From NCBI GenBank assembly GCA_964525635.1, contig CAZGJX010000003.1, positions 1 through 64,000 of the forward strand: 64,000 nt of DNA, given 5' to 3'. The translations under genes were made by a program, and so were the position numbers. A model generated the notes under the pieces. It ran no database searches. It was not told where the DNA came from and saw only the letters and a list, made by a program, of their open reading frames with translations. How positions within the stretch are numbered: the first letter of the stretch is position 1; each line of letters begins with the position of its first letter. This stretch comes from an uncultured archaeon. GTDB taxonomy: Archaea > Asgardarchaeota > Lokiarchaeia > Sigyniarchaeales > SOKP01. Shown here piece by piece: positions 1-64,000 of the stretch.

Positions 1-251
1 GAGCTGTTTTATTTTCAACACATATAATGAAAATAGCTGAAGAATTATGTGATAAAATTGGTATAATTAATAAGGGTCAAATTGTTGGAATTGGGACAAT
101 TGAAGACCTACGTAAACAAACTGATAAATTAGGTGCTAGTTTGGAAGATGTTTTTCTTAGATTAACTGAACAAGATACCTCTGTTAATGAAATAGTAATG
201 AAACTTAGGAAATCCCTTATTAATAAAAAGAGAGATGAAATAAGTAAATGA
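1..251 (+). CDS. ABC transporter ATP-binding protein, C-terminal part (starts before window)
   Basis: Frame is open upstream of the ORF-track start and reads AVLFSTHIMKIAEELCDKIGIINKGQI (ABC H-loop STH) followed by SLEDVFLRLT. Confidence 0.9.
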   Translation, partial: AVLFSTHIMKIAEELCDKIGIINKGQIVGIGTIEDLRKQTDKLGASLEDVFLRLTEQDTSVNEIVMKLRKSLINKKRDEISK

Positions 252-2860
252 GATATAAATTATTAGAATCATATTCTATGGCTAAAAATATCGTTCATGA
301 AGTATTCTTACAAACTCAACTGGCTCAAGCAGGATCTAGAAGTGCTCGTTATCTTGAATCACTTGAGAAAAGAAAGAAACATTTCAATATAGTGATAATG
401 GTTATGAAAATTGCATATTCTTTTGCTTTATTTACTATGCCATTGCTTATGTTTATCGCATACAAAGAGATATTTGAATGGAATTCAGGACCAAATATAG
501 AAGCAATGTTCTTAACTTTTGGATATACTTTTTCTATGTTTCTTTTATTATCAATTTTGTATTTGTTATTATTTGGAATTCTAAGTACAGGTTCTTTTAT
601 GTCTGGAGAATCATTTTTATGGCTCCAAACATTACCCATAACTCAAAAAAATCTGAAAAGATTAGCATCGATGACAATTTTCCGAAGTTTAGATATACCA
701 CTAATAACAATGATTGTAACTCTTCCATTATTTATGCTTATAGCAACTCAAGATATTATTGTTTTTTTAATTAGCATTTTAGTTTCAATACCAAATGTGA
801 TTTTATCATTTGGTATTTTAATAATTTTATCAGAGAGAATAAGTAGAATTCTATTTAATAAGGAAAAGAAGAGCGCGAAAGCTCAAACTGTAAAAGTAAT
901 AACTATAATTGCTTATATGGTAGTTTCTATGTCTTTAAGTTTTATAATTACATTTGCAATGAGGTCGATTGAAGATCTTCAATCTTTATTTAGTTCTTTG
1001 GATAATGTTTCAATATGGAATATAATAATGAGTTTAATACCATATCCTTTTGCTCCAACCTACATGATTTCTCTTTCTAGTTCCCCTGGAGATGTTCCTC
1101 AAATATTATGGTTTACAACATTGATTGGATTTATATTATTTTTATTAATCTCATATGTAATATTAAAAATAGCAATAAATTCAATTACTTCAATTTCAAG
1201 TGCTAGGAAAAAAAAAAAGAAAAAATCGAAAGATAGAGAATTAGATATACAAATTATTAATATTGAGATTGAAATAAAAACCACCAGTCCAATAAAAGCA
1301 TATATAAAAAAAGATATAAAGTCTATAATTAGAGATCCTCAATCATTTATGATGCTTCTTATGCCTATGATATTCCCGTTTATTTTCATTTTTAGTGGAT
1401 TTGCAGCTGTAATTTCCGAGAGCAATGAAATTATTGAAATCTATACCATTATTATACTAAATCTATTTATTTGTTCAATTACTCCAGGAATTATTATTTC
1501 AGGACTTTTAAATATTGAAGAAACAGGATCATCTACTGTTTCTTCCTTACCAATAATTCCAAGAGATCAAGCAAAGGCAAAATTAGTAATTATTATAGTA
1601 ATTCAATTAATAGGTTTTATTATTCCTCCTATTATTGCATCCATTTTCCTACAGAATGGTATGATTGCAATGATTACTTTATGTACTTTACCCTTATCAT
1701 TTATATTTGTCCTTGTTCTTTTTGAAATGAAATTTTCTCTTTTTGGAAAAATGAAGTATAAATACATTATCGAAGAACTTTATAAAGAAAGAAAAGTGAG
1801 GAAGTGGATATTAATGATCTTAACAAACCTAGGATTAGTTTTACTCAATCTAATCTTGTTATTTTTGAGTTTTAATTTCTTGATATACGCCCTCATTGCT
1901 CTAATTGTTGGAATTACTGGACTCATTGTCCTAGGATTCGGTTTTAATATGATGTTTCCTGCAAAAGAAAAAATAGGAACTTATGAGACAGGAGGATTAT
2001 TAAGGAGAATTCCTGTATTAGGTGCATCTGGATTGACTTTATTATATTGGACACTTCCGTTATTAATTTCATTACCTGTTGTATCTATTATTTATTATAT
2101 TTATGACTTATTTTCTATAGTACCACCTTTTTTAACTTCTTTAATCATAGAATTCTCTCTAAATTTGTTTCCATTAATTATTTTATGTTTAATATTAATT
2201 CCTTTTGGATTAAAATTACCAAAAAAAGAACAAAATATGGAAAGCTATTTAATTAACATTAAGCTAGATAAAAATCAGCCAATTTTTAAAAATATAAGTA
2301 TAGGAATTATTGCATTTTTAATTATTATAGGACCTATCTTAATAGGAAGTTATTTACTAGGAGAATACGAATTTAATCCTAAAGTTTTAATCCAATCTCC
2401 AAGTTTAATTAATGGTTATGGTTGGTTTATATTCTTCATTATGTTAATTCCCGGTATTTGGGAAGAAGTCACATTTAGAGGCGTAATGATACCTATGTTT
2501 AAGAAAAAATATACAAATATTACGTCTATAATCTTAAGTGGAATATTTTTTGGAATTCTTCATTTTGGGAATTTTTTAAATGTTTTTATAGGTTGGGATC
2601 CTTTAAGTATAGTTCTTCAAATAATTTTTGCGGCGTTTTTAGGTATTGGCTTAGGTTATATGTATACAAAGACAAATAGTCTAATTCCATGTATCATATT
2701 TCATTATATCTACAATATTTTTATCGTAATATTAGCTCCCAATATATTTAATGATTTATTTTCACAAATAATTTATACCATTTTCTTTTTAGGTATTATT
2801 CCAATGATATTAATAATTACATTTGTTAAATTAGTTACTTATAAGAAGAGAAACACATAA
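248..2860 (+). CDS. ABC-2-like permease fused to C-terminal CPBP/Abi (CAAX-type) intramembrane protease domain
   Basis: Many hydrophobic helices; KKDIKSIIRD permease-like motif; C-terminal EEVTFRG, FGILH and HYIYN CPBP motifs; overlaps the ATPase stop codon. Confidence 0.8.
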   Translation: MRYKLLESYSMAKNIVHEVFLQTQLAQAGSRSARYLESLEKRKKHFNIVIMVMKIAYSFALFTMPLLMFIAYKEIFEWNSGPNIEAMFLTFGYTFSMFLLLSILYLLLFGILSTGSFMSGESFLWLQTLPITQKNLKRLASMTIFRSLDIPLITMIVTLPLFMLIATQDIIVFLISILVSIPNVILSFGILIILSERISRILFNKEKKSAKAQTVKVITIIAYMVVSMSLSFIITFAMRSIEDLQSLFSSLDNVSIWNIIMSLIPYPFAPTYMISLSSSPGDVPQILWFTTLIGFILFLLISYVILKIAINSITSISSARKKKKKKSKDRELDIQIINIEIEIKTTSPIKAYIKKDIKSIIRDPQSFMMLLMPMIFPFIFIFSGFAAVISESNEIIEIYTIIILNLFICSITPGIIISGLLNIEETGSSTVSSLPIIPRDQAKAKLVIIIVIQLIGFIIPPIIASIFLQNGMIAMITLCTLPLSFIFVLVLFEMKFSLFGKMKYKYIIEELYKERKVRKWILMILTNLGLVLLNLILLFLSFNFLIYALIALIVGITGLIVLGFGFNMMFPAKEKIGTYETGGLLRRIPVLGASGLTLLYWTLPLLISLPVVSIIYYIYDLFSIVPPFLTSLIIEFSLNLFPLIILCLILIPFGLKLPKKEQNMESYLINIKLDKNQPIFKNISIGIIAFLIIIGPILIGSYLLGEYEFNPKVLIQSPSLINGYGWFIFFIMLIPGIWEEVTFRGVMIPMFKKKYTNITSIILSGIFFGILHFGNFLNVFIGWDPLSIVLQIIFAAFLGIGLGYMYTKTNSLIPCIIFHYIYNIFIVILAPNIFNDLFSQIIYTIFFLGIIPMILIITFVKLVTYKKRNT

Positions 2861-3174
2861 TCCCCTGATTCAACTCTAAATAAAATTCTAATTAATATCC
2901 AAATTATTTATTTAATTGTTAATTTTTTATCTAATTCTTAAATTTCGTCCTATTATTTTACTAATTTCCCAAACTCATTTTAATTTTATTCAAAACCACA
3001 TATTCTTAGCAACTTTTTATTTTGATTTTTCTTTAATCCTTTGGTAATATTATTTTCACAATTCTTGCCTTTCATAGTAAAAAAGTGAAAATTTTTATTT
3101 GACTTCACAGTATAACTATTATATAAACAATAAGTTTTAAAAAAAAAAATTAAATAATTATTATTTGGTTTATT

Positions 3175-3402
3175 ATGAGGGAACTAAAAATAACTTGTCC
3201 TACGTGTGAAGCTGTCAAAAATGTTAATATTCCTAAAAAACTCTTCACACAAAAAAAAGACGGATGTATTAAAATCCAAATACCACCTGGGATTGTATGC
3301 CCTGAGCATCAATTTATTGTTTTCTTAGATCAGAATGGATCAATCAGAGGATATGAAAAGATTGATCTTGTAATGAGTGCTACTCCTAAAAAAAAAAAAT
3401 AA
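3175..3402 (+). CDS. small Zn-ribbon protein, possibly truncated
   Basis: CPTC and CPEH ligand pairs; ends within an A homopolymer. Confidence 0.6.
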   Translation: MRELKITCPTCEAVKNVNIPKKLFTQKKDGCIKIQIPPGIVCPEHQFIVFLDQNGSIRGYEKIDLVMSATPKKKK

Positions 3403-3735
3403 AAAATAAATGAAATATATCTCATTTTTAATGGAATTTATTTTAGGTTGAATATTCTATCATTCTTAATACACTAACAATTGGTGTAGAAGAAAAAGTC
3501 AAGAAATTTGTTGAAAATCCATATTACACCGGTGACCTAATTTGCGAAACATGTGATTAAAATTTAAGGAAATAAAAGTAATTCTATTTAGAAATGATGA
3601 GAATTTTAATTTAATTTGAGATTTTTTTATGATATTTATCAATAGCTTTAAATATTAAAAAAATATAATTATTAAATGATCCTTATAAAACCATTATTTT
3701 AGGATTAAATCCTTAGGTCTTATAAAGAAGGCGAA

Positions 3736-4212
3736 ATGAAGGTGGAATCTAGAAAAAAAATGAAATTTTTTGATAAAATTTCAAATATGGAAAAAAGAAA
3801 ATCTCTAAAATTATTAATTTCGGGATTTATAATTTTTATAATTTTTGGTTTAATAGCTCAAATTAGTGTCTCCATAGCAAATAATGCAAGTATTTATTAC
3901 TATGTGAATGCTCAAAAAGCCTATATAGATTATATTAATAATTTAATTAGTTATGAGGACTATATTAGACTTGCTAATGAATATGAGCTAACAGCACTTC
4001 AAATGGAATGGCAAGAGATATATATTGTAAATATTGCCAGAGTATTTATAGCATTGGCTTTTATTTTAATGATTTTAGGATTTTTAAGTATAAGTATTAA
4101 TGATAGACTTGATAATAGAACTAAATTGCATTATTTATTATCATCAGGGGCAATTTTAGTAAGTATAATATCGATTGTTGTAATAGCTGGTATAACTCCT
4201 ATATTTATTTAA
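3736..4212 (+). CDS. hypothetical membrane protein (about 3 TM helices)
   Basis: 158-aa ORF with three hydrophobic stretches. Confidence 0.7.
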   Translation: MKVESRKKMKFFDKISNMEKRKSLKLLISGFIIFIIFGLIAQISVSIANNASIYYYVNAQKAYIDYINNLISYEDYIRLANEYELTALQMEWQEIYIVNIARVFIALAFILMILGFLSISINDRLDNRTKLHYLLSSGAILVSIISIVVIAGITPIFI

Positions 4213-4343
4213 TTCTTTTTTTTTATTTTTGAATATTTTTAATTTTTAAACCAATTAGAAAAATAAAATAAAGATCCATAATTTAATATCAAAATTAACA
4301 ATATAAATACAATTTTGTAAAATCTGTAAAAGTGAGAAAAATA

Positions 4344-5156
4344 ATGGATTGGGGAATGCATAATAGATTATCCCGAATAATCAAACCTAAATCTGGGCAT
4401 TGCGTGATGCTTGCAATCGATCATGGAAAATATGTATAATTAATTCATATTCATGAATATTTTGGCAATATCCCAGGAATGTTAAAATCTTTTAAAAAGT
4501 TAGAACCTCTCTTTCAATATGCAGATGCTTTAATGTTAACTCGAGGTATGCTCCGAAACTGTGTATCACCTGATATGGACGTCCCTATTGTTTTAAGAGT
4601 ATCTGCAGGTGCTAGTATGTTAAAAGAACTTTCCAATGAAGAAATAAATGTTACGATTGAAGATGCTATCAGATTAAATGTATCTGCAATTACTTGTTCA
4701 ATATTCGTTGGAGGGGAGTTTGAAAAACAAACCCTCCTAAATTTGACTAAACTTGTTAATTGGGGTCAAGAATATGGAATACCGGTCTTAGCAGTCACAG
4801 CTGTAGGTAGAGAGATGGTAAGAGATGCACGTTACTTAGGTATGGCAAGTCGAATGGCAGCAGAAATCGGAACGACTTTCGTAAAGACATATTATTGTGA
4901 GAATTTTGAAGATGTTACATCTATATGCCCAGTTCCTATTGTAATTGCGGGAGGTAAAAAGATTCCCGAGAAAGATGCATTGGAAATGTCTAGGAATGCT
5001 ATTGATAAAGGTGCTATCGGAGTTGATATGGGAAGGAACATTTTTCAATCAGATAGCCCAATAGGAATGATTCAAGCAGTTCGAGCAATAGTTCATGACA
5101 ATGTTACTGTTGATGATGCATATCAAATTTATCAAAATGGTCCAAAAGGACTATAG
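4344..5156 (+). CDS. lsrF: LsrF-like thiolase / class I aldolase (DhnA family); join(4344..4427,4458..5156), 260 aa after removing a 30-nt intron
   Basis: ATG at 4344 gives [28 protein letters not shown], the typical LsrF N-terminus, in frame with the 4479 ORF; motifs [21 protein letters not shown]. Confidence 0.9.
4428..4457 (+). other. candidate bulge-helix-bulge (BHB) intron in lsrF mRNA, 30 nt, with in-frame TAA
   Basis: GAT|CATG|GA^A|AATATG-loop-CATATT|CATG|AA^T|ATT: 4-bp central helix and two 3-nt bulges; cutting after the second bulge base joins GGA to TAT (DHG-YFG). Confidence 0.85.
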
Positions 5157-5295
5157 TTTTTTTATTTTTTCCTTTTTTTTTTGATACTATCTCTCAATAG
5201 AATTGAATACTTTTGTTTCTTATTAAAATATCCTAATGTAGGATTAAATACTTAAAAAAAAAATAAAGATTTTATAATCTATTAATTATTTGAAT

Positions 5296-5739
5296 TTATT
5301 CTTCTTTCCATACAAATTTTTTTGGACCTGAGATTATCAGGAGTGAAAATACAACAAACATCAAATCTCCACCCCAAGATAACCACACTGTTCCAAATGA
5401 CATAAGTATTATTGACCAGATTAAAATCCAAGGGAGTCTTATACTTCCAAGTTTTAGAACCCAATCGTATAAAGCATCCAAATCTTGATTAGCACATTTA
5501 TCTGAGAATTTTGGTTTTATTATAATAATTGATAGTAAAATACAGACAATTCCAGCAATTATATAATAGACATAATAAGGATGTATAATAGTTTCCCAAC
5601 CTGTAGGGAATTTAGGAGCTCTAGAAGTAACAAAAATAATTCCAAAAATTAATTCTACTATTCCACCAACTACACCAAGAATCCAAGCAATTTTTCCTAA
5701 AGTTGATGCTATAGAAGCATTTTTCCATTCTTCACTCAT
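5296..5739 (-). CDS. hypothetical membrane protein
   Basis: 147-aa ORF with about 4 hydrophobic segments. Confidence 0.7.
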   Translation of the reverse strand: MSEEWKNASIASTLGKIAWILGVVGGIVELIFGIIFVTSRAPKFPTGWETIIHPYYVYYIIAGIVCILLSIIIIKPKFSDKCANQDLDALYDWVLKLGSIRLPWILIWSIILMSFGTVWLSWGGDLMFVVFSLLIISGPKKFVWKEE

Positions 5740-5876
5740 TTTTCACTTACCTTAATCCTTATAAAAGAATTATATTGATTAATATAGGATTGAATATTTA
5801 ATTTTTGAAATATGTTGTATTTATAAAATATAATCTCAATAAGGGAGAAATTATTTTTTAAAAACAGAATATTTTC

Positions 5877-6926
5877 CTAATCCCTTTCAAAATCAATTAT
5901 TACCTTCATTGAATCATTAGCCTCACAAACTACGTTAAAGGCTTCTTGAATTTGTCGTAGTGGAAATCGATGAGAAATAATATCGGTCACTGAGATCCTG
6001 TTATTTGATATTAAATCATATGCTTCATCCAAATCAGTTGGTGCTGCTCCATAAGATGTCATAATAGTCACTTCATTACGCCAATAATCATTAATAGGGA
6101 TTTCAAGTTTAACTCCCGGTCTTGGTACTGCAAAAAATATAATGGTTGATCCTGGACCAACGCAATTTAACGCTTGATTCGCTGCTGATAATGCTCCCGT
6201 ACAGACAATAATGCAATCAGGCATTTTATTTTCGTTAAGATCTTTTATTTTAGATGGTATATCCTCTCTTGCATTAATTATTGCATCTGCTCCAAATTCT
6301 TTTGCCTGCTTTAATCGAGATTCACTTATATCAGTCATTATAACTTTATTTACTCCTTTTAATTTAGCTAATTTGAGATGTAATATTCCAGAAACACCAC
6401 TTCCTAATATTAATATAGTTTGTCCCTCTTTTATAGTAGCTAATCTCTGAGCTCTGCAAACGCATGCTAGAGGTTCGATTAATACTCCTTCTTCATAAGA
6501 CATAGAATCTTTTAGCACATAAACACCTTTTTTCTCTATATTAATATTAGGAATACGAATAAATTCAGCAAAACCTCCTGGATCGAAATTTGTATTATGT
6601 AATAGATGACATGCGGTATGATGACCCTGTTTACAATAATGACATTCAAAACATGGAACATGATGAGATACAAATACTTTATTACCCATTTTGATGTTCT
6701 TTACATTTTCTCCTATTTCTACTACTTCTCCAGCAATCTCATGACCCAATACTAGACTATCGAGACCCAACTTCTTCATTTTAGCAAATCTATAATATTC
6801 AAGAATATCAGATCCACAAATCCCTGATTTTTTTACTTCAACAAGAAATTCATCTGAATTGATTTTGGGTTTGAGCATTTCCTCAACTCTTACATCCTTA
6901 TTACTATAATATCTAGCGACTCTCAT
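5877..6926 (-). CDS. Zn-dependent medium-chain dehydrogenase (threonine/sorbitol dehydrogenase-like)
   Basis: GICGSD, GHE, CxxCxxC...C structural Zn site, GSGVSG Rossmann motif. Confidence 0.92.
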   Translation of the reverse strand: MRVARYYSNKDVRVEEMLKPKINSDEFLVEVKKSGICGSDILEYYRFAKMKKLGLDSLVLGHEIAGEVVEIGENVKNIKMGNKVFVSHHVPCFECHYCKQGHHTACHLLHNTNFDPGGFAEFIRIPNINIEKKGVYVLKDSMSYEEGVLIEPLACVCRAQRLATIKEGQTILILGSGVSGILHLKLAKLKGVNKVIMTDISESRLKQAKEFGADAIINAREDIPSKIKDLNENKMPDCIIVCTGALSAANQALNCVGPGSTIIFFAVPRPGVKLEIPINDYWRNEVTIMTSYGAAPTDLDEAYDLISNNRISVTDIISHRFPLRQIQEAFNVVCEANDSMKVIIDFERD

Positions 6927-7304
6927 ATCTCCATTGAAAATTTTTTTTATAAAGGATAATTTTCTAATATCTCAAAAATTAAAAAAAGTTTATTATGAAT
7001 TTGATTCAATATCATAAATTTAAATTAAGTTATTGAATAGAGATAAGATATTAGGAATAAAATTATTTTTTTTAATTTATATTCATATTCTAACTATTTC
7101 TTATCAATAATTTTAATATTATAATTAATCTATATTTTTGAAAGATAATTTTTTAACTTTTTTAACTTGATTTTAAAGAAGGGTGAAATATTTTTAGTTT
7201 CATTTATAAAACAAAATTGTTAAATAAAACTTGTTTTTTCTACTTACTGTATTCTAATTAAAGATAACTCTTAAGAATATAAGGTTTTAGAAGGAAAATT
7301 AAAG

Positions 7305-10301
7305 TTGGATGAGCTTAAAAAATCTTTAATTAATAATAAGGAAATTTTTTTATCAGAAATATTAGCAAATATTCAAGATGCTATTTGCGTTATTGATAAA
7401 AATTCGAATATAATATGGACAAATCCCAAAATGGAAGAGTGGTTTTCATATTATAAACCTCTTAAGGAAAAAAAATGTTATGAAGTATTCTATAATAGAA
7501 GTTCTCCATGTGAAATATGTAGATGTATGGATCCTATTTTATCATCTAGATTTTGTTGTATCAATTATGTTAATCCTTTAGATGAACAAGATATAAAGAT
7601 ATTTAATATCCATAACTTTATTATTCGAAATGAGAAAACTGGTGAAATAATTGGTGTAATTAAACATATTCGAGATGAAACTGAATATAAATATACTGAA
7701 CATCAATTAAAAAAATCTGAAGAGAGATTCAAATATCTTATTTCAACTAGTCCTGCAATAATCTATACTTCTAGACCATCAGGTGATTATGGTGCTACTT
7801 TTATAAGTGATAATGTTAAAGAGAAATGGGGTTATGAACCTAGTGAATTCATTGAAAATCCAGAATTTTGGATTGAACACATACATCCAAATGATAGAGA
7901 AAATATATTTAAAATACTTAATAAAATAAAGAAAAAAAAAATTGTTTATGAATATCGTCTTAAATTGAAAGATAATAAATATCATTGGATGCGGGATGAA
8001 TTTAAACTAGTAAAAGATGAAAAGGGAAATCCTATAGAAACTATTGGCTCTGTTATTGATATTACAAAAAGAAAAGAAATTGAAGAAGGTTTATTAAAAT
8101 CTGAAAAAAGACTCAAAAATATTTTATCTTCAATACCTGATGAAATCAGTATACTAGATAAAGAATTAAATATTATTTATGCAAATGATATTGCTATTAA
8201 CAATTATGGTTTATCAATAATTGGAAATAAATGTTATAAGATATATCATAATAGAAATACTGTTTGTAACGACTGCCAAGTTTTAAAAACTTTTATGGAT
8301 GGCAAAATCCACCAAAAAGAATGTAAGAGAATCAATAAAGAAGGCAAAAAATATTATACCTGGTATATATCTAGTGTAGCTAACTTGGATAAAAATGGAC
8401 GTCCTTCATTTGTAATTGAGGTTTCCCGAGATATAACAGAAATAATGAAAGCAGAAGAAAAGATTCGATATCAAGCTAAATTGGTGGAAAGTGTTTCTGA
8501 TGCGATTATTTCAACTGATCTAGATTTTAAAATAATTAGTTGGAATAAAGCAGCAGAAACAATATATGGATGGAAATCGAAAGAAGCTATTGGTAAAAAT
8601 GTCATGGATATTATTAGGATTGATTATCCTTATGATGATCAAGATAACGTTTTAAATATATTTTTTAAAGAAGGTTACTGGAGAGGCGAGGTTATTCAAC
8701 CGCATAAAGATGGTACAAGCCTCAATATTTTATCATCAGTCTCAATTCTTAAGGATAAAAAAGGAGATCCCATAGGAGCTGTAGCAATTAATCGAGACAT
8801 TACAGATCGTAAGATTTCAGAAGAGAAAGTGAAAATATCTGAGAAAAAATATAAACATCTTGCCAATGAATTAGAAGTTATATTGGATCATATCCCGGGT
8901 TTAGTTCTTTATAAAGATACTCAAAATAATATACTTCGTGTAAATAAATATGTTTCTGATGCTCATAATATAACAAAAAAAGAAATGGAGGGTAAAAGTA
9001 GTTTTGAATTTTATCCATATGAACAAGCAAAGGCATATTGGGAAGATGATCTTGATGTTGTAAGAAATAGGAAACCTAAATTAAATATTGTGGAATCATG
9101 GGAAACTAATAAAGGAACAAGGTGGGTAAACACAAGTAAAATCCCTTTTATTGATGAAGAAGGTAATGTTAAAGGAATTATAGCAATTGCTAATGATATT
9201 ACTGAAAATAGATTGGTTGAGGAAGCTTTAAAAGAATCTGAAAAAAAATATAGAACTCTTTTTGAAGAAGCAATGATACCAATTTTTGTAGTTGATGAAT
9301 TTGGAAGATATGTTGATGCTAATGAAGCTGCACTTGGTTTTACCGAATGTAGTAAGGAAGAAATATTGAAAAAAATTGTTTGGGATTTTACACCCCCTGA
9401 ACTACATAAAAGTCAAAAAGAAGAACACACACCATTTTTTAGTCCTCGAATTTTAGAAACTTCATATCAAATTAAGAAGAAGATCAAAACACTATTACTT
9501 AATGTGGTACCATTTAAAATAGCAGGAAGGAGATTACTTTTTGGAATTGGCCATGACATAACTGAACATAAAATATTGAAAGATAGACTTGAAGAGTTAA
9601 ATAAATTAAAGTCAGAATTATTAAGAAGAACTTCTCATGAATTAAAGACACCTTTAGTGTCAATTAAAGGATTTTCGGATTTACTTTTAGATCTTCATTA
9701 TGACGCTTTAAATCCAGAAATGATCAATATGATATTGGAAATAAGAAAAGGATGTATACGACTTGAAAACCTTATTAAAGACATTTTAAAGACTTCAGAA
9801 TTAGCATCTGGGAAAATCAATTTAGTCCCCTCAATAGCTAACTTAACATCTTTAATTAAATATAGTCTTAAAGAATTAAAAGGTGTAATTGAATTAAGAA
9901 AACATATCATTAATTTAGATATTCATAAAAAGCTAATTAATAAATTTGATAAAGATCGAATACAAGAAGTTATTGGGAATCTATTAACTAATGCAATAAA
10001 ATATACTCCACTGAATGGTATTATAACAATTAAATCAGAAATTAAAAAGGATTTTTTTATTATTTCTATTAAGGATAATGGGATTGGATTCACAGAAAAA
10101 GAAAAAGAGAAATTATTCGAGAAATTTGGGAAAATAGAAAGATATGGTCAAGGATTAGATATATTAATTGAAGGATCAGGTTTAGGATTATATATTTCAA
10201 AAAAAATAATAGAATTGCATGGGGGGCAAATATGGATGGAATCTGGAGGAAGAAATAAAGGTTCTATATTTTATTTTTCTCTACCCATTATTAAAACCTA
10301 A
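7305..10301 (+). CDS. multi-PAS sensor histidine kinase
   Basis: About six PAS/PAC repeats, H-box SHELKTPL, NLLTNAIKY, DNGIG, GSGLGL. Confidence 0.95.
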   Translation: MDELKKSLINNKEIFLSEILANIQDAICVIDKNSNIIWTNPKMEEWFSYYKPLKEKKCYEVFYNRSSPCEICRCMDPILSSRFCCINYVNPLDEQDIKIFNIHNFIIRNEKTGEIIGVIKHIRDETEYKYTEHQLKKSEERFKYLISTSPAIIYTSRPSGDYGATFISDNVKEKWGYEPSEFIENPEFWIEHIHPNDRENIFKILNKIKKKKIVYEYRLKLKDNKYHWMRDEFKLVKDEKGNPIETIGSVIDITKRKEIEEGLLKSEKRLKNILSSIPDEISILDKELNIIYANDIAINNYGLSIIGNKCYKIYHNRNTVCNDCQVLKTFMDGKIHQKECKRINKEGKKYYTWYISSVANLDKNGRPSFVIEVSRDITEIMKAEEKIRYQAKLVESVSDAIISTDLDFKIISWNKAAETIYGWKSKEAIGKNVMDIIRIDYPYDDQDNVLNIFFKEGYWRGEVIQPHKDGTSLNILSSVSILKDKKGDPIGAVAINRDITDRKISEEKVKISEKKYKHLANELEVILDHIPGLVLYKDTQNNILRVNKYVSDAHNITKKEMEGKSSFEFYPYEQAKAYWEDDLDVVRNRKPKLNIVESWETNKGTRWVNTSKIPFIDEEGNVKGIIAIANDITENRLVEEALKESEKKYRTLFEEAMIPIFVVDEFGRYVDANEAALGFTECSKEEILKKIVWDFTPPELHKSQKEEHTPFFSPRILETSYQIKKKIKTLLLNVVPFKIAGRRLLFGIGHDITEHKILKDRLEELNKLKSELLRRTSHELKTPLVSIKGFSDLLLDLHYDALNPEMINMILEIRKGCIRLENLIKDILKTSELASGKINLVPSIANLTSLIKYSLKELKGVIELRKHIINLDIHKKLINKFDKDRIQEVIGNLLTNAIKYTPLNGIITIKSEIKKDFFIISIKDNGIGFTEKEKEKLFEKFGKIERYGQGLDILIEGSGLGLYISKKIIELHGGQIWMESGGRNKGSIFYFSLPIIKT

Positions 10302-10343
10302 AAACTTAATTTAATTTAAAAATTAAGAAAAAAATAAAAAAAA

Positions 10344-10547
10344 TTATTTCTTTTGTCCATTTCTATATTTAGCAAGTCTCTTGAAATTATCTTTTTCAAG
10401 TTCTTGATCCATTTTCAGTTCATTTGATAGGAACATCTCTAGAGCTTTTCTTATTGCTTCACTCCTTGAAGGATAGATTTTTAAATCATTCAATATTTGA
10501 ATTGCTTCTAAATACTTTTCTGGTAAGTTAATTGTTATTATCTGCAT
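10344..10547 (-). CDS. ribbon-helix-helix (CopG/Arc/MetJ) regulator
   Basis: ITINLP...YPSRSEAIRKAL pattern. Confidence 0.88.
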   Translation of the reverse strand: MQIITINLPEKYLEAIQILNDLKIYPSRSEAIRKALEMFLSNELKMDQELEKDNFKRLAKYRNGQKK

Positions 10548-10789
10548 CTTTATTCAATTATTTGGAAATATTATCATTATATATTTAATATATTTTGTCG
10601 GATTATATATAAATCGAAGATATTAATCATTTGATTTATTAATCGTTTGATGTATAACGAATAAAAACATTTAAAAAAAAAATATAAATTATGAAATATA
10701 TTCTGATTGAATTTCTTTTCTAATGAAATTTATAAAATAAAAATAAATATATCAGAAAAGAATTTAAAAAAGAAGTTAAGATAATAGAA

Positions 10790-11548
10790 TTAATATGGTT
10801 TGTCAAAAGATTTAATATGAAGAACTAAGGAAAATAGTGACTTAAAGATTTCAGTATGACTAATATCTTTGATGTTATTTAAAAATTCAAGATGAAAATC
10901 TTCTTCACGTTTTAAATATGTTTTATCTTTTGTCTTATGTTCAGAATCTAGAAATACATCCATTTTAAGGATTTTTTTATTAGACTTTCCAGGCATTTCA
11001 GGCATTAAATTAAATGCAAATAATAAATCAGGTTCAGAGCTATTTGGGGCATCTAATACAAACAAAACATTTGGTTCTGTCACTGCCATAAAACTTTCAA
11101 TATCATGATAGAGATCATCAATTCTAAGAGTCAATGGTTGATTTTCCTTATCAAATATACTACAATCACTTATTTTAGGTATAAGGATTTTTTCTTTACC
11201 CCTGAAGGCTAAATCTATTTCATTTGGTTTTAAAAATTCTTTAAATAAAGAATCATCTTTTCCGATTATAAAGTTATCAGATAAAGATTTACTTTTAACA
11301 TAAACGATTAAAGAACCTACCGAAATTAAATTTATTTTTTGATAATAAATATTAAATAAAGGATTAAATGGAAGATTGATAACTTCTTTTGAGCCTCCTA
11401 TACCTAACTGTGTTAAAATATTAGATGAAACTTGACTATTTAAAGTAAATAATAAAAAATCTCTAAAATCTTTTAATTCGATAAAATTAGAAAAATCCGT
11501 AAAATAATTATCAACAATTTTTAATTTTTTATCCAGCTCATCTGACAT
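10790..11548 (-). CDS. hypothetical protein
   Basis: 252-aa ORF, co-oriented with the DtxR-family gene; no motif recognised. Confidence 0.7.
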   Translation of the reverse strand: MSDELDKKLKIVDNYFTDFSNFIELKDFRDFLLFTLNSQVSSNILTQLGIGGSKEVINLPFNPLFNIYYQKINLISVGSLIVYVKSKSLSDNFIIGKDDSLFKEFLKPNEIDLAFRGKEKILIPKISDCSIFDKENQPLTLRIDDLYHDIESFMAVTEPNVLFVLDAPNSSEPDLLFAFNLMPEMPGKSNKKILKMDVFLDSEHKTKDKTYLKREEDFHLEFLNNIKDISHTEIFKSLFSLVLHIKSFDKPY

Positions 11549-11595
11549 ATTTGGTTCAAACCTAAACAGTTTCTAAATTAAATTTATTCAATTAA

Positions 11596-12006
11596 TTAAT
11601 TTTGATTTAAATAATTATCCAAAAAATTCTTTAGAGATTCCTTCACATCATGAGTTATATGATGTTCAATTTGACAAGACAACTCTTCAATAGTCGTATT
11701 ATCTTTAAGTTTTAATACTTTTTCAAAAAAAATATGTAGTAATTGATGAATTTCATTTAACTGTAAGGCAATATCTTTTCCTTTTTTTGTCAAGCGAATA
11801 GCTTTCCTAGGTTCCCAACTTATCAAATCCTTTTCTTTTAATTTATCTAACATTCCTGATACACTGGCGGGTTCTACCTCTAAACTTTCAGCTATTTCTT
11901 TATTACTAACCCATCCACCTCTTTTTTTACTTGCAATTAAATAAATCTCATCTAAGTATCTCTGATAACTTTCAGGTATGTCAGAAAGCTTTTTTTTTTC
12001 AGTCAT
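11596..12006 (-). CDS. DtxR/MntR-family metal-dependent regulator
   Basis: YLDEIY, HTH EIAESLEVEPASVSGML, LTKKG, CQIEH. Confidence 0.9.
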   Translation of the reverse strand: MTEKKKLSDIPESYQRYLDEIYLIASKKRGGWVSNKEIAESLEVEPASVSGMLDKLKEKDLISWEPRKAIRLTKKGKDIALQLNEIHQLLHIFFEKVLKLKDNTTIEELSCQIEHHITHDVKESLKNFLDNYLNQN

Positions 12007-12137
12007 GTAATATCAGTTTTTGATATGTATTTTTCTTTTTACAATTGAATTATATCACAATTAATCAAATTTAAATACGCAATAAAAATTTTTAGTTTTA
12101 CCTTTAATAATAAATAAATAGATCAATTAAAAAGATA

Positions 12138-12716
12138 GTGTTCAACTTTAAAATAATTAAGGATTTTCCAGGTATGCTATTTTTAGTTATAGGAAACTCA
12201 GGTTCAGGTAAAGATTCCATAATTTCAGGAATTATCAAAAAATTTCCTGCTAATTTAAATAAGATATATAGTCCAAAAAGATATATCACCAGAACTGGAT
12301 CCATTACTGAGAATAATATAGAAGTTACTAAAGAAAAATACAATCAAATGTGTAAAAAAAAACAATTTGCATTATCTTGGTATATATATGAGTATTATTA
12401 TGGAATTCCAATTATAATTGATGATTATCTGAAAAAAGGAATTCCAGTTATAATAAATGTAAGCAGAAATATTGTTGAAGAAGCGAAAAATATCTATAAA
12501 AATATAAAAATAATGTTTATTAATGTTCCTATAAAAATTATCATAAATAGATTGAAAGAGAGAGATAGAGAAAATAGAGAAGAATTAAAAAAAAGAATAA
12601 TACGAGCACAAAAGAATCAAACCTTTCAGATGGCAGATATTACAATAGATAATTCTGGTGATTTAGAGGATGCTGTTAATCAATCTTTAAATTTTATATT
12701 AAGCGTTATTAAATAA
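12138..12716 (+). CDS. phnN: ribose 1,5-bisphosphokinase PhnN / guanylate-kinase-like protein
   Basis: GNSGSGKDS P-loop, RYITR, FALSW...YYGI, NVSR, IDNSG. Confidence 0.8.
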   Translation: MFNFKIIKDFPGMLFLVIGNSGSGKDSIISGIIKKFPANLNKIYSPKRYITRTGSITENNIEVTKEKYNQMCKKKQFALSWYIYEYYYGIPIIIDDYLKKGIPVIINVSRNIVEEAKNIYKNIKIMFINVPIKIIINRLKERDRENREELKKRIIRAQKNQTFQMADITIDNSGDLEDAVNQSLNFILSVIK

Positions 12717-12849
12717 TTAAGAATATTTTTAGGACAGTCCCTCCAAATAATATTATCTATTATCCAAAAAAAAAAGCCATTTTTATCTATTCAAAGAACA
12801 AGATTTTTTTAGAATTGTAGATTAAGATTTATAGCATAAAAGATATTAT

Positions 12850-12983
12850 GGCCCGGATCGTATAGAAAATTGCAGTTTAACTGGAATTTGTAAAGTGGTT
12901 AGTATTGAGGACTGTGAAGTAATAGTTAATCTATAACTATTTATACGAATCCTTAAACGCGGGTTCAATTCCCGCTCCGGGCC
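12850..12983 (+). tRNA. tRNA-His(GUG) with two introns (12866-12895 and 12918-12948)
   Basis: Acceptor GCCCGGA/TCCGGGC with encoded G-1 (12850) and C73 (12983); T arm GCGGG-TTCAATT-CCCGC; anticodon stem GAGGA/TCCTT with GTG at 12914-12916; D stem GTAT/GTAT. Confidence 0.93.
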
Positions 12984-13056
12984 CTTCTTTCCTATAAATC
13001 TTTTTTAATTATATAATCGAATAAAAAATGAAAAAAAAGAGATTAATTTCCACAAT

Positions 13057-13515
13057 ATGGTTCATCTAAGATCAGACAAGCTAAGAGATTTACCCGGGTG
13101 GAGATATAATGCTCCTGTTCCAATTTGTATGGGAGGAGATTATAGAGCATTAACTTTCTGTTGTAAACCAGGACATAGTCTCACTTTTGGATATAAATGT
13201 AAGAGGGATAAAGTCTTATCTGAAATTGGTTTATCTGCAAAAGAATTTATTAATATTAAAGAGACCTTTTCTAAAGATAATAACTGGGATTCTGATATCG
13301 TTTGTTTTGGATCAATTAGTTATTGCTGTATGAGACGTGGAGGATGTCCTAAAAGAGATTTTGCATTAAAAATGAGATATCCAAACTTGGAAGGAGAACA
13401 ATTACTAGAACAATATTACAAAAAAAAAAAAGAACTTGCTAAAAAGATATTAGAAAAAGTTACAAATAATCAAGGAAAAAATAAAGTTACTACATTATTA
13501 GAACTTTTTGTATGA
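13057..13515 (+). CDS. methanogenesis marker 9-like Cys-rich protein
   Basis: APVPICMGGDYRALTFCCKPG, CFGSISYCC, CPKRD motifs. Confidence 0.75.
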   Translation: MVHLRSDKLRDLPGWRYNAPVPICMGGDYRALTFCCKPGHSLTFGYKCKRDKVLSEIGLSAKEFINIKETFSKDNNWDSDIVCFGSISYCCMRRGGCPKRDFALKMRYPNLEGEQLLEQYYKKKKELAKKILEKVTNNQGKNKVTTLLELFV

Positions 13516-14134
13516 TTTTTAAGACCAAATTTTATTAAATGGTTAATAAGTTTTAAAGATATATAAAAAAAAAGAAAAATATTATCAAATTAGAACATCT
13601 TACTATTTTCTGAAATGGTTAATCTTTATAAAATATAAATTTAAATGACAATTTCATTTAAGTTTATAAGATAGAATTTCTATTTATTAATTTGACCAAA
13701 AGGATAAAATTAAAAAGCAAAAAATAATTTATTTACTTAGGAAATCAATAGAATTGCTGATTTTATGATGTTAGAAAAAGTGCAAAAACATAAATATAGA
13801 GAGGATATTTATATCAATAATATTATTATCCCTCATAATGAAATCAATGAACAAGAAAAGTTGTTAATTAATAAAATTCTATATAAAGAATTAGCTCTTT
13901 CTTCTTAAATCTTTTATAGATTCTATATAAAAGTTAGAATTAAAAAGGATTTTCTAAAAATAAATAATTTATTTACAACCTATATTTTATATCGTCATTT
14001 AGATAAAAGAAGAAGGATATAGGAGCTATATAAACAAAACCATGATATATCTTATAAATAAAGACATTTAAATAAAGACACATATTTTTATTGGTATACT
14101 AATGAATTATTTAAATTATTGAGGGAAGTAAATT

Positions 14135-14557
14135 ATGAGTCAAAATTTTCTAAATGAGAAAGATTTTGAGCAATTAAAAGAATTAAGTAAATGGAATTAT
14201 GTAAAATCATTATATAAGATGATTGAAGATTTAACGATTCGAGCTGAAAAAAATTGTGAAGAATGTGAACAATATATGATAAATCCTCATGATGTTAACA
14301 TTGATTTTCTATTTGAGGATTGGAGAAGTTGTGCTGAACATTGTGATGAGTGTGGAGAAGAGGAAAAAATAAATATGTGCAATCTTCAATTTGAGGTAAT
14401 AAATCATATAGCAAATTCCTTAGCAGAAATTCGAGAACGCCAAAACGCATTAGCTAAAATAGCTCTAAAAAAATATGATCAAGGCGCAAAATTATTAGAT
14501 GATGTCATGAAAAAGAGAAAAGATAAAGAGGATAAAGCTAAAGATCTATATCGATAA
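14135..14557 (+). CDS. hypothetical Cys-rich protein
   Basis: CEEC and CAEHCDEC motifs, helical/coiled C-terminus. Confidence 0.7.
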   Translation: MSQNFLNEKDFEQLKELSKWNYVKSLYKMIEDLTIRAEKNCEECEQYMINPHDVNIDFLFEDWRSCAEHCDECGEEEKINMCNLQFEVINHIANSLAEIRERQNALAKIALKKYDQGAKLLDDVMKKRKDKEDKAKDLYR

Positions 14558-14640
14558 TCCGATTTTAAAATAACTAATTATTCATTTTTATTACGTTTCT
14601 ATTTTAAAATATTCAAATAAATTCTAAAAAATGTATAAAA

Positions 14641-15279
14641 TTAATCAATTTTAATATTTGTATGTTTTACATCAATTTTTTTTAATTTAATTTCTAATAT
14701 TCCATTTTGATATCTTGCTTTAGCATAATCAGAATTAATAGAAGATGGTAAATCAATTTCTTTATAGTAACTATGTCCTGATATGTTTGTAGGTTTTGTA
14801 GATATAGTTAATGAATTTGTTGTTGATTTAATTTCAATATCTTCTTTAATAACACCTGGCATCTCAGCAATCACTAAAATTTTATCTTCTTCTTCGCTAA
14901 TTTCTATTAATGGTTCTCTTACATCATCCACTTTAGATTTTCCTTGTTGATCTCGTTTTATATTACCAAATGAATCGACAATAGGTTTTCCTTTTGAATC
15001 AAAATTAACATTAAAACCATACATAAATGGTCCTTTCCAACCAAATTTGGATTTATTTTTCATAAACTCTTTTTGAAAATCTTCAGGAGATAGATTTTTA
15101 AATTCTGGCGGAAGGTTTGCCATAAGTTTTTCATAGATTTTTTGGAATATTTTTTTAAATTCTTTGGATTTAAACATTTTATTTGGATCTTGTAAAAATT
15201 TGAAAAAATCAAATGGTGCTGTGATATCATCTTCATCTTCTTCATCATCATAATCCTTATCTTTAGGTATTTTTAACAC
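14641..15279 (-). CDS. archaeal small heat shock protein Hsp20
   Basis: GPFMYGF, FGN, REPLI, AEMPGV, ARYQNGILEI alpha-crystallin domain. Confidence 0.93.
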   Translation of the reverse strand: MLKIPKDKDYDDEEDEDDITAPFDFFKFLQDPNKMFKSKEFKKIFQKIYEKLMANLPPEFKNLSPEDFQKEFMKNKSKFGWKGPFMYGFNVNFDSKGKPIVDSFGNIKRDQQGKSKVDDVREPLIEISEEEDKILVIAEMPGVIKEDIEIKSTTNSLTISTKPTNISGHSYYKEIDLPSSINSDYAKARYQNGILEIKLKKIDVKHTNIKID

Positions 15280-15485
15280 CTCAATTTTATTTTTTACTTA
15301 GAATACTATTAATTATAATGATTAATAGGTTTTTAATAAAATAAAACGTCAACTTCTAATAGATTTTATTGTATTATGATATAAAATTAATAAGACTTTA
15401 TTAATTTTTAAATAAAAGTTAGTTTGATATCTAAAAATTTAATAAATTAGATACTTTAATAACAATATTAAAAAACCAAAAAAAG

Positions 15486-17285
15486 GTGTGTAATATTTAC
15501 TCAGAGCTCTCAGATGATGAAAAAGAGATGTATCTTGAAGTTTTAAGAGACAGCCCTATAATGCCATTTAGTAGTTATGTTTCGAGAGGAGATATCCGAG
15601 ATCCTGTTGATGTAGCTCGACCTAGGAGTTATATTGATAGAGAGGCTTTCAGACTCGTCCGTCAAACATACAGAGATCATTCCTCTCGTTTATTGCCAAT
15701 ATTAGGATCTGCAGGAACAGGAAAAACTCACGCATATCATTCTTTCAAAGATAAAGAGTTAGAGAATAAAAAAAAAATAAAAGAAGCCGATGAAACTGAA
15801 GAAATAGAAGCAAATCAACTAGAACCTGTAGATTGGTCTATTATTTACGTTCCAAGTCCCCCTGCAAGCATTCGTGTACTACTTCATGTCTATACTTGTA
15901 TAATTGAGGAAATTGGTCCTGAAATGCTTGATATAGTATCCGAGAATTTAGTTAGAGAAAAATGGGGTGGAAAAAAGGGAGGTCTTTTCCAAAAACCTAA
16001 TTTTGATGAAGTTATACAGAAAGGACTTAGGGAATTTCCGGGGGTTTTTGCAGATTGTGTTAAAGCTTTGGTTACTTATCAATTGGATAAAAATAGAAAA
16101 GCATTAGCAGAAAGATGGCTATTAGGTGAAGATTTAGAGCCAGAAGAATTAGCTGAGCTTGGTATAAATTCTGTTTTAGAAGATGATGATATTTGCCTTG
16201 CTATGATAAAAATAATTACTGATAATTTAGATCGCGTTCTTATTTTATATTTTGATGAATTAGAATCACCATATCGTATGTTGGGAGAAGTTGCTGAAAG
16301 AAAATTTTTAGAAATTTTAAAAAGATTATATAATGAAGTAAAAGGTTTAGTAATTGTTATAGCCGTTCTTAAAGAAATATGGCCTCGTATTTTAGAGATT
16401 GCAGATCCACCTTTGAGATCAAGAATGGAACCTGAACAGGAATTAAAACCTTTTAGTTTAAATGATTTAAAAATATATTACTCTAAAACTATGGAAGTAT
16501 TTTGGGATGAGAATAATTTAAATCCACCATTATATCCATTATTTCCCTTAAATGAAAAACTTTTAGAAATGATTTTTAAAAAAACTAATGGTAATCAGCG
16601 TAATTCAATAAAACTATGTAAAAGATTTATAGATAAAGTCGTTATGGAAGAAATGAGTGTTGAAGAATTAATGAAAGCAGGAGTTGAAATTGTTGCAACC
16701 GCTAAACCTCCTGAGCCTGCAGAAGAGAAAATAGATTTTTCCAAACCTAGAGAAACAATTGCAAAAACGATAGAAGATATTTTAGCTGAAGAAGAATATA
16801 CAATAGATGTTAATCCTCAATCAATCGCTGGAGCTGCCTTGAAGTACATCATGAAGATTGGAGAAGATAAGAAAAAGAAATTCAAAACACAAATGGAATA
16901 TAAATATAAAAAAGGAAAAAGAACTCAAACAATCGCAGTTTTAATAGAAACTGGTGGAGTAAAATGGGGATTGGAGATTCCTTCTATTAAAAATTTTGAA
17001 CGAAGTGCAGGTGTAGCAGGTTATTATGCTGCAAAAAGAATAAAAGATGCTATAACAGATAATGTTATTGATAAAGGTATATTATTAGTCCCTGAGGGAA
17101 CAGGAGGGACAAAATATGAAATGATATTAGATAATAATCCAGAGATTCATAAATTAGAAATTAATAATGAAACAGGTGAAGCTTTTATAGCAAGTGCTCT
17201 TAAATACCCAACAAAAGAAGCATGGGAATTAGCAAAAATAATATTTCCAGATATAGGAGAATATTCACCACCTCAAGCAGAATAG
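15486..17285 (+). CDS. AAA+/P-loop ATPase with additional C-terminal domain
   Basis: Walker A GSAGTGKT, Walker B LYFDE, LRSR arginine finger, GNQR sensor 2. Confidence 0.85.
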   Translation: MCNIYSELSDDEKEMYLEVLRDSPIMPFSSYVSRGDIRDPVDVARPRSYIDREAFRLVRQTYRDHSSRLLPILGSAGTGKTHAYHSFKDKELENKKKIKEADETEEIEANQLEPVDWSIIYVPSPPASIRVLLHVYTCIIEEIGPEMLDIVSENLVREKWGGKKGGLFQKPNFDEVIQKGLREFPGVFADCVKALVTYQLDKNRKALAERWLLGEDLEPEELAELGINSVLEDDDICLAMIKIITDNLDRVLILYFDELESPYRMLGEVAERKFLEILKRLYNEVKGLVIVIAVLKEIWPRILEIADPPLRSRMEPEQELKPFSLNDLKIYYSKTMEVFWDENNLNPPLYPLFPLNEKLLEMIFKKTNGNQRNSIKLCKRFIDKVVMEEMSVEELMKAGVEIVATAKPPEPAEEKIDFSKPRETIAKTIEDILAEEEYTIDVNPQSIAGAALKYIMKIGEDKKKKFKTQMEYKYKKGKRTQTIAVLIETGGVKWGLEIPSIKNFERSAGVAGYYAAKRIKDAITDNVIDKGILLVPEGTGGTKYEMILDNNPEIHKLEINNETGEAFIASALKYPTKEAWELAKIIFPDIGEYSPPQAE

Positions 17286-17401
17286 TCTCATTAAGTTTTT
17301 TTATTGTTTTTTATTTATTTTTTATTTATTTAGTTTAGCATGAGAAATAATACAGAAAAAGTATTTTAATATTTACAACTCTTATTATTTTCTTGGAAAG
17401 T

Positions 17402-18325
17402 TTAAATTTTATTAAGTTCTCCAACGATTTTAATGTCAAGATCGCTTAACTTTTTACTTAAATCCACTCCTTTCTTAATTTCATTTAGTAGATTATTTAA
17501 AAAATCATAAATTTCATTTTCATCAAAATTATTTGAGATTTCAATCAATCTTTCAATTGGTTTAGTCAAGAGTTCATATGGTCTAAATTGATTTTTATTA
17601 GAATCCATAAAATGCTTTTTTAATTCCTTTTGTATAATTTCGCGCTCTTTAATCAGATCTGGAAAATTTCCAACTTTTTCACTTTTTTTCCTCAAAAATA
17701 AGACGATTTCATCCTCTTGAATCAATTCTGCTTGTTCTGCTGCTTTTAAAAATCTCTTTTTTGCTTTTTTATATTCTCCTTCTTTAAGTAAATTATCTGC
17801 TTCTCTAACTAATACTGATAATTCTCCAGGAATAGATTCCCCTAGATCAATTAATTCTCTTGCTTCTTGGAGTTTTCCTTCATCTAACATTTTTTTTGTT
17901 TTTTCATTTATGGTTTCTTTGATTATTTTTGGTTCTTTTAATTTTTCAATTAAATTTAGAATCGAATTTAAAAGATCTTTTAGATATTTCTGCATTTTTT
18001 TTTTATCTTCAATATTAAAGTTTTCAATTACTTGGTCTTTAATATTATCAAATACACTTTTTAATGAAAGTAAATCTTCTTCTTCTCTTAAAATAAATCC
18101 CAAAAATAGATTTTTTTTATCTAGTAATTTGGATTGTAATTTACGTGAATAATATCTAATTTCTTTTTTTTTTGTAATTGCTTCTTTTAATTTTTTATTT
18201 ATATGTTTCTCATTTAATTTTGTTAATATTTCTGAAGTAATTTTATCATCTGTTAGATAGTAATCTATTAAAATATTGGGTCCAAAAGATTTATCAATTT
18301 CATAAATAAAGATCCCTATTGGCAT
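17402..18325 (-). CDS. longin/uDENN-like N-terminal domain plus helical domain protein
   Basis: N-terminal GIFIYEIDKSFGPNIL resembles the uDENN/longin start; helical C-terminus. Confidence 0.55.
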   Translation of the reverse strand: MPIGIFIYEIDKSFGPNILIDYYLTDDKITSEILTKLNEKHINKKLKEAITKKKEIRYYSRKLQSKLLDKKNLFLGFILREEEDLLSLKSVFDNIKDQVIENFNIEDKKKMQKYLKDLLNSILNLIEKLKEPKIIKETINEKTKKMLDEGKLQEARELIDLGESIPGELSVLVREADNLLKEGEYKKAKKRFLKAAEQAELIQEDEIVLFLRKKSEKVGNFPDLIKEREIIQKELKKHFMDSNKNQFRPYELLTKPIERLIEISNNFDENEIYDFLNNLLNEIKKGVDLSKKLSDLDIKIVGELNKI

Positions 18326-18597
18326 ATTATTGACTCTCTATGAATTTTTTAATCATTAATTAATTATATATTGTATTTTAAATAAGGATATTACCTTTCT
18401 TTTTTTTTATCCTAATTATATTATTGACTTAATAAAAATTTAGTTAAAATGACTATCGAAAAAAACACTTTATCCTAAAAATGAATCACCTCCATTATTT
18501 TCAAATAAAATATATATATTTTTTATTTTAATGGATAGTTTTTAATTTCTATTCATTTGATAGTTAAGTAATAATTCCTATTTATATTAAAAAAAAA

Positions 18598-19509
18598 ATG
18601 ATTGAAAATACTTTTTGTGAGTGCTTCTCTGGTTTATTTGTTCAATTGATGATTACAGCTTCGGATGAAATCTTCTTAAATCGTGCTGTAAATAATTTTA
18701 CAGCATTACCTTCAACTGTTTTTGGTAATGCTGAAGGGGGAATTGTAAAATGGTTAAATGATGATCATACAATAGATGGAAGAAGAGGAGCAATTGTTCA
18801 ATTATGGGTTACTGGGACAACTGAAAAAGCAAAATCAAAACTATATAAATATTTAGGCCAGAGACTCCGACAGGGAGTTCTTGTAATTCCTACAACAGCT
18901 GTATTTGATGCATATCCCAATCTTATTAATATAAAATTTGATGTTATGGATAATGTTGGACATTGTGGTGATGGATATGAGGAAATCATTGAAAATTATG
19001 GAAGAACATTAATAAAAGTTCCAATAATGATGGGTTATGACTTTCAAATTGAACGATATTTATCATTTTCAAAAGGAATTATGGGAGGGAACTTATGGTT
19101 GTTTTGTGATTCGATAGATTCGGGTATAAGAGTGGGTAGAGAAGCTATAAAAACAATTGAAAAATTAGATAATGTTTGCTCTACTTTTGATGTATGTTCA
19201 GCAGGTTCTAAACCTGAAACGAATTATACTGAAATTGGTCCTACAACTAATCATCCCTACTGTCCTACTTTAGCTGATAAAATACCTCCAAATGAATATA
19301 AAGTACCTCTTGAGGTTAGATCAATACCTGAGATTCTATTTAATGCTATAGACCTTGAAACGCTTAAATTGTCAATGAAAGAAGTAATTGAATCAATTAT
19401 TGATATGGAGGGGCTGATAAAAATATCTTCTGGGAATTATGGTGGAAAATTGGGAAAATATCGAATTTATTTGAAAGAATTAAATTTATCTGATGATTTT
19501 TTTTATTGA
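18598..19509 (+). CDS. ftr: formylmethanofuran:tetrahydromethanopterin formyltransferase
   Basis: IENTFCECF, AEGG, PTTAVFDA, GDGYE, GIMGGN, AGSK, TTNHPYCPTL, SGNYGGKLG. Confidence 0.93.
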   Translation: MIENTFCECFSGLFVQLMITASDEIFLNRAVNNFTALPSTVFGNAEGGIVKWLNDDHTIDGRRGAIVQLWVTGTTEKAKSKLYKYLGQRLRQGVLVIPTTAVFDAYPNLINIKFDVMDNVGHCGDGYEEIIENYGRTLIKVPIMMGYDFQIERYLSFSKGIMGGNLWLFCDSIDSGIRVGREAIKTIEKLDNVCSTFDVCSAGSKPETNYTEIGPTTNHPYCPTLADKIPPNEYKVPLEVRSIPEILFNAIDLETLKLSMKEVIESIIDMEGLIKISSGNYGGKLGKYRIYLKELNLSDDFFY

Positions 19510-19794
19510 TTTATAATTTTGCATTATTATCAGTGCAACTTGCCAGATTTGATATTTTTATATATAATTCTTTGTAAGAAATATCTAGATTATAATATAG
19601 TTTAATCTTCATTCTTTGGAAACATATGAATAAATCCTAAATTTTATATATTCAATACTAGATTATTGGATTAAGCTTTAAATAAAATTAATTTTGTGCT
19701 TATAATTATAGATAATATAAATTAATTTATCTAACTATTCAACAATAATTTTTTTAAATAAATAATATGAATAAATCAATAAAAAGAAGAAATA

Positions 19795-22002
19795 ATGTCT
19801 GATAATAAAATTAAACAATATGAATATTATATTTCATATGGTAAATACCAAGAAGCACTCGAAATACTCAACTCAATTAAAGAAGAAAGAACTTTATCAG
19901 AAGATGAAACATTTTTAGTGCAATATTTGCATATTTTTATTTGTCTTGATAAAGGGGAATTTCAAAAAGGACGAGAACTCGCTGATGAGATGATAAAAGA
20001 ATGTAAGGAAAAAAATAATATTTTGCGGGAGTTAGATGCCCTTTTAGGAAAAATCGAAAATAGCATATGTTTAGGATTATTAGATGAGTCTTTTGATTTA
20101 ATACATATTGGAGAAATTTTACTAAACAAAATAAAATCTCCTTCATCTAATATTTCAAAACAAAAAGAAGGATATTTTGAGTTTTTAAAAGGACGTATTT
20201 ATGCTGAAAAATATGAATTATTTACGGCAATAGAACATTTTCAAAAAAGCTATGAATTAAGAAAAGAGGTTGAGGATAAAGCAGGATTAATTTTCTCTTT
20301 ATTAAATTTGGGGGTATCAAATGGTAGTATCGGTAATTTCAGAGACGCTAGAAAATACTCTAAACAAAGTCTAGTTATAGCAGAAGAATTAGATGTAGAA
20401 GTAGGAATTATTTGGAATTTAATTAATTTGGGTGGTGTTGAATATCATTTAAGAAATTTAGATGATGCTATTTCATTTGCAGAAAAATGTTTAAAGATTT
20501 GTGAACCAAAAGATTATAAACATTCATCTACCTTATGCTATGATATTATTGGACATAGTTTATTTGAAAAAGGAGATTTGGATCAAGCATTACAATATTT
20601 TAAAAAGAGTTTAGATTATAGATTAAAAACGGGTTATATGAATTTAATAGCTCAATCTTATTTTAGTATAGGTAATGTTTATAATCAAAAGGGAGAGCTT
20701 AAACGGAGTTTAGAATATTATAATAAAATACTTAAAATACCGGAGGTTCAAGAAGATCAGAGATCTAAACCAGCATATTTAACCTCAATTGGAAAAATCT
20801 ATGGTGAATTAGGTGATTTCACTACAGCTAAACGATATTTACTAGAAGCATTAGATTTACTAAAGGACATAAAAGTACATATTTTTTATTTCCTAAATTT
20901 CAAAGTATCATTAGCTAAAATATATCATTATTTAATAGATTTTGCGGTAAATAATAATGAATTTGATAATTTAGATCGCTATTTAACGGAATTAAAAGAA
21001 CTCAGTAATAAATATACAGATTTAAAGCAAATTGAACAATTATATCGGTTAAATAAAGCAATAATTTTAAAATCAAGTGATCGTTTAATGGATAAAATGG
21101 AAGCAGGATCTATCTTTAAGGGAATTGCTGAGGAAGAAATCCTTGATCATGAAATCACTATTGAAGCAATGACGAATCTATGTGATGTTTTACTAAGTGA
21201 ACTTGAATTAACGGGAGACAAAAGAATTCTTGGAGAAATAGAAGATTTATCAGACAAATTATTATTTATCTCAAAAAATCAATATTTATATGATGTATTA
21301 GCAGAAACATATTTCTTTAAAGCAAAAATATCCTTGCTCCATTTAGATATCAATAATACACGTTTATTATTGACAAAGGCTCAAAATACTGCTAATAAAT
21401 ATGGTCTATGGCATTTAGCTAATAAAATTTCAAATGAACATGATACTTTATTAACTCATTTGGATGAGTGGGAACAGAAAATTAAGGAAAACATTCCATT
21501 ACAAGAAAGACTTGATAATGTTAGTCATGAATTTTTATTTTCAAAAATGGTTCGATCTAATATTAATGAGGTAGAGGAAGAGACTGATCTTCCAGTATAT
21601 CTCTTAGTTCTAAATGCACATAATGGAGAATGTTTATTTAGTAAATCTTTTCAAGATAGTGAGATTGATGACAGTGAGCTTATTGCAGGATTTATTTCAG
21701 CGATCAATTTATTTGGGAAAGAAGCTTTTGCTTCGTCAGGTTCTATTGATCGTATTAAGCATGGAGAACATTTAATAATTCTTCAATCAAGAGAGGCTTT
21801 TCTATTTGGTTATGTATTTAAAGGACAATCATATACTGCAATTTCTAAATTAAATAATTTTATAGACATTTTAGCTATTTCTACAAATAATTTTAAAAAT
21901 CTATTAGAATCGATTCAACATAACCAAGAGATAACTCACGAAATTCTATCAGTTATTAATCAACTCATTCAAAGAATTTTCATGCTTAATAAGGTTTTCT
22001 AA
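19795..22002 (+). CDS. TPR-repeat protein with C-terminal longin-like domain, copy 1
   Basis: About 40-aa TPR-like repeats; C-terminal LIAGFISAINLFGKE...IDRIKHG...FGYVFKG. Confidence 0.9.
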   Translation: MSDNKIKQYEYYISYGKYQEALEILNSIKEERTLSEDETFLVQYLHIFICLDKGEFQKGRELADEMIKECKEKNNILRELDALLGKIENSICLGLLDESFDLIHIGEILLNKIKSPSSNISKQKEGYFEFLKGRIYAEKYELFTAIEHFQKSYELRKEVEDKAGLIFSLLNLGVSNGSIGNFRDARKYSKQSLVIAEELDVEVGIIWNLINLGGVEYHLRNLDDAISFAEKCLKICEPKDYKHSSTLCYDIIGHSLFEKGDLDQALQYFKKSLDYRLKTGYMNLIAQSYFSIGNVYNQKGELKRSLEYYNKILKIPEVQEDQRSKPAYLTSIGKIYGELGDFTTAKRYLLEALDLLKDIKVHIFYFLNFKVSLAKIYHYLIDFAVNNNEFDNLDRYLTELKELSNKYTDLKQIEQLYRLNKAIILKSSDRLMDKMEAGSIFKGIAEEEILDHEITIEAMTNLCDVLLSELELTGDKRILGEIEDLSDKLLFISKNQYLYDVLAETYFFKAKISLLHLDINNTRLLLTKAQNTANKYGLWHLANKISNEHDTLLTHLDEWEQKIKENIPLQERLDNVSHEFLFSKMVRSNINEVEEETDLPVYLLVLNAHNGECLFSKSFQDSEIDDSELIAGFISAINLFGKEAFASSGSIDRIKHGEHLIILQSREAFLFGYVFKGQSYTAISKLNNFIDILAISTNNFKNLLESIQHNQEITHEILSVINQLIQRIFMLNKVF

Positions 22003-22172
22003 TATATTTCATATAAATTTATACTTAACTACCTTATCAATTATAAAATTTCATGTAAAATAATTTTACATTTATTTTAAGTTAAGAATATATTCTTAAA
22101 TTATAATATATTATCAATTTTAGATTCCAAGATGTAAATTGTATAATTATTAATATTTAAGAAAAAAAAATA

Positions 22173-24401
22173 ATGTCTGATAATCAGTTTAATCAAATTA
22201 ATCACTTTATTTCAAATGGTAAATTTCAACAAGCATTAGAAATTATTAATTCAAATAAGAAAAAGCGGATATTACCAGAGGATGGGTCCTTGTTGAAAAT
22301 GTATATAGAGATCTTTATCCATCTAGATAAAGGAGATTTTAAAAAGGGATCTAAAATTGCCGATGAAATGATAAGTGAGAGTCAAAAAAAAGAGAATTTT
22401 TTGCGAAAAATTGATGCTATTACGGGTAAAATCGAAAATATTATAAATTTAGGATTATATCAAGAATGTTTTAACTTAATTAAATATGGAAAATCCATTT
22501 TAAAGAATTTAAAAAATGTTTCAATGGAAAAAATAAAGGAAAAAGAAGCATATTTAATTTTTCTTAAGGGAAGAATTTATGCAGAACAATTTGATGTAAA
22601 TCAGGCATTAAAATTATTCCAACAAAGTGTTGAAATTAGAAGAGAAATTAATGATAAAACAGGTTTGATATTTTCTCTATTAAATTTGGGAAGAGCAAAT
22701 GGTAGTATTGGAAATCTTGATATTGCTAGAAAATATTTTAAGGAAAGTTTAGCTATTGCAGAAGAATTGGATAATGAAGTTGGAATATTATGGAATTTGA
22801 TTGATTTAGGAGGAATAGAATATCATTTAAGGAATTTAGAGAGATCGATATCCTATGCAAAAAGATGTCTTTTAATTAGTGAAGTGAAAGGCTATAAAAA
22901 AACTAATGCATTTTGTTATGACATTATAGGTCATTGTCACAATTCCAAGGGAGAATTGAATGAATCATTAATCTACTTTCAAAAAAGCTTAGATCTAAGG
23001 ATAGAAATAGGATATAATAACTTGATAGCTCAATCTTATTTTAGTATAGGTAATGTTTATAGTCAAAAAGGAGAGCTTCAGCGCAGTTTAGCATATTATG
23101 ATAAAATTTTAGAAATACCAGATATTAAGAAAGATCAGGTCTCTAAACCAGCTTATTTAACAACAATTGGTAAAATCCATGGAGATCTAGGTAATTTCTT
23201 CAAAGCAAAGAAATATCTTTTGGAAGCTTTAGATTTATTAAAAGAGAAAAATGTTCAAATATTCTATTTCTTAAATTTTAAAGTTTCTATCGCTAAAATC
23301 TATCATTATCTAATAACTATTTCCATAAATAATAAAGAATTCAAATCCTTGAATGAATATTTAGAAGAATTGTATTACATTAAAACAAAATATAAACAAC
23401 TCAAACAAATTGAACAATTATATAGACTAGATAAAGCGATAATTCTGATGTCAAGTGACCGTTTAATGGATAAAATGGGTGCCGAAACTATTCTTAAGGA
23501 GATTACTGAGCAAGAGATAATCGATTATGAAATTACAATAGAATCAATGAAGCATTTATGTGAAATGTTAATATATGAATTAGAATTAACTGGAGATGAA
23601 AAAATTATCCAAGAAATAGATATTCTTTCCGATAAATTAATTAATGTTTCTCAATCTCAATACTTATATGATCTTTCGGCAGAAACTTATTTATTTAAAG
23701 CTAAGATATCATTATTGCTTTTAGATCTTAATAGTGCAAGATTATTATTAACAATGGCTCAAAAGACTGCAAATATACATGGATTAAAAAGATTAGCATC
23801 TAAAATATCGAATGAACATGATTCATTATTAGCACATATGGAAGAGTGGGAAGAAAAAATAAAACAAAACATTCCATTAAGGGAAAGGTTGAAGACTAAT
23901 AGAAAAGAATTTCTATTTTCAGAGATGGTTAGATATAAATTCAAACAATTACCACATGAAGTTGATAATCCAGTTTATATTGTTATTTTAAGTCCTTATG
24001 ATGGTCATTGTCTTTATAGTAGAGCATTCAAAGATATAAGTCTTGATGATGGAGATCTTATCTCAGGTTTTATTTCAGCAATTAATATATTTGGGAAAGA
24101 AGCTTTTTCTTCTTCGGGTTCGATTGATCGAATAAAGCATGGTGATTATTTGATAGTCTTTCAATCCAAAGAACGAATTTTATTTGGATATGTATTTAAA
24201 GGAAACTCTTATTCAGCAATTTCTAAATTAAGGAATTTTATTGAAATAATTTCGACTTTTAAAAATCTGTCTGAAATATTTAATTTTTCATTGCTTAGCC
24301 ATAGTGAAATTTCAAAAGAAACTAAATTTACAGTTAATCAATTGGTTGATAAGATTTTTCTAACAAATGAAAAATTACTTTTGAACAATGATAATGACTA
24401 A
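22173..24401 (+). CDS. TPR + longin-like protein, copy 2
   Basis: Full-length paralogue of copy 1. Confidence 0.9.
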   Translation: MSDNQFNQINHFISNGKFQQALEIINSNKKKRILPEDGSLLKMYIEIFIHLDKGDFKKGSKIADEMISESQKKENFLRKIDAITGKIENIINLGLYQECFNLIKYGKSILKNLKNVSMEKIKEKEAYLIFLKGRIYAEQFDVNQALKLFQQSVEIRREINDKTGLIFSLLNLGRANGSIGNLDIARKYFKESLAIAEELDNEVGILWNLIDLGGIEYHLRNLERSISYAKRCLLISEVKGYKKTNAFCYDIIGHCHNSKGELNESLIYFQKSLDLRIEIGYNNLIAQSYFSIGNVYSQKGELQRSLAYYDKILEIPDIKKDQVSKPAYLTTIGKIHGDLGNFFKAKKYLLEALDLLKEKNVQIFYFLNFKVSIAKIYHYLITISINNKEFKSLNEYLEELYYIKTKYKQLKQIEQLYRLDKAIILMSSDRLMDKMGAETILKEITEQEIIDYEITIESMKHLCEMLIYELELTGDEKIIQEIDILSDKLINVSQSQYLYDLSAETYLFKAKISLLLLDLNSARLLLTMAQKTANIHGLKRLASKISNEHDSLLAHMEEWEEKIKQNIPLRERLKTNRKEFLFSEMVRYKFKQLPHEVDNPVYIVILSPYDGHCLYSRAFKDISLDDGDLISGFISAINIFGKEAFSSSGSIDRIKHGDYLIVFQSKERILFGYVFKGNSYSAISKLRNFIEIISTFKNLSEIFNFSLLSHSEISKETKFTVNQLVDKIFLTNEKLLLNNDND

Positions 24402-24601
24402 ATAATAATAATCCTAAAATTGTAAAGATTTATAAAGAAAAATGAATAAATAATTAACTTTTTCCTAAATTACTCTACATAAACATAATTTTATATAATC
24501 AAAAAAAAATATATAATCATAATAAAATTAATAATAGGTTTATTAAATCTGAATCTAAAACTTATTATTTTCTTTAAGAGAATTATTAATAAAAGAATCT
24601 T

Positions 24602-26809
24602 ATGGTAAATAACCAATATAATCAAATAGAATTCTTAATTTCAATTGGCAAATATTCTCAAGTCCTAGAATTATTTAAATCTCTTGAAATAACAAGAACA
24701 TTATCAGATGATGAATCCTTGCTTAAAATGTATGTTCAGGTCTTTATTTATCTTGATAAAGGAGATTTTCAAAAAGGGGTGGATTTAGCTGATAAGATGA
24801 TAAAACAAAGTAAAAATCAAAATAATTCTTTACGTGAAATTGATGCTATTCTTGGTAAAATTGAAAATAGCATTTGTTTAGGATTATTTAATGAATCTTT
24901 TGATTTAATAAATAATGGAGAAATTCTATTGAAAAAATTAAACAATCAATCATCTGAAAGTATAAAAAAAAGAGATGCTTATCTGAAATTTTTAAAGGGT
25001 CGAATTTATAATGAAAAATATGATATGTTTAATGCGGTAGAATATTTCGAAAAAAGCTACGTATTAAGAAAAGAAATTGGTGATAAATTTGGATTAATCT
25101 TTTCTTTATTGAATTTAGGAGTAACTACAGGTAGTATTGGAAACATGAAAGAAAATAGAGAATATTCTAAACAAAGTTTATCTCTAGCAGAAGAACTGAA
25201 AGTTGAAATGGGCGTTATTTGGAATTTAATTAATCTAGGGGGAATTGCATATCATTTAAGAGATCTAAATGATGCGGTCTCATACGCAGAGAGATGTCTT
25301 AGAATTTGTGAGCCAAAAGAATATAAACATTCATGTACATTATGTTATGATATTATTGGACATAGTTTATTTGAAAAAGGGGATTTAGACAAAGCATTAC
25401 AATACTTTAAAAAGAGTTTAGATTATAGATTAAAAACAGGATTTAAAAATTTAATCGCTCAATCATATTATAATATTGGAAGGATCTATAATCAAAAGGG
25501 TGAACTTCAACGCAGTCTAGAATACTTAAATAAGATTTTTAAAATACCTGAGGTTCAAGAAGACCAAAGATCCAGACCCGCTTATTTAACATCTATAGGT
25601 AAGATTTATGGAGAATTAGGTGATTTTACAACTGCTAAGAAATATTTATTTGAAGCTTTGGATTTATTAAAAGATGTTAAAGTTCATATTTTCTATTTCT
25701 TGAATTTTAAAGTAAATAAGTCTAAGATTTATCATTATTTAATACAATTCTCTATAAATAATAATGAATTTGATAAATTAGATCATTATTTAAATGAATT
25801 ATTTCAATTGAGTAAAGAGAATCCGGAATTAAAACAGATCGAACAATTATATCGACTAAATAAAGCAATCATCTTAAAATCAAGTAATCGTTTAATGGAT
25901 AAAATGGAAGCAGGTATTATTTTTAGGGAAATTGCTGAAGAAGAAATTCTTGATCATGGAATTACTGTTGAAGCTATGACAAATTTATGTGACGTTTTAA
26001 TAAAGGAATTAGAATTAACTGGAGAAAAGAATATACTAGAGGTTATTGAAGAATTATCAGATGAATTACTTTCATTATCTAAAAATCAACATCTACATCA
26101 TGTATTAGCAGAAACATATTTTTTTAAAGCAAAATTGTCTCTACTTCATTTAGATATAGAAAATACACGTTTATTTTTAACAAAAGCTCAAAATACTGCA
26201 AATAAGTATGGTTTATGGCGTTTAGCAAGTAAATTATCTGATGATCATGACTCTTTATTAGTGCATATGGATAAATGGGAGGAAAAGATTAAGCAAAACA
26301 TTCCTTTACAACAAAGACTTGGAAATATTAGTTACGATTTCTTATTCTCAAAAATGGTTAGAACTAATATAGATATGATATCTAAAGAATCGGAAATTCC
26401 CGTATATTTCCTAATTTTTGAAATGAATGTTAAAGAATGTATATATATTAAATCATTTCAGGATAAAAATGTTGATGATAAAAGCGTTTTAAAAAACTTT
26501 ATTTCATATATTAAAACCCTCAAGAAAGAAATATTTCGTTCTTCTGATTCTATTGACCGGTATAAACATGGAGATAATTTAATGATTATTAATTTAAAAG
26601 AAAATTTCATATTTGCATATGTTTTTAGAGGGAAATCTTATTTTGCAATCTCTAGATTTAACAATTTTATAGAAATATTGGAAATTTCTACAATTAATTT
26701 TAAAAAAATATCAACATCAATTCATAAAAATAACAATTTATCAGAAGAAGTTCTTCAAATTATTGACCAATTAGTTGAAAGAATTTTTATTTTAAATATA
26801 ATTATTTGA
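24602..26809 (+). CDS. TPR + longin-like protein, copy 3 (divergent C-terminal domain)
   Basis: Full-length paralogue; centre nearly identical to copy 1. Confidence 0.9.
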   Translation: MVNNQYNQIEFLISIGKYSQVLELFKSLEITRTLSDDESLLKMYVQVFIYLDKGDFQKGVDLADKMIKQSKNQNNSLREIDAILGKIENSICLGLFNESFDLINNGEILLKKLNNQSSESIKKRDAYLKFLKGRIYNEKYDMFNAVEYFEKSYVLRKEIGDKFGLIFSLLNLGVTTGSIGNMKENREYSKQSLSLAEELKVEMGVIWNLINLGGIAYHLRDLNDAVSYAERCLRICEPKEYKHSCTLCYDIIGHSLFEKGDLDKALQYFKKSLDYRLKTGFKNLIAQSYYNIGRIYNQKGELQRSLEYLNKIFKIPEVQEDQRSRPAYLTSIGKIYGELGDFTTAKKYLFEALDLLKDVKVHIFYFLNFKVNKSKIYHYLIQFSINNNEFDKLDHYLNELFQLSKENPELKQIEQLYRLNKAIILKSSNRLMDKMEAGIIFREIAEEEILDHGITVEAMTNLCDVLIKELELTGEKNILEVIEELSDELLSLSKNQHLHHVLAETYFFKAKLSLLHLDIENTRLFLTKAQNTANKYGLWRLASKLSDDHDSLLVHMDKWEEKIKQNIPLQQRLGNISYDFLFSKMVRTNIDMISKESEIPVYFLIFEMNVKECIYIKSFQDKNVDDKSVLKNFISYIKTLKKEIFRSSDSIDRYKHGDNLMIINLKENFIFAYVFRGKSYFAISRFNNFIEILEISTINFKKISTSIHKNNNLSEEVLQIIDQLVERIFILNIII

Positions 26810-27107
26810 TGAATTTCTTATTTTTTAAATATAGGAAATCAATTCTAAATTATATTTATATAAGGAAATCATAAATAACATATTATCTGAAAAATGGAAT
26901 CGACTAAATAATAAAATTCTTAAATATATATACAAACATTAAAAAAAAAAGAAAAATTAGAATTGAAGTTCTTGATTCCTATATATATCCAAAATTATAT
27001 ATATATTTAATAAGATTATTTAATCGTAGTTTAATGAAAAGTATCTTTAATAAATTCAATAATATAACAGGAAATTCATAATTAAAAATCTTCAAATTAA
27101 TACACTC

Positions 27108-29321
27108 ATGTCTAATAGTATATTTAATCAAATAGAACAACATATCTCTTTTGGAAAATATTCCCAAGCTTTGGAATTATTAAATTCAATTGAAAAAGAA
27201 AGATCTTTATCAGAAGAGGAATATTTATCAAAACAATATGTCGAAATCTTTATATTATTAGATAAAGGAGATTTTCAAAAGGGTTGCGACCTTGCTGATG
27301 AGATGATAAAAAATTGTAAAAAGCTAAAAAATGGTTTAAGAGAGATAGATGCTATTATTGCAAAGACCGAAAATAGTAATTGTTTAGGATTTTTTAAAGA
27401 ATCGCTTAAATCAATAGAGGAAGCGGAATTTATCCTCAAGAATTTAAAAAAAATATCACCAAATGTTAGAAAACAAAAACAAGCATATCTAATTTATCTA
27501 AAAGGAAGAATATTTCGAGATTCTCACAATGTTTTTGATGCTATTAAATTATTAAAAAAAAGTTATGAATTAAGAAAAGAAATAAATGATAAATTTGGAA
27601 TGATGTGGTCTTTATTAAATTGGGCCTCCATCATTACCGCCATTGGAAATTTTAAAAGTGCAGAAAGATATTTTAATGAAAGTCTGTCAATAGCAGAAGA
27701 ATTAGACATTGAGGAGGGAAGAATATGGAATTTAATTTATTTAGGATGGTTAAAGTACCATTTAAGAGACTTGAATACTGCAATTTCTTATGCTCAAAAA
27801 TCTCTCTCTATTTGTGAACCGCAGAATTATTATTATCCAATTACAAGATGTTATGATCTTATTGGACATTGTTTTCTAATAAAGGGAGATGTAAATAAAG
27901 CTCTTTCTTTCTTTCAAAAAAGTCTAGAGATAAGAATAAAAATAGGTTATAATAGCTATATTGCTCAGTCTTATTTCAGTATTGGAAAAGTATACAGTCA
28001 AAAAGGTGAACTAACGCAGAGTCTAGATTATTTTAATAAAACCTTGCAAATGTCTAAAATTGAAGATAGGCAAATGTCTAAACCAACTTATTTAAGTGCT
28101 GTGGGTAAAATTTATGGAGAATTAGGTGACTTCCCCACAGCTAAGAAATATTTGTTAGAAGCATTAGATTTGTTAAAAAAGAAACAAATGTTTTTATTTC
28201 AATTTTTAAATTTTAATGTATCTATAACAACAACTCTTCATTATTTGATTGTTCTCTCTATAAATAATAACGATCTTGAAAATATTGATGAGTATCTAAA
28301 TATGTTAGAATATTTATCTCAAAAATATCCTAAGGTTGAACTAATTAAACAAGTATTTCTTTTAGATAAAGGAATCACTTTAAAATCTAGTAATCGATTA
28401 ATGGATAAAGTGGAAGCAGGTGCTATCTTTAAAGAGATTATTGAAGAAAAAATAATTGATTATGAAATAACAATTGAAGCAATGACAAATCTTTATGAAG
28501 TATTAATGTATGAGTTAGAAATAACAGGTGATAATGAAATACTTGAAGATATAGAAAAACTTTCTGATAAAATGCTTGAAATTGCAAAATCCCAACAATT
28601 ATTCGCTTTGTTAGCGGAAACCTTCTTTTTAAAGGCAAAAATCTCATTATTACATTTAGAAATCCATAATGCACGGTTATTATTAACAAAAGCTCAAAAT
28701 ATAGCTAAAAAACATGGACTGAAAAGATTAGCAAATAAAATTTCAAATGAACATGATTCTCTTTTGTCTCATATAGATGAATGGGAAGAAAAAATTAAAA
28801 ATGATGTCCCTTTATCAGAAAGGATAAATGGTTCTAAATATGAATTCTTATTCTCAAAAATGGTTCGTTCTAAAATTGAAGAAATAGAATATGAAGCAGA
28901 AAATCCAGTTTATCTAATTATACTTAATCCCAACGATGGGCGATGTATATATAACCAATCATTCCAAAAGATCGGTATCGCTGATGCTAATCTTATCTCA
29001 AGTTTTATATCAGCAATTAATATTTTTGGAAAAACCACATTTTCATCTTCAGGATCAATAGATAGGATAAAACATGGAGACTATATGATAATTGTTCAAA
29101 TCAAAGACAATTTTTTATTTGCATATGTCTTTAAGGGAAAATCCTATTCTGCTGCATCTAGATTAAAGAAATTTATAAAATTTCTATCAAAACAAAAAAA
29201 GTTTCTTGAAAGTTTAAAATTATCTGTTAAAAATTTTACCACAATTTCAGATAGAGATTTTTCCAAGCTTAATAAATTAGTTAATGAGATCTTTATAATG
29301 AAAAAAAATATTCAGGAATAA
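27108..29321 (+). CDS. TPR + longin-like protein, copy 4
   Basis: Full-length paralogue. Confidence 0.9.
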   Translation: MSNSIFNQIEQHISFGKYSQALELLNSIEKERSLSEEEYLSKQYVEIFILLDKGDFQKGCDLADEMIKNCKKLKNGLREIDAIIAKTENSNCLGFFKESLKSIEEAEFILKNLKKISPNVRKQKQAYLIYLKGRIFRDSHNVFDAIKLLKKSYELRKEINDKFGMMWSLLNWASIITAIGNFKSAERYFNESLSIAEELDIEEGRIWNLIYLGWLKYHLRDLNTAISYAQKSLSICEPQNYYYPITRCYDLIGHCFLIKGDVNKALSFFQKSLEIRIKIGYNSYIAQSYFSIGKVYSQKGELTQSLDYFNKTLQMSKIEDRQMSKPTYLSAVGKIYGELGDFPTAKKYLLEALDLLKKKQMFLFQFLNFNVSITTTLHYLIVLSINNNDLENIDEYLNMLEYLSQKYPKVELIKQVFLLDKGITLKSSNRLMDKVEAGAIFKEIIEEKIIDYEITIEAMTNLYEVLMYELEITGDNEILEDIEKLSDKMLEIAKSQQLFALLAETFFLKAKISLLHLEIHNARLLLTKAQNIAKKHGLKRLANKISNEHDSLLSHIDEWEEKIKNDVPLSERINGSKYEFLFSKMVRSKIEEIEYEAENPVYLIILNPNDGRCIYNQSFQKIGIADANLISSFISAINIFGKTTFSSSGSIDRIKHGDYMIIVQIKDNFLFAYVFKGKSYSAASRLKKFIKFLSKQKKFLESLKLSVKNFTTISDRDFSKLNKLVNEIFIMKKNIQE

Positions 29322-29581
29322 ATCATATATAAGACTTCTAAATTCATAAAGAAACTGTAACTAATTCTTTATTTATATTTTTTCTCTTCACTATCCCAAA
29401 TTTTTATTCAAATCCAAGATTTTTTAAATACTATTTTAAATTAAATAATTGTATTTAAGTAAATATCAGTTTATAATTATCATCAAATAAAGGTAATATT
29501 TGTATACATTATTATGATTTTTAAGAAGATTAGAAAACTGAAGTTGGATTTTTATTAATTCTAATATTATAATTATAAATT

Positions 29582-31789
29582 ATGTCAAGTAAACAGCGTC
29601 AGGAAATAAATAATTATATTAGTTGTGGAAAATATATTGAAGCTTTAGAAATTATAAGTTCAATTGAGAAAGAGCGATCATTAGTAGACGATGAAATTTT
29701 ACTTAAAAATTATATTCAGATATTTAAATACATTGATGAAGGAGAATTTCAAAAAGGAATAGATTGTGCTGATGAATTAATAAAAGAAAGTAAAGAAAAA
29801 AGAAATTTCTTATATGAATTAGATGCGATTATAGGAAAAATAGAAAATATTATTAATTTGGGTTCAATTGAGGAGGCTCTTAAATTAATTAAAAATGGAG
29901 TAAAGTTATTAAGAAAAATCAAAGGAATTCCTATAATAGAATTAAAAAAAAGAGACGCTCATTTAATTTTCCTAAAGGGACGTATTTACCAGAATAGATT
30001 AGATCTTATTGAAACATTAGAGTTATATAAACAGAGTTTAGGAATAAGGAAAGAAATAGATGACAAATTTGGATTAATATGGTCTCAATTAAACTTAGGG
30101 ACACTAATGATAACCACAGGAGATTTTAAAGAAGCTGAAAAATATATAAATGGTAGTTTAGAGATAGCTAAGGAATTAAATAATAATGTTGGAATTATTT
30201 GGAATCTCATCAACTTAGGATGGATTAAATATCATAAAAGAGAGATAAAAAGTGCTTTATCTTTTATAAAAGAATGTTTTGAAATTAGTGAATTAAAAAA
30301 ATATAAATATCCTCTTACTTTATGTTATGATTTAACAGGTTCTTGTCACCTTGTTAAAGGTAATCTAAATAAAGCATTATTTTTCTTTCTAAAAAGTCTT
30401 TATATAAGAATAAAAATGAAAAATAATAATCTTATGATAATCTCTTATTATGATATTGGAAATGTTTATAGCCGAAAAGGTGAGCTCAAACGTAGTTTAG
30501 ATTATTATAATAAAGGTTTAAGTATTCCTATATATGATAAAAGAAAAATCTTTAAACCTACATATTTAAGTGTCATGGGTAAAATTTATGGACAACTCGG
30601 TGATTTTGCTACTGCTAAGACGTACTTATTGGAAGCATTAAATTTACTAAAAGATAAAAAAGTATTTATCTATCATCATTTAAATTTTTCATCTTCAATA
30701 ACTAAAACACTCCATTATTTGATTATACTATGCATGAATAATAATGAAATCGAAAGTGCAAATAATTATTTAGAGGAATTAAAAAAATTAAGTGTTGAAT
30801 ATCCAAGAATGAAACTAATTAAACAAGTATATAGATTAGATAGAGCAATCTTCTTAAAATCGAGCATTCGTTTAATGGATAAAATGGAATCTTGGACAAT
30901 TTTTAAAGGAATTATTGAAGATTCAGAAATTAATGATTATGAAATTACTATTGAAGCTATGACAAATTTATGTGAAATTCTGATATATGAATTAGAATTA
31001 ACAGGAGATAAAGATATTTTACAGGAAATAGAAGAACTTTCTGATAAATTACTTGAAATAGCAAAATCTCAGTATTTACATAACTTATTGGCAGAAACCT
31101 ATTTTTTTAAAGCAAAAATATCCTTATTAAATTTGGATATAGACAATACACGCTACTTATTAACAAAAGCTCTGAAAATAGCATTTAAATATGATCTGAA
31201 ACAATTAGCGAAAAAAATTTCAAATGAGCATGATTCATTATTGGTCCATTTGGATGAATGGGAAGAAAAAATTAAAAGAAAAATACCATTTTTGGAACGA
31301 ATTGAGAATATAAAACATGAATTTTTATTTTCAGCAACTGGAAGAGCTCAGATGGAAGATTTATCAATTCAAAATGATAATCCTATATATTTTGTAATTT
31401 TAAGTTCTTTCAATGGAAGATGCATATTTAGTAAAACATTTCAAGATATTAGTGTTAATGATGGTAATCTAATAGCTTCCTTTATTTCAGCTATTAACTT
31501 ATTTGGTAAGGAAGCATTTTCATCTTCGGGTACAATTGATAGAATTAAACATGGGGAATATCTAATAGTTCTTCAATCTAAAGAGGATTACATTTTTGGT
31601 TATGTATTTAAAGGACAATCATATTCAGCGATTTCAAAATTAGAGTCATTTATAGATCAATTAGAACAATTAACTGATAGTTTCAATATTTTAAATGTAT
31701 ATATAAAAAGTCATCGGGAAATCTCAATAGAAATTCGTTCTGATATTGAAAAGTTAGTTGATAAAGTACTGGTTTATAAAAGTAAATAA
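29582..31789 (+). CDS. TPR + longin-like protein, copy 5
   Basis: Full-length paralogue. Confidence 0.9.
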   Translation: MSSKQRQEINNYISCGKYIEALEIISSIEKERSLVDDEILLKNYIQIFKYIDEGEFQKGIDCADELIKESKEKRNFLYELDAIIGKIENIINLGSIEEALKLIKNGVKLLRKIKGIPIIELKKRDAHLIFLKGRIYQNRLDLIETLELYKQSLGIRKEIDDKFGLIWSQLNLGTLMITTGDFKEAEKYINGSLEIAKELNNNVGIIWNLINLGWIKYHKREIKSALSFIKECFEISELKKYKYPLTLCYDLTGSCHLVKGNLNKALFFFLKSLYIRIKMKNNNLMIISYYDIGNVYSRKGELKRSLDYYNKGLSIPIYDKRKIFKPTYLSVMGKIYGQLGDFATAKTYLLEALNLLKDKKVFIYHHLNFSSSITKTLHYLIILCMNNNEIESANNYLEELKKLSVEYPRMKLIKQVYRLDRAIFLKSSIRLMDKMESWTIFKGIIEDSEINDYEITIEAMTNLCEILIYELELTGDKDILQEIEELSDKLLEIAKSQYLHNLLAETYFFKAKISLLNLDIDNTRYLLTKALKIAFKYDLKQLAKKISNEHDSLLVHLDEWEEKIKRKIPFLERIENIKHEFLFSATGRAQMEDLSIQNDNPIYFVILSSFNGRCIFSKTFQDISVNDGNLIASFISAINLFGKEAFSSSGTIDRIKHGEYLIVLQSKEDYIFGYVFKGQSYSAISKLESFIDQLEQLTDSFNILNVYIKSHREISIEIRSDIEKLVDKVLVYKSK

Positions 31790-32057
31790 AAAATTAACAA
31801 ATAAGAATCTCTTTTTCATAATAAGTAGATCTGTAGTCAAAATGGAGAAATTATATGATATATTCAATCTCTAAATCTTATAAAAAATCTGAAATCCAAG
31901 ATTTTTTATAGTCTTTATTTGTTTATATAATCATAAGAACTAAAACTTGGTCAAACAAGTTCATTTATATAAGGTTTTTACATTCTTATCATTCAATAGC
32001 TATTTAATAAGAAATAACTTTAACACAATTTTTCATCGTTAAAAAAAAACACCAATA

Positions 32058-34256
32058 ATGTCTAATAACAAATTAACCGAAATAGAACATTTAGTTCTAC
32101 ATGGAAAATATCAACAAGCATTAAAAATCCTAAATTCAGTTGAAAAAAAGAGAACTATAACAGATGATGAAATGTTAATGAAGTTATATTTAATGATTTT
32201 TGTGCATCTTGATAAAGGTGAATTTCAAAAAGGACGAGATCTTGCTGATGAGATGTTAAAAATTTCAAAGGAACAGAATAATAAATTGCGGATGATTGAT
32301 TCTTATATTGGGAAAACTGAAAATACAATATGTTTAAGCTTTTATGAAGAGTCATCTAATACCATTCAAATTGCGGAAAAACTCTTAGAAAAATTAGAAG
32401 ATGAAACTTTGCAGGAATATAAACATAGAAAGGCTTACTTGAAATTTTTAAAAGCAAGAATTTATCAAGATTCACATGAAATCATTAAAGCAACAGAATT
32501 ATTTGAACAAAGTTATGAATTAAGAAAGCAAATAAATGATAAGTTTGGAATGTTGTTCACTTTATTAAATTGGGGTATTTCAACAACGGCTATTGGAGAT
32601 TTTAAAACGGGTGAAAAATACCTAAATAAGAGTCTAAATATTGCAAAAGAATTAAATAATGAAATAGGAATTATTTGGAATATCGTATATTCTGGTTGGA
32701 TTAAATATCATCTAGGGGATCTAGATACAGCAATTTCTCACGCAAAAGAAGGACTTTCGATATGTGAGCCAAAGAATCTTGATTATTCAATAACTCATTG
32801 TTATGATCTTCTTGGAAATTGTTATCTTGTTAAGGGTGATTTAAAAAAAGCATTATCTTATTTCGAGAGAAATTTAGAATTTAGATTAAAGCAAGGATAT
32901 AACAATTTAATAACTCAGTCTTATTATAGCATTGGAAATGTATATTATCAGAAGGGTGAACTTAAGAGAAGTTTATCATATTACAATAAAATATTAAAAA
33001 GTCCTGAGGTTAAAGAAGACACAATATCTAAACCAACATATTTAAGCACAATTGGTAAAATTTATGGAGAACTCGGAGATTTTGAAACTGCTAAAAAGTT
33101 CCTATTGGAAGCATTAGATTTACTACGAAAGAGGAAAATATTTATTTATCATTATTTAAATTTTGATATTTCAATAGCAAAAACAATTCATTATTTAATT
33201 GTCCTCTCAGTAAATAATAATGATTTTGAAAATCTCAATCATTTATTAGAAGAATTGCATAAATTAAGCGATCAATTTCCTAAATTCAAACAAATCAGGC
33301 AATTATATCGGTTAGATAAAGCTATTATTTTAAAATCAAGTAACCGATTAATGGATAAAATGGAAGCATGGACAATCTTTAAAGGAATTGCTGAAGAAGA
33401 TATAAATGATCATCAAATAACAATTGAAGCTATGACAAATCTGTGTGAATTACTGATATATGAATTAGAATTAACGGGAAATAACAGTTTATTAAAGAAT
33501 ATAGAAGAACTTTCAGATGAATTATTAATCATTGCAAAATCCCAATACCTCTATAATTTAATGGTTGAGACCTATTTTTTTAAAGCAAAATTGTCTTTAT
33601 TAAATTTGAATATAAAGGATGCACGGCTATTATTAACAAAAGCGCAAAAAATTGCGAAAGACCATGATTTAAATCGATTAGCAAAAAAAATATCAAATGA
33701 ACATGATTCTTTATTGGTTCATATAGATGATTGGGAAGAAATGATTAGAAAAAAGATCCCTCTACAGGAAAGAGTAAATTATTCTAGACATGAATTTCTT
33801 TTTTCTAAAATGATCAGATCTAAAATTGAAAGGACACCAATTGAAAAGGATATACCCGTATATATCGTAATACTTTACCCTTATGATGGTCGTTGTTTAT
33901 ATAGTAAAGCTTTTCAAGATATTAGTATTAACGATGGTAATCTTATAGCAAGCTTTATTTCCGCTATTAATCTATTTGGTAAAGAAGCTTTATCTTCTTC
34001 AGGTTCAATTGATCGTATCAAACATGGTGATTTTTTGATCATTCTTCAACCCAAAGAAAAATTATTATTTGGATATGTATTCAAGGGGCAATCCTATTTC
34101 GCAAAAACTAAATTAGATAATTTTATCGAATTTTTATTAAATTCAACTAATTGTTTTAAAGTTTTAGAAGAATCCATACATAATCATCTTGAAATCTCAG
34201 AAGAAACTCGCTTAGAAATTGAAAAAATAGTACAACAAATTATTTTAAAAAATTAA
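32058..34256 (+). CDS. TPR + longin-like protein, copy 6
   Basis: Full-length paralogue. Confidence 0.9.
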   Translation: MSNNKLTEIEHLVLHGKYQQALKILNSVEKKRTITDDEMLMKLYLMIFVHLDKGEFQKGRDLADEMLKISKEQNNKLRMIDSYIGKTENTICLSFYEESSNTIQIAEKLLEKLEDETLQEYKHRKAYLKFLKARIYQDSHEIIKATELFEQSYELRKQINDKFGMLFTLLNWGISTTAIGDFKTGEKYLNKSLNIAKELNNEIGIIWNIVYSGWIKYHLGDLDTAISHAKEGLSICEPKNLDYSITHCYDLLGNCYLVKGDLKKALSYFERNLEFRLKQGYNNLITQSYYSIGNVYYQKGELKRSLSYYNKILKSPEVKEDTISKPTYLSTIGKIYGELGDFETAKKFLLEALDLLRKRKIFIYHYLNFDISIAKTIHYLIVLSVNNNDFENLNHLLEELHKLSDQFPKFKQIRQLYRLDKAIILKSSNRLMDKMEAWTIFKGIAEEDINDHQITIEAMTNLCELLIYELELTGNNSLLKNIEELSDELLIIAKSQYLYNLMVETYFFKAKLSLLNLNIKDARLLLTKAQKIAKDHDLNRLAKKISNEHDSLLVHIDDWEEMIRKKIPLQERVNYSRHEFLFSKMIRSKIERTPIEKDIPVYIVILYPYDGRCLYSKAFQDISINDGNLIASFISAINLFGKEALSSSGSIDRIKHGDFLIILQPKEKLLFGYVFKGQSYFAKTKLDNFIEFLLNSTNCFKVLEESIHNHLEISEETRLEIEKIVQQIILKN

Positions 34257-34442
34257 AAAGAAATATTTAAGGACTTCATATTTAATAATTAGACTTTTTC
34301 TTAATCCTAATAAAATAAAACAATTTTCATTTTCAATCCTTAATTATAAATAGATATTACTTACATAAATTGTATAGAATATATAAAATCGAATTATATT
34401 AGTTATTTCATTGATAAAATCAAAATTATTCTTGTAGTTGTT

Positions 34443-36638
34443 ATGTTTGATAAACAAGAGAATTTAATAGAGCAGTACATATCTTATGGTCAATTTCAAG
34501 AAGCTTTCGATGAAATTAATTCAATAGAAAAGAAGCGTCCTTTACTTGAAAATGAAATATTTCAAAGATATTATGTGAAAATTTTCCTAAATCTCGATAA
34601 AGGTGAATTTCAAGAAGGGTGGGATCTCGCTGATGAGATGATCGAAGAAACACATAGGAAAAATAAAAAGTTATATGAATTGGATGCGATTATAGGAAAG
34701 ATAGAGAATGGTATTTGTTTATCTAAATTTGAGGAATGCTTTGAGTTAATACAAAAAGCTGAGTATATTATCAATAGTCTAGATAATATATCTAAAAAAG
34801 AATTGAAACTAAGAAAAGGATATCTTACTTTTCTTAAAGGTAGAATATATCAAGAAACTCATGAAGTCTTTAAAGCATTAGAGTTTTATCAGAAAAGTTA
34901 TAAAATAAGAAAGGAAATCGGTGAAAAATCTGGTTTATTATGGTCTTTATTAAATTGGGGAATAGTAGCAAATTTTATCGGAGAATTTCAAGAAGCGGAA
35001 AAATGTCATAAGCAGAGTTTAGAAATAGCTGAAGAATTAAATAATGAATTAGGAATTATATGGAACCTCATATCTTTAGGGTGGATCAGTTATCATTTAA
35101 GAGATCTTAAACTAGCATTTTATTATGCAAAAAAAGTTCTTTCAATAAGTAAATTAAATGAATTTAAGTATATATTAACATATTGTTATGATTTACTAGG
35201 ATATTGTTATATTTTAGAAGGTAATTTACAAACAGCTTTAGATTATTTCCAAAAAAGTTTAATTGTCAGATTGGAAGAAGGATATACACATTTTCTTGCC
35301 CAATCTTATTATAACATTGGATTAATATATAGTCAAAAGGGAGAACTTAAAGAAAGTTTATATTATTTCAATAAAGGTTTAAAAACTCTCAATGTAAAAG
35401 ATGATTTTATATTTAAGCCAACTTATTTAATTGCTATGGGTAAAGTATATGGAGAGCTTGGTGATTACCCTACTGCAAAAAAATATTTGATAGAAGCTGT
35501 AGACTTACTAAATAAGAAAAATATAGTTTTATATCATTTTTTACCATTTCATGTATCATTCGCAAAAGCATTTCACTATTTAATTGTTCTTTCAATAAAT
35601 AATAATGATAAAGAAAATATTGATAATTATTTGACACAATTACATAATTTAAATAAAAAATATGAAAGGCTCAAATTAACTGACCAATTATATCGATTAG
35701 ATAAAGCAATAATATTAATTTCAAGTGGTCATCTAATAGAGATTATGAAAGCAGGAACAATATTAGAAGATATTATGAATGAAAAAATAATTGATCATGA
35801 TATTGTAATAGAAGCAATGATTAATCAATGTGATGTTCTATTAAAAGAGTTAGAAATGACAGGGAATGATGAAATATTAGATGAATTAACAGAAATCTCA
35901 GAGAGATTACTACAAATTTCTCAATCCCAATATTTATATGATTTATATTCGGAATCTTATTTATTAAAGGCTAAAATTTCATTATTAAATTTAGATATTG
36001 ATAATGCACGTTTATCTTTGACAAAAGCTCAAAAAATCGCAAATAAATATGATTTAAAATTATTAGCAAGTAAGATATCTAATGAACATGATTCTTTATT
36101 GCAGAATTTAGATGAATGGGAGGAAAAAGCTAAATTAAATATTCCATTACAAGAAAGGTTGAAAGATTCTAGATATGAATTCTTATTTTCAAAAATGATT
36201 AGATCAAAAATAGAAGAATTACCATCAGAAAAGGAGATACCAATCTATTTTGTCATTTTAAATAGTTACGATGGTCAATGTCTATATGAAAAAATGTTTG
36301 AAGATATACAGATAATGGATGGAAATCTAATAGCAGGATTTATTTCTGCAATCAATTTTTATGGAAAGGAGGCATTTTCATCATCAGGTTCAATTGATAG
36401 AATAAAACATGGGGATTATTTAATTATACTTAACTCAATAGAAAATTTTATTTTTGGATATGTATTTAAAGGTAATTCATTTTCTGCAATTAATAAAATG
36501 AATAAAACTATTGAAACATTACAATTATTTAATAGCACTTTTGAAGACTTAAATAAATCAATTCAAACTCACCTTGAAATATCTGAGGAAACTAAATCAT
36601 TTATTGATAAAAAAATCCAAGAAATATTTTTGTTATAA
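34443..36638 (+). CDS. TPR + longin-like protein, copy 7
   Basis: Full-length paralogue. Confidence 0.9.
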   Translation: MFDKQENLIEQYISYGQFQEAFDEINSIEKKRPLLENEIFQRYYVKIFLNLDKGEFQEGWDLADEMIEETHRKNKKLYELDAIIGKIENGICLSKFEECFELIQKAEYIINSLDNISKKELKLRKGYLTFLKGRIYQETHEVFKALEFYQKSYKIRKEIGEKSGLLWSLLNWGIVANFIGEFQEAEKCHKQSLEIAEELNNELGIIWNLISLGWISYHLRDLKLAFYYAKKVLSISKLNEFKYILTYCYDLLGYCYILEGNLQTALDYFQKSLIVRLEEGYTHFLAQSYYNIGLIYSQKGELKESLYYFNKGLKTLNVKDDFIFKPTYLIAMGKVYGELGDYPTAKKYLIEAVDLLNKKNIVLYHFLPFHVSFAKAFHYLIVLSINNNDKENIDNYLTQLHNLNKKYERLKLTDQLYRLDKAIILISSGHLIEIMKAGTILEDIMNEKIIDHDIVIEAMINQCDVLLKELEMTGNDEILDELTEISERLLQISQSQYLYDLYSESYLLKAKISLLNLDIDNARLSLTKAQKIANKYDLKLLASKISNEHDSLLQNLDEWEEKAKLNIPLQERLKDSRYEFLFSKMIRSKIEELPSEKEIPIYFVILNSYDGQCLYEKMFEDIQIMDGNLIAGFISAINFYGKEAFSSSGSIDRIKHGDYLIILNSIENFIFGYVFKGNSFSAINKMNKTIETLQLFNSTFEDLNKSIQTHLEISEETKSFIDKKIQEIFLL

Positions 36639-36913
36639 TTATTTATCTTTTTAAAAATAATATAATTTATATTCAATTAAAAAGTCCAACAATTATATTC
36701 TCTCATAAATACAATTCTTCATTAAAAAATTTTATATAAAAAAAAAAAAATCTAAATCCATAATTTTATATATAATATTGATTATTATTCGATTGTATTT
36801 GCATAATAATTAGGGATAACTAATATATTTTAACTAATTTCAAATTTGTATAATGAAAATTTGAAAAAATATCATTTAGTCATTATAAAAATTATTTAAT
36901 CTAAATAATAATT

Positions 36914-39103
36914 ATGTGTCATTATCAAATAGATGAAAATATTTCATACGGAAAGTATCTTGAAGCCCTAGAAAAATTAAAATTAATTGAGAAAAAAAGA
37001 ACACTAACTAGTGATGAATATTTATTAAAAATTTATGTAAACATTTTTATATTGCTTGATAACGGAGAATTTCATAGAGGTAAGGAACTTGCTGATAAAA
37101 TGATTAAAGAATCCAGAAAACAATGCAATATTTTAATGGAAATTGATGCATTAATAGGAAAAATTGAGCATAATTATAGTTTATCTATTTATAATGAATC
37201 ATTTGAATTAGTAGAGCAAGGAGAGAATCTTTTAAAAAAAATAAATGATAAAGAAATAAATCAAATAAAAAAACGTCAAGCATATTTATTATTTCTGAAA
37301 GGAAAGCTTTACCGTGATTCACATAATATAAAAAAAGCTTTAGAGCTATTTAAACAGAGTTATGAATTAAGAAAAGAAATTAATGATAGATTTGGAATGA
37401 TTTGGAGTTTATCAGAATTAGGAATATCAAGTACTACAATTGGAGATTTTAAAATAGCTAAGAAATATTTGAAAGAGGGTATAACTTTAACTAAAGAATT
37501 AGATGCAAGAATAGGTTTGATTTGGTGTTTAGTCCATATTGGTTGGGTAAGTTATCATTTAAGAGATTTAAATAGTGCTACATCATATGCAAAGGAATGT
37601 CTTTCAATCTGTCATTATAAAAAAAATAGTATTGCAATTTCACTTTGTTATGATCTTCTGGGTCATTGCTCCCTTGTAAAAGGAGATTTAAAAAATGCGT
37701 TACTCTTATTTAAGGATGGTCTTAATATTAGAAAAGAAAACAAATTTAATAATTTAATTCCATACTCTTATTGCTTAATAGGAGAAGTCTATTGTCAAAA
37801 GGGTGAATTTAAAAAAAGTATAGAATATTTTGATAAAATAATTGAAATTAAAGACTATTATTTAGGTGATATGTTTAAGCCTATGTATTTAAATGCATTA
37901 GGGAAGATCTATGGAGAATTAGGGGAATATAAGATTGCAAAAAAATATCTATTAGAAGCTTTAGATTTTTTAAAAAAAAAAAAGATATATCTCTTTCAAT
38001 TTATAAATTTTAATATATCCACAATAAAAATACTTCATAATTTAATTGTACTCTCAATAAATAACAAAGATTTTGAAAAAGTAAATAATTATTTAGATGA
38101 TTTATATCAAATCAAATTAAAGCATTCGGAGTTAAAACAAGTTGATCAAATATATCGATTAGATAAGGGTATTATTTTAAAGTCAGGAAATCGTTTAATG
38201 AACAAGATTAAAGCAGAAAAAATATTTAATGAAATTATTGAGGAAGAGAGAATTGATAATGAAATTACTATTGAAGTAATGAAAAATCAATGTGAAATCT
38301 ATCTATATGAATTAGAAATAAGTGGAGAAAAATATATACTACAGGAAATGGAGATGCTTTCTGATAAATTATTCATGATAGCCGAATCTGAGGAATTATT
38401 TGATACATTAGCCGAAGCATATTTTCTTAAAGCTAAAATAGCGTTATTAAATTTAGATATAAATAATGCACGCTTATTATTGACAAAAGCACAGAATATT
38501 GCAAATGAATATGAACTAACACGATTAGCAAGTAAAATATCTAATCAACACGATTCCCTTTTAATGAATTTAGATAAATGGGAGGAGAAAATTGAACAAA
38601 ATCTCACATTAAAGGAAAGATTAATAAATTCTAAAAATGACTTCCTGTTCTTTGAAAAAGATAGTTTAAATTCAATTGAAAAAGAAGATAAAAATGAAAT
38701 ACCGGTCTATTTTTTAATTATAAACAATATCAACGCAGAATGTATATATAATAAAGCATTTCAGAATATAAATATGGATGATGGTAGCCTTATAGCAGGA
38801 TATATTTCAGCCATTAATATTTTTGGAAAAGAAGCCTTTAATTCTTCAGGTTCGATTAACCGTATAAGACATGGTGAATATATAACAATTTTAGCTTTAA
38901 AAGAGGAATTTTTATTTGGATATATCTTTAAAGGTTATTCTTATTCTGCTATATCTAAATTGAATAAATTTATCAAAGAATTATCATACCTTACTTCTAA
39001 TTTTGAAAATATTACTTTAGAATTTGAAAGAAATCTAAAACTCCCTGAAGAACTCCATATAACTATGGAAAATTTAGTGGAAAACATTTTCTTGATGAGT
39101 TAA
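36914..39103 (+). CDS. TPR + longin-like protein, copy 8
   Basis: Full-length paralogue. Confidence 0.9.
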   Translation: MCHYQIDENISYGKYLEALEKLKLIEKKRTLTSDEYLLKIYVNIFILLDNGEFHRGKELADKMIKESRKQCNILMEIDALIGKIEHNYSLSIYNESFELVEQGENLLKKINDKEINQIKKRQAYLLFLKGKLYRDSHNIKKALELFKQSYELRKEINDRFGMIWSLSELGISSTTIGDFKIAKKYLKEGITLTKELDARIGLIWCLVHIGWVSYHLRDLNSATSYAKECLSICHYKKNSIAISLCYDLLGHCSLVKGDLKNALLLFKDGLNIRKENKFNNLIPYSYCLIGEVYCQKGEFKKSIEYFDKIIEIKDYYLGDMFKPMYLNALGKIYGELGEYKIAKKYLLEALDFLKKKKIYLFQFINFNISTIKILHNLIVLSINNKDFEKVNNYLDDLYQIKLKHSELKQVDQIYRLDKGIILKSGNRLMNKIKAEKIFNEIIEEERIDNEITIEVMKNQCEIYLYELEISGEKYILQEMEMLSDKLFMIAESEELFDTLAEAYFLKAKIALLNLDINNARLLLTKAQNIANEYELTRLASKISNQHDSLLMNLDKWEEKIEQNLTLKERLINSKNDFLFFEKDSLNSIEKEDKNEIPVYFLIINNINAECIYNKAFQNINMDDGSLIAGYISAINIFGKEAFNSSGSINRIRHGEYITILALKEEFLFGYIFKGYSYSAISKLNKFIKELSYLTSNFENITLEFERNLKLPEELHITMENLVENIFLMS

Positions 39104-39220
39104 TTCTTAGTTAAAATCTAGTTTTCTTGTATTTTAATAACTTACAAATTTATTTTTAATAAAATATAAATATGACTTATCCTTAAAATTCTCATAGTAC
39201 TTAAAATATGATATATTAAT

Positions 39221-39274
39221 ATGCATGCATATAAATTTAAACTCGGTTGGCAGTGGCCATGGCGTTTCGAATAA
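39221..39274 (+). CDS. candidate trp operon leader peptide MHAYKFKLGWQWPWRFE (17 aa)
   Basis: ATG 39221 to TAA 39272-39274; three TGG within five codons; directly upstream of the trp genes. Confidence 0.8.
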   Translation: MHAYKFKLGWQWPWRFE

Positions 39275-39338
39275 CGCTCTTGCATTGGTATAATCATATT
39301 TTAGTATGTGCTTTTTAATAGAATCATGCTATTTTTTT
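39257..39338 (+). promoter_or_regulatory. candidate attenuator region: hairpin over the leader stop codon followed by U tracts
   Basis: GCGTT(39262-66)/AACGC(39273-77) stem; T5 at 39312-39316 and T7 at 39332-39338. Confidence 0.5.
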
Positions 39339-39447
39339 ATTGATCATTTATATCTAATAAATGTGCTTTACAATATTGATTTCCTATATGTTAAAGTTAC
39401 ACATCTATGATGTTAAATTAAAATAATAAAATTAAAATGAAATAAAA

Positions 39448-39690
39448 ATGTTGGAAGAAAAATTAATATCTAAAAAAATGAATGAATTAAATGATTTAGA
39501 TTCAATTATAGATTCAAATGAGTTACATATCTCTCAAGAGAAGATCTATACTCAAGTAATGAAACTTATCAATAAAAAAAAGACAATCATTTTTGGTCCA
39601 GAAAAAAGTAAAACAGCAAAATTTATTGCTGAAAATTGTATGGATGTGTACAATATAATTAGAAAATATTATATGGAGAATTCTGATTAA
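39448..39690 (+). CDS. hypothetical 80-aa protein, first gene of the trp operon
   Basis: Stops 1 nt before the trpD ATG. Confidence 0.65.
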   Translation: MLEEKLISKKMNELNDLDSIIDSNELHISQEKIYTQVMKLINKKKTIIFGPEKSKTAKFIAENCMDVYNIIRKYYMENSD

Positions 39691-39691
39691 G

Positions 39692-40750
39692 ATGTCTGAA
39701 GAGATTAAGATATTAACAGGATTAAACAGTGTAATTAAGAATATAGATCTATCAACCAATGATGCAGAAGAAATAATGCGTGAGATTATGAGCGGAAGAG
39801 TCACTAACGCTCAATTAGGAGCATTTTTAACTGCATTAAACATGAAAGGTGAATCTATTGATGAAATAGTTGGATTTGCAAAAATTATGAGAGAATTTGC
39901 AAATCGTATCGAACCAAATGTTTCAGGTGAATTATTGGATACATGTGGAACAGGAGGAGATAAAATAAAAACATTTAATATTAGCACGATTTCTGCAATA
40001 GTTCTTGCTGGAGCTGGAGCTTATGTTGCAAAACATGGGAATAGAGCAGTTACAAGTAAATGTGGAAGTGCTGATTTATTAGAAGGACTTGGAGTAAATA
40101 TAGCTTTAGAACCAGGAAAAGTAAAGAATTGTATTGAACAAGCAGGAATTGGCTTTATGTTTGCTCCTCTGTTTCATCCTGCTATGAAATATGCAATGCC
40201 TACTAGAAGAGAATTAAAAATCCGAACTGTCTTTAATATTTTAGGTCCTTTAACAAATCCAGCTAATGCAAAATGTCATGTTTTAGGTGTATTTAAAAAA
40301 GAGATGGTTCCAATCATGGCGAAGGTTCTAAAAGGATTAGATGCAAAACATGTCTTTACTGTTCATAATTCATATGGAATTGACGAACTTGCTCCCACAG
40401 GAGTAAATTATATTACAGAATATATGGATGGAAACCTTGAAAGTTATGCAATTACCAATAAAGAATTTAATATTCCTGATTGTTCTATTAATGAATTGTT
40501 AGCCGGAAATCTTGAGGAAAATTTAAAAATAGCAATTGATATTCTCAAAAATCAATCTTCTGGGGCAAAATTTAATACGGTTTTAATGAATGCTGCTTTA
40601 GCATTAAAAAGTATAGATATTGCTCATGATTTTCAAGAAGGTGTGGCAATTGCTAAAGAAACGATTGAATCTGGAAAAGCCTTTGATAAATTAAAAAAAT
40701 TTATTGAAATTTCTGGTGGAGATATCCAAAAATTAATGAATCTTACATAA
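39692..40750 (+). CDS. trpD: anthranilate phosphoribosyltransferase
   Basis: DTCGTGGD, FNIST, KHGNRAVTSKCGSAD, RTVFNILGPLTNP. Confidence 0.98.
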   Translation: MSEEIKILTGLNSVIKNIDLSTNDAEEIMREIMSGRVTNAQLGAFLTALNMKGESIDEIVGFAKIMREFANRIEPNVSGELLDTCGTGGDKIKTFNISTISAIVLAGAGAYVAKHGNRAVTSKCGSADLLEGLGVNIALEPGKVKNCIEQAGIGFMFAPLFHPAMKYAMPTRRELKIRTVFNILGPLTNPANAKCHVLGVFKKEMVPIMAKVLKGLDAKHVFTVHNSYGIDELAPTGVNYITEYMDGNLESYAITNKEFNIPDCSINELLAGNLEENLKIAIDILKNQSSGAKFNTVLMNAALALKSIDIAHDFQEGVAIAKETIESGKAFDKLKKFIEISGGDIQKLMNLT

Positions 40751-40769
40751 ATTAAGAGTAAACTAAATA

Positions 40770-41573
40770 ATGGTTTCAGATAAAATAAGAGAAATAGTAA
40801 ACAAGAGATTAAAAACAATATCTAATGATATTGAATATGAAAAACATATGGAAAGTTCAATTCAAAATAAAAATATTTTAAATCTAAGTGAAACTATTAA
40901 AAATAATAAAGGAATTTCAATCATTTCTGAAATAAAACCAGCATCACCAACATTAGGAGAAATAAGAAGCAATATTAACGTTCCAGATATTGCTAAAATC
41001 ATGAAAGATTCAGGTGTTATTGGATTAAGTATTTTGACAGAACCAAATTATTTCAATGGTTCATATACTAATTTGAAATTAGCTGTTGAAACTACAGAAT
41101 TACCTTGCTTGATGAAAGATTTTGTTATTAATCCTATCCAATTTTCTATAGCTAGCAAACTTGGAGCAACGAATATTTTAATTATTAACTCAATTGAAAA
41201 TCTAAATTTAGAGGAGTATTATAATTTAGCAATGAATTATCATCTTGAACCACTTATCGAAATTCATGATATAGATGAAATTAAAGATATTCAACATTTA
41301 TTCGAAATTGGTTTTAATCCAAAATTAATTGGTGTTAATAATCGCAACCTGAATACCTTATTAATAGATCTTAATACATCTAAGAAAATTATACCAGAAT
41401 TAAAACAAGAATTTGGAAATAAAATTCAAATTGTAAGTGAAAGTGGTATAAATTCTCATAGTGATATTAAAGAATTGCAATCTTATGGTGCTAATGCATT
41501 TTTAATAGGATCTTCAATTATGAAATCAATTGATATTAGTAAAAAGATCCATGAATTAAGAGGTGTAGATTAA
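40770..41573 (+). CDS. trpC: indole-3-glycerol-phosphate synthase
   Basis: SEIKPASPTLG, SILTEP, KDF, GVNNRNL, SESGI. Confidence 0.97.
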   Translation: MVSDKIREIVNKRLKTISNDIEYEKHMESSIQNKNILNLSETIKNNKGISIISEIKPASPTLGEIRSNINVPDIAKIMKDSGVIGLSILTEPNYFNGSYTNLKLAVETTELPCLMKDFVINPIQFSIASKLGATNILIINSIENLNLEEYYNLAMNYHLEPLIEIHDIDEIKDIQHLFEIGFNPKLIGVNNRNLNTLLIDLNTSKKIIPELKQEFGNKIQIVSESGINSHSDIKELQSYGANAFLIGSSIMKSIDISKKIHELRGVD

Positions 41574-42226
41574 TGGAATATATTAAAATCTGTGGTATCA
41601 AAAATTTTGATGATGCCAAACTATGTATTGAAAATGGAGCAGACGCAATAGGATTTGTATATAATGTCCCTTCTTCTCCAAGAAATCTAGAAATAAATGA
41701 AATTAATTCACTTATTAATCAGATAAATAATAAGATTTCTACAGTCTTAGTAACTAAATCTAATAATTTGGAGGAAATTCAAAGATTAATAAAGGAGTAT
41801 AATATTACATATTTTCAAATACATTCAAATTTAGATATTAATGAGTTTAATCAACTTCCAACTGAAATAAAACAAAAACTTATTATAACTCTTAAAGTAA
41901 ATAATGAAAATAAAGATTCAATCACATCAATCATCAATAAATTCAATGACCAATTTCATGCCTTTTTATTAGATAATAGTGAAGGTCATGGAAATGAATT
42001 AGATATAAATCTAGTAAAAAAAATTATAACCAATTTAAAAGATACGAGAATTATTCTTGCGGGAGGAATAAATATTAAAAATATTGAAAATATTATTAAA
42101 ATTTTAAATCCCTATGGTATTGATCTTAGTAGCTCTTTAGAATCTGAAAAAGGAGTGAAAGACCCTAATAAAATTATAAATTTCTTAGAAAAAATAAATG
42201 GAATAAAAAATAACATTAAAAATTGA
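41573..42226 (+). CDS. trpF: phosphoribosylanthranilate isomerase
   Basis: IKICGI, GADAIGFV, SPR, ILAGG, DLSSSLES. Confidence 0.96.
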   Translation: MEYIKICGIKNFDDAKLCIENGADAIGFVYNVPSSPRNLEINEINSLINQINNKISTVLVTKSNNLEEIQRLIKEYNITYFQIHSNLDINEFNQLPTEIKQKLIITLKVNNENKDSITSIINKFNDQFHAFLLDNSEGHGNELDINLVKKIITNLKDTRIILAGGINIKNIENIIKILNPYGIDLSSSLESEKGVKDPNKIINFLEKINGIKNNIKN

Positions 42227-43447
42227 GTGAAAATGGACTATATTGGAAAATATCCTGATAAATTAGGAAAATTTGGTGATTTTGGGGGTATGTTTGCACC
42301 TGAGATCCTTATGCCTGCACTAAATGAATTGACTGAAGCATATAATAAATATATACATGATGATGAGTTCCAAAAAGAATTTTATGACATTCTTAAAGAT
42401 TATAGTGGAAGACCTACACCATTGTATTATGCATCTAAACTAAGTGAACAGATTGGGTGTAAAGTTTACTTAAAGAGAGAAGATCTCTCCCATGGAGGCG
42501 CTCACAAGATCAACAATGTTATAGGACAATCGCTGCTCGCAAAGAAAATTGGTAAGAAACGCTTAGTAGCTGAAACCGGTGCTGGGCAACATGGATTCGC
42601 AACGGCAATAGCGGGGGCTTATTTTGGAATGCCAACAAAAGTATTTATGGGAGAGGTAGATATAGTAAGACAATCTATGAATGTATATCGAATGCAACTC
42701 CTAGGTGCTGAAGTTATTCCTGTTAAATCAGGTTCTAGAACATTGAAAGATGCTATTAATGAAGGTTTAAGATATTGGATAGCAAATGTTCATGATACAC
42801 ATTATCTCATGGGGAGTGTAGTTGGACCACATCCATATCCTATGTTAGTAAGAGAATTTCAAAGAGTTATTGGTAAGGAAATAAAACAACAAATATTAGA
42901 AAAAGAAGGTAAGCTTCCTAATGCGATTATTGCGTGTATTGGAGGAGGTAGTAATGCTATTGGAGCTTTCTATGACTTTGTAAATGATGATGTTCAATTA
43001 ATTGGTGTAGAGGCGGGTGGAGAGGGAATGGAGAGTGGTAAACATTCAATAGCATTAGGTTTAGGACGTCGAGGTGTTTTACATGGTGCTATGCAACATC
43101 TTTTGCAGGATGAGTTTGGAAACATTCTTGAAACTCATTCTATCAGTGCAGGATTAGATTATCCAGGGGTCGGACCAGAACATTGCTATTTAAAAGAAAT
43201 TAATCGCTTAAGAGTTGGGGAAGCAACTGATCAGGAGACTTTAGAGGCATTTAAGAATTTATCTCGTGTTGAAGGTATCATTCCAGCCTTGGAAAGCAGC
43301 CATGCTCTTGGATATCTATACAAAATTAGAAATGAATTCGATAAATCAGATATAGTTATTATCAATCTTTCTGGATCGGGAAGTAAAGATTTATCAATTG
43401 TGGCAGATCATATAAAATTTAAAATACATCCTAAGAACATATTGTAA
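42227..43447 (+). CDS. trpB: tryptophan synthase beta chain (TrpB1 type)
   Basis: [45 protein letters not shown]. Confidence 0.98.
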
Positions 43448-43501
43448 TTTTCTTTAGAAAATTAAATTAATTATTTAAAGTATTAATAAATGATGGAAAA
43501 T

Positions 43502-43624
43502 ATGGGAATTAACAAGAATAAAATTGAAGAATGTAATGATGATACAGTTATTGTTAAATTATCTGGTTCAGGATAAAAAGATCTTGATATAATTAAAGAA
43601 TATATGGTGTTTAAAGTAAAATGA
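43502..43624 (+). pseudogene. relic 3' end of a second trpB copy
   Basis: Reads ...DDTVIVKLSGSG*KDLDIIKEY..., aligning with the trpB C-terminus [18 protein letters not shown]; ends in an ATGA overlap with trpA. Confidence 0.75.
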
Positions 43625-44457
43625 GTAATACAAATAGATTATTTAAGTTATTTAATGGTAGAGATGTCAATGACAAATATTTTATGCCCTTTTTTGTAGC
43701 AGGAGATCCGAGTATTGATGAGTTTAAGAATATCATCAAGAAAATTGAGCCATATGCAGATATCATTGAAATTGGGATACCATTTTCCGATCCTATTGCA
43801 GATGGTCCAACAATTCAAGAAGGAAATGTAAGAGCCTTTAAAGCAGGAATTAATACAAAAGTAGCTCTGGATGCAATTAAAGAACTAAGAAAATCAACTG
43901 ATAAACCTTTTGTTATTTTAACTTATTATAATATACTTATTCAAGGAGCTGAAACAATAGAAAAGTCAATTGATAAAACATTTAAACAATTAAAAGAAAG
44001 TGGAATAGATGGAATGGTTATCGCAGATCTACCAATTGAGGAAGCAAATTTAGTTTTAGAAGCATGTGAAAAGTATGATTTAGCATTAATATTTCTTGTT
44101 GCACCTTCTACCACAGAAGAAAGATTAAAAAAGATCTTGCTTAAAGCAAAAGGATTTATTTATCTAATATCAGTAATGGGTGTAACTGGAGCAAGAGAAA
44201 CGGTTGCTCAAATTACAAAGGAGAATATAGCAAGAATAAAGCAAAAAACTGATAAAAACCTTCCCGTTTTTGTAGGATTTGGTATATCAAAACCAGAACA
44301 TGCAAAAGCTATTATTGAAGCAGGAGCAGATGGAGTTATAATTGGTTCTGCGATTGTAGATCTTATTAAAAATAATCTAAATGATTTTCAGGAAATTGAA
44401 GGAAAATTAGTAGAATTTCATGAAAACATAAAAAATTCAATAAAGAGGTCGAATTAA
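43621..44457 (+). CDS. trpA: tryptophan synthase alpha chain
   Basis: AGDP, EIGIPFSDPIADGPTIQ, GVTGAR, VGFGIS, ADGVIIGSA. Confidence 0.98.
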   Translation: MSNTNRLFKLFNGRDVNDKYFMPFFVAGDPSIDEFKNIIKKIEPYADIIEIGIPFSDPIADGPTIQEGNVRAFKAGINTKVALDAIKELRKSTDKPFVILTYYNILIQGAETIEKSIDKTFKQLKESGIDGMVIADLPIEEANLVLEACEKYDLALIFLVAPSTTEERLKKILLKAKGFIYLISVMGVTGARETVAQITKENIARIKQKTDKNLPVFVGFGISKPEHAKAIIEAGADGVIIGSAIVDLIKNNLNDFQEIEGKLVEFHENIKNSIKRSN

Positions 44458-44458
44458 A

Positions 44459-45955
44459 TTGGATTTTGACATACATATAGAAAAAATTGGAGAATTAGAT
44501 AATATCTTTAATTTTTATAAATATCTCATCGAAAAATATGATTTTAAGAAGCATGTCCTATTAGAATCCTCATCAGGAAACTCAAACGAAACCTTATATA
44601 GTTTTATTGCTCTTGAACCTGATTTTATGTTTGAAATTAATGGGAAGAACTATAAAATTTTCGATATCACTTCAGAAAGAGGTGAAAATATCAAAAATTA
44701 TGTTGAATCTAAAGATCCCGCTAAGGAAATACCACGTAATCCCCTACCATTTAATGATAATGTCGATTATAATATGATTGCTTTAGATACCTTAAGTCAT
44801 CTTACCCCATATTCTAAATTACCTTTTACTGAACTATTTCCAAGAAATATATTTTTTGGAGGAGTAGTAGGGGTGATCTCTTATGATATAGTAGCACCAT
44901 ATGTTGGTTATCAATCTAATAGTGAATTTCCAGATATTCTCATGGGACTTTATACAAAAGTACTTGTATATTCGCACAAATCTAATGCTTTATTTATGAT
45001 AGATAATAGCCTTGATGATTATTCAAGGGACAAGGACATTAGATATCAATTAGAATTGTTTAAAAGAAATAATATTAAAAATAAAAAGAAAGATATTCCA
45101 TTAGATCTCGACGATATAGATGAAAGTATGTTTAGATCGAATACTTCTAAATCAGCTCACGAACAAATGGTGAACAAGACTAAAGAGCATATATATGCTG
45201 GCGATATAATTCAAGCGGTTATCTCTAGAAGACTATATACTGAAAGTAAAGTAAATCCTATTAATTTTTATGAAATACTTAGAGAGCTTAATCCCTCGAA
45301 TTATATGTATAATATCAATTTCAATTATATTAAAATAATTGGTAGTAGCCCCGAAGCTCTTATAACAAAAAATAAAGATGTTCTATCAACTATGCCAATA
45401 GCAGGAACGATAAGAAGAAGTAAGGATCCAGAAGAAGACTTGAATTTAGAGAGAGAATTACTAGGTAATATAAAGGAGAGGGCCGAGCACCTCATGCTAG
45501 TAGATTTGGCAAGGAATGACTTAGCTAAGGTCTCATATCCTGGAACTGTCGAAACATTTGATTTTATGACGATTCAGAAATACCAAAAAGTTCAACATAT
45601 CGTAAGCAAAGTTAGAAGTAAGACACCTCTTGATGGTTTTCAAGCATTAAAAAGTGTTTTTCCTGCAGGGACATTATCAGGAGCACCCAAATTAGAAGCT
45701 ATGAAAATAATCCAAGAACTTGAAACTGAAAATCGCTCATTTTATGGTGGAGCAATTGGCTATTTCAGTTTTAATGGGGATCTAGCAATGGCAATTGCCA
45801 TTAGAACATTATTTGGTCGGGGAAATAAATATTTTGCTCAAGCAGGGGGTGGAATTGTCGCAGACTCCCAACCAGAACAAGAATTCCAAGAAACTTATAA
45901 CAAATTATACAGTGTTTTGAAATCAATTAAGATAGCGGAGGCAAGAGAACAATGA
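44459..45955 (+). CDS. trpE: anthranilate synthase component I
   Basis: LLES, NPSNY, SSPE, PIAGT, EHLMLVDLARND, FPAGTLSGAPK. Confidence 0.96.
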   Translation: MDFDIHIEKIGELDNIFNFYKYLIEKYDFKKHVLLESSSGNSNETLYSFIALEPDFMFEINGKNYKIFDITSERGENIKNYVESKDPAKEIPRNPLPFNDNVDYNMIALDTLSHLTPYSKLPFTELFPRNIFFGGVVGVISYDIVAPYVGYQSNSEFPDILMGLYTKVLVYSHKSNALFMIDNSLDDYSRDKDIRYQLELFKRNNIKNKKKDIPLDLDDIDESMFRSNTSKSAHEQMVNKTKEHIYAGDIIQAVISRRLYTESKVNPINFYEILRELNPSNYMYNINFNYIKIIGSSPEALITKNKDVLSTMPIAGTIRRSKDPEEDLNLERELLGNIKERAEHLMLVDLARNDLAKVSYPGTVETFDFMTIQKYQKVQHIVSKVRSKTPLDGFQALKSVFPAGTLSGAPKLEAMKIIQELETENRSFYGGAIGYFSFNGDLAMAIAIRTLFGRGNKYFAQAGGGIVADSQPEQEFQETYNKLYSVLKSIKIAEAREQ

Positions 45956-46545
45956 ATATTTTATTTATAAATAATTACGATAGCTTTGTTTATAATTTAG
46001 TTAATTATTTCTGTCAGTTGGCTCCAGACGCTAGAATCATGATCGAAGACAATAATATCTCTATAGAAAAAGTTGAAGAATATTCTATTGATAAAATTAT
46101 AATATCACCTGGCCCCGGTCATCCCAAATACGATACAGGAACTGTCATTCCTATTATTAAACACTATCATAAAGAAATTCCGATCTTAGGGATTTGTCTT
46201 GGACATCAAGCAATTGTTGAAGCTTTTGGTGATAAGCCCGATTTGGAATATATTGGACGAGCTAAAGTAGGACCTATGCATGGAAAACAATCAAAGATAT
46301 TTCATGATCAAGAAAAAATCTATAAGGATATACCTAATCCAATCCAAGTTATTCGCTATCATTCTCTTGCAGCTAAAGGGGACATTCTTCCTCAAGACCT
46401 TAAAATCACAGCTACTGCAGATGATGGAACAATTATGGGGGTTCGACATAAACAATTTCCAGTTGAAGGGGTTCAGTTTCATCCCGAATCAATACAAATG
46501 AAGCCCCATGGAATGCAAATTTTAAAAAATTTCTTAGATATATGA
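45952..46545 (+). CDS. trpG: anthranilate synthase component II (glutamine amidotransferase)
   Basis: NYDSFVYNL, SPGPG, GICLGHQ, RYHSL, QFHPES. Confidence 0.97.
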   Translation: MNILFINNYDSFVYNLVNYFCQLAPDARIMIEDNNISIEKVEEYSIDKIIISPGPGHPKYDTGTVIPIIKHYHKEIPILGICLGHQAIVEAFGDKPDLEYIGRAKVGPMHGKQSKIFHDQEKIYKDIPNPIQVIRYHSLAAKGDILPQDLKITATADDGTIMGVRHKQFPVEGVQFHPESIQMKPHGMQILKNFLDI

Positions 46546-46547
46546 AA

Positions 46548-49319
46548 TTAACTAAGAGAAAGTTCAAGTAATTCTCTACCTAACTTAGTAAGAGAATATT
46601 TATATTGTCTTTTATTATTACTTAAGGTAGAAGGATTATAAGCAATTATTCTTTTTAAATATCTTTTCTTATAAAGATCTCGTATCATCCATTCAAGGCT
46701 CTTAATATCATCCAAGTAATTTAACTTTAATAGATCTAAAGCAAAATAAGATCCTTTGCTAAATTCTAGTAAAATTCTTCGCTGAAAATCTGTTAGATAA
46801 TTGAAACCTTCACGGTCACCTAACTTTTTTCTATATTGAATCTCATCTTCATAGTCTTCTACAAAAAATTTTCGATGATCAAATTTCGGAATGGGAGGTA
46901 ATTTTTTTCCTGTTTTTTCTTCAATCTGTCTTATTATTTTTTCTTGCATTTCTTCAAGCTCAATTTTTTTCCATTCTCCATTTCGCATTTCATATCCAAG
47001 CACTATTAATAATATATATTGTTTCTCACAAAATTCAATTTTGAACTGATCAATTTCTAATTGTCTTTCATGATCCTCTTCCTTTTTTTGCCATTCTGGC
47101 ACTCTAATATAATGTTGCCTTCCTTGTCGCTCAAAACCTACTAATAATTCAAGATTAAAACCATCTAAATGCATTCTAGTAATATCAAAATTGATTTTAT
47201 TTGGATCATATCTCGCTAAGCCTTCTCTACCTTCGATATTTAAAACTATTTGAATTAGTGGTGTCTCAAGAAATTTAATTTGTTTCTTATACAAGTAAGA
47301 AAATATTCTTTCCATATAACATCTGAATACTTTCTCATAATAACCCTTTGAGCAATGAGGACACCATGACCTTCTTTTTTTCACTTTATATATCCGCTTT
47401 TTAAAAATTTTCTTACACTTTCCACATCGCCAATTATGTAGTTTATCGCTTCCCTTATATATATTCGATAAAAATTCACCAGGTGCTCCCGTTTTTTCTA
47501 AACCCACTTCATAAGCCAATTTTCTTAATCCCTTAATAGTAGGCGTAACTTTATGAGCACACTTAGAACACCAACTTCTTCTCGATTTCACTTTGTTAGG
47601 TGTCATAGTAAACTCATGTTTGCAAGCACCACATTTCCATCTAAGTTTGGATGTCGCTCCTTTATATTCATCAGACAAACAAAATCCAGGGACTTTAGTT
47701 TTTTCTAGCCCAACTTCATATGCCAAAATTCTCATATCTTCAATAGTCTGTTCTTTACCAGCACATCTAGGACACCATGACCTTTTCGATTTTATATCAT
47801 TTGGTGTCATAAAAAATTTATTTTCACATTTTCCACAATACCATTCTAATTCTGTGGAAGAATTAATATACTTATTGGATAAACACCGTCCAGAAACACC
47901 CGTTTTCTCCATTCCAACATCATAAGCTAATTCATGCATATCCTCAATTGTTATTTGTTTATGTAAAAAATGTGGATTATTACTACATCTAGGACACCAC
48001 TCCTTTCTAATTTTCACTTTATCAGGGTTTTTTGAGAATACATATCTGCAAGCTCCACATCGCCATTTTAATTCAGTTTTCATATTTATATAATTTTTTG
48101 ATAAACACTCACCTTCAATCCCTGTTTTTTCTATACCTACCACACGGGCTAGTTCTTGCATATCTAATATAGAATATTTCTTAATTTCTTTAACCCCTCT
48201 TACTTTTAATTTAATGTTAACTTCGTTTGCTAATTGTTGCAATAAATTAAAAGAATCCTCAGGGATAGATTTACTTTGATAGATAATATCTCCAATTCTG
48301 GTATGAATATAATCACTAATAGATTTGTTTGTCATACTTAACTCTAACCTCAATTTATCTATTAAAGACTTGGTCTTTTCCTTATCAAGTATGAAATATT
48401 TTTTTATAGGGAATGTCGATTTAGTATAAATTCCATCATAAATCGTTTCGCTCTTCTTATAATCTTCTTCATTCATAAAATTATAAAATTCATAACCACA
48501 CTGACCACATTTCCATAGAAGTTTTGTTTTATTATTAAAATATTCTTTGGATAAACATTTTTTTGGAACTCCAGTTTTTTCTAATCCCAAATCATGGGCT
48601 AATTTAATCATATCTCTTATTTTTTCCTCTTTTTTCTTTTTATAAATTATAAATTTCTTTAATTCATCTCTAATTACTTCATAGAAATGAGAGAGATTAT
48701 TTGAATTCCATTTTTCTTTTATGATGATAAAAATATGAGAGATGATCCATTTTAAATATACTTCAACATCAGATTTATAAAAAGGATCTTTTTTTATTTT
48801 TTCTTGAAACTTAGCATGATATGTATTAAATTCTTCTGTTCTCAACTTTTTGTAAAGATTTTCAAGATAAATTCTTTGAATCTTCTTTTCTGTAATTGGC
48901 AAAATAAAATCTTCTAAATTTTTTAATACTTCACTTTTTAATTTACTTTTTTTTATTTTTTGCTTTAAATGTCTTTCCACATCTCCGATTATATCATATA
49001 TGAGGCGAGAGATTATAATGACGAGATTTTGTTTAAATAATTTTGGAAAATCAGGGTCATAATAAACCCTCTCGATTGGATATTTATATGTTTTTCTTAT
49101 TTCTTGTTCTTTATTGTTAATTCTTTTATCCTCATATTTTTCCTCAGAATGAATATTATCTTGAACAAAAATATTTTTTATCTCAAATTTCGTTCCACAA
49201 TATTGACAAAATGCGAATTCATCGGCTATTGGATTATTTTCTATATCTTTTATCTGTAATCTAATACCACAATTTTCACAAAATAAGGAGTTCCCATTCT
49301 TGTTTTTTGACTCATTCAT
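46548..49319 (-). CDS. Zn-ribbon repeat protein with putative Vsr/PD-(D/E)XK-like nuclease domain and C-terminal winged helix
   Basis: N-terminal CENC/CQYC; four complete and one partial WxCGxC...WCxxC repeats; HLDGF...GFERQGRQHY; YSLTKLG at the end. Confidence 0.75.
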   Translation of the reverse strand: MNESKNKNGNSLFCENCGIRLQIKDIENNPIADEFAFCQYCGTKFEIKNIFVQDNIHSEEKYEDKRINNKEQEIRKTYKYPIERVYYDPDFPKLFKQNLVIIISRLIYDIIGDVERHLKQKIKKSKLKSEVLKNLEDFILPITEKKIQRIYLENLYKKLRTEEFNTYHAKFQEKIKKDPFYKSDVEVYLKWIISHIFIIIKEKWNSNNLSHFYEVIRDELKKFIIYKKKKEEKIRDMIKLAHDLGLEKTGVPKKCLSKEYFNNKTKLLWKCGQCGYEFYNFMNEEDYKKSETIYDGIYTKSTFPIKKYFILDKEKTKSLIDKLRLELSMTNKSISDYIHTRIGDIIYQSKSIPEDSFNLLQQLANEVNIKLKVRGVKEIKKYSILDMQELARVVGIEKTGIEGECLSKNYINMKTELKWRCGACRYVFSKNPDKVKIRKEWCPRCSNNPHFLHKQITIEDMHELAYDVGMEKTGVSGRCLSNKYINSSTELEWYCGKCENKFFMTPNDIKSKRSWCPRCAGKEQTIEDMRILAYEVGLEKTKVPGFCLSDEYKGATSKLRWKCGACKHEFTMTPNKVKSRRSWCSKCAHKVTPTIKGLRKLAYEVGLEKTGAPGEFLSNIYKGSDKLHNWRCGKCKKIFKKRIYKVKKRRSWCPHCSKGYYEKVFRCYMERIFSYLYKKQIKFLETPLIQIVLNIEGREGLARYDPNKINFDITRMHLDGFNLELLVGFERQGRQHYIRVPEWQKKEEDHERQLEIDQFKIEFCEKQYILLIVLGYEMRNGEWKKIELEEMQEKIIRQIEEKTGKKLPPIPKFDHRKFFVEDYEDEIQYRKKLGDREGFNYLTDFQRRILLEFSKGSYFALDLLKLNYLDDIKSLEWMIRDLYKKRYLKRIIAYNPSTLSNNKRQYKYSLTKLGRELLELSLS

Positions 49320-49568
49320 TTATAATTCATATATGCACAGGTATATAAACAAAAAAAAATAATAAAAAAATTCCCTAATTTATATCTCAATCTTCATACA
49401 TTTTTTATAAAATTTTTATATATTACTTCACTAGACCTATTAAGGATAGAAATTATTTTAAAATAAACAACAAATAGATTTCATCTTTATTTCTAACAAG
49501 AGTCAGTCACAATTAACTTTCTATATTTTTGGTTTAAATCATCTAAATATCAAGAGAAAACTACATAG

Positions 49569-51773
49569 ATGAATCATATTAAGAACGATCTAATAGAAAA
49601 TTGTATTTTACATGGTAAATTTCATGAAGCACTTAATAGTCTTAACTCAATTGAAAGAAGAAGAGTTTTATCTGATAATGAGTTGCTAATGAAAAAATTA
49701 ACTAAGATTTATATTTGTATTGATAAAGGAGATTTTAAGAAAGGTAGATCAATTGCTGATGAGATGATTAAGCTTTCACAAGAAAAAAATAATATATTGA
49801 GGGAGATTGATGGCCTTATCGGTAAGGTTGAAAATATGCTTTGTTTAGTTTTATATAATGATGCGCTTCAATTATTAAAAAAAGCAGAATCGATATTAAT
49901 TAAAGCTCAAAATATATCAATAAAAGAATTTAAACGGAAAAAAGCATATATAATCTATCTTAAAGGAAGAATTTGTCAAGATACCCATAAAATCAATGAA
50001 GGAATAAATTATTTTAAGGAAAGTCTTAAAATAAGAAAAGATATAAATGATAGGATAGGTATAATCTGGACTTTATTAAATCTAGGTATATTAACCGTAG
50101 CTATTGGAGAATTTCAAAATGCAGAAAAATATATTACCAAAAGTTTAAATCTTGCTGAAGAATTCAATATTGAGGCTGCAATTATTTGGAGTTTGATTCA
50201 TTTAGGGTGGATTAAATATCACAGAAGAGAACTAGATCTTCTAATGGTTTATGCCCAAAAATGTCTTTTGATTTGTAAATCACAAAATTTTAAGTATTCA
50301 TTAGCTTATTGTTATGATCTTATTGGACATTATCACCTCATTAAAGGAAATTTAAATGACGCTTTACATAATTTTGAAATAAGTTTAAATTTAAGATTAG
50401 AAGAAGGATATAGATATTCATTACCACAATCGTATTATAGTATTGGAGAAGTATATAGTCAGAAAGGTGAACTTAGAGAGAGTTTAAAATATTATCACAA
50501 AATTATAGATATTCCCTTAATTGATGAGAAAGAATTCTTTACACCAGTTTATTTAAGTACAATGGGTAAAATCTATGGTGAACTCGGTGATTTTCCTAAA
50601 GCTAAAAAATATTTATCATCTGCTTTAGACTTATTTAAAAAAAACAAAATGTTAACCATTCACTTCCAAAATTTCACTATGTCAATTGCTAAAACTTATC
50701 ATTTTTTAATTGTTCTTTCAATACGGAATAATGAACTCGAGAATATAAATAATTACTTAGAGGATTTACATCAAATAAGTCAGGAGCACCCAAATCTTAA
50801 ATATATTAGCCAAATATATAAATTAGATAAAGCTATAATATTAAAAATAAGTAATCGTGTTAAAATTCGAATGAAAGCAGCCAATATTTTTAAAAAACTT
50901 TCTGAAGAAAAAATAATTGATCATGAAATTACAATTGAATCTATGACAAATTTATGCGAACTTTTGATATATGAATTAGAATTGACAGGAAATGAGGATA
51001 TACTTATAGAGATAAAGGATATTTCTAATAAATTACTTAAAATAGCAGAAGCGCAGTATCTATATAATTTAATGGTCGAAATATATTTATTTAAAGCTAA
51101 AATATCATTATTAGAGTTAGATCTTAATAAGGTACATGATTTTCTATCAAAAGGTCAAAGAATAGCATTGAATTTTGATTTAAAATTATTATTAAAAAGA
51201 ATTTCCAGTGAATATGATTCATTACTAGTTAATAAAGATAAATGGGAGGAAATGATTAAAAAGCAAATCCCATTACAAAAGCGAGTGAATTATTCAAGAT
51301 ATGAATTTTTATTTTCTAGTATGGTTCGAACTAAAATCAAAAAGTCAATAGAACTTCCAGAATTGCCTTATTATTTTATAACTCTCAGTAATATCGATGG
51401 ATACTGTTTATATGAGAAGAATCTCCAAGAGAAATTAAATATAGAGGGAGATTTTATAGCAGGATTTATTTCAACTATAAATCTATTTGGTAAAGAAGCT
51501 TTCTCTTCCTTAGATTCAATTAACCGAATTAAACATGGAGATTTTTTTATAATTCTACAGTCTAAGGAAAATTTTTTATTTGGTTATGTATTTAAAGGTC
51601 AATCTTATTCTGCAATAACTAAATTAGATCTTTTCATTAAAAAATTAACAGAATTTAATGATATATTCAAAAAATTGTATTATTCTTTACAGAGCCATCT
51701 TGAATTATCAGAAGAAACTAAAATATCAATAGATAATTTAGTTAATGAGATTTTTATACAAGATAATAAATAG
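49569..51773 (+). CDS. TPR + longin-like protein, copy 9
   Basis: Full-length paralogue. Confidence 0.9.
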   Translation: MNHIKNDLIENCILHGKFHEALNSLNSIERRRVLSDNELLMKKLTKIYICIDKGDFKKGRSIADEMIKLSQEKNNILREIDGLIGKVENMLCLVLYNDALQLLKKAESILIKAQNISIKEFKRKKAYIIYLKGRICQDTHKINEGINYFKESLKIRKDINDRIGIIWTLLNLGILTVAIGEFQNAEKYITKSLNLAEEFNIEAAIIWSLIHLGWIKYHRRELDLLMVYAQKCLLICKSQNFKYSLAYCYDLIGHYHLIKGNLNDALHNFEISLNLRLEEGYRYSLPQSYYSIGEVYSQKGELRESLKYYHKIIDIPLIDEKEFFTPVYLSTMGKIYGELGDFPKAKKYLSSALDLFKKNKMLTIHFQNFTMSIAKTYHFLIVLSIRNNELENINNYLEDLHQISQEHPNLKYISQIYKLDKAIILKISNRVKIRMKAANIFKKLSEEKIIDHEITIESMTNLCELLIYELELTGNEDILIEIKDISNKLLKIAEAQYLYNLMVEIYLFKAKISLLELDLNKVHDFLSKGQRIALNFDLKLLLKRISSEYDSLLVNKDKWEEMIKKQIPLQKRVNYSRYEFLFSSMVRTKIKKSIELPELPYYFITLSNIDGYCLYEKNLQEKLNIEGDFIAGFISTINLFGKEAFSSLDSINRIKHGDFFIILQSKENFLFGYVFKGQSYSAITKLDLFIKKLTEFNDIFKKLYYSLQSHLELSEETKISIDNLVNEIFIQDNK

Positions 51774-51945
51774 AACTTCTTTGATTATATATTGAAGCAG
51801 TAATTTTGTATATATTTTTTAAGACTATATCTTTGTAGGGAATATAAAACTGAAAAAAAAAGATTCAAAATTATTTGTTATAAAAAAATATATTTTACTA
51901 ATGATAATTTAATTTTTACAAAACTAATAAACATATAGCTATAAG

Positions 51946-54141
51946 ATGGATGATAATCAGATAGAAAAGTATATTTCAATTGGAAAATATGAAGATGCAC
52001 TAAATAACCTCAAGTTAATTGAGAAAGAGAGAATTTTATCAACTGATGAAGATTTATTAAAAAAATATGTATTATCTTTTATTTCTCTTGATAAAGGAGA
52101 TTTTGAGAAAGGAATAAGAATTGCTGATAAACTTATAAAGGAAGCCTATGAAGAAAATAATATTTTAGGGGAGATTAATGGTATAATTGCAAAGACCGAA
52201 AATACTAGTACCTTAGGGCTATTTAAAGAATCGCTTAAATTAATAGAGGAGGGCGAATTAATCCTTAAAAATTGTAAAAATATTTTCCCAGTTGTTAAAA
52301 AACAAAAACAAGCTTATCTAATTTATTTAAAAGGAAGAATATATCGAGATACTCATTATATTTTTGATGCAATAAAATTTTTAAAAAAAAGTTATAAATT
52401 AAGAAAAGAAATAAATGATAAAGTTGGAATGATGTGGTCTTTATTAAATTTGGCCTCCATCATTAATGTTAATGGTAATTTTAAAAGTGCAGAAAGATAT
52501 TTTAATGAAAGTCTAACAATAGCAGAAGAATTAAATATTGAGGAGGGAATAACATGGAATTTAATTTATTTTGGTTGGTTAAAGTATCATCAAAGAGATC
52601 TAACTAAAGCAATTTCTTATGCTAAAAGATGTCTCTCTATTTGTGAACCAAAAAATTATAATTATCCAAATACAAGATGTTATGATCTTATCGGACATTG
52701 TTATCTTTTAAAAGGAAAATTAAACACAGCTTTACTTTATTTTGAGAAAAGCCTGAATATAAGAGAAATTGAAGGATATAAACAGATGCTACCAGTATCA
52801 TATTATTCTATTGGATTAGTTTATTGCCAGAAAGGAGAATTTAAACGAAGTTTAAGTTATTATGAAAAAACTTTAGAATTATTAGATCTTGAAGTAAGAG
52901 AACTGGTAATACCTGTGTATTTAAACGCAATTGGTAAGGTTTATGGTGAAATAAATAATTTCCAAGCTGCAAAAGAACATTTACTAGAAGCTTTAAATAT
53001 ATTAGAAAAGAATGAAATACCATTGTTTCAATTTTTAAACTTTAACGTCTCTATTACATCTACATTACATAATTTAATTTTACTCTCCGTGAATAATAAT
53101 GATCTTAAGAATGTTAAAAATTACTTAGAAAAAATACATAAAATAAGTATGGATAATCCGGATATTAAGCAATTTGATCATCTTTATCATTTAGATAAAG
53201 CTATAATTTTAAAATCAAAAAATCGTTTAATGGATAAGATGGAAGCAGTAAATATTCTTGAAAATATAATAAAAGAAGAAATTATAGATCATGAAATAAC
53301 AGTAGAGGCTATGAAAAATTTATGCGAAATTTTATTATATGAATTAGAATTATCGGGAGATAAAGATATTCTACGAGAAATAGAGGCCCTTTCAGAAAGA
53401 TTACTTGAAATTAGTAGATCAGAATATTTATATGATTTATTAGCTGAAACTTATTTCTTTAAAGCAAAAATATCCTTATTAAATTTAGAGACTCAAAAAG
53501 CACGTTTATTATTAACAAAAGCACAGAATATTGCAAATGAGCATGATTTAATAAGATTAGCATCCAAGATATCAAATGAGCACGATTCGCTTTTAAAAAA
53601 TCTTGATGAATGGGAAATAAAAATTAAACAATCTGAATCTTTAAAGGATATATTGCATAATAAAAAAGATGATTTTCTTTTTATAAAAAAAGACTTATCC
53701 GATAATAATAAAGAATCAAAGAATTATGATATTCCTGTCTATTTCATTATTATTAATAATATAAATGCTGAATATTTATATAATAAAGCATTTCAAAATA
53801 TTAATATTGATAATGCGAGCCTTATAGCAGGATATATATCAGCAATTAATATATTTGGGAAAGAAACCTTTTCATCCTCAGGTACGATCTCTCGAATTAA
53901 ACATGGAGAATATCTAACAATTCTTCAATTAAAGAAGGAATTTTTATTTGGATATGTCTATAAAGGATATTCTTATTCCGCTATCTCTAAATTAAATAAC
54001 TTTATTCAATCTTTGAGTAAAGCAACGAATGATCTTGAAAATATTACTATAGATTTTGAAAAATATCTTAAACTTCCAGAAGGTATAAGTATAACAATTA
54101 ATAATTTAGTAAATGAAATTTTCTTGGAAAACAAAAATTGA
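51946..54141 (+). CDS. TPR + longin-like protein, copy 10 (mosaic)
   Basis: Full-length paralogue; N-terminal part like copy 4, C-terminal part like copy 8. Confidence 0.9.
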   Translation: MDDNQIEKYISIGKYEDALNNLKLIEKERILSTDEDLLKKYVLSFISLDKGDFEKGIRIADKLIKEAYEENNILGEINGIIAKTENTSTLGLFKESLKLIEEGELILKNCKNIFPVVKKQKQAYLIYLKGRIYRDTHYIFDAIKFLKKSYKLRKEINDKVGMMWSLLNLASIINVNGNFKSAERYFNESLTIAEELNIEEGITWNLIYFGWLKYHQRDLTKAISYAKRCLSICEPKNYNYPNTRCYDLIGHCYLLKGKLNTALLYFEKSLNIREIEGYKQMLPVSYYSIGLVYCQKGEFKRSLSYYEKTLELLDLEVRELVIPVYLNAIGKVYGEINNFQAAKEHLLEALNILEKNEIPLFQFLNFNVSITSTLHNLILLSVNNNDLKNVKNYLEKIHKISMDNPDIKQFDHLYHLDKAIILKSKNRLMDKMEAVNILENIIKEEIIDHEITVEAMKNLCEILLYELELSGDKDILREIEALSERLLEISRSEYLYDLLAETYFFKAKISLLNLETQKARLLLTKAQNIANEHDLIRLASKISNEHDSLLKNLDEWEIKIKQSESLKDILHNKKDDFLFIKKDLSDNNKESKNYDIPVYFIIINNINAEYLYNKAFQNINIDNASLIAGYISAINIFGKETFSSSGTISRIKHGEYLTILQLKKEFLFGYVYKGYSYSAISKLNNFIQSLSKATNDLENITIDFEKYLKLPEGISITINNLVNEIFLENKN

Positions 54142-54306
54142 ACTTATAGTTAATTTTTTTTGATACTTTTCAGATTTTTTATCAAATAGTTTGACTGAAT
54201 AAAACTATTTTATAATAAAATGAGGACAATTTCAATTCCAAAAGAGAATATTAAAAGATTTTAAACATTTATGAATATAACTTTATTATTATAATATTGA
54301 ATTAAA

Positions 54307-54695
54307 ATGGTACAAGTAAAAATTTATGGTCTAAAAGTTGAATTAACTAAAATTATTGATAAATTATCAAACACAATTCATTCCTGCATTATTGAAATTT
54401 TAGGATTACCAAAGGAAAAGAGATTTCATCGTTTTTTTTTATTAAAAAAAGAAGAATTTTACTACCCATCTAATCGTTCAAATAACTATAAATAATAGAA
54501 ATTATTATGTTTGAAGGAAGATCTATAAAAATAAAGAAGGATTTAATCAAATCACTTTATAAAGCAATTGGGGAGAAGTTATTTATTTCATCAAAAGATA
54601 TTGAAATTGTAATCTTGGAAAGTCCCAAATATAATTGGGGTATTAAAGGTCTATCTGGAGATGAATTATCATTAAATTATAAAACAGATATTTAA
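54307..54695 (+). pseudogene. tautomerase-family protein (4-OT/MSAD-like), split by a 1-nt frameshift near 54490
   Basis: GLPKEKRFHRF...RSNNY then IIEIIMFEGRS...NWG in the adjacent frame. Confidence 0.8.
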
Positions 54696-54706
54696 TATAT
54701 ATAATT

Positions 54707-55222
54707 ATGATTAATATTAATGAAGCAGATGTAAATGATGCAGAGGAAATATTGGATTTACAGAAAGAAGCTTATATAAGTGAAGCTGAAATATATAATG
54801 ATTATACAATTTCCCCACTCCATCAAACATTAGAAGAAATAAAACATGACTTTTCATATAAAAAATTTGTCAAACTAATAATCAATAGAAAGATTATTGG
54901 CTCTATTAGAGGATTTAATAAGAATGACACTTGTTATATAGAAAGAATAATCGTTCAACCTAATTATCAGAATCAGGGTCTTGGAAAAAAGTTATTAAGA
55001 AAGTTAGAGAAAATATTTGATAAATCAAAAAGATATGAGCTTTATTCTGGATATAAGAGCGAAAAAAATTTGTATTTTTATAAAAAGAATGGATATAGAC
55101 CATTTAAAGAAGAAATATTGAATGAAAATGTAAAACTTATCTTTTTAGAAAAATATAAACAAAAGAATAATATTAATATTCAATTTGATTTCTCTAAATC
55201 TTGGATTAGCAATAATTTATGA
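54707..55222 (+). CDS. GNAT-family acetyltransferase
   Basis: IIGSIRG, VQPNYQNQGLG, NLYFYKKNGY. Confidence 0.92.
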   Translation: MININEADVNDAEEILDLQKEAYISEAEIYNDYTISPLHQTLEEIKHDFSYKKFVKLIINRKIIGSIRGFNKNDTCYIERIIVQPNYQNQGLGKKLLRKLEKIFDKSKRYELYSGYKSEKNLYFYKKNGYRPFKEEILNENVKLIFLEKYKQKNNINIQFDFSKSWISNNL

Positions 55223-55463
55223 AAAGAATAAATTAATCTATAAATTTAAAAAAGGGGAATATATTGAATCAAATAGGACTGTTTAAAAAAAAAATGATTT
55301 TAAAGAAAATTTGTTTACTCCCCTATAAAGAAATATAAATAAAAGACAAATAATCATCATAAAATAGATTTATAAAAGAATACTTCTTTATAAATTAATC
55401 AAGCAATATATCTACTCTAAAGGTTATTTGTAATAGAGAAAAAAATAAAAAAATCATTGAGAT

Positions 55464-56966
55464 ATGTCAGATTACTTAAAGAATAAAAGTTTTTTGGATT
55501 TTATTTTAAAAGAATCAAATGAAAAGTATAATTTCATACTTCAGAATACAAATGATTTGATTCAAATTCTCAATGATAAATTTAAAATTGATTATATAAA
55601 TGACCAAGCTCATTTTAAAACAATAGGATATTCTAGCGAAGATTTAATTGGAAATAACTTAGGAGAACTCATTCATCCAAATGAGTCCAAGGACGTCAGA
55701 CTTTTCTTAGAAAACCTTCTAAAAAATGGTGAAACAGAACGTGAAGGAAGATTAAAACATAAAAATGGGAATTGGATTTGGTTTAATATAAGAGGAAAAA
55801 AAATTTTAGATCTAAATGATGAGATAAAATATTTGATAATTTCGAGAGAAATCTCAAAAGAAAAAAAAGTAGAAGAAGAGTTAAAAACTTCTGAAGAGAA
55901 ATATCGTCTTATAACAGAAAATGCAAATGATTTAATTGATATTATTGATAAAGATTTTAAAATTGAATATATCAATGAAGAAGTCCATAAAAAAATACTA
56001 GGTTATTCAAAAAAAGATTTAATTGGAAAATTAGCTATTAATTTTGTCCATCCAGATGATTTTTTAACTGCTATGAAATCTTTAAAAAGAGGAATTAAGC
56101 AAGGTGAGGGAGAAGCAGAAATAAGATTTAAACATAAAAATGGAAATTGGGTATGGTTAGAAATTAGAGGGAGAATATTTATAGATATTAATGGTAAGGA
56201 GAAAGGATTATTAATTTCTAGAGATGAAACAAAAAGAAAAGAAGCTGAAGAAAAATTAAAAAAGACATTAGAAGAATTAAAACGTTCTAATGCGGATTTA
56301 GAGCAATTTGCTTATATTGCTTCACATGATCTTCAGGAACCTCTCCGTATGGTGGCTAGCTTTACACAATTATTGGGCAAACGTTATAAAGATAAATTAG
56401 ATTCAGACGCAAATGATTTTATTAATTTCGCAGTAGATGGTGCTAAACGAATGCAAGAATTGATAAATGATTTATTAACCTATTCAAAAGTAAGAACACA
56501 TGGGCAACCCTTTGAGGAAGTTGATTTAAATAAGATCCTGAAAGATGTTCTAAAGAATTTAAAATTTTCTATTGATGATTCAGATACTATATTTACCTAT
56601 GATCCTTTACCTGTAATAATGGGTGATAGCTTACAGATCTCTCAATTATTTCAAAATTTAATTTCAAATGCAATAAAATTTAATGATAAAGAACAACCTA
56701 TGGTTAGTATATCTATAAAAACAAAAAAAAAAGATTGGGTTTTTTCTATTCGTGATAATGGAATTGGAATAGATCCTAAATATTATGATACCATATTTAA
56801 AATCTTTAAAAGATTGCATAGTAGAAAAGATTATCCAGGATCAGGAATAGGACTATCGATATGCAAGAAAATAATTAAACGTCATGCGGGAGAGATTTGG
56901 GTTGAATCAGAAGAAGGAAGAGGTTCAGTATTTTATTTTTCAATTCCAAAAATTAAAATTAGATAA
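55464..56966 (+). CDS. two-PAS histidine kinase (Cph1-like kinase core)
   Basis: FAYIASHDLQEPLR, QNLISNAIKF, DNGIG, GSGIGL. Confidence 0.95.
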   Translation: MSDYLKNKSFLDFILKESNEKYNFILQNTNDLIQILNDKFKIDYINDQAHFKTIGYSSEDLIGNNLGELIHPNESKDVRLFLENLLKNGETEREGRLKHKNGNWIWFNIRGKKILDLNDEIKYLIISREISKEKKVEEELKTSEEKYRLITENANDLIDIIDKDFKIEYINEEVHKKILGYSKKDLIGKLAINFVHPDDFLTAMKSLKRGIKQGEGEAEIRFKHKNGNWVWLEIRGRIFIDINGKEKGLLISRDETKRKEAEEKLKKTLEELKRSNADLEQFAYIASHDLQEPLRMVASFTQLLGKRYKDKLDSDANDFINFAVDGAKRMQELINDLLTYSKVRTHGQPFEEVDLNKILKDVLKNLKFSIDDSDTIFTYDPLPVIMGDSLQISQLFQNLISNAIKFNDKEQPMVSISIKTKKKDWVFSIRDNGIGIDPKYYDTIFKIFKRLHSRKDYPGSGIGLSICKKIIKRHAGEIWVESEEGRGSVFYFSIPKIKIR

Positions 56967-57058
56967 TTTTATTTTATACTAAATTTAAAAAGTGTGGAAA
57001 AAAATAATAGAATGGATAAAATAAATATAATTCTATTATAAAAAAAAAATGAGATAAA

Positions 57059-57496
57059 ATGACTGTTATTAATATTTTATTAGTTGAAGATAATCCTGGT
57101 GATGTTAGGTTATTTAAAGAATCATTTAAAGAAAGTGAAATTGAAAATAAACTTCATGTGGTTGGAGATGGAGTTGAGGCGATGTCATTTTTAAAGAAAG
57201 AGGGGAAGTATATAGATAGCCCACGTCCTAACCTTATCCTCTTAGATATTCGAATGCCAAAAAAAAATGGATATGAAGTCCTTGATGATATTAGAAAAGA
57301 AGAATCATTAAGTAATATTCCAGTTGTAATTCTTACTGCTACAGAAGTAAAAGATGAAAGTATTAAGAATTACTCGAGTGATGTAATTTGTTTTCTTAAA
57401 AAACCAGAGAGTATGGATCAATTTATATTAGGTGTACAATCAATCTTCCGCTTTTTATTTTTATCAAATACATTTAATAAAGATAAAGAGAAATAG
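57059..57496 (+). CDS. single-domain response regulator (Rcp1-like)
   Basis: LLVEDN, LLDIRMPKKNG, KP. Confidence 0.93.
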   Translation: MTVINILLVEDNPGDVRLFKESFKESEIENKLHVVGDGVEAMSFLKKEGKYIDSPRPNLILLDIRMPKKNGYEVLDDIRKEESLSNIPVVILTATEVKDESIKNYSSDVICFLKKPESMDQFILGVQSIFRFLFLSNTFNKDKEK

Positions 57497-57529
57497 ATAT
57501 AACTATAATTTAAGAAAAAAATCAATAAA

Positions 57530-57970
57530 ATGAATAAAATTGAGATTTTATTAGTTGAAGATAATTCAGGAGATATTCGTTTAATAAAAGAAGCATTTAA
57601 AGAAACTAAAATCCCAAATAAACTTCATGTGGTGGGAGATGGTTTAGAAGCTATTTCATTTTTAAGAAATGAAGGTAAATATATGGATGAACAACAACCA
57701 GACCTCATTATATTAGATTTAAATTTACCTAAAAAAGATGGATATGAAGTTTTAACCACAATTAAACAGGATAAATCTTTAAAAAAAATACCTGTTTTAA
57801 TTCTCTCCGTGTCAGCAGCAGAAGAAGATATAAAGAAATCTTATGAATGTCATGCAAATTGTTTTATTAAAAAACCAGTTGATATGGATCAATTTATTGA
57901 TATTATAAAAAGCATTGGTAATTTTTGGTTTGAAATTGTTAAACTACCACCAAAAGAACATATAAAATAA
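57530..57970 (+). CDS. single-domain response regulator (Rcp1-like)
   Basis: LLVEDN, ILDLNLPKKDG, KPVD, FW. Confidence 0.95.
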   Translation: MNKIEILLVEDNSGDIRLIKEAFKETKIPNKLHVVGDGLEAISFLRNEGKYMDEQQPDLIILDLNLPKKDGYEVLTTIKQDKSLKKIPVLILSVSAAEEDIKKSYECHANCFIKKPVDMDQFIDIIKSIGNFWFEIVKLPPKEHIK

Positions 57971-58004
57971 AAGAATAAAAAAAAATAAAATTAAGAAATA
58001 GAAA

Positions 58005-58877
58005 TTAATTATTTCTAGAGAGATCTAATTCCCCGTTTAACGCCTCAGATATTCCAAACCTTTTTGCCCAATTTTGAATGAATTTTCTCCTTTTGTTAAA
58101 CGTCATATCTAAAGCAATTATTCCTAAGACCATCATAAAAGCAATAAATATAGGCATAAATGGCCAAATTATATAAATTAACAGATTAGCTGCACCTCCA
58201 TCTGATTCAATTGATAACAAGTGTGTATAGAAAGTATAAAAAGAGATAATAACTGCAACTCCAGCATAGCCCTTCATAAGATATATATACCACCCACCAA
58301 CACTTCTAATTTCAATTGGATCAGAACGATCTCTTACTTTTTTCTTATTAGTATAAACAATTCCAGCATCCAACAAGAACCAAGTGGGAGAAAATATAGC
58401 CATAGAAACTCCCGTTATTAAAGGGAGTATTACCGAAAATGCAAGCATTTGTGCCATAGATGTTTCGGGTTCACGAAGGGTTATTTCTTGAATAGTTGAA
58501 TTAGCACTAAAAACTAAACATAAATTAACTGTCAATAATGCAGGAAATAATGCTTTAAAAAAAACTCCTTTAATTTTATTACTTTGAGCTCTATTTTGAA
58601 ATCCGTATATCATCTTTCGGCCAATTGTTTTTTTATGAACAAATAAAAAGAATGGTCCAAGAATATAGCCACCAACTATAGCTCCAACTATACTCCCAAT
58701 AATTGTAAAAATTAAAATCCATAAAGATTGAGTTCCTTGTGTAGGAACAGGAATAACTTTTGCATAACCTTTATCTCCCCTACCTACAACATACAATGTT
58801 ATAAAAATAAAAACCATCATTAAACCAATTATTATCAAATAAGGAGTTAAGATTTTCTTGTATTTTTCTATTGTCAT
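58005..58877 (-). CDS. hypothetical membrane protein (about 6 TM helices)
   Basis: 290-aa hydrophobic ORF. Confidence 0.75.
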   Translation of the reverse strand: MTIEKYKKILTPYLIIIGLMMVFIFITLYVVGRGDKGYAKVIPVPTQGTQSLWILIFTIIGSIVGAIVGGYILGPFFLFVHKKTIGRKMIYGFQNRAQSNKIKGVFFKALFPALLTVNLCLVFSANSTIQEITLREPETSMAQMLAFSVILPLITGVSMAIFSPTWFLLDAGIVYTNKKKVRDRSDPIEIRSVGGWYIYLMKGYAGVAVIISFYTFYTHLLSIESDGGAANLLIYIIWPFMPIFIAFMMVLGIIALDMTFNKRRKFIQNWAKRFGISEALNGELDLSRNN

Positions 58878-59056
58878 TTTTTAAGAGAATTAATTATAAA
58901 TTTTTGTTATAATAATTATCAACTCCATATTTTTAACTTATTTATATTCAAATGCTTAAATTTAAAAATAAAAAGAAAATATTTTTAAAAAACTGAATTT
59001 TCATCTTGAACTAATAATATGTTTATCCTCTGAATATAATAATATTAGAAGTTATA

Positions 59057-59994
59057 TTACTTATTTTTGGGATTAGCTAATCTATTTTTTTTCTCATTAT
59101 AATATAAAATATAGTTTTTTCCCAATATTTTTTCTAATTGGGAATGGAATTGGGAATTTTTTTTTTAATCCATCTCATTCCATGTTTGATTGTCTAAATC
59201 AATCTTTTTTCCACTCTGTTTAGTCCTATTTCAGTTGCTAGTTCATCATGAACTCTAATATTTGCTTCTTTAATCCAAGTTTGCATTAGATCGATTATTT
59301 TCTGTGACATATATTTTGATAAGTCCTTAATATTATTTCCCACAGATTTTCTCACAGATATTGATGGATCACTATTTAATTTAGTTAAAATATCTAAGAT
59401 CTTATCATTTTGATTTGAATCTCTTAACCATTTGATTTCTGCTTTTGGTCTTAAGGATTCAGCAACAAACCGTCTCAAATTCTGATTTTTATCATTAATC
59501 CAATTTGTTAGAACCAATAAAACATCATCAGGTTTTTTTTTTAATCCAGATAAGACACAAAAGCAGATACTCTCTCTAACAGTCCAATCATTATGATCAG
59601 CATATATTTTTATAAAGGGTACAATATCCTCAAAATTATCAGGAAAATTATAGATATATTCTGATAAAATAAGTAAAGCAAATTGTTGTATAGATCTATT
59701 ATTATAGGTTTCTCCCTATTTAAATGCTTTTTCTGATAATTCTATATAGTACTCCTTATCTATATTGATTATTTTTTTTAAATAATTCATTATCTCTTTT
59801 GAAACATATGTAGAGATATAAGAACTCCCCTTGCCTATTCTCTCATTTTCAGGAATAATATTATATTCATTTTTGAGAAATAGATTCATTTTATTAAGTA
59901 ATAAATTATTTTTATCGATCTTCCAACTCTTAATTCTTTTACAAAATTCTAATGTGCATTGCCTGATTAAATTTGAAGAACTTATTGATACCAT
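59057..59994 (-). pseudogene. HEAT-repeat DNA alkylation repair (AlkD/AlkC-like) protein interrupted by two in-frame TAG and a homopolymer frameshift
   Basis: Reading through TAG 59716-18 gives ...YADHNDWTVRE...NLRRFVAESLRP...DPSISVRKSVGNNIKDLSK; second TAG at 59194-96 followed by TIKHGMRW. Confidence 0.75.
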
Positions 59995-60032
59995 TTTTCT
60001 TAATAAATAAATAATTTTTTCAAGTGATTATT

Positions 60033-61391
60033 CTATCTTATGTAATAATGATAATCACATGTTAATTCTTTATTTTCCCCTGGTGCTATTCGAATATTCC
60101 ATTTTACTAGACTATGTCCCGTTAGTGCCTCTGATCCCTTGAAAGATGCCCAATCATTACTTCTAAAATCAGATATAGTTATTTTCCCATCATGCGATGC
60201 AGTTATAGCATTACCTCCTAGATCACATTTGATTAAAAGATTTACAGATTCTTTCTTATAATTTATTATTTTTAGAGTCCCCTTTTTAGATACTTTATTG
60301 TAGTCATAATCATCAAAATGGATTGCATTTATTTCTCGTTCTATTTCTTCTTCAGAATATGTACCTCTGATATCAACTGCAATTGACAGAGGGATAAGGA
60401 GATTCTCCCCAATAGAAGTATAAGTTAATAATTCCTGACATAATGGTAATAAATCTTTTATTATTATCGCAGGTCCAGTTGTCCAAGGTACATTAGTATT
60501 ATTTGATATTTCAATTTGATGCCAAATCTCATTCTTGGTTAATTTAACAGGGGATATATATGACTTTGAGGATTTAGATTGAACATTAATACTTGAATGA
60601 CTTAAATGTAAATCCCAAGTATAGATGTGTTTAAATTCTTGTTTTGTAGAAATTAGAGGAATTATTGCTCTTTCTCCTACATTAACCGATATTTTTGAAA
60701 CTTTGTAGAGAAAAAAATCTTCTGATTTTTCACCACCTAATTCTGAGGGAATTGTAGGAGTAGTTGAGGTAAAATCTTCTGTACTAGGGGTTCTTTCTTC
60801 CATACCACCCATTCTTTGATCCATCATTACATTAGAGAACATTTGTTGTCCTACTAATTGAGGGGCTGTTTCTCTAAGAGAATTCTTAAGAATTGATTCA
60901 AAACTAAGAGGAGAAACCGAATCTTTGAATCTAAAATTGGGTACCCCAACAACTAAATCAATAGCAACATTTTCAAGATCTTCTGCTTCATTGATAAGTT
61001 CTGCTTGCATCCTAAGATTACATTCATTATTCTCATTTATTTTAATATGATATGTAGGAATCCAACGGATTCCAGGTCCAAAATAGATTATATTTGCCTC
61101 AATTGTCGTTCCTGCTGCTTTAGATTCAAATTGAAGTTCAAAATACTTTTCTTTTTCTTGAAGAGATTTTCTTGTAAAAATTTGTTGCTTTGCAATAATA
61201 TTAAGGAGTGTACCATTACTTGGAATTATCCAAAAGGACCCAATAACCATAGATTCAGGGATTTTATCAATAATTCCTTTACTATTTAGGTCTAAAGTGC
61301 CTATAGCTTTTTTAACAAATAAACAGTACCCATCTTTAAAGATAATTACTCTTAATGTCTTCAATTCAAATATATTTTTATTATTTTGCAT
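60033..61391 (-). CDS. DUF4139-like conserved protein
   Basis: GIRWIPTY, AELINEAEDL, LVVGVPNF, PWTTGPA. Confidence 0.65.
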   Translation of the reverse strand: MQNNKNIFELKTLRVIIFKDGYCLFVKKAIGTLDLNSKGIIDKIPESMVIGSFWIIPSNGTLLNIIAKQQIFTRKSLQEKEKYFELQFESKAAGTTIEANIIYFGPGIRWIPTYHIKINENNECNLRMQAELINEAEDLENVAIDLVVGVPNFRFKDSVSPLSFESILKNSLRETAPQLVGQQMFSNVMMDQRMGGMEERTPSTEDFTSTTPTIPSELGGEKSEDFFLYKVSKISVNVGERAIIPLISTKQEFKHIYTWDLHLSHSSINVQSKSSKSYISPVKLTKNEIWHQIEISNNTNVPWTTGPAIIIKDLLPLCQELLTYTSIGENLLIPLSIAVDIRGTYSEEEIEREINAIHFDDYDYNKVSKKGTLKIINYKKESVNLLIKCDLGGNAITASHDGKITISDFRSNDWASFKGSEALTGHSLVKWNIRIAPGENKELTCDYHYYIR

Positions 61392-61594
61392 TATCTTTCC
61401 GTCTATTACTTTATGTTATTAAAAATATTTAAGAAATAATATAAACATTTAGTTAATCAACTTTGATATCTTCAATAAAAATTTCTACGTAATAAAGAAA
61501 TAGTAGAAAAGTTAAATATATAATATGATCTTTTATTCAAATAAAACGATTAAGAATATATCCCCATAATTCATTAACTATATAAGTATTTATT

Positions 61595-62749
61595 ATGAAT
61601 ATAAGTGGTTTAGTCAGAAAAGAATTTGGTCGATTAAGAAGTGATAAAAGGACTTTAATTCTATTATTTGCAATTCCGCTTGTATTAATAATAATATTTG
61701 GATTAACTTCAGGAGGGGGTCCTTCAGAATTCTTTCATGCATCAATTATAACAAGAGATGATATGGATTCTTCATATCCGTTTCCCCCGATGAGTTCTGA
61801 ATATGATGAAGTATTTATATCGATTTTTAATGATAATCTTACCTCCTTTGGCCTTGAAAGTTATTATAATGTATCAAATGAAGAAGAATATTCTGAAGCC
61901 TATATTAATTGTAAAAATTTACTGAAAAAGGAGATTATTGATATTTTTATAGTATTACCAGAAAATTTCTCCGAGACCGTCAGGGATAACTTAGACACGC
62001 ATTTAATTTACTATATAGATGGATCGGATCTACAAGCAGTGAAAGCAATTAATGTTTCAATGTTAGAGCCTATAGTCCAATTCAAATTAAGAACAGGAAA
62101 GATGGTTAATTTTACTATGTTGTTGCCATATTTAGAATTTGAAGTACCTTTTTGGGAATCACAAGTATTAAATTATGCTTTTGCATTAACAATTCCTTTA
62201 ATAATTATAGGAACAACAATGAATCTTTCATGTTTATCAATTGTGTCAGAAGGACCTTTACCAAGAATGCTTATTACTCCTGCTTCAAAAAGATCTATTA
62301 TACTAAGTAAATTAGTCGCAAATTCATTAATTATGATACTTCAAGCAGGAGAAATTTTTATTGCAACTGCTATATTTGGTCTTTATAGTTTAGGTTCATT
62401 ATTTGATTTATTTTTAGTATTTCTTGCAATTGGATTTAGTGGAGTAACTATAGGTATTTTTATATCATCAATAAGTAAAACGGATCAACAAGCAAATCAA
62501 CTCTATATGGTCTTTTTTATTATTATTTTATTATTTTCAGGACAATTTGTAAGTGTTGGGAATCTTCCTGCCTATATGCAGGCCATTATCTATTCACTTC
62601 CTTTAGGACATGGTATACCGCTTACATTTGATATAACATTAAAAGGATTGCCATTAAATCTTATAACTTTTTCCAGTATAATATTTATATCTTTGGTATA
62701 TATACTCTTGGCTTATATCATTTATTTATTTAAAAGAATAGAGGTTTGA
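61595..62749 (+). CDS. ABC-2 type transporter permease
   Basis: KEFGRLRSD, IDGS, RMLITP, LFSG, LPL. Confidence 0.9.
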   Translation: MNISGLVRKEFGRLRSDKRTLILLFAIPLVLIIIFGLTSGGGPSEFFHASIITRDDMDSSYPFPPMSSEYDEVFISIFNDNLTSFGLESYYNVSNEEEYSEAYINCKNLLKKEIIDIFIVLPENFSETVRDNLDTHLIYYIDGSDLQAVKAINVSMLEPIVQFKLRTGKMVNFTMLLPYLEFEVPFWESQVLNYAFALTIPLIIIGTTMNLSCLSIVSEGPLPRMLITPASKRSIILSKLVANSLIMILQAGEIFIATAIFGLYSLGSLFDLFLVFLAIGFSGVTIGIFISSISKTDQQANQLYMVFFIIILLFSGQFVSVGNLPAYMQAIIYSLPLGHGIPLTFDITLKGLPLNLITFSSIIFISLVYILLAYIIYLFKRIEV

Positions 62750-63975
62750 AAATGAATAGTGAAAATGAATTAAAAGATAAAAAGAATGATCAAGGAGGAT
62801 TAATTAGAGTTAAGAGTAGCTTATTTAGGATTTTAAAAATGATTAAAAAAGAATTTAGATTATTAAAAACTGATCCTTGGAATTTAGTAATTGCTATATT
62901 AATACCTCCGCTCATTATTATGTTATTTTCTTTTATGACGGGAGAAGCAGGAGAATCACCACCATTACCTGTAGTTATTGTTTCAAATGATTCAAATACT
63001 TTTATAAATCCAAATAATTACACAGAATCAACATTGGATAGTTATTCCATACCTTACATAAATGCTGCGAATAAGTCAGAATTGTTAGATCTTAAGGCCG
63101 TCTATAACTCAACAAAATTTCCATATTCTATGGAAATTGCAAGAGAAGAGTTACTTAAAAGCAAAATTGGTTGTATTATTGTTATTCCTGTAGAATTTAC
63201 GGAATTGTTAGTCTTAGGATATCCCGGAATAATTGAATGTATCCCAGATTCTTCGAGAATTTCTAAAGTTCAAGATAGTATTAATGCAGTATATGATTCG
63301 ATCAAGATTTTTGTTGAAGATAATCATTTAACTCCTCAAATTATTTTAAATGGATTTGAAGAATTTTCTGTCCCAGAAGAATATAATTTAAAATTTAGCT
63401 CTAATATAATACAATTATTACCTCTCATGGTATTTGGGATAGCAAATGTATTGACGATTCTTGTTATCGTTAAAGAAAATCCTATTTCTAGACTCTTACT
63501 AACTCCTGTTAAAAAAACAGAGATACTCATCTCAAAATATTTTACTTATTCGGTCGTATTATTCTTTCAAAATTTGGCTATAATTCTTGCTACAGTATTT
63601 AGTGGATTATATATAAGAGGATCTACTTTCGATCTTTTTGGAGCATTGTATATAATTGGTTATACTGGAATAAGTATGGGTCTTTTTATTAGTTCCATTA
63701 GTAAAACAAAAACAGAAGCAAATCAATTATTTTTTGCTTCTTTTATAATAATAATCCTTTTAAGTGGATTATTTGTCCCATTAGGAAGCATGCCCATATA
63801 TCTAAGTTTATTCGCTCAATTATTGCCTTTATCTCATGCAAATCCCCTAATTAGAAGTGTATTATCAAAAGGGAACTCTATTTTCGGATATCATTTCTAT
63901 ATATTATTATTAGTAAGTTTAGCTTTGAATATTATTACATTTTTAATATTTTATAAAAGGAGGTATGAAGTATAA
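62746..63975 (+). CDS. ABC-2 type transporter permease
   Basis: KEFRLLKTD, RLLLTP, LSGLFVP; overlaps the previous gene. Confidence 0.9.
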   Translation: MKMNSENELKDKKNDQGGLIRVKSSLFRILKMIKKEFRLLKTDPWNLVIAILIPPLIIMLFSFMTGEAGESPPLPVVIVSNDSNTFINPNNYTESTLDSYSIPYINAANKSELLDLKAVYNSTKFPYSMEIAREELLKSKIGCIIVIPVEFTELLVLGYPGIIECIPDSSRISKVQDSINAVYDSIKIFVEDNHLTPQIILNGFEEFSVPEEYNLKFSSNIIQLLPLMVFGIANVLTILVIVKENPISRLLLTPVKKTEILISKYFTYSVVLFFQNLAIILATVFSGLYIRGSTFDLFGALYIIGYTGISMGLFISSISKTKTEANQLFFASFIIIILLSGLFVPLGSMPIYLSLFAQLLPLSHANPLIRSVLSKGNSIFGYHFYILLLVSLALNIITFLIFYKRRYEV

Positions 63976-64000
63976 TTCTGGGAAATTTAAATTCTAAAAA

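Follow-up and report, generated by a model that had tools for sequence, protein, structure and literature searches.

The window, a 64,000-nt stretch of a contig from an uncultured archaeon of the Lokiarchaeia, carries on its forward strand an lsrF gene whose reading frame is interrupted close to its 5′ end. The gene opens with the ATG at 4344 and runs to the codons for Asp-His-Gly (DHG, 4419–4427), which are followed by ten extra codons that include a TAA stop. A preliminary description of the locus had proposed that these extra codons form a bulge-helix-bulge (BHB) intron of the kind removed by the archaeal splicing endonuclease EndA. The positions that it gave for the gene start, the DHG codons, the insert, the helices and the bulges all agree with the sequence base by base, and excision of 4428–4457, that is cuts after 4427 and 4457, indeed drops exactly 30 nt, rejoins DHG to YF and leaves a stop-free LsrF of 260 amino acids. 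The elements of the gene and of the predicted RNA fold are as follows:

4344..4427, + strand: lsrF exon 1 (28 codons, 84 nt), ending Asp26-His27-Gly28
4428..4457, + strand: predicted BHB mini-intron, 30 nt, phase 0, with an in-frame TAA at 4437–4439
4458..5156, + strand: lsrF exon 2 (codons 29–260 and stop), including the shortened ORF called from ATG 4479
4419..4421, + strand: exon helix h, 5′ strand, pairing with 4459–4461; weak and invariant, hence uninformative
4422..4425, + strand: central helix H, 5′ strand (exon), CATG
4426..4428, + strand: 5′ bulge, predicted cut after 4427
4429..4451, + strand: intron helix h′ and 5-nt loop, 4429–37 pairing with 4443–51 with one U-U mismatch
4452..4455, + strand: central helix H, 3′ strand (within the intron), reading CATG or CGTG among relatives, with pairing never lost
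4456..4458, + strand: 3′ bulge, predicted cut after 4457

Against the NCBIfam LsrF profile (NF006081) the rejoined protein scores 339 bits, above the curated cut-off, versus 297 bits for the exon-2 ORF alone; exon 1 matches profile positions 32–61 and the downstream ORF positions 73–288. An intron-less orthologue, ~86% identical, aligns over its full length with E. coli LsrF (E 1e-88) and, as expected of an LsrF thiolase, with the Asp57, Lys203 and Asp251 motifs in register. Through this alignment Asp26 and His27 of the window's LsrF correspond to E. coli Asp57, the proposed acid/base, and His58, a phosphate ligand (PMC2728841). Only two registers of excision restore DHGYFG, and the central helix forms in just one of them, the one with cuts after 4427 and 4457.

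No lsr partner genes were identified among the lsrF neighbours examined, and a promoter scan gave a result at chance level. A Zn-dependent dehydrogenase gene lies near lsrF on the opposite strand (5877–6926, −). Elsewhere in the window (19795–39103 and 49569–54141) there are eight tandem paralogues of ~735 aa, with two more past the trp genes; their N-termini are alike and they represent a large local expansion.

Fold of the insert and the splicing enzymes

The predicted cut sites follow the rule that BHB motifs are cleaved after the second base of each bulge (PMC2738675). The central helix consists of four Watson-Crick pairs, and the intron helix (4429–34/4446–51) extends to eight of nine pairs. 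In ViennaRNA calculations the central helix forms with a probability of ~0.99 and the exon helix with one of ~0.03, while the strict BHB lies 2.9 kcal/mol above the minimum free energy. The strict motif put forward in the preliminary description thus stands in part: its pairs and bulges can form, but it is not the minimum-energy fold and its exon helix is weak. In its behaviour the insert is closer to a relaxed BHB whose central helix is firm. When the insert was shuffled between the same exons, this structure arose in any of five registers at P=0.002, and the free-energy z-score of the 81-mer was 0.68, which is not significant. Since shapes loosely resembling a BHB often arise by chance (4–18 per lsrF gene), the evidence lies in the coincidence with the homology-defined junction and not in the shape alone. 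A group I or group II self-splicing intron was rejected, the insert being only 30 nt long and Rfam giving no match in the window.

The window's genome encodes an EndA alpha subunit with the Tyr/His/Lys motif, whose best match is PDB 3p1z/3ajv, the Aeropyrum alpha subunit. The genome also encodes a second, degenerate EndA subunit and RtcB, so that the host enzymes expected for a BHB intron are present: two EndA subunits, one of them with the catalytic motif, plus RtcB. Two-subunit EndA is reported to cleave relaxed motifs (PMC5829648). Splicing of the lsrF pre-mRNA would begin with folding of the central helix and the hairpin of the intron; EndA, probably in its two-subunit form, would cut after 4427 and 4457, and RtcB would presumably join the exons, from which full-length LsrF would be translated; on unspliced mRNA, translation would stop at TAA 4437. 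No near-identical intron-less protein, such as the assembly of a spliced transcript might have yielded, was found among the homologues or cluster members.

Inserts in relatives and in other genes

The comparison covered ~170 distinct orthologous lsrF loci. The identical insert is present in three other assemblies, and Promethearchaeota (Loki-type) relatives have ten distinct versions at the same position, which we call site A. Within the family the site-A insert occurs in six of 135 genomes, spread over three genera, and its distribution on the gene tree requires five changes, at least two of which are forced by strong branches. Such an alignment across related Asgard genomes had been named beforehand as a check on the intron, and it revealed patchy presence together with pairing that covaries. 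In the eight aligned site-A versions 97.7% of cells are paired, with three compensatory pairs, versus 22–56% in slid controls; for the intron helix 96% of alignment cells are paired, with compensatory changes at three pairs, and frequent A-U to G-U changes point to pairing at the RNA level. The fourth intron codon is an in-frame stop (TAA or TGA) in all eight, partly located in the loop, which may reflect common descent or selection for aborting the translation of unspliced mRNA. Pattern matches in two further genomes (G024 and G036) were taken as chance, as lsrF is uninterrupted in both.

BHB inserts occupy four positions in lsrF, all of them within or next to motifs for catalysis or phosphate binding:

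Site D, in Leu23: inserts of 30 and 39 nt
Site A, after Gly28: the window's 30-nt insert
Site B, after Gly194 (E. coli Gly226/227): inserts of 30–37 nt
Site C, inside Asp218 (E. coli Asp251): inserts of 30–32 nt

When 28 lsrF inserts were scored at the protein-restoring register, 26 had the full 4-bp central helix and the other two had three of the four pairs. Site C displays seven compensatory pairs, one of them between exon and intron. A single gene can hold up to three introns, with sites A, B and C occupied together in the lsrF of one genome, and no spliced frame contains any further lesion, even with three inserts. Purifying selection persists in both exons, with synonymous divergence near saturation: pN/pS in site-A carriers is 0.11 for exon 1 and 0.13 for exon 2, and 0.15 and 0.11 in intron-less genes.

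Three observations on these loci are recorded separately. The 30-nt site-B insert of L027 has no in-frame stop, so that unspliced mRNA would give ten extra residues in the phosphate-binding loop; an insert of this type escapes searches based on frameshifts or stops. Upstream of the three-intron lsrF, the Thg1 region (L205:334–932) is split into two ORFs (51 and 146 aa) that lie two bases apart, and possibly holds a further intron. Finally, a record labelled Thermoplasmata (L108) has an lsrF 75% identical to the Asgard genes, which would reflect either transfer or mis-binning.

Taken together, the insert displays what is expected of an archaeal BHB intron: the motif (with its weak exon helix), cuts that coincide with the homology-defined borders, and covariation. 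To judge from these comparisons it is very probably a true mRNA intron, with splicing itself predicted. The initial reading of the insert as an intron is upheld by ten versions with covariation, constraint on both exons and three more lsrF sites, and is further backed by the EndA and RtcB genes and by homology-confirmed inserts in further genes of this genome.

Three readings in which lsrF contains no intron fare poorly. Recoding by the ribosome, through stop read-through or a 30-nt bypass with no RNA splicing, might be suspected from an in-frame insert with a stop, a hairpin and CAT at both ends, reminiscent of the bypassing known from T4 gene 60. However, a CAT-to-CAT hop would yield D-H-E-Y although Gly28 is invariant (150/150 orthologues), the landing codon is CGT in three carriers, carriers differ in their stop codon (TAA or TGA), and the 32-nt inserts at site C split a codon and show exon-intron covariation in keeping with BHB geometry; we regard recoding as very unlikely. 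Equally improbable is a dead insertion, whether a local duplication or a DNA hairpin element, that has left lsrF a pseudogene or a split gene with a working 225-aa part. TCATG does occur on both sides, on which ground the preliminary description had entertained a duplication, and the 225-aa ORF opened by ATG 4479 scores above the NCBIfam cut-off by itself. But the helix strands at sites B, C and D are complements and not repeats, the site-A relatives retain pairing and not identity, and both exons are under purifying selection without second lesions, which refutes the duplication; moreover, the 225-aa part lacks Asp57 and His58, which sit in exon 1, and its Met is kept in only 3 of 150 orthologues. 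An assembly or sequencing artefact, likewise raised at the outset, comes to mind because the source is a metagenome-assembled genome, and is refuted by the identical insert in three independent assemblies and by diverged versions in nine other lineages, leaving it next to no probability.

The preliminary description had also supposed that apparently truncated genes may hide similar introns, and had named a genome-wide BHB scan as a check. By itself such a scan is barely informative: matches numbered 182 versus 163 for mirror decoys, with no overall excess, and we give no total intron count because a motif-only scan is too noisy. It is useful only in combination with homology. The 30- and 32-nt matches include eleven junctions in recognisable motifs, and in four genes the profile positions abut across the insert: MoCF-domain 66|67, Roc/Ras 63|64, EF-2 31|33 and AMP phosphorylase 165|167. 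The window's genome (G000) thus has at least four further inserts confirmed by homology, EF-2 included. For the cold-shock and ThiF candidates only the 3′ part has a confirmed profile match. ARAGORN also reported introns in the genome, but these were not plausible and were set aside. The inserts of 30 or 32 nt (loci L256–L261) and further scan matches in G000 are located at:

C151:5048 (+): EF-2
C109:3095 (−): AMP phosphorylase
C26:35491 (−): MoCF/CinA-type gene
C27:33768 (+): Ras/Roc GTPase
C71:3776 (−): cold-shock protein
C178:567 (+): ThiF/E1-like gene
C4:30193 (−): scan match in RNase HII motif
C6:7457 (+): scan match in iorB motif
C7:6422 (+): scan match in S27ae motif
C1:45743 (−): scan match in thioredoxin motif

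Nucleases, conversion tracts and probable homing

In two site-C carriers the lsrF 3′ end occurs twice, and a 380-aa ORF lies between the gene and the second copy. The product of this ORF has two LAGLIDADG motifs and matches a PHROG endonuclease (E 1e-19 to 1e-28). Pfam missed both site-C nucleases, but the Atlas neighbours are LAGLIDADG_3 throughout, and a PDB profile search also recognises the family. The modelled structure of a site-A nuclease resembles I-DmoI, bI3 and I-AniI in a fold search. A free-standing LAGLIDADG gene adjoins six of 20 intron loci versus none of 106 intron-less loci with both flanks covered (Fisher P 8e-6, with kin not being independent), and it lies downstream at the 3′ site C and upstream at site A (L134/L255). 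Only one of the ten site-A lineages has an adjoining nuclease. Near lsrF in the window's genome no free-standing nuclease was found, and the sole detected member of the family is on another contig (C4:1635–2780, L208). There it adjoins two tandem kinase/receiver genes, 71% identical, and no intron partner was found. In a partial locus (L187), where codons 1–58 are uncovered, a nuclease fragment is present but introns B and C are absent.

The association extends beyond lsrF. At seven of 30 nuclease loci a neighbour gene has a mini-intron in a recognisable motif, as judged by eye. In L228, L231 and L252 related nucleases lie beside a probable GH38 mannosidase gene that has the motif ETHWDRE and carries a 30–33-nt BHB insert, and in L228 and L231 a displaced old 5′ end terminates at the intron junction, the mirror image of the site-C layout. 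Inserts of 30–33 nt are likewise adjoined by related nucleases in L230 and L251, in a translational GTPase with the motif GHIDHG, and in L233. A DHG motif precedes introns in unrelated genes, namely LsrF (4419–4428), EF-2 (G000 C151:5039–5048) and the GTPase (L230, L251); it is possibly a target preference.

Sister alleles with and without introns carry traces of DNA exchange. Between the site-A locus L121 and its intron-less sister L122, 24 of 180 bases differ in codons 1–60 and one of 600 elsewhere. As L122 is evenly similar to its other sisters, it is L121 that gained the intron and its flanks as a foreign tract. The two loci are colinear. Divergence between the window and G001 is 6.7% in codons 1–60 and 20% further on, and none of 679 comparable intron-less pairs is as close; the shared tract suggests recent spread within the genus. 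Seven site-C carriers differ from close intron-less sisters by 3–9% mid-gene and by 17–26% in the 3′ exon. In G007 and G035 the displaced 3′ remnants best match the intron-less sister, with their own new exons ranking 89th and 120th; for the G001 remnant no intron-less donor was singled out. No displaced 5′ lsrF remnant was found beyond or upstream of the L255 site-A nuclease. The foreign 3′ exon and the match of the remnant therefore indicate that a cassette made up of the intron, a new 3′ end and the nuclease displaced the old end at site C. The site-C cassettes, each comprising the intron, a replacement 3′ exon, the LAGLIDADG gene and the displaced old 3′ end, span:

L109:2866–5190
L114:2868–5637
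L113:2893–5085

Co-converted flanking DNA, as collaborative homing predicts, is thus present. The conserved catalytic motif would be the probable target of a free-standing LAGLIDADG endonuclease that cleaves the intron-less lsrF site; the intron would make an allele uncuttable and would be copied, with flanking lsrF DNA, into cut intron-less alleles. Since there is no adjoining nuclease in the window, and since L121 and L122 are colinear, the intron does not require a nuclease gene next to it in order to persist or move, and for the same reasons the case for homing at site A is less direct than that for site C; we nevertheless consider a homing origin of the window's intron likely. The lsrF introns look like selfish homing passengers, not regulators, and the earlier suggestion that splicing regulates lsrF expression found no support, given the patchy spread, the conversion tracts and the adjoining nucleases.

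A real intron could instead have been gained by reverse splicing or by copying of a tRNA intron and been kept for regulation, with the nucleases as secondary visitors. This would agree with the lack of an adjoining nuclease in the window and in nine of ten site-A lineages, and with the stop at the fourth intron codon, kept in every aligned site-A version. The conversion tracts of ~200 nt around the intron and the displaced gene ends are, however, signatures of DNA-break repair, and presence in so few genomes with five gene-tree changes argues against a needed regulator. We therefore hold this origin to be unlikely, though less so than the readings without an intron. The account as a whole, in which a protein-spliced lsrF intron is a selfish or near-neutral passenger spread by collaborative homing, is very probably correct.

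Known systems and implications

The closest counterpart is the intron of cbf5 pre-mRNA in Desulfurococcales and Sulfolobales (Watanabe 2002; Yoshinari 2006; Yokobori 2009, PMC2738675). Like that of lsrF it is a short BHB intron in coding sequence, with cuts between bulge bases 2 and 3 that match homology borders and often with a relaxed motif requiring hetero-oligomeric EndA. In cbf5, unlike lsrF, the intron occupies a single ancient position and has passed down vertically, with losses, and its splicing has been shown by cDNA, whereas the lsrF introns interrupt a metabolic gene of an Asgard lineage at four positions, are patchy among sisters and predicted to be spliced, and would be recent horizontal gains with conversion tracts and linked nucleases. 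The preliminary description had taken cbf5 as the known archaeal mRNA BHB intron, but Haloferax volcanii HVO_1309 is another (Schwarz 2020, PMC7714728). It too is an mRNA substrate of the splicing endonuclease, with the intron in its 5′ UTR and the reading frame uninterrupted. As far as we searched, in literature to which subscription papers mostly do not belong, these two make up the archaeal mRNA BHB introns described.

Collaborative homing is described in phages for F-CphI with the psbA group I intron and in T3/T7-like phages (Zeng 2009; Bonocora and Shub 2009, as covered in PMC10448857). In that account, as in lsrF, a free-standing nuclease lies beside an ORF-less intron at its presumed target and both spread together. 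The phage intron is a self-splicing group I ribozyme, whereas in lsrF a 30-nt BHB intron, predicted to be host-spliced, lies in an archaeal chromosome, and the nuclease is a LAGLIDADG enzyme accompanied by a replacement gene end. At site C, where a LAGLIDADG ORF separates the gene from a duplicate of its C-terminal part, the layout resembles that of the free-standing homing endonucleases with duplicated gene ends of fungal mitochondrial cob and atp6 (PMC6279837), for which that source describes no mini-intron at the junction. LAGLIDADG-encoding BHB introns of archaeal rRNA (I-DmoI type) and Asgard tRNA introns share the splicing motif, and the fold predicted for the lsrF-linked nuclease matches I-DmoI, but in lsrF the intron sits in an mRNA and does not contain the nuclease gene. 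For Asgard tRNA introns repeated gains have been reported, with no general arrival route found, in a study of tRNA introns only (bioRxiv 10.64898/2026.10.13.758758).

More broadly, we think it probable that BHB mini-introns are recurrent and currently mobile mRNA introns in this Loki-type Asgard family, which nucleases drive into the catalytic motifs of many genes before dropping away, and that at least a dozen mRNAs, essential ones among them, need tRNA-splicing enzymes. If so, gene calls in these genomes would be systematically wrong (truncated LsrF, EF-2, E1-like and other proteins), skewing metabolic and phylogenomic inferences, and the arrival of BHB introns would become testable, with named nucleases, predicted targets and sister alleles with and without the intron. 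The lsrF-type introns are not spliceosomal, and no ancestry to spliceosomal introns is implied. Protein genes with multiple introns in a lineage near the eukaryotes would show that the spread of introns is tolerable for a prokaryote whose translation is coupled and whose splicing system is protein-only.

Follow-up and report, generated by a model that had tools for sequence, protein, structure and literature searches.

Leader-peptide attenuation is the textbook form of gene regulation by coupled transcription and translation and is regarded as a bacterial invention. The pyrBI leader of Escherichia coli senses UTP via polymerase pausing and not an amino acid via codon starvation, and its leader ORF extends through the terminator. 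The tnaC leader of the same species senses free tryptophan through the nascent peptide and switches on a catabolic operon. TRAP attenuation in Bacillus depends on a protein (TrpBP, PF02081) and about 11 (G/U)AG repeats. In Archaea, the trp genes are controlled by DNA-binding proteins acting at promoters, namely TrpY in M. thermautotrophicus and Tar (TK0271) in T. kodakarensis (PMC6737238). A full-text literature search found no report of leader-peptide attenuation in Archaea, a result that is provisional because most subscription journals were outside its coverage.

The trp locus analyzed here is located in a stretch of 64,000 nucleotides, referred to as the window (positions 1 to 64,000 of the forward strand of contig CAZGJX010000003.1, assembly GCA_964525635.1), from an uncultured member of the Lokiarchaeia. 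The genome, of 4.45 Mb, is archaeal, as it encodes three TBP genes. Downstream of a gene for a TPR protein, which ends at 39103, a 344-nt spacer contains an unannotated ORF of 17 codons on the plus strand (39221-39274), whose peptide, MHAYKFKLGWQWPWRFE, was read directly from the sequence. Its codons are ATG CAT GCA TAT AAA TTT AAA CTC GGT TGG CAG TGG CCA TGG CGT TTC GAA TAA, with the ATG at 39221 and the stop codon at 39272-39274. The three tryptophan codons at 39248, 39254, and 39260 encode W10, W12, and W14 (UGG CAG UGG CCA UGG, 39248-39262, plus strand) and are taken to be the regulatory codons. The G+C content is 52% in the island 39245-39290, 21.5% in the enclosing spacer, and 26.8% in the genome. 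The leader stop codon is separated by 173 nt from the next ORF, an 80-aa gene of unknown family without a Pfam match (39448-39690, plus strand), which is the first cistron past the leader and stops 1 nt before the ATG of trpD. The operon trpD-trpC-trpF-trpB-trpA-trpE-trpG follows on the same strand (39692-46545) and was assigned by the Pfam domains Glycos_transf_3, IGPS, PRAI, PALP, Trp_syntA, Chorismate_bind plus Anth_synt_I_N, and GATase, respectively. The preliminary description had reported a 17-codon ORF with three TGG in five codons, a GC-rich island in AT-rich intergenic DNA, and a gap of about 175 nt to the first operon gene, all of which agree with these measurements.

Short ORFs of such Trp density are rare. 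Of the 9,988 short ORFs in the whole genome that start with ATG and lie outside long ORFs, only three contain at least three Trp codons within five codons, and the random chance of one on the coding strand within this spacer is about 5e-4. A TATA-box-like element, TAAAATATAAATAT, is present about 55 nt upstream of the leader ATG (39160-39173, plus strand), and we infer that it serves as leader promoter. The string ATATAAATA is kept at the same position in 12 aligned relatives (alignment A1, columns 10-22), and a second type of leader described below (class B) has TATAAATA at about -55. A scan for bacterial promoters and terminators flagged nothing at the leader, although sigma-70 patterns are inapplicable to an archaeon. 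No tRNA gene was found in the window, and among the genes adjoining the trp operon none encodes a regulator of the TrpY or Tar kind, the upstream neighbor being the TPR protein gene.

Like enterobacterial trpL (RF00513), the element consists of a short ORF (14 codons in trpL, 17 here) with Trp codons near its end that precedes genes for Trp biosynthesis. The two differ in that the Trp codons alternate here (W-x-W-x-W) and are tandem in trpL, and in the host, which is archaeal here and has a polymerase that terminates at oligo-U, either alone or together with aCPSF1/FttA. Moreover, there was no Rfam match: cmscan of 38500-40200 at E ≤ 10 gave only two sub-threshold snoRNA matches, and neither a Trp_leader nor a T-box. 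The Asgard Trp leader is functionally closest to trpL, but it is not a member of the RF00513 RNA family. With tnaC it shares a short Trp-related leader ORF and a conserved C-terminal peptide, the difference being that here a biosynthetic operon would be switched on by Trp shortage. With TrpY and Tar it shares the pathway, the archaeal host, and the inferred response to tryptophan, but the element itself is an RNA leader that we infer to be translated.

To assess conservation, trpD was located in relatives and the upstream DNA was examined for short ORFs. An ORF with the ending W-x-W-x-W-(R/H)-x-stop was found upstream of trpD at 22 of 35 loci of the class by a strict rule and at 24 of 35 by a looser one, whereas the same rules matched only 1 and 3, respectively, of 78 unrelated loci. 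The latter were distant bacterial and archaeal trpD loci obtained from the related-locus search of genome contigs. In trpD-headed clusters, a short ORF with alternating terminal Trp codons is present at nearly every locus. Examples of the C-termini, each followed directly by the stop codon, are GWQMPWRY, WSWQWPWRWQ, WRWQWPWRA, RWHWSWRA, WFWAWRWHA, WFWVWCWHA, AWSWRR, WTIWAWRL, and LEWPWCWRN. Most of the loci of the class that do not qualify carry weaker versions; the leader of L004 retains two Trp codons (TWFCICCWHA before the stop). Altogether, about 50 leaders of the class share the C-terminus W-x-W-x-W-(R/H). The leader occurs upstream of trpD in families f1-f4 and f7, and Trp codons, reading frame, and stop position are conserved in at least four families. 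The preliminary description had named missing conservation of the Trp codons in relatives as a refutation, which these data do not provide.

The conservation is specific to one reading frame. An in-frame ATG is present in the UGG frame of 27 of 28 leaders and in the other two frames of 2 and 3 of 28, respectively. The distance from the last Trp codon to the stop codon is 1-4 codons in the UGG frame and has medians of about 9-15 codons in the others. The N-terminal residues, in turn, vary freely among relatives. No leader was seen in a family of the class that has the gene order trpE-trpG-trpD, and a phylum-wide pattern search was too noisy to reveal a leader outside the class. Two unusual frames were noticed. 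At L045 (G045:C5), an open frame of 69 codons ending in FFWSWSWHY and a stop codon lies 53 nt upstream of trpD and has no in-frame ATG, GTG, or TTG, which suggests that the start codon is non-canonical or that the leader is unusually long. In another Asgard family (L250-L252, one genus), a conserved short frame ending in CCFRRRRIWLWVWFP and a stop codon has no ATG and is followed by an ORF of 77-95 aa; three loci were examined among four pattern matches.

The association extends to tryptophan genes other than trpD. The gene trpD itself was found in only 38 of 151 genomes of the class, and a search for the leader 3'-end pattern over the same 151 genomes revealed many additional copies. Of 20 copies examined, 19 have an in-frame ATG and form short ORFs 15-26 codons in length. 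Ten downstream ORFs were scanned; they start 139-171 nt 3' of the leader and represent trpE (Chorismate_bind plus Anth_synt_I_N), trpA (Trp_syntA), or a TrpB2-like gene for a 467-aa pyridoxal-phosphate enzyme. Some of the additional copies occur in a genus in which trpD was found in 0 of 40 genomes. A role of the leader unrelated to tryptophan is very unlikely, since the same leader precedes trpE, trpA, and the TrpB2-like gene, including in the genus without trpD. The preliminary description had proposed to look for Trp-rich ORFs upstream of trp operons in other Asgard genomes, and such leaders thus exist also where the first gene is not trpD.

In several genomes that lack trpD, a Trp leader still precedes the 467-aa TrpB2-like gene, suggesting that indole salvage is placed under the same control. 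The window genome's own TrpB2-like gene (on C209) has no Trp leader. In some relatives, trpA forms a unit by itself, preceded by a dedicated Trp leader, whereas the trpB-trpA spacer of the window (43448-43620, 173 nt) does not contain one. The 80-aa protein is conserved in seven relatives with the motif LIN..GPEKSKTA(K/R)FIAEN.D. and contains no Trp residue. It has no Pfam family and no clear relative in the protein atlas. As its gene is present in only some of the leader-carrying lineages, we do not count it as an integral component of the sensor.

The genome was scanned for short ORFs with C-terminal runs of a single residue, which uncovered three further leaders. A Leu-rich one, MKMLQNIKDNYNMSNLGQVLSLGLLLNLLLLLL (ending in LSLGLLLNLLLLLL and a stop codon), is located on the plus strand 25.5 kb past the window end (L054:1019-1120, corresponding to G000:C3:89518-89619). 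It lies 98 nt upstream of leuA and is kept in about 17 relatives, always 82-102 nt before leuA. A hairpin of 55-60 nt begins 3-6 nt past its stop codon and has z-scores of -3.7 to -5.4 at 12 of 14 loci, with no clear U tract. Because the Leu leaders were misaligned by MAFFT, RNAalifold yielded no consensus for them; the hairpin is seen by folding of single sequences. An Ile-rich leader, MKKTIIPIVIIIIDGII, on the minus strand (L086:1951-2004, corresponding to G000:C20:46950-47003) precedes by 114 nt a second LeuA-like gene, which probably encodes citramalate synthase (cimA-like). About 12 relatives share it in the form ...IIP...IIIIGII before the stop, which lies within a small hairpin followed by a long A/U-rich one. 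The third, an Ala/Val-rich leader ending in NYLAVALAAANVVVL (with LAVALAAANVVVL directly before the stop codon), is located on the minus strand (L084:1433-1519, corresponding to G000:C77:3932-4018), 146 nt before one of two genes for class-IV (ilvE-like) aminotransferases. It is kept at the eight closest orthologues, is absent at the other paralogue, and has a pyrimidine/U tract 25-35 nt past the stop codon. Analogous leaders at other amino acid operons, as anticipated in the preliminary description, are therefore present at leuA, a cimA-like gene, and an ilvE-like gene.

Other residue-rich ORFs were rejected as cognate leaders. A His-rich short ORF, MRKIILKTNQLAHHHHQHH (L051:971-1030, plus strand, G000:C136), is separated by 701 nt from the next long ORF, which encodes 507 aa and has no Pfam family, and no link to his genes was seen. 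A Met-rich ORF (C144) and a Trp-rich ORF next to a transposase gene (C49) are not adjacent to cognate genes.

RNA folding of the Trp leaders revealed two conserved elements around the ORF. The closing helix P0 was identified in an RNAalifold consensus, in which columns 51-62 pair with columns 147-158, with many one-sided changes and tolerance of G.U pairs. On the plus strand of the window, its 5' arm (39198-39226) extends from AAAAUAUGAU in the 5' UTR through the start codon (AUGCAU), and its 3' arm (39280-39306; UUGCAUUGGUAUAAUCAUAUUUUAGUA), which is supported also by the window fold, ends with a U run. In alignment A1, the conserved block UAAAUCAUAUUUUA is located at this 3' arm. In leaders of the WQWPWR type (class A), to which the window belongs, P0 is formed by the 5' UTR segment AAAAUAUGAUUUA and by UAAAUCAUAUUUU directly past the hairpin that follows. 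The pairing holds in 88% of cells compared to 36-52% with the partner slid, and in the window it reaches over the start codon (AUGCA:UGCAU). The entire leader from 39198 to 39306 folds with -27.2 kcal/mol and a z-score of -2.71.

The second element is hairpin P1 (39251-39287, plus strand), which was derived from minimum free energy folds and has an inner stem GGCGUU/AACGCU around the stop codon and an outer stem CAGUG/CAUUG. The outer stem pairs 39251-39255, within the W-Q-W codons, with 39283-39287; alternatively, AUGCA of the start codon pairs with UGCAU. The preliminary description had proposed a GCGTT/AACGC stem, which indeed encloses the stop codon (39262-39266/39273-39277), and an extension by CCATG/CATTGG, in place of which we find one of the two outer pairings just named. 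P1 alone has -13.3 kcal/mol and a z-score of -0.11 in the window and is no more stable than dinucleotide shuffles, as is the case in most AT-rich relatives. What makes it significant is where it lies and that it is conserved, rather than its energy. Thus, the stop codon lies inside a hairpin loop of at most 12 nt in 84% of 49 leaders compared to 34% of dinucleotide shuffles.

In class-B leaders (WFWAWRWHA type), the 5' UTR pairs with the region of the first Trp codon (AAAUCAAGU with ACUUGGUUU) and shows two-sided changes. An 11-bp hairpin, CGUUGGCACG/CGUGCGCAAUG, whose 5' arm includes the last Trp codon and whose loop includes the UAG, is followed by a U-rich stretch. The leader of L049 represents a minimal form, in which the Trp codons are the 5' arm of a long hairpin (z-score -2.9) followed by UUUUUAUUUUUCUUUU (U5AU5), with only 77 nt between leader stop codon and trpD. 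The earlier statement that there is no strong bacterial-type terminator is thus apt for the window locus but does not hold for L049, where a textbook hairpin plus U tract is built from the Trp codons.

We found no counterpart of the classical 2:3 antiterminator. When the ribosome footprint was masked and pair probabilities were averaged, no new conserved helix and no 2:3-type alternative pairing appeared. Pairing of CAUUGG with CCAAU of a downstream hairpin, P3, was rejected as a candidate because it shows no covariation (L008, L031, and L001 vary in the wrong way). The structural likeness to trpL is that the regulatory codons lie in an RNA segment pairing with a stretch past the stop codon, that the leader start site is paired once the transcript is complete, and that U-rich RNA comes next. 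It differs from trpL by the stop codon in the hairpin loop, the long helix closing the 5' UTR onto the 3' side, and the additional hairpin P3, and neither a 2:3 antiterminator nor a 3:4 terminator pair was found here.

Two U tracts follow the fold (39312-39338, plus strand), a T5 at 39312-39316 and a T7 at 39332-39338, at the positions given in the preliminary description. Their function as oligo-U termination sites is inferred, and no strong hairpin is adjacent to them in the window. Among 29 leaders, a run of at least five T within 90 nt past the stop codon is present in 14 and a run of at least five A in six; the composition of these 90 nt is 42% T versus 28% A. Further downstream, hairpin P3 (39362-39403, plus strand; UGUGCUUUA...UAAAG..CACA, with the apex AUUGA..CUAUA) was recognized by covariation. 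One of its pairs occurs over 19 loci as GC (7), AU (4), UA (3), UG (2), and GU (1), and this variety of pairs identifies P3 as a helix of RNA rather than an operator in DNA. It has no energetic signature in the window (z-score -0.29). In class-A leaders it is located about 90 nt 3' of the stop codon and travels with the leader regardless of the next gene. It ends 45-60 nt before the next start codon, which it leaves uncovered, and is not followed by a U tract; its role is unknown. The motif is unique in the genome, and P3 was therefore rejected as a regulon motif.

The explanation that we consider likely, with a clear margin of doubt, is ribosome-mediated attenuation, in which the short ORF would be translated as a leader peptide, sensing charged tRNA-Trp and acting in cis on the trp operon. 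Of the marks of this class of regulators, three are present, namely a conserved ORF of cognate codons, the association with the cognate pathway together with parallel leaders, and a structure that a ribosome would prevent; for a conditional terminator between leader and genes, which is canonical in L049, the evidence is mixed. According to the proposed mechanism, transcription would start between the TATA-like box (39160-39173) and the leader ATG, about 25 nt upstream of the latter, and a ribosome would bind the nascent leader. With plentiful tryptophan, it would translate W10, W12, and W14, stop at the UAA at 39272, and depart. P1 could then form over the stop codon and P0 could pair the 5' UTR and start codon with 39280-39306, which would shut the leader start site and bring a stable fold immediately 5' of the U-rich RNA (UAUUUUAG, followed by T5 and T7). 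The archaeal polymerase would terminate there, alone or with aCPSF1/FttA. With scarce tryptophan, the ribosome would stall at the UGG codons in the 5' arm of P1 and keep the fold open, and the polymerase would pass the U tracts and transcribe the 80-aa gene and trpDCFBAEG. The ribosome itself would act as antiterminator and no separate antiterminator hairpin would be required; we favor such direct occlusion because footprint masking shows no alternative helix. A variant that fits equally well is that the stalled ribosome denies FttA access to the RNA.

This logic has precedents in bacteria. The mechanism proposed here resembles that of pyrBI in that no antiterminator RNA is involved, the footprint of the ribosome on the 5' arm blocking the terminator fold. 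In tnaC and Rho-dependent attenuation, a ribosome held near the end of the leader ORF blocks a termination factor, which is Rho in E. coli and would be aCPSF1/FttA here, a parallel that is untested.

Several observations favor the attenuator. P1 includes the Trp codons in its 5' arm and is a fold that a ribosome at this position would prevent. The leader is conserved before trpD, passes the frame test, and recurs at trpE, trpA, and the TrpB2-like gene. Among the folds, support comes from the excess of stop codons in hairpin loops, the stability of the leader closed by P0 with its G.U changes in relatives, the two-sided changes in class B, the L049 hairpin with U5AU5, and the U-rich stretch downstream. 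Cognate Leu, Ile, and Ala/Val leaders point in the same direction, as does the stable hairpin of the Leu leader. The genome, finally, is archaeal and encodes a 647-aa beta-CASP protein of the size of aCPSF1/FttA, and archaeal RNA polymerase terminates at oligo-T, which a hairpin can enhance (PMC13675443). Several points speak against it: P1 is not more stable than expected, T5 or longer runs are found in only about half of the leaders, the Leu hairpin lacks a clear U tract, there is no conserved 2:3-type pairing, and the family with the order trpE-trpG-trpD has no leader. A stalled ribosome might also fail to prevent formation of P0, and P3, a true RNA helix just upstream of the genes, has no role in the model. 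Nevertheless, the role as a Trp sensor is well supported, and the translating ribosome very probably gauges tryptophan supply at the leader. The output step, be it termination, translation, or stability, is inferred. The preliminary description's reading as ribosome-mediated attenuation is hence supported by conservation, linkage to Trp genes, and cognate leaders, while transcription of the operon from the leader promoter and the termination step remain unproven.

The uncertainty about the output step leaves room for an unlikely but serious alternative, in which the same sensing of tryptophan controls translation of the downstream cistron or stability or processing of the mRNA, by refolding of P0, P1, and P3 or by exposure to nucleases. 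It would account for the inconsistent U tracts (14 of 29 leaders), for the Leu-leader hairpin without one, and for P3 as a conserved RNA helix 45-60 nt before a start codon with no U tract behind it. Moreover, P0 sequesters the leader's own start codon, i.e., pairing at the level of translation is already in play. On the other hand, P3 and the hairpins leave the start codon and the Shine-Dalgarno-like region of the next gene uncovered, coupling would have to bridge rather long spacers (130-175 nt), and the leaders of L049 and class B resemble terminators composed of a hairpin plus U-rich RNA.

We regard as improbable a model in which a promoter and an operator specific to the operon lie within the conserved block 39340-39420, the leader being a separate small unit without control in cis. 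The DNA between leader and genes is AT-rich with TATA-like strings, a block around ACACAT is conserved, the T tracts past the leader could merely end a short transcript, and the known regulators of archaeal trp genes, TrpY and Tar, bind DNA (PMC6737238). The block is, however, a helix of RNA, in which one position shows several kinds of Watson-Crick pair and G.U pairs also occur, and at L037 it has no TATA-like string; for these reasons a promoter or palindromic operator was rejected as the main reading of P3. Furthermore, the block accompanies the leader whatever gene is next, the distance from leader stop codon to trpD is very short in L049, and a free-standing Trp-rich ORF before four different Trp genes lacks another rationale. 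In DNA as AT-rich as that between leader and genes, an internal promoter cannot be excluded. There are no transcript or ribosome data, and co-transcription of leader and operon is an inference.

That the UGG triplets are sites for a TRAP-like RNA-binding protein, or that a functional Trp-rich micropeptide is the product of the ORF, with the open frame incidental or serving another purpose, is highly improbable: the triplets are 3 nt apart, similar to TRAP sites (2-3 nt), and the C-terminal motif W-x-W-P-W-R is well conserved, but the genome has no TRAP gene (PF02081; the B. subtilis control was detected), there are merely two to six triplets per leader (three UGG in the window), ATG and stop codon are conserved solely in the UGG frame, N-terminal residues are not conserved, the arginine codon is accounted for by the P1 stem, and the Leu, Ile, and Ala/Val leaders are each located upstream of a cognate gene.

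With the attenuator as preferred reading, the wider proposition is that ribosome-mediated transcription attenuation operates in Lokiarchaeia-type Asgard archaea at the Trp, Leu, Ile, and Ala/Val pathways in a simplified form, in which a stalled ribosome blocks a terminator-like fold before oligo-U/FttA sites; at present, we see even chances for and against it. For genome annotation, the leader ORFs, which are unannotated, mark amino acid regulons in uncultured genomes. With a length of about 110-230 nt and dozens of natural variants (class A, class B, and the minimal L049 form), the leader element is a compact natural system for studying termination and coupling in Archaea. If cognate leaders form a conserved family in Asgard archaea, this would show that amino acid supply is read through the ribosome, that polymerase and ribosome are coupled closely enough for this purpose, and that archaeal termination at oligo-U, possibly with aCPSF1/FttA, can be made conditional by RNA folding. 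If true, close coupling of transcription and translation would serve gene control in the prokaryotic lineage nearest to eukaryotes.
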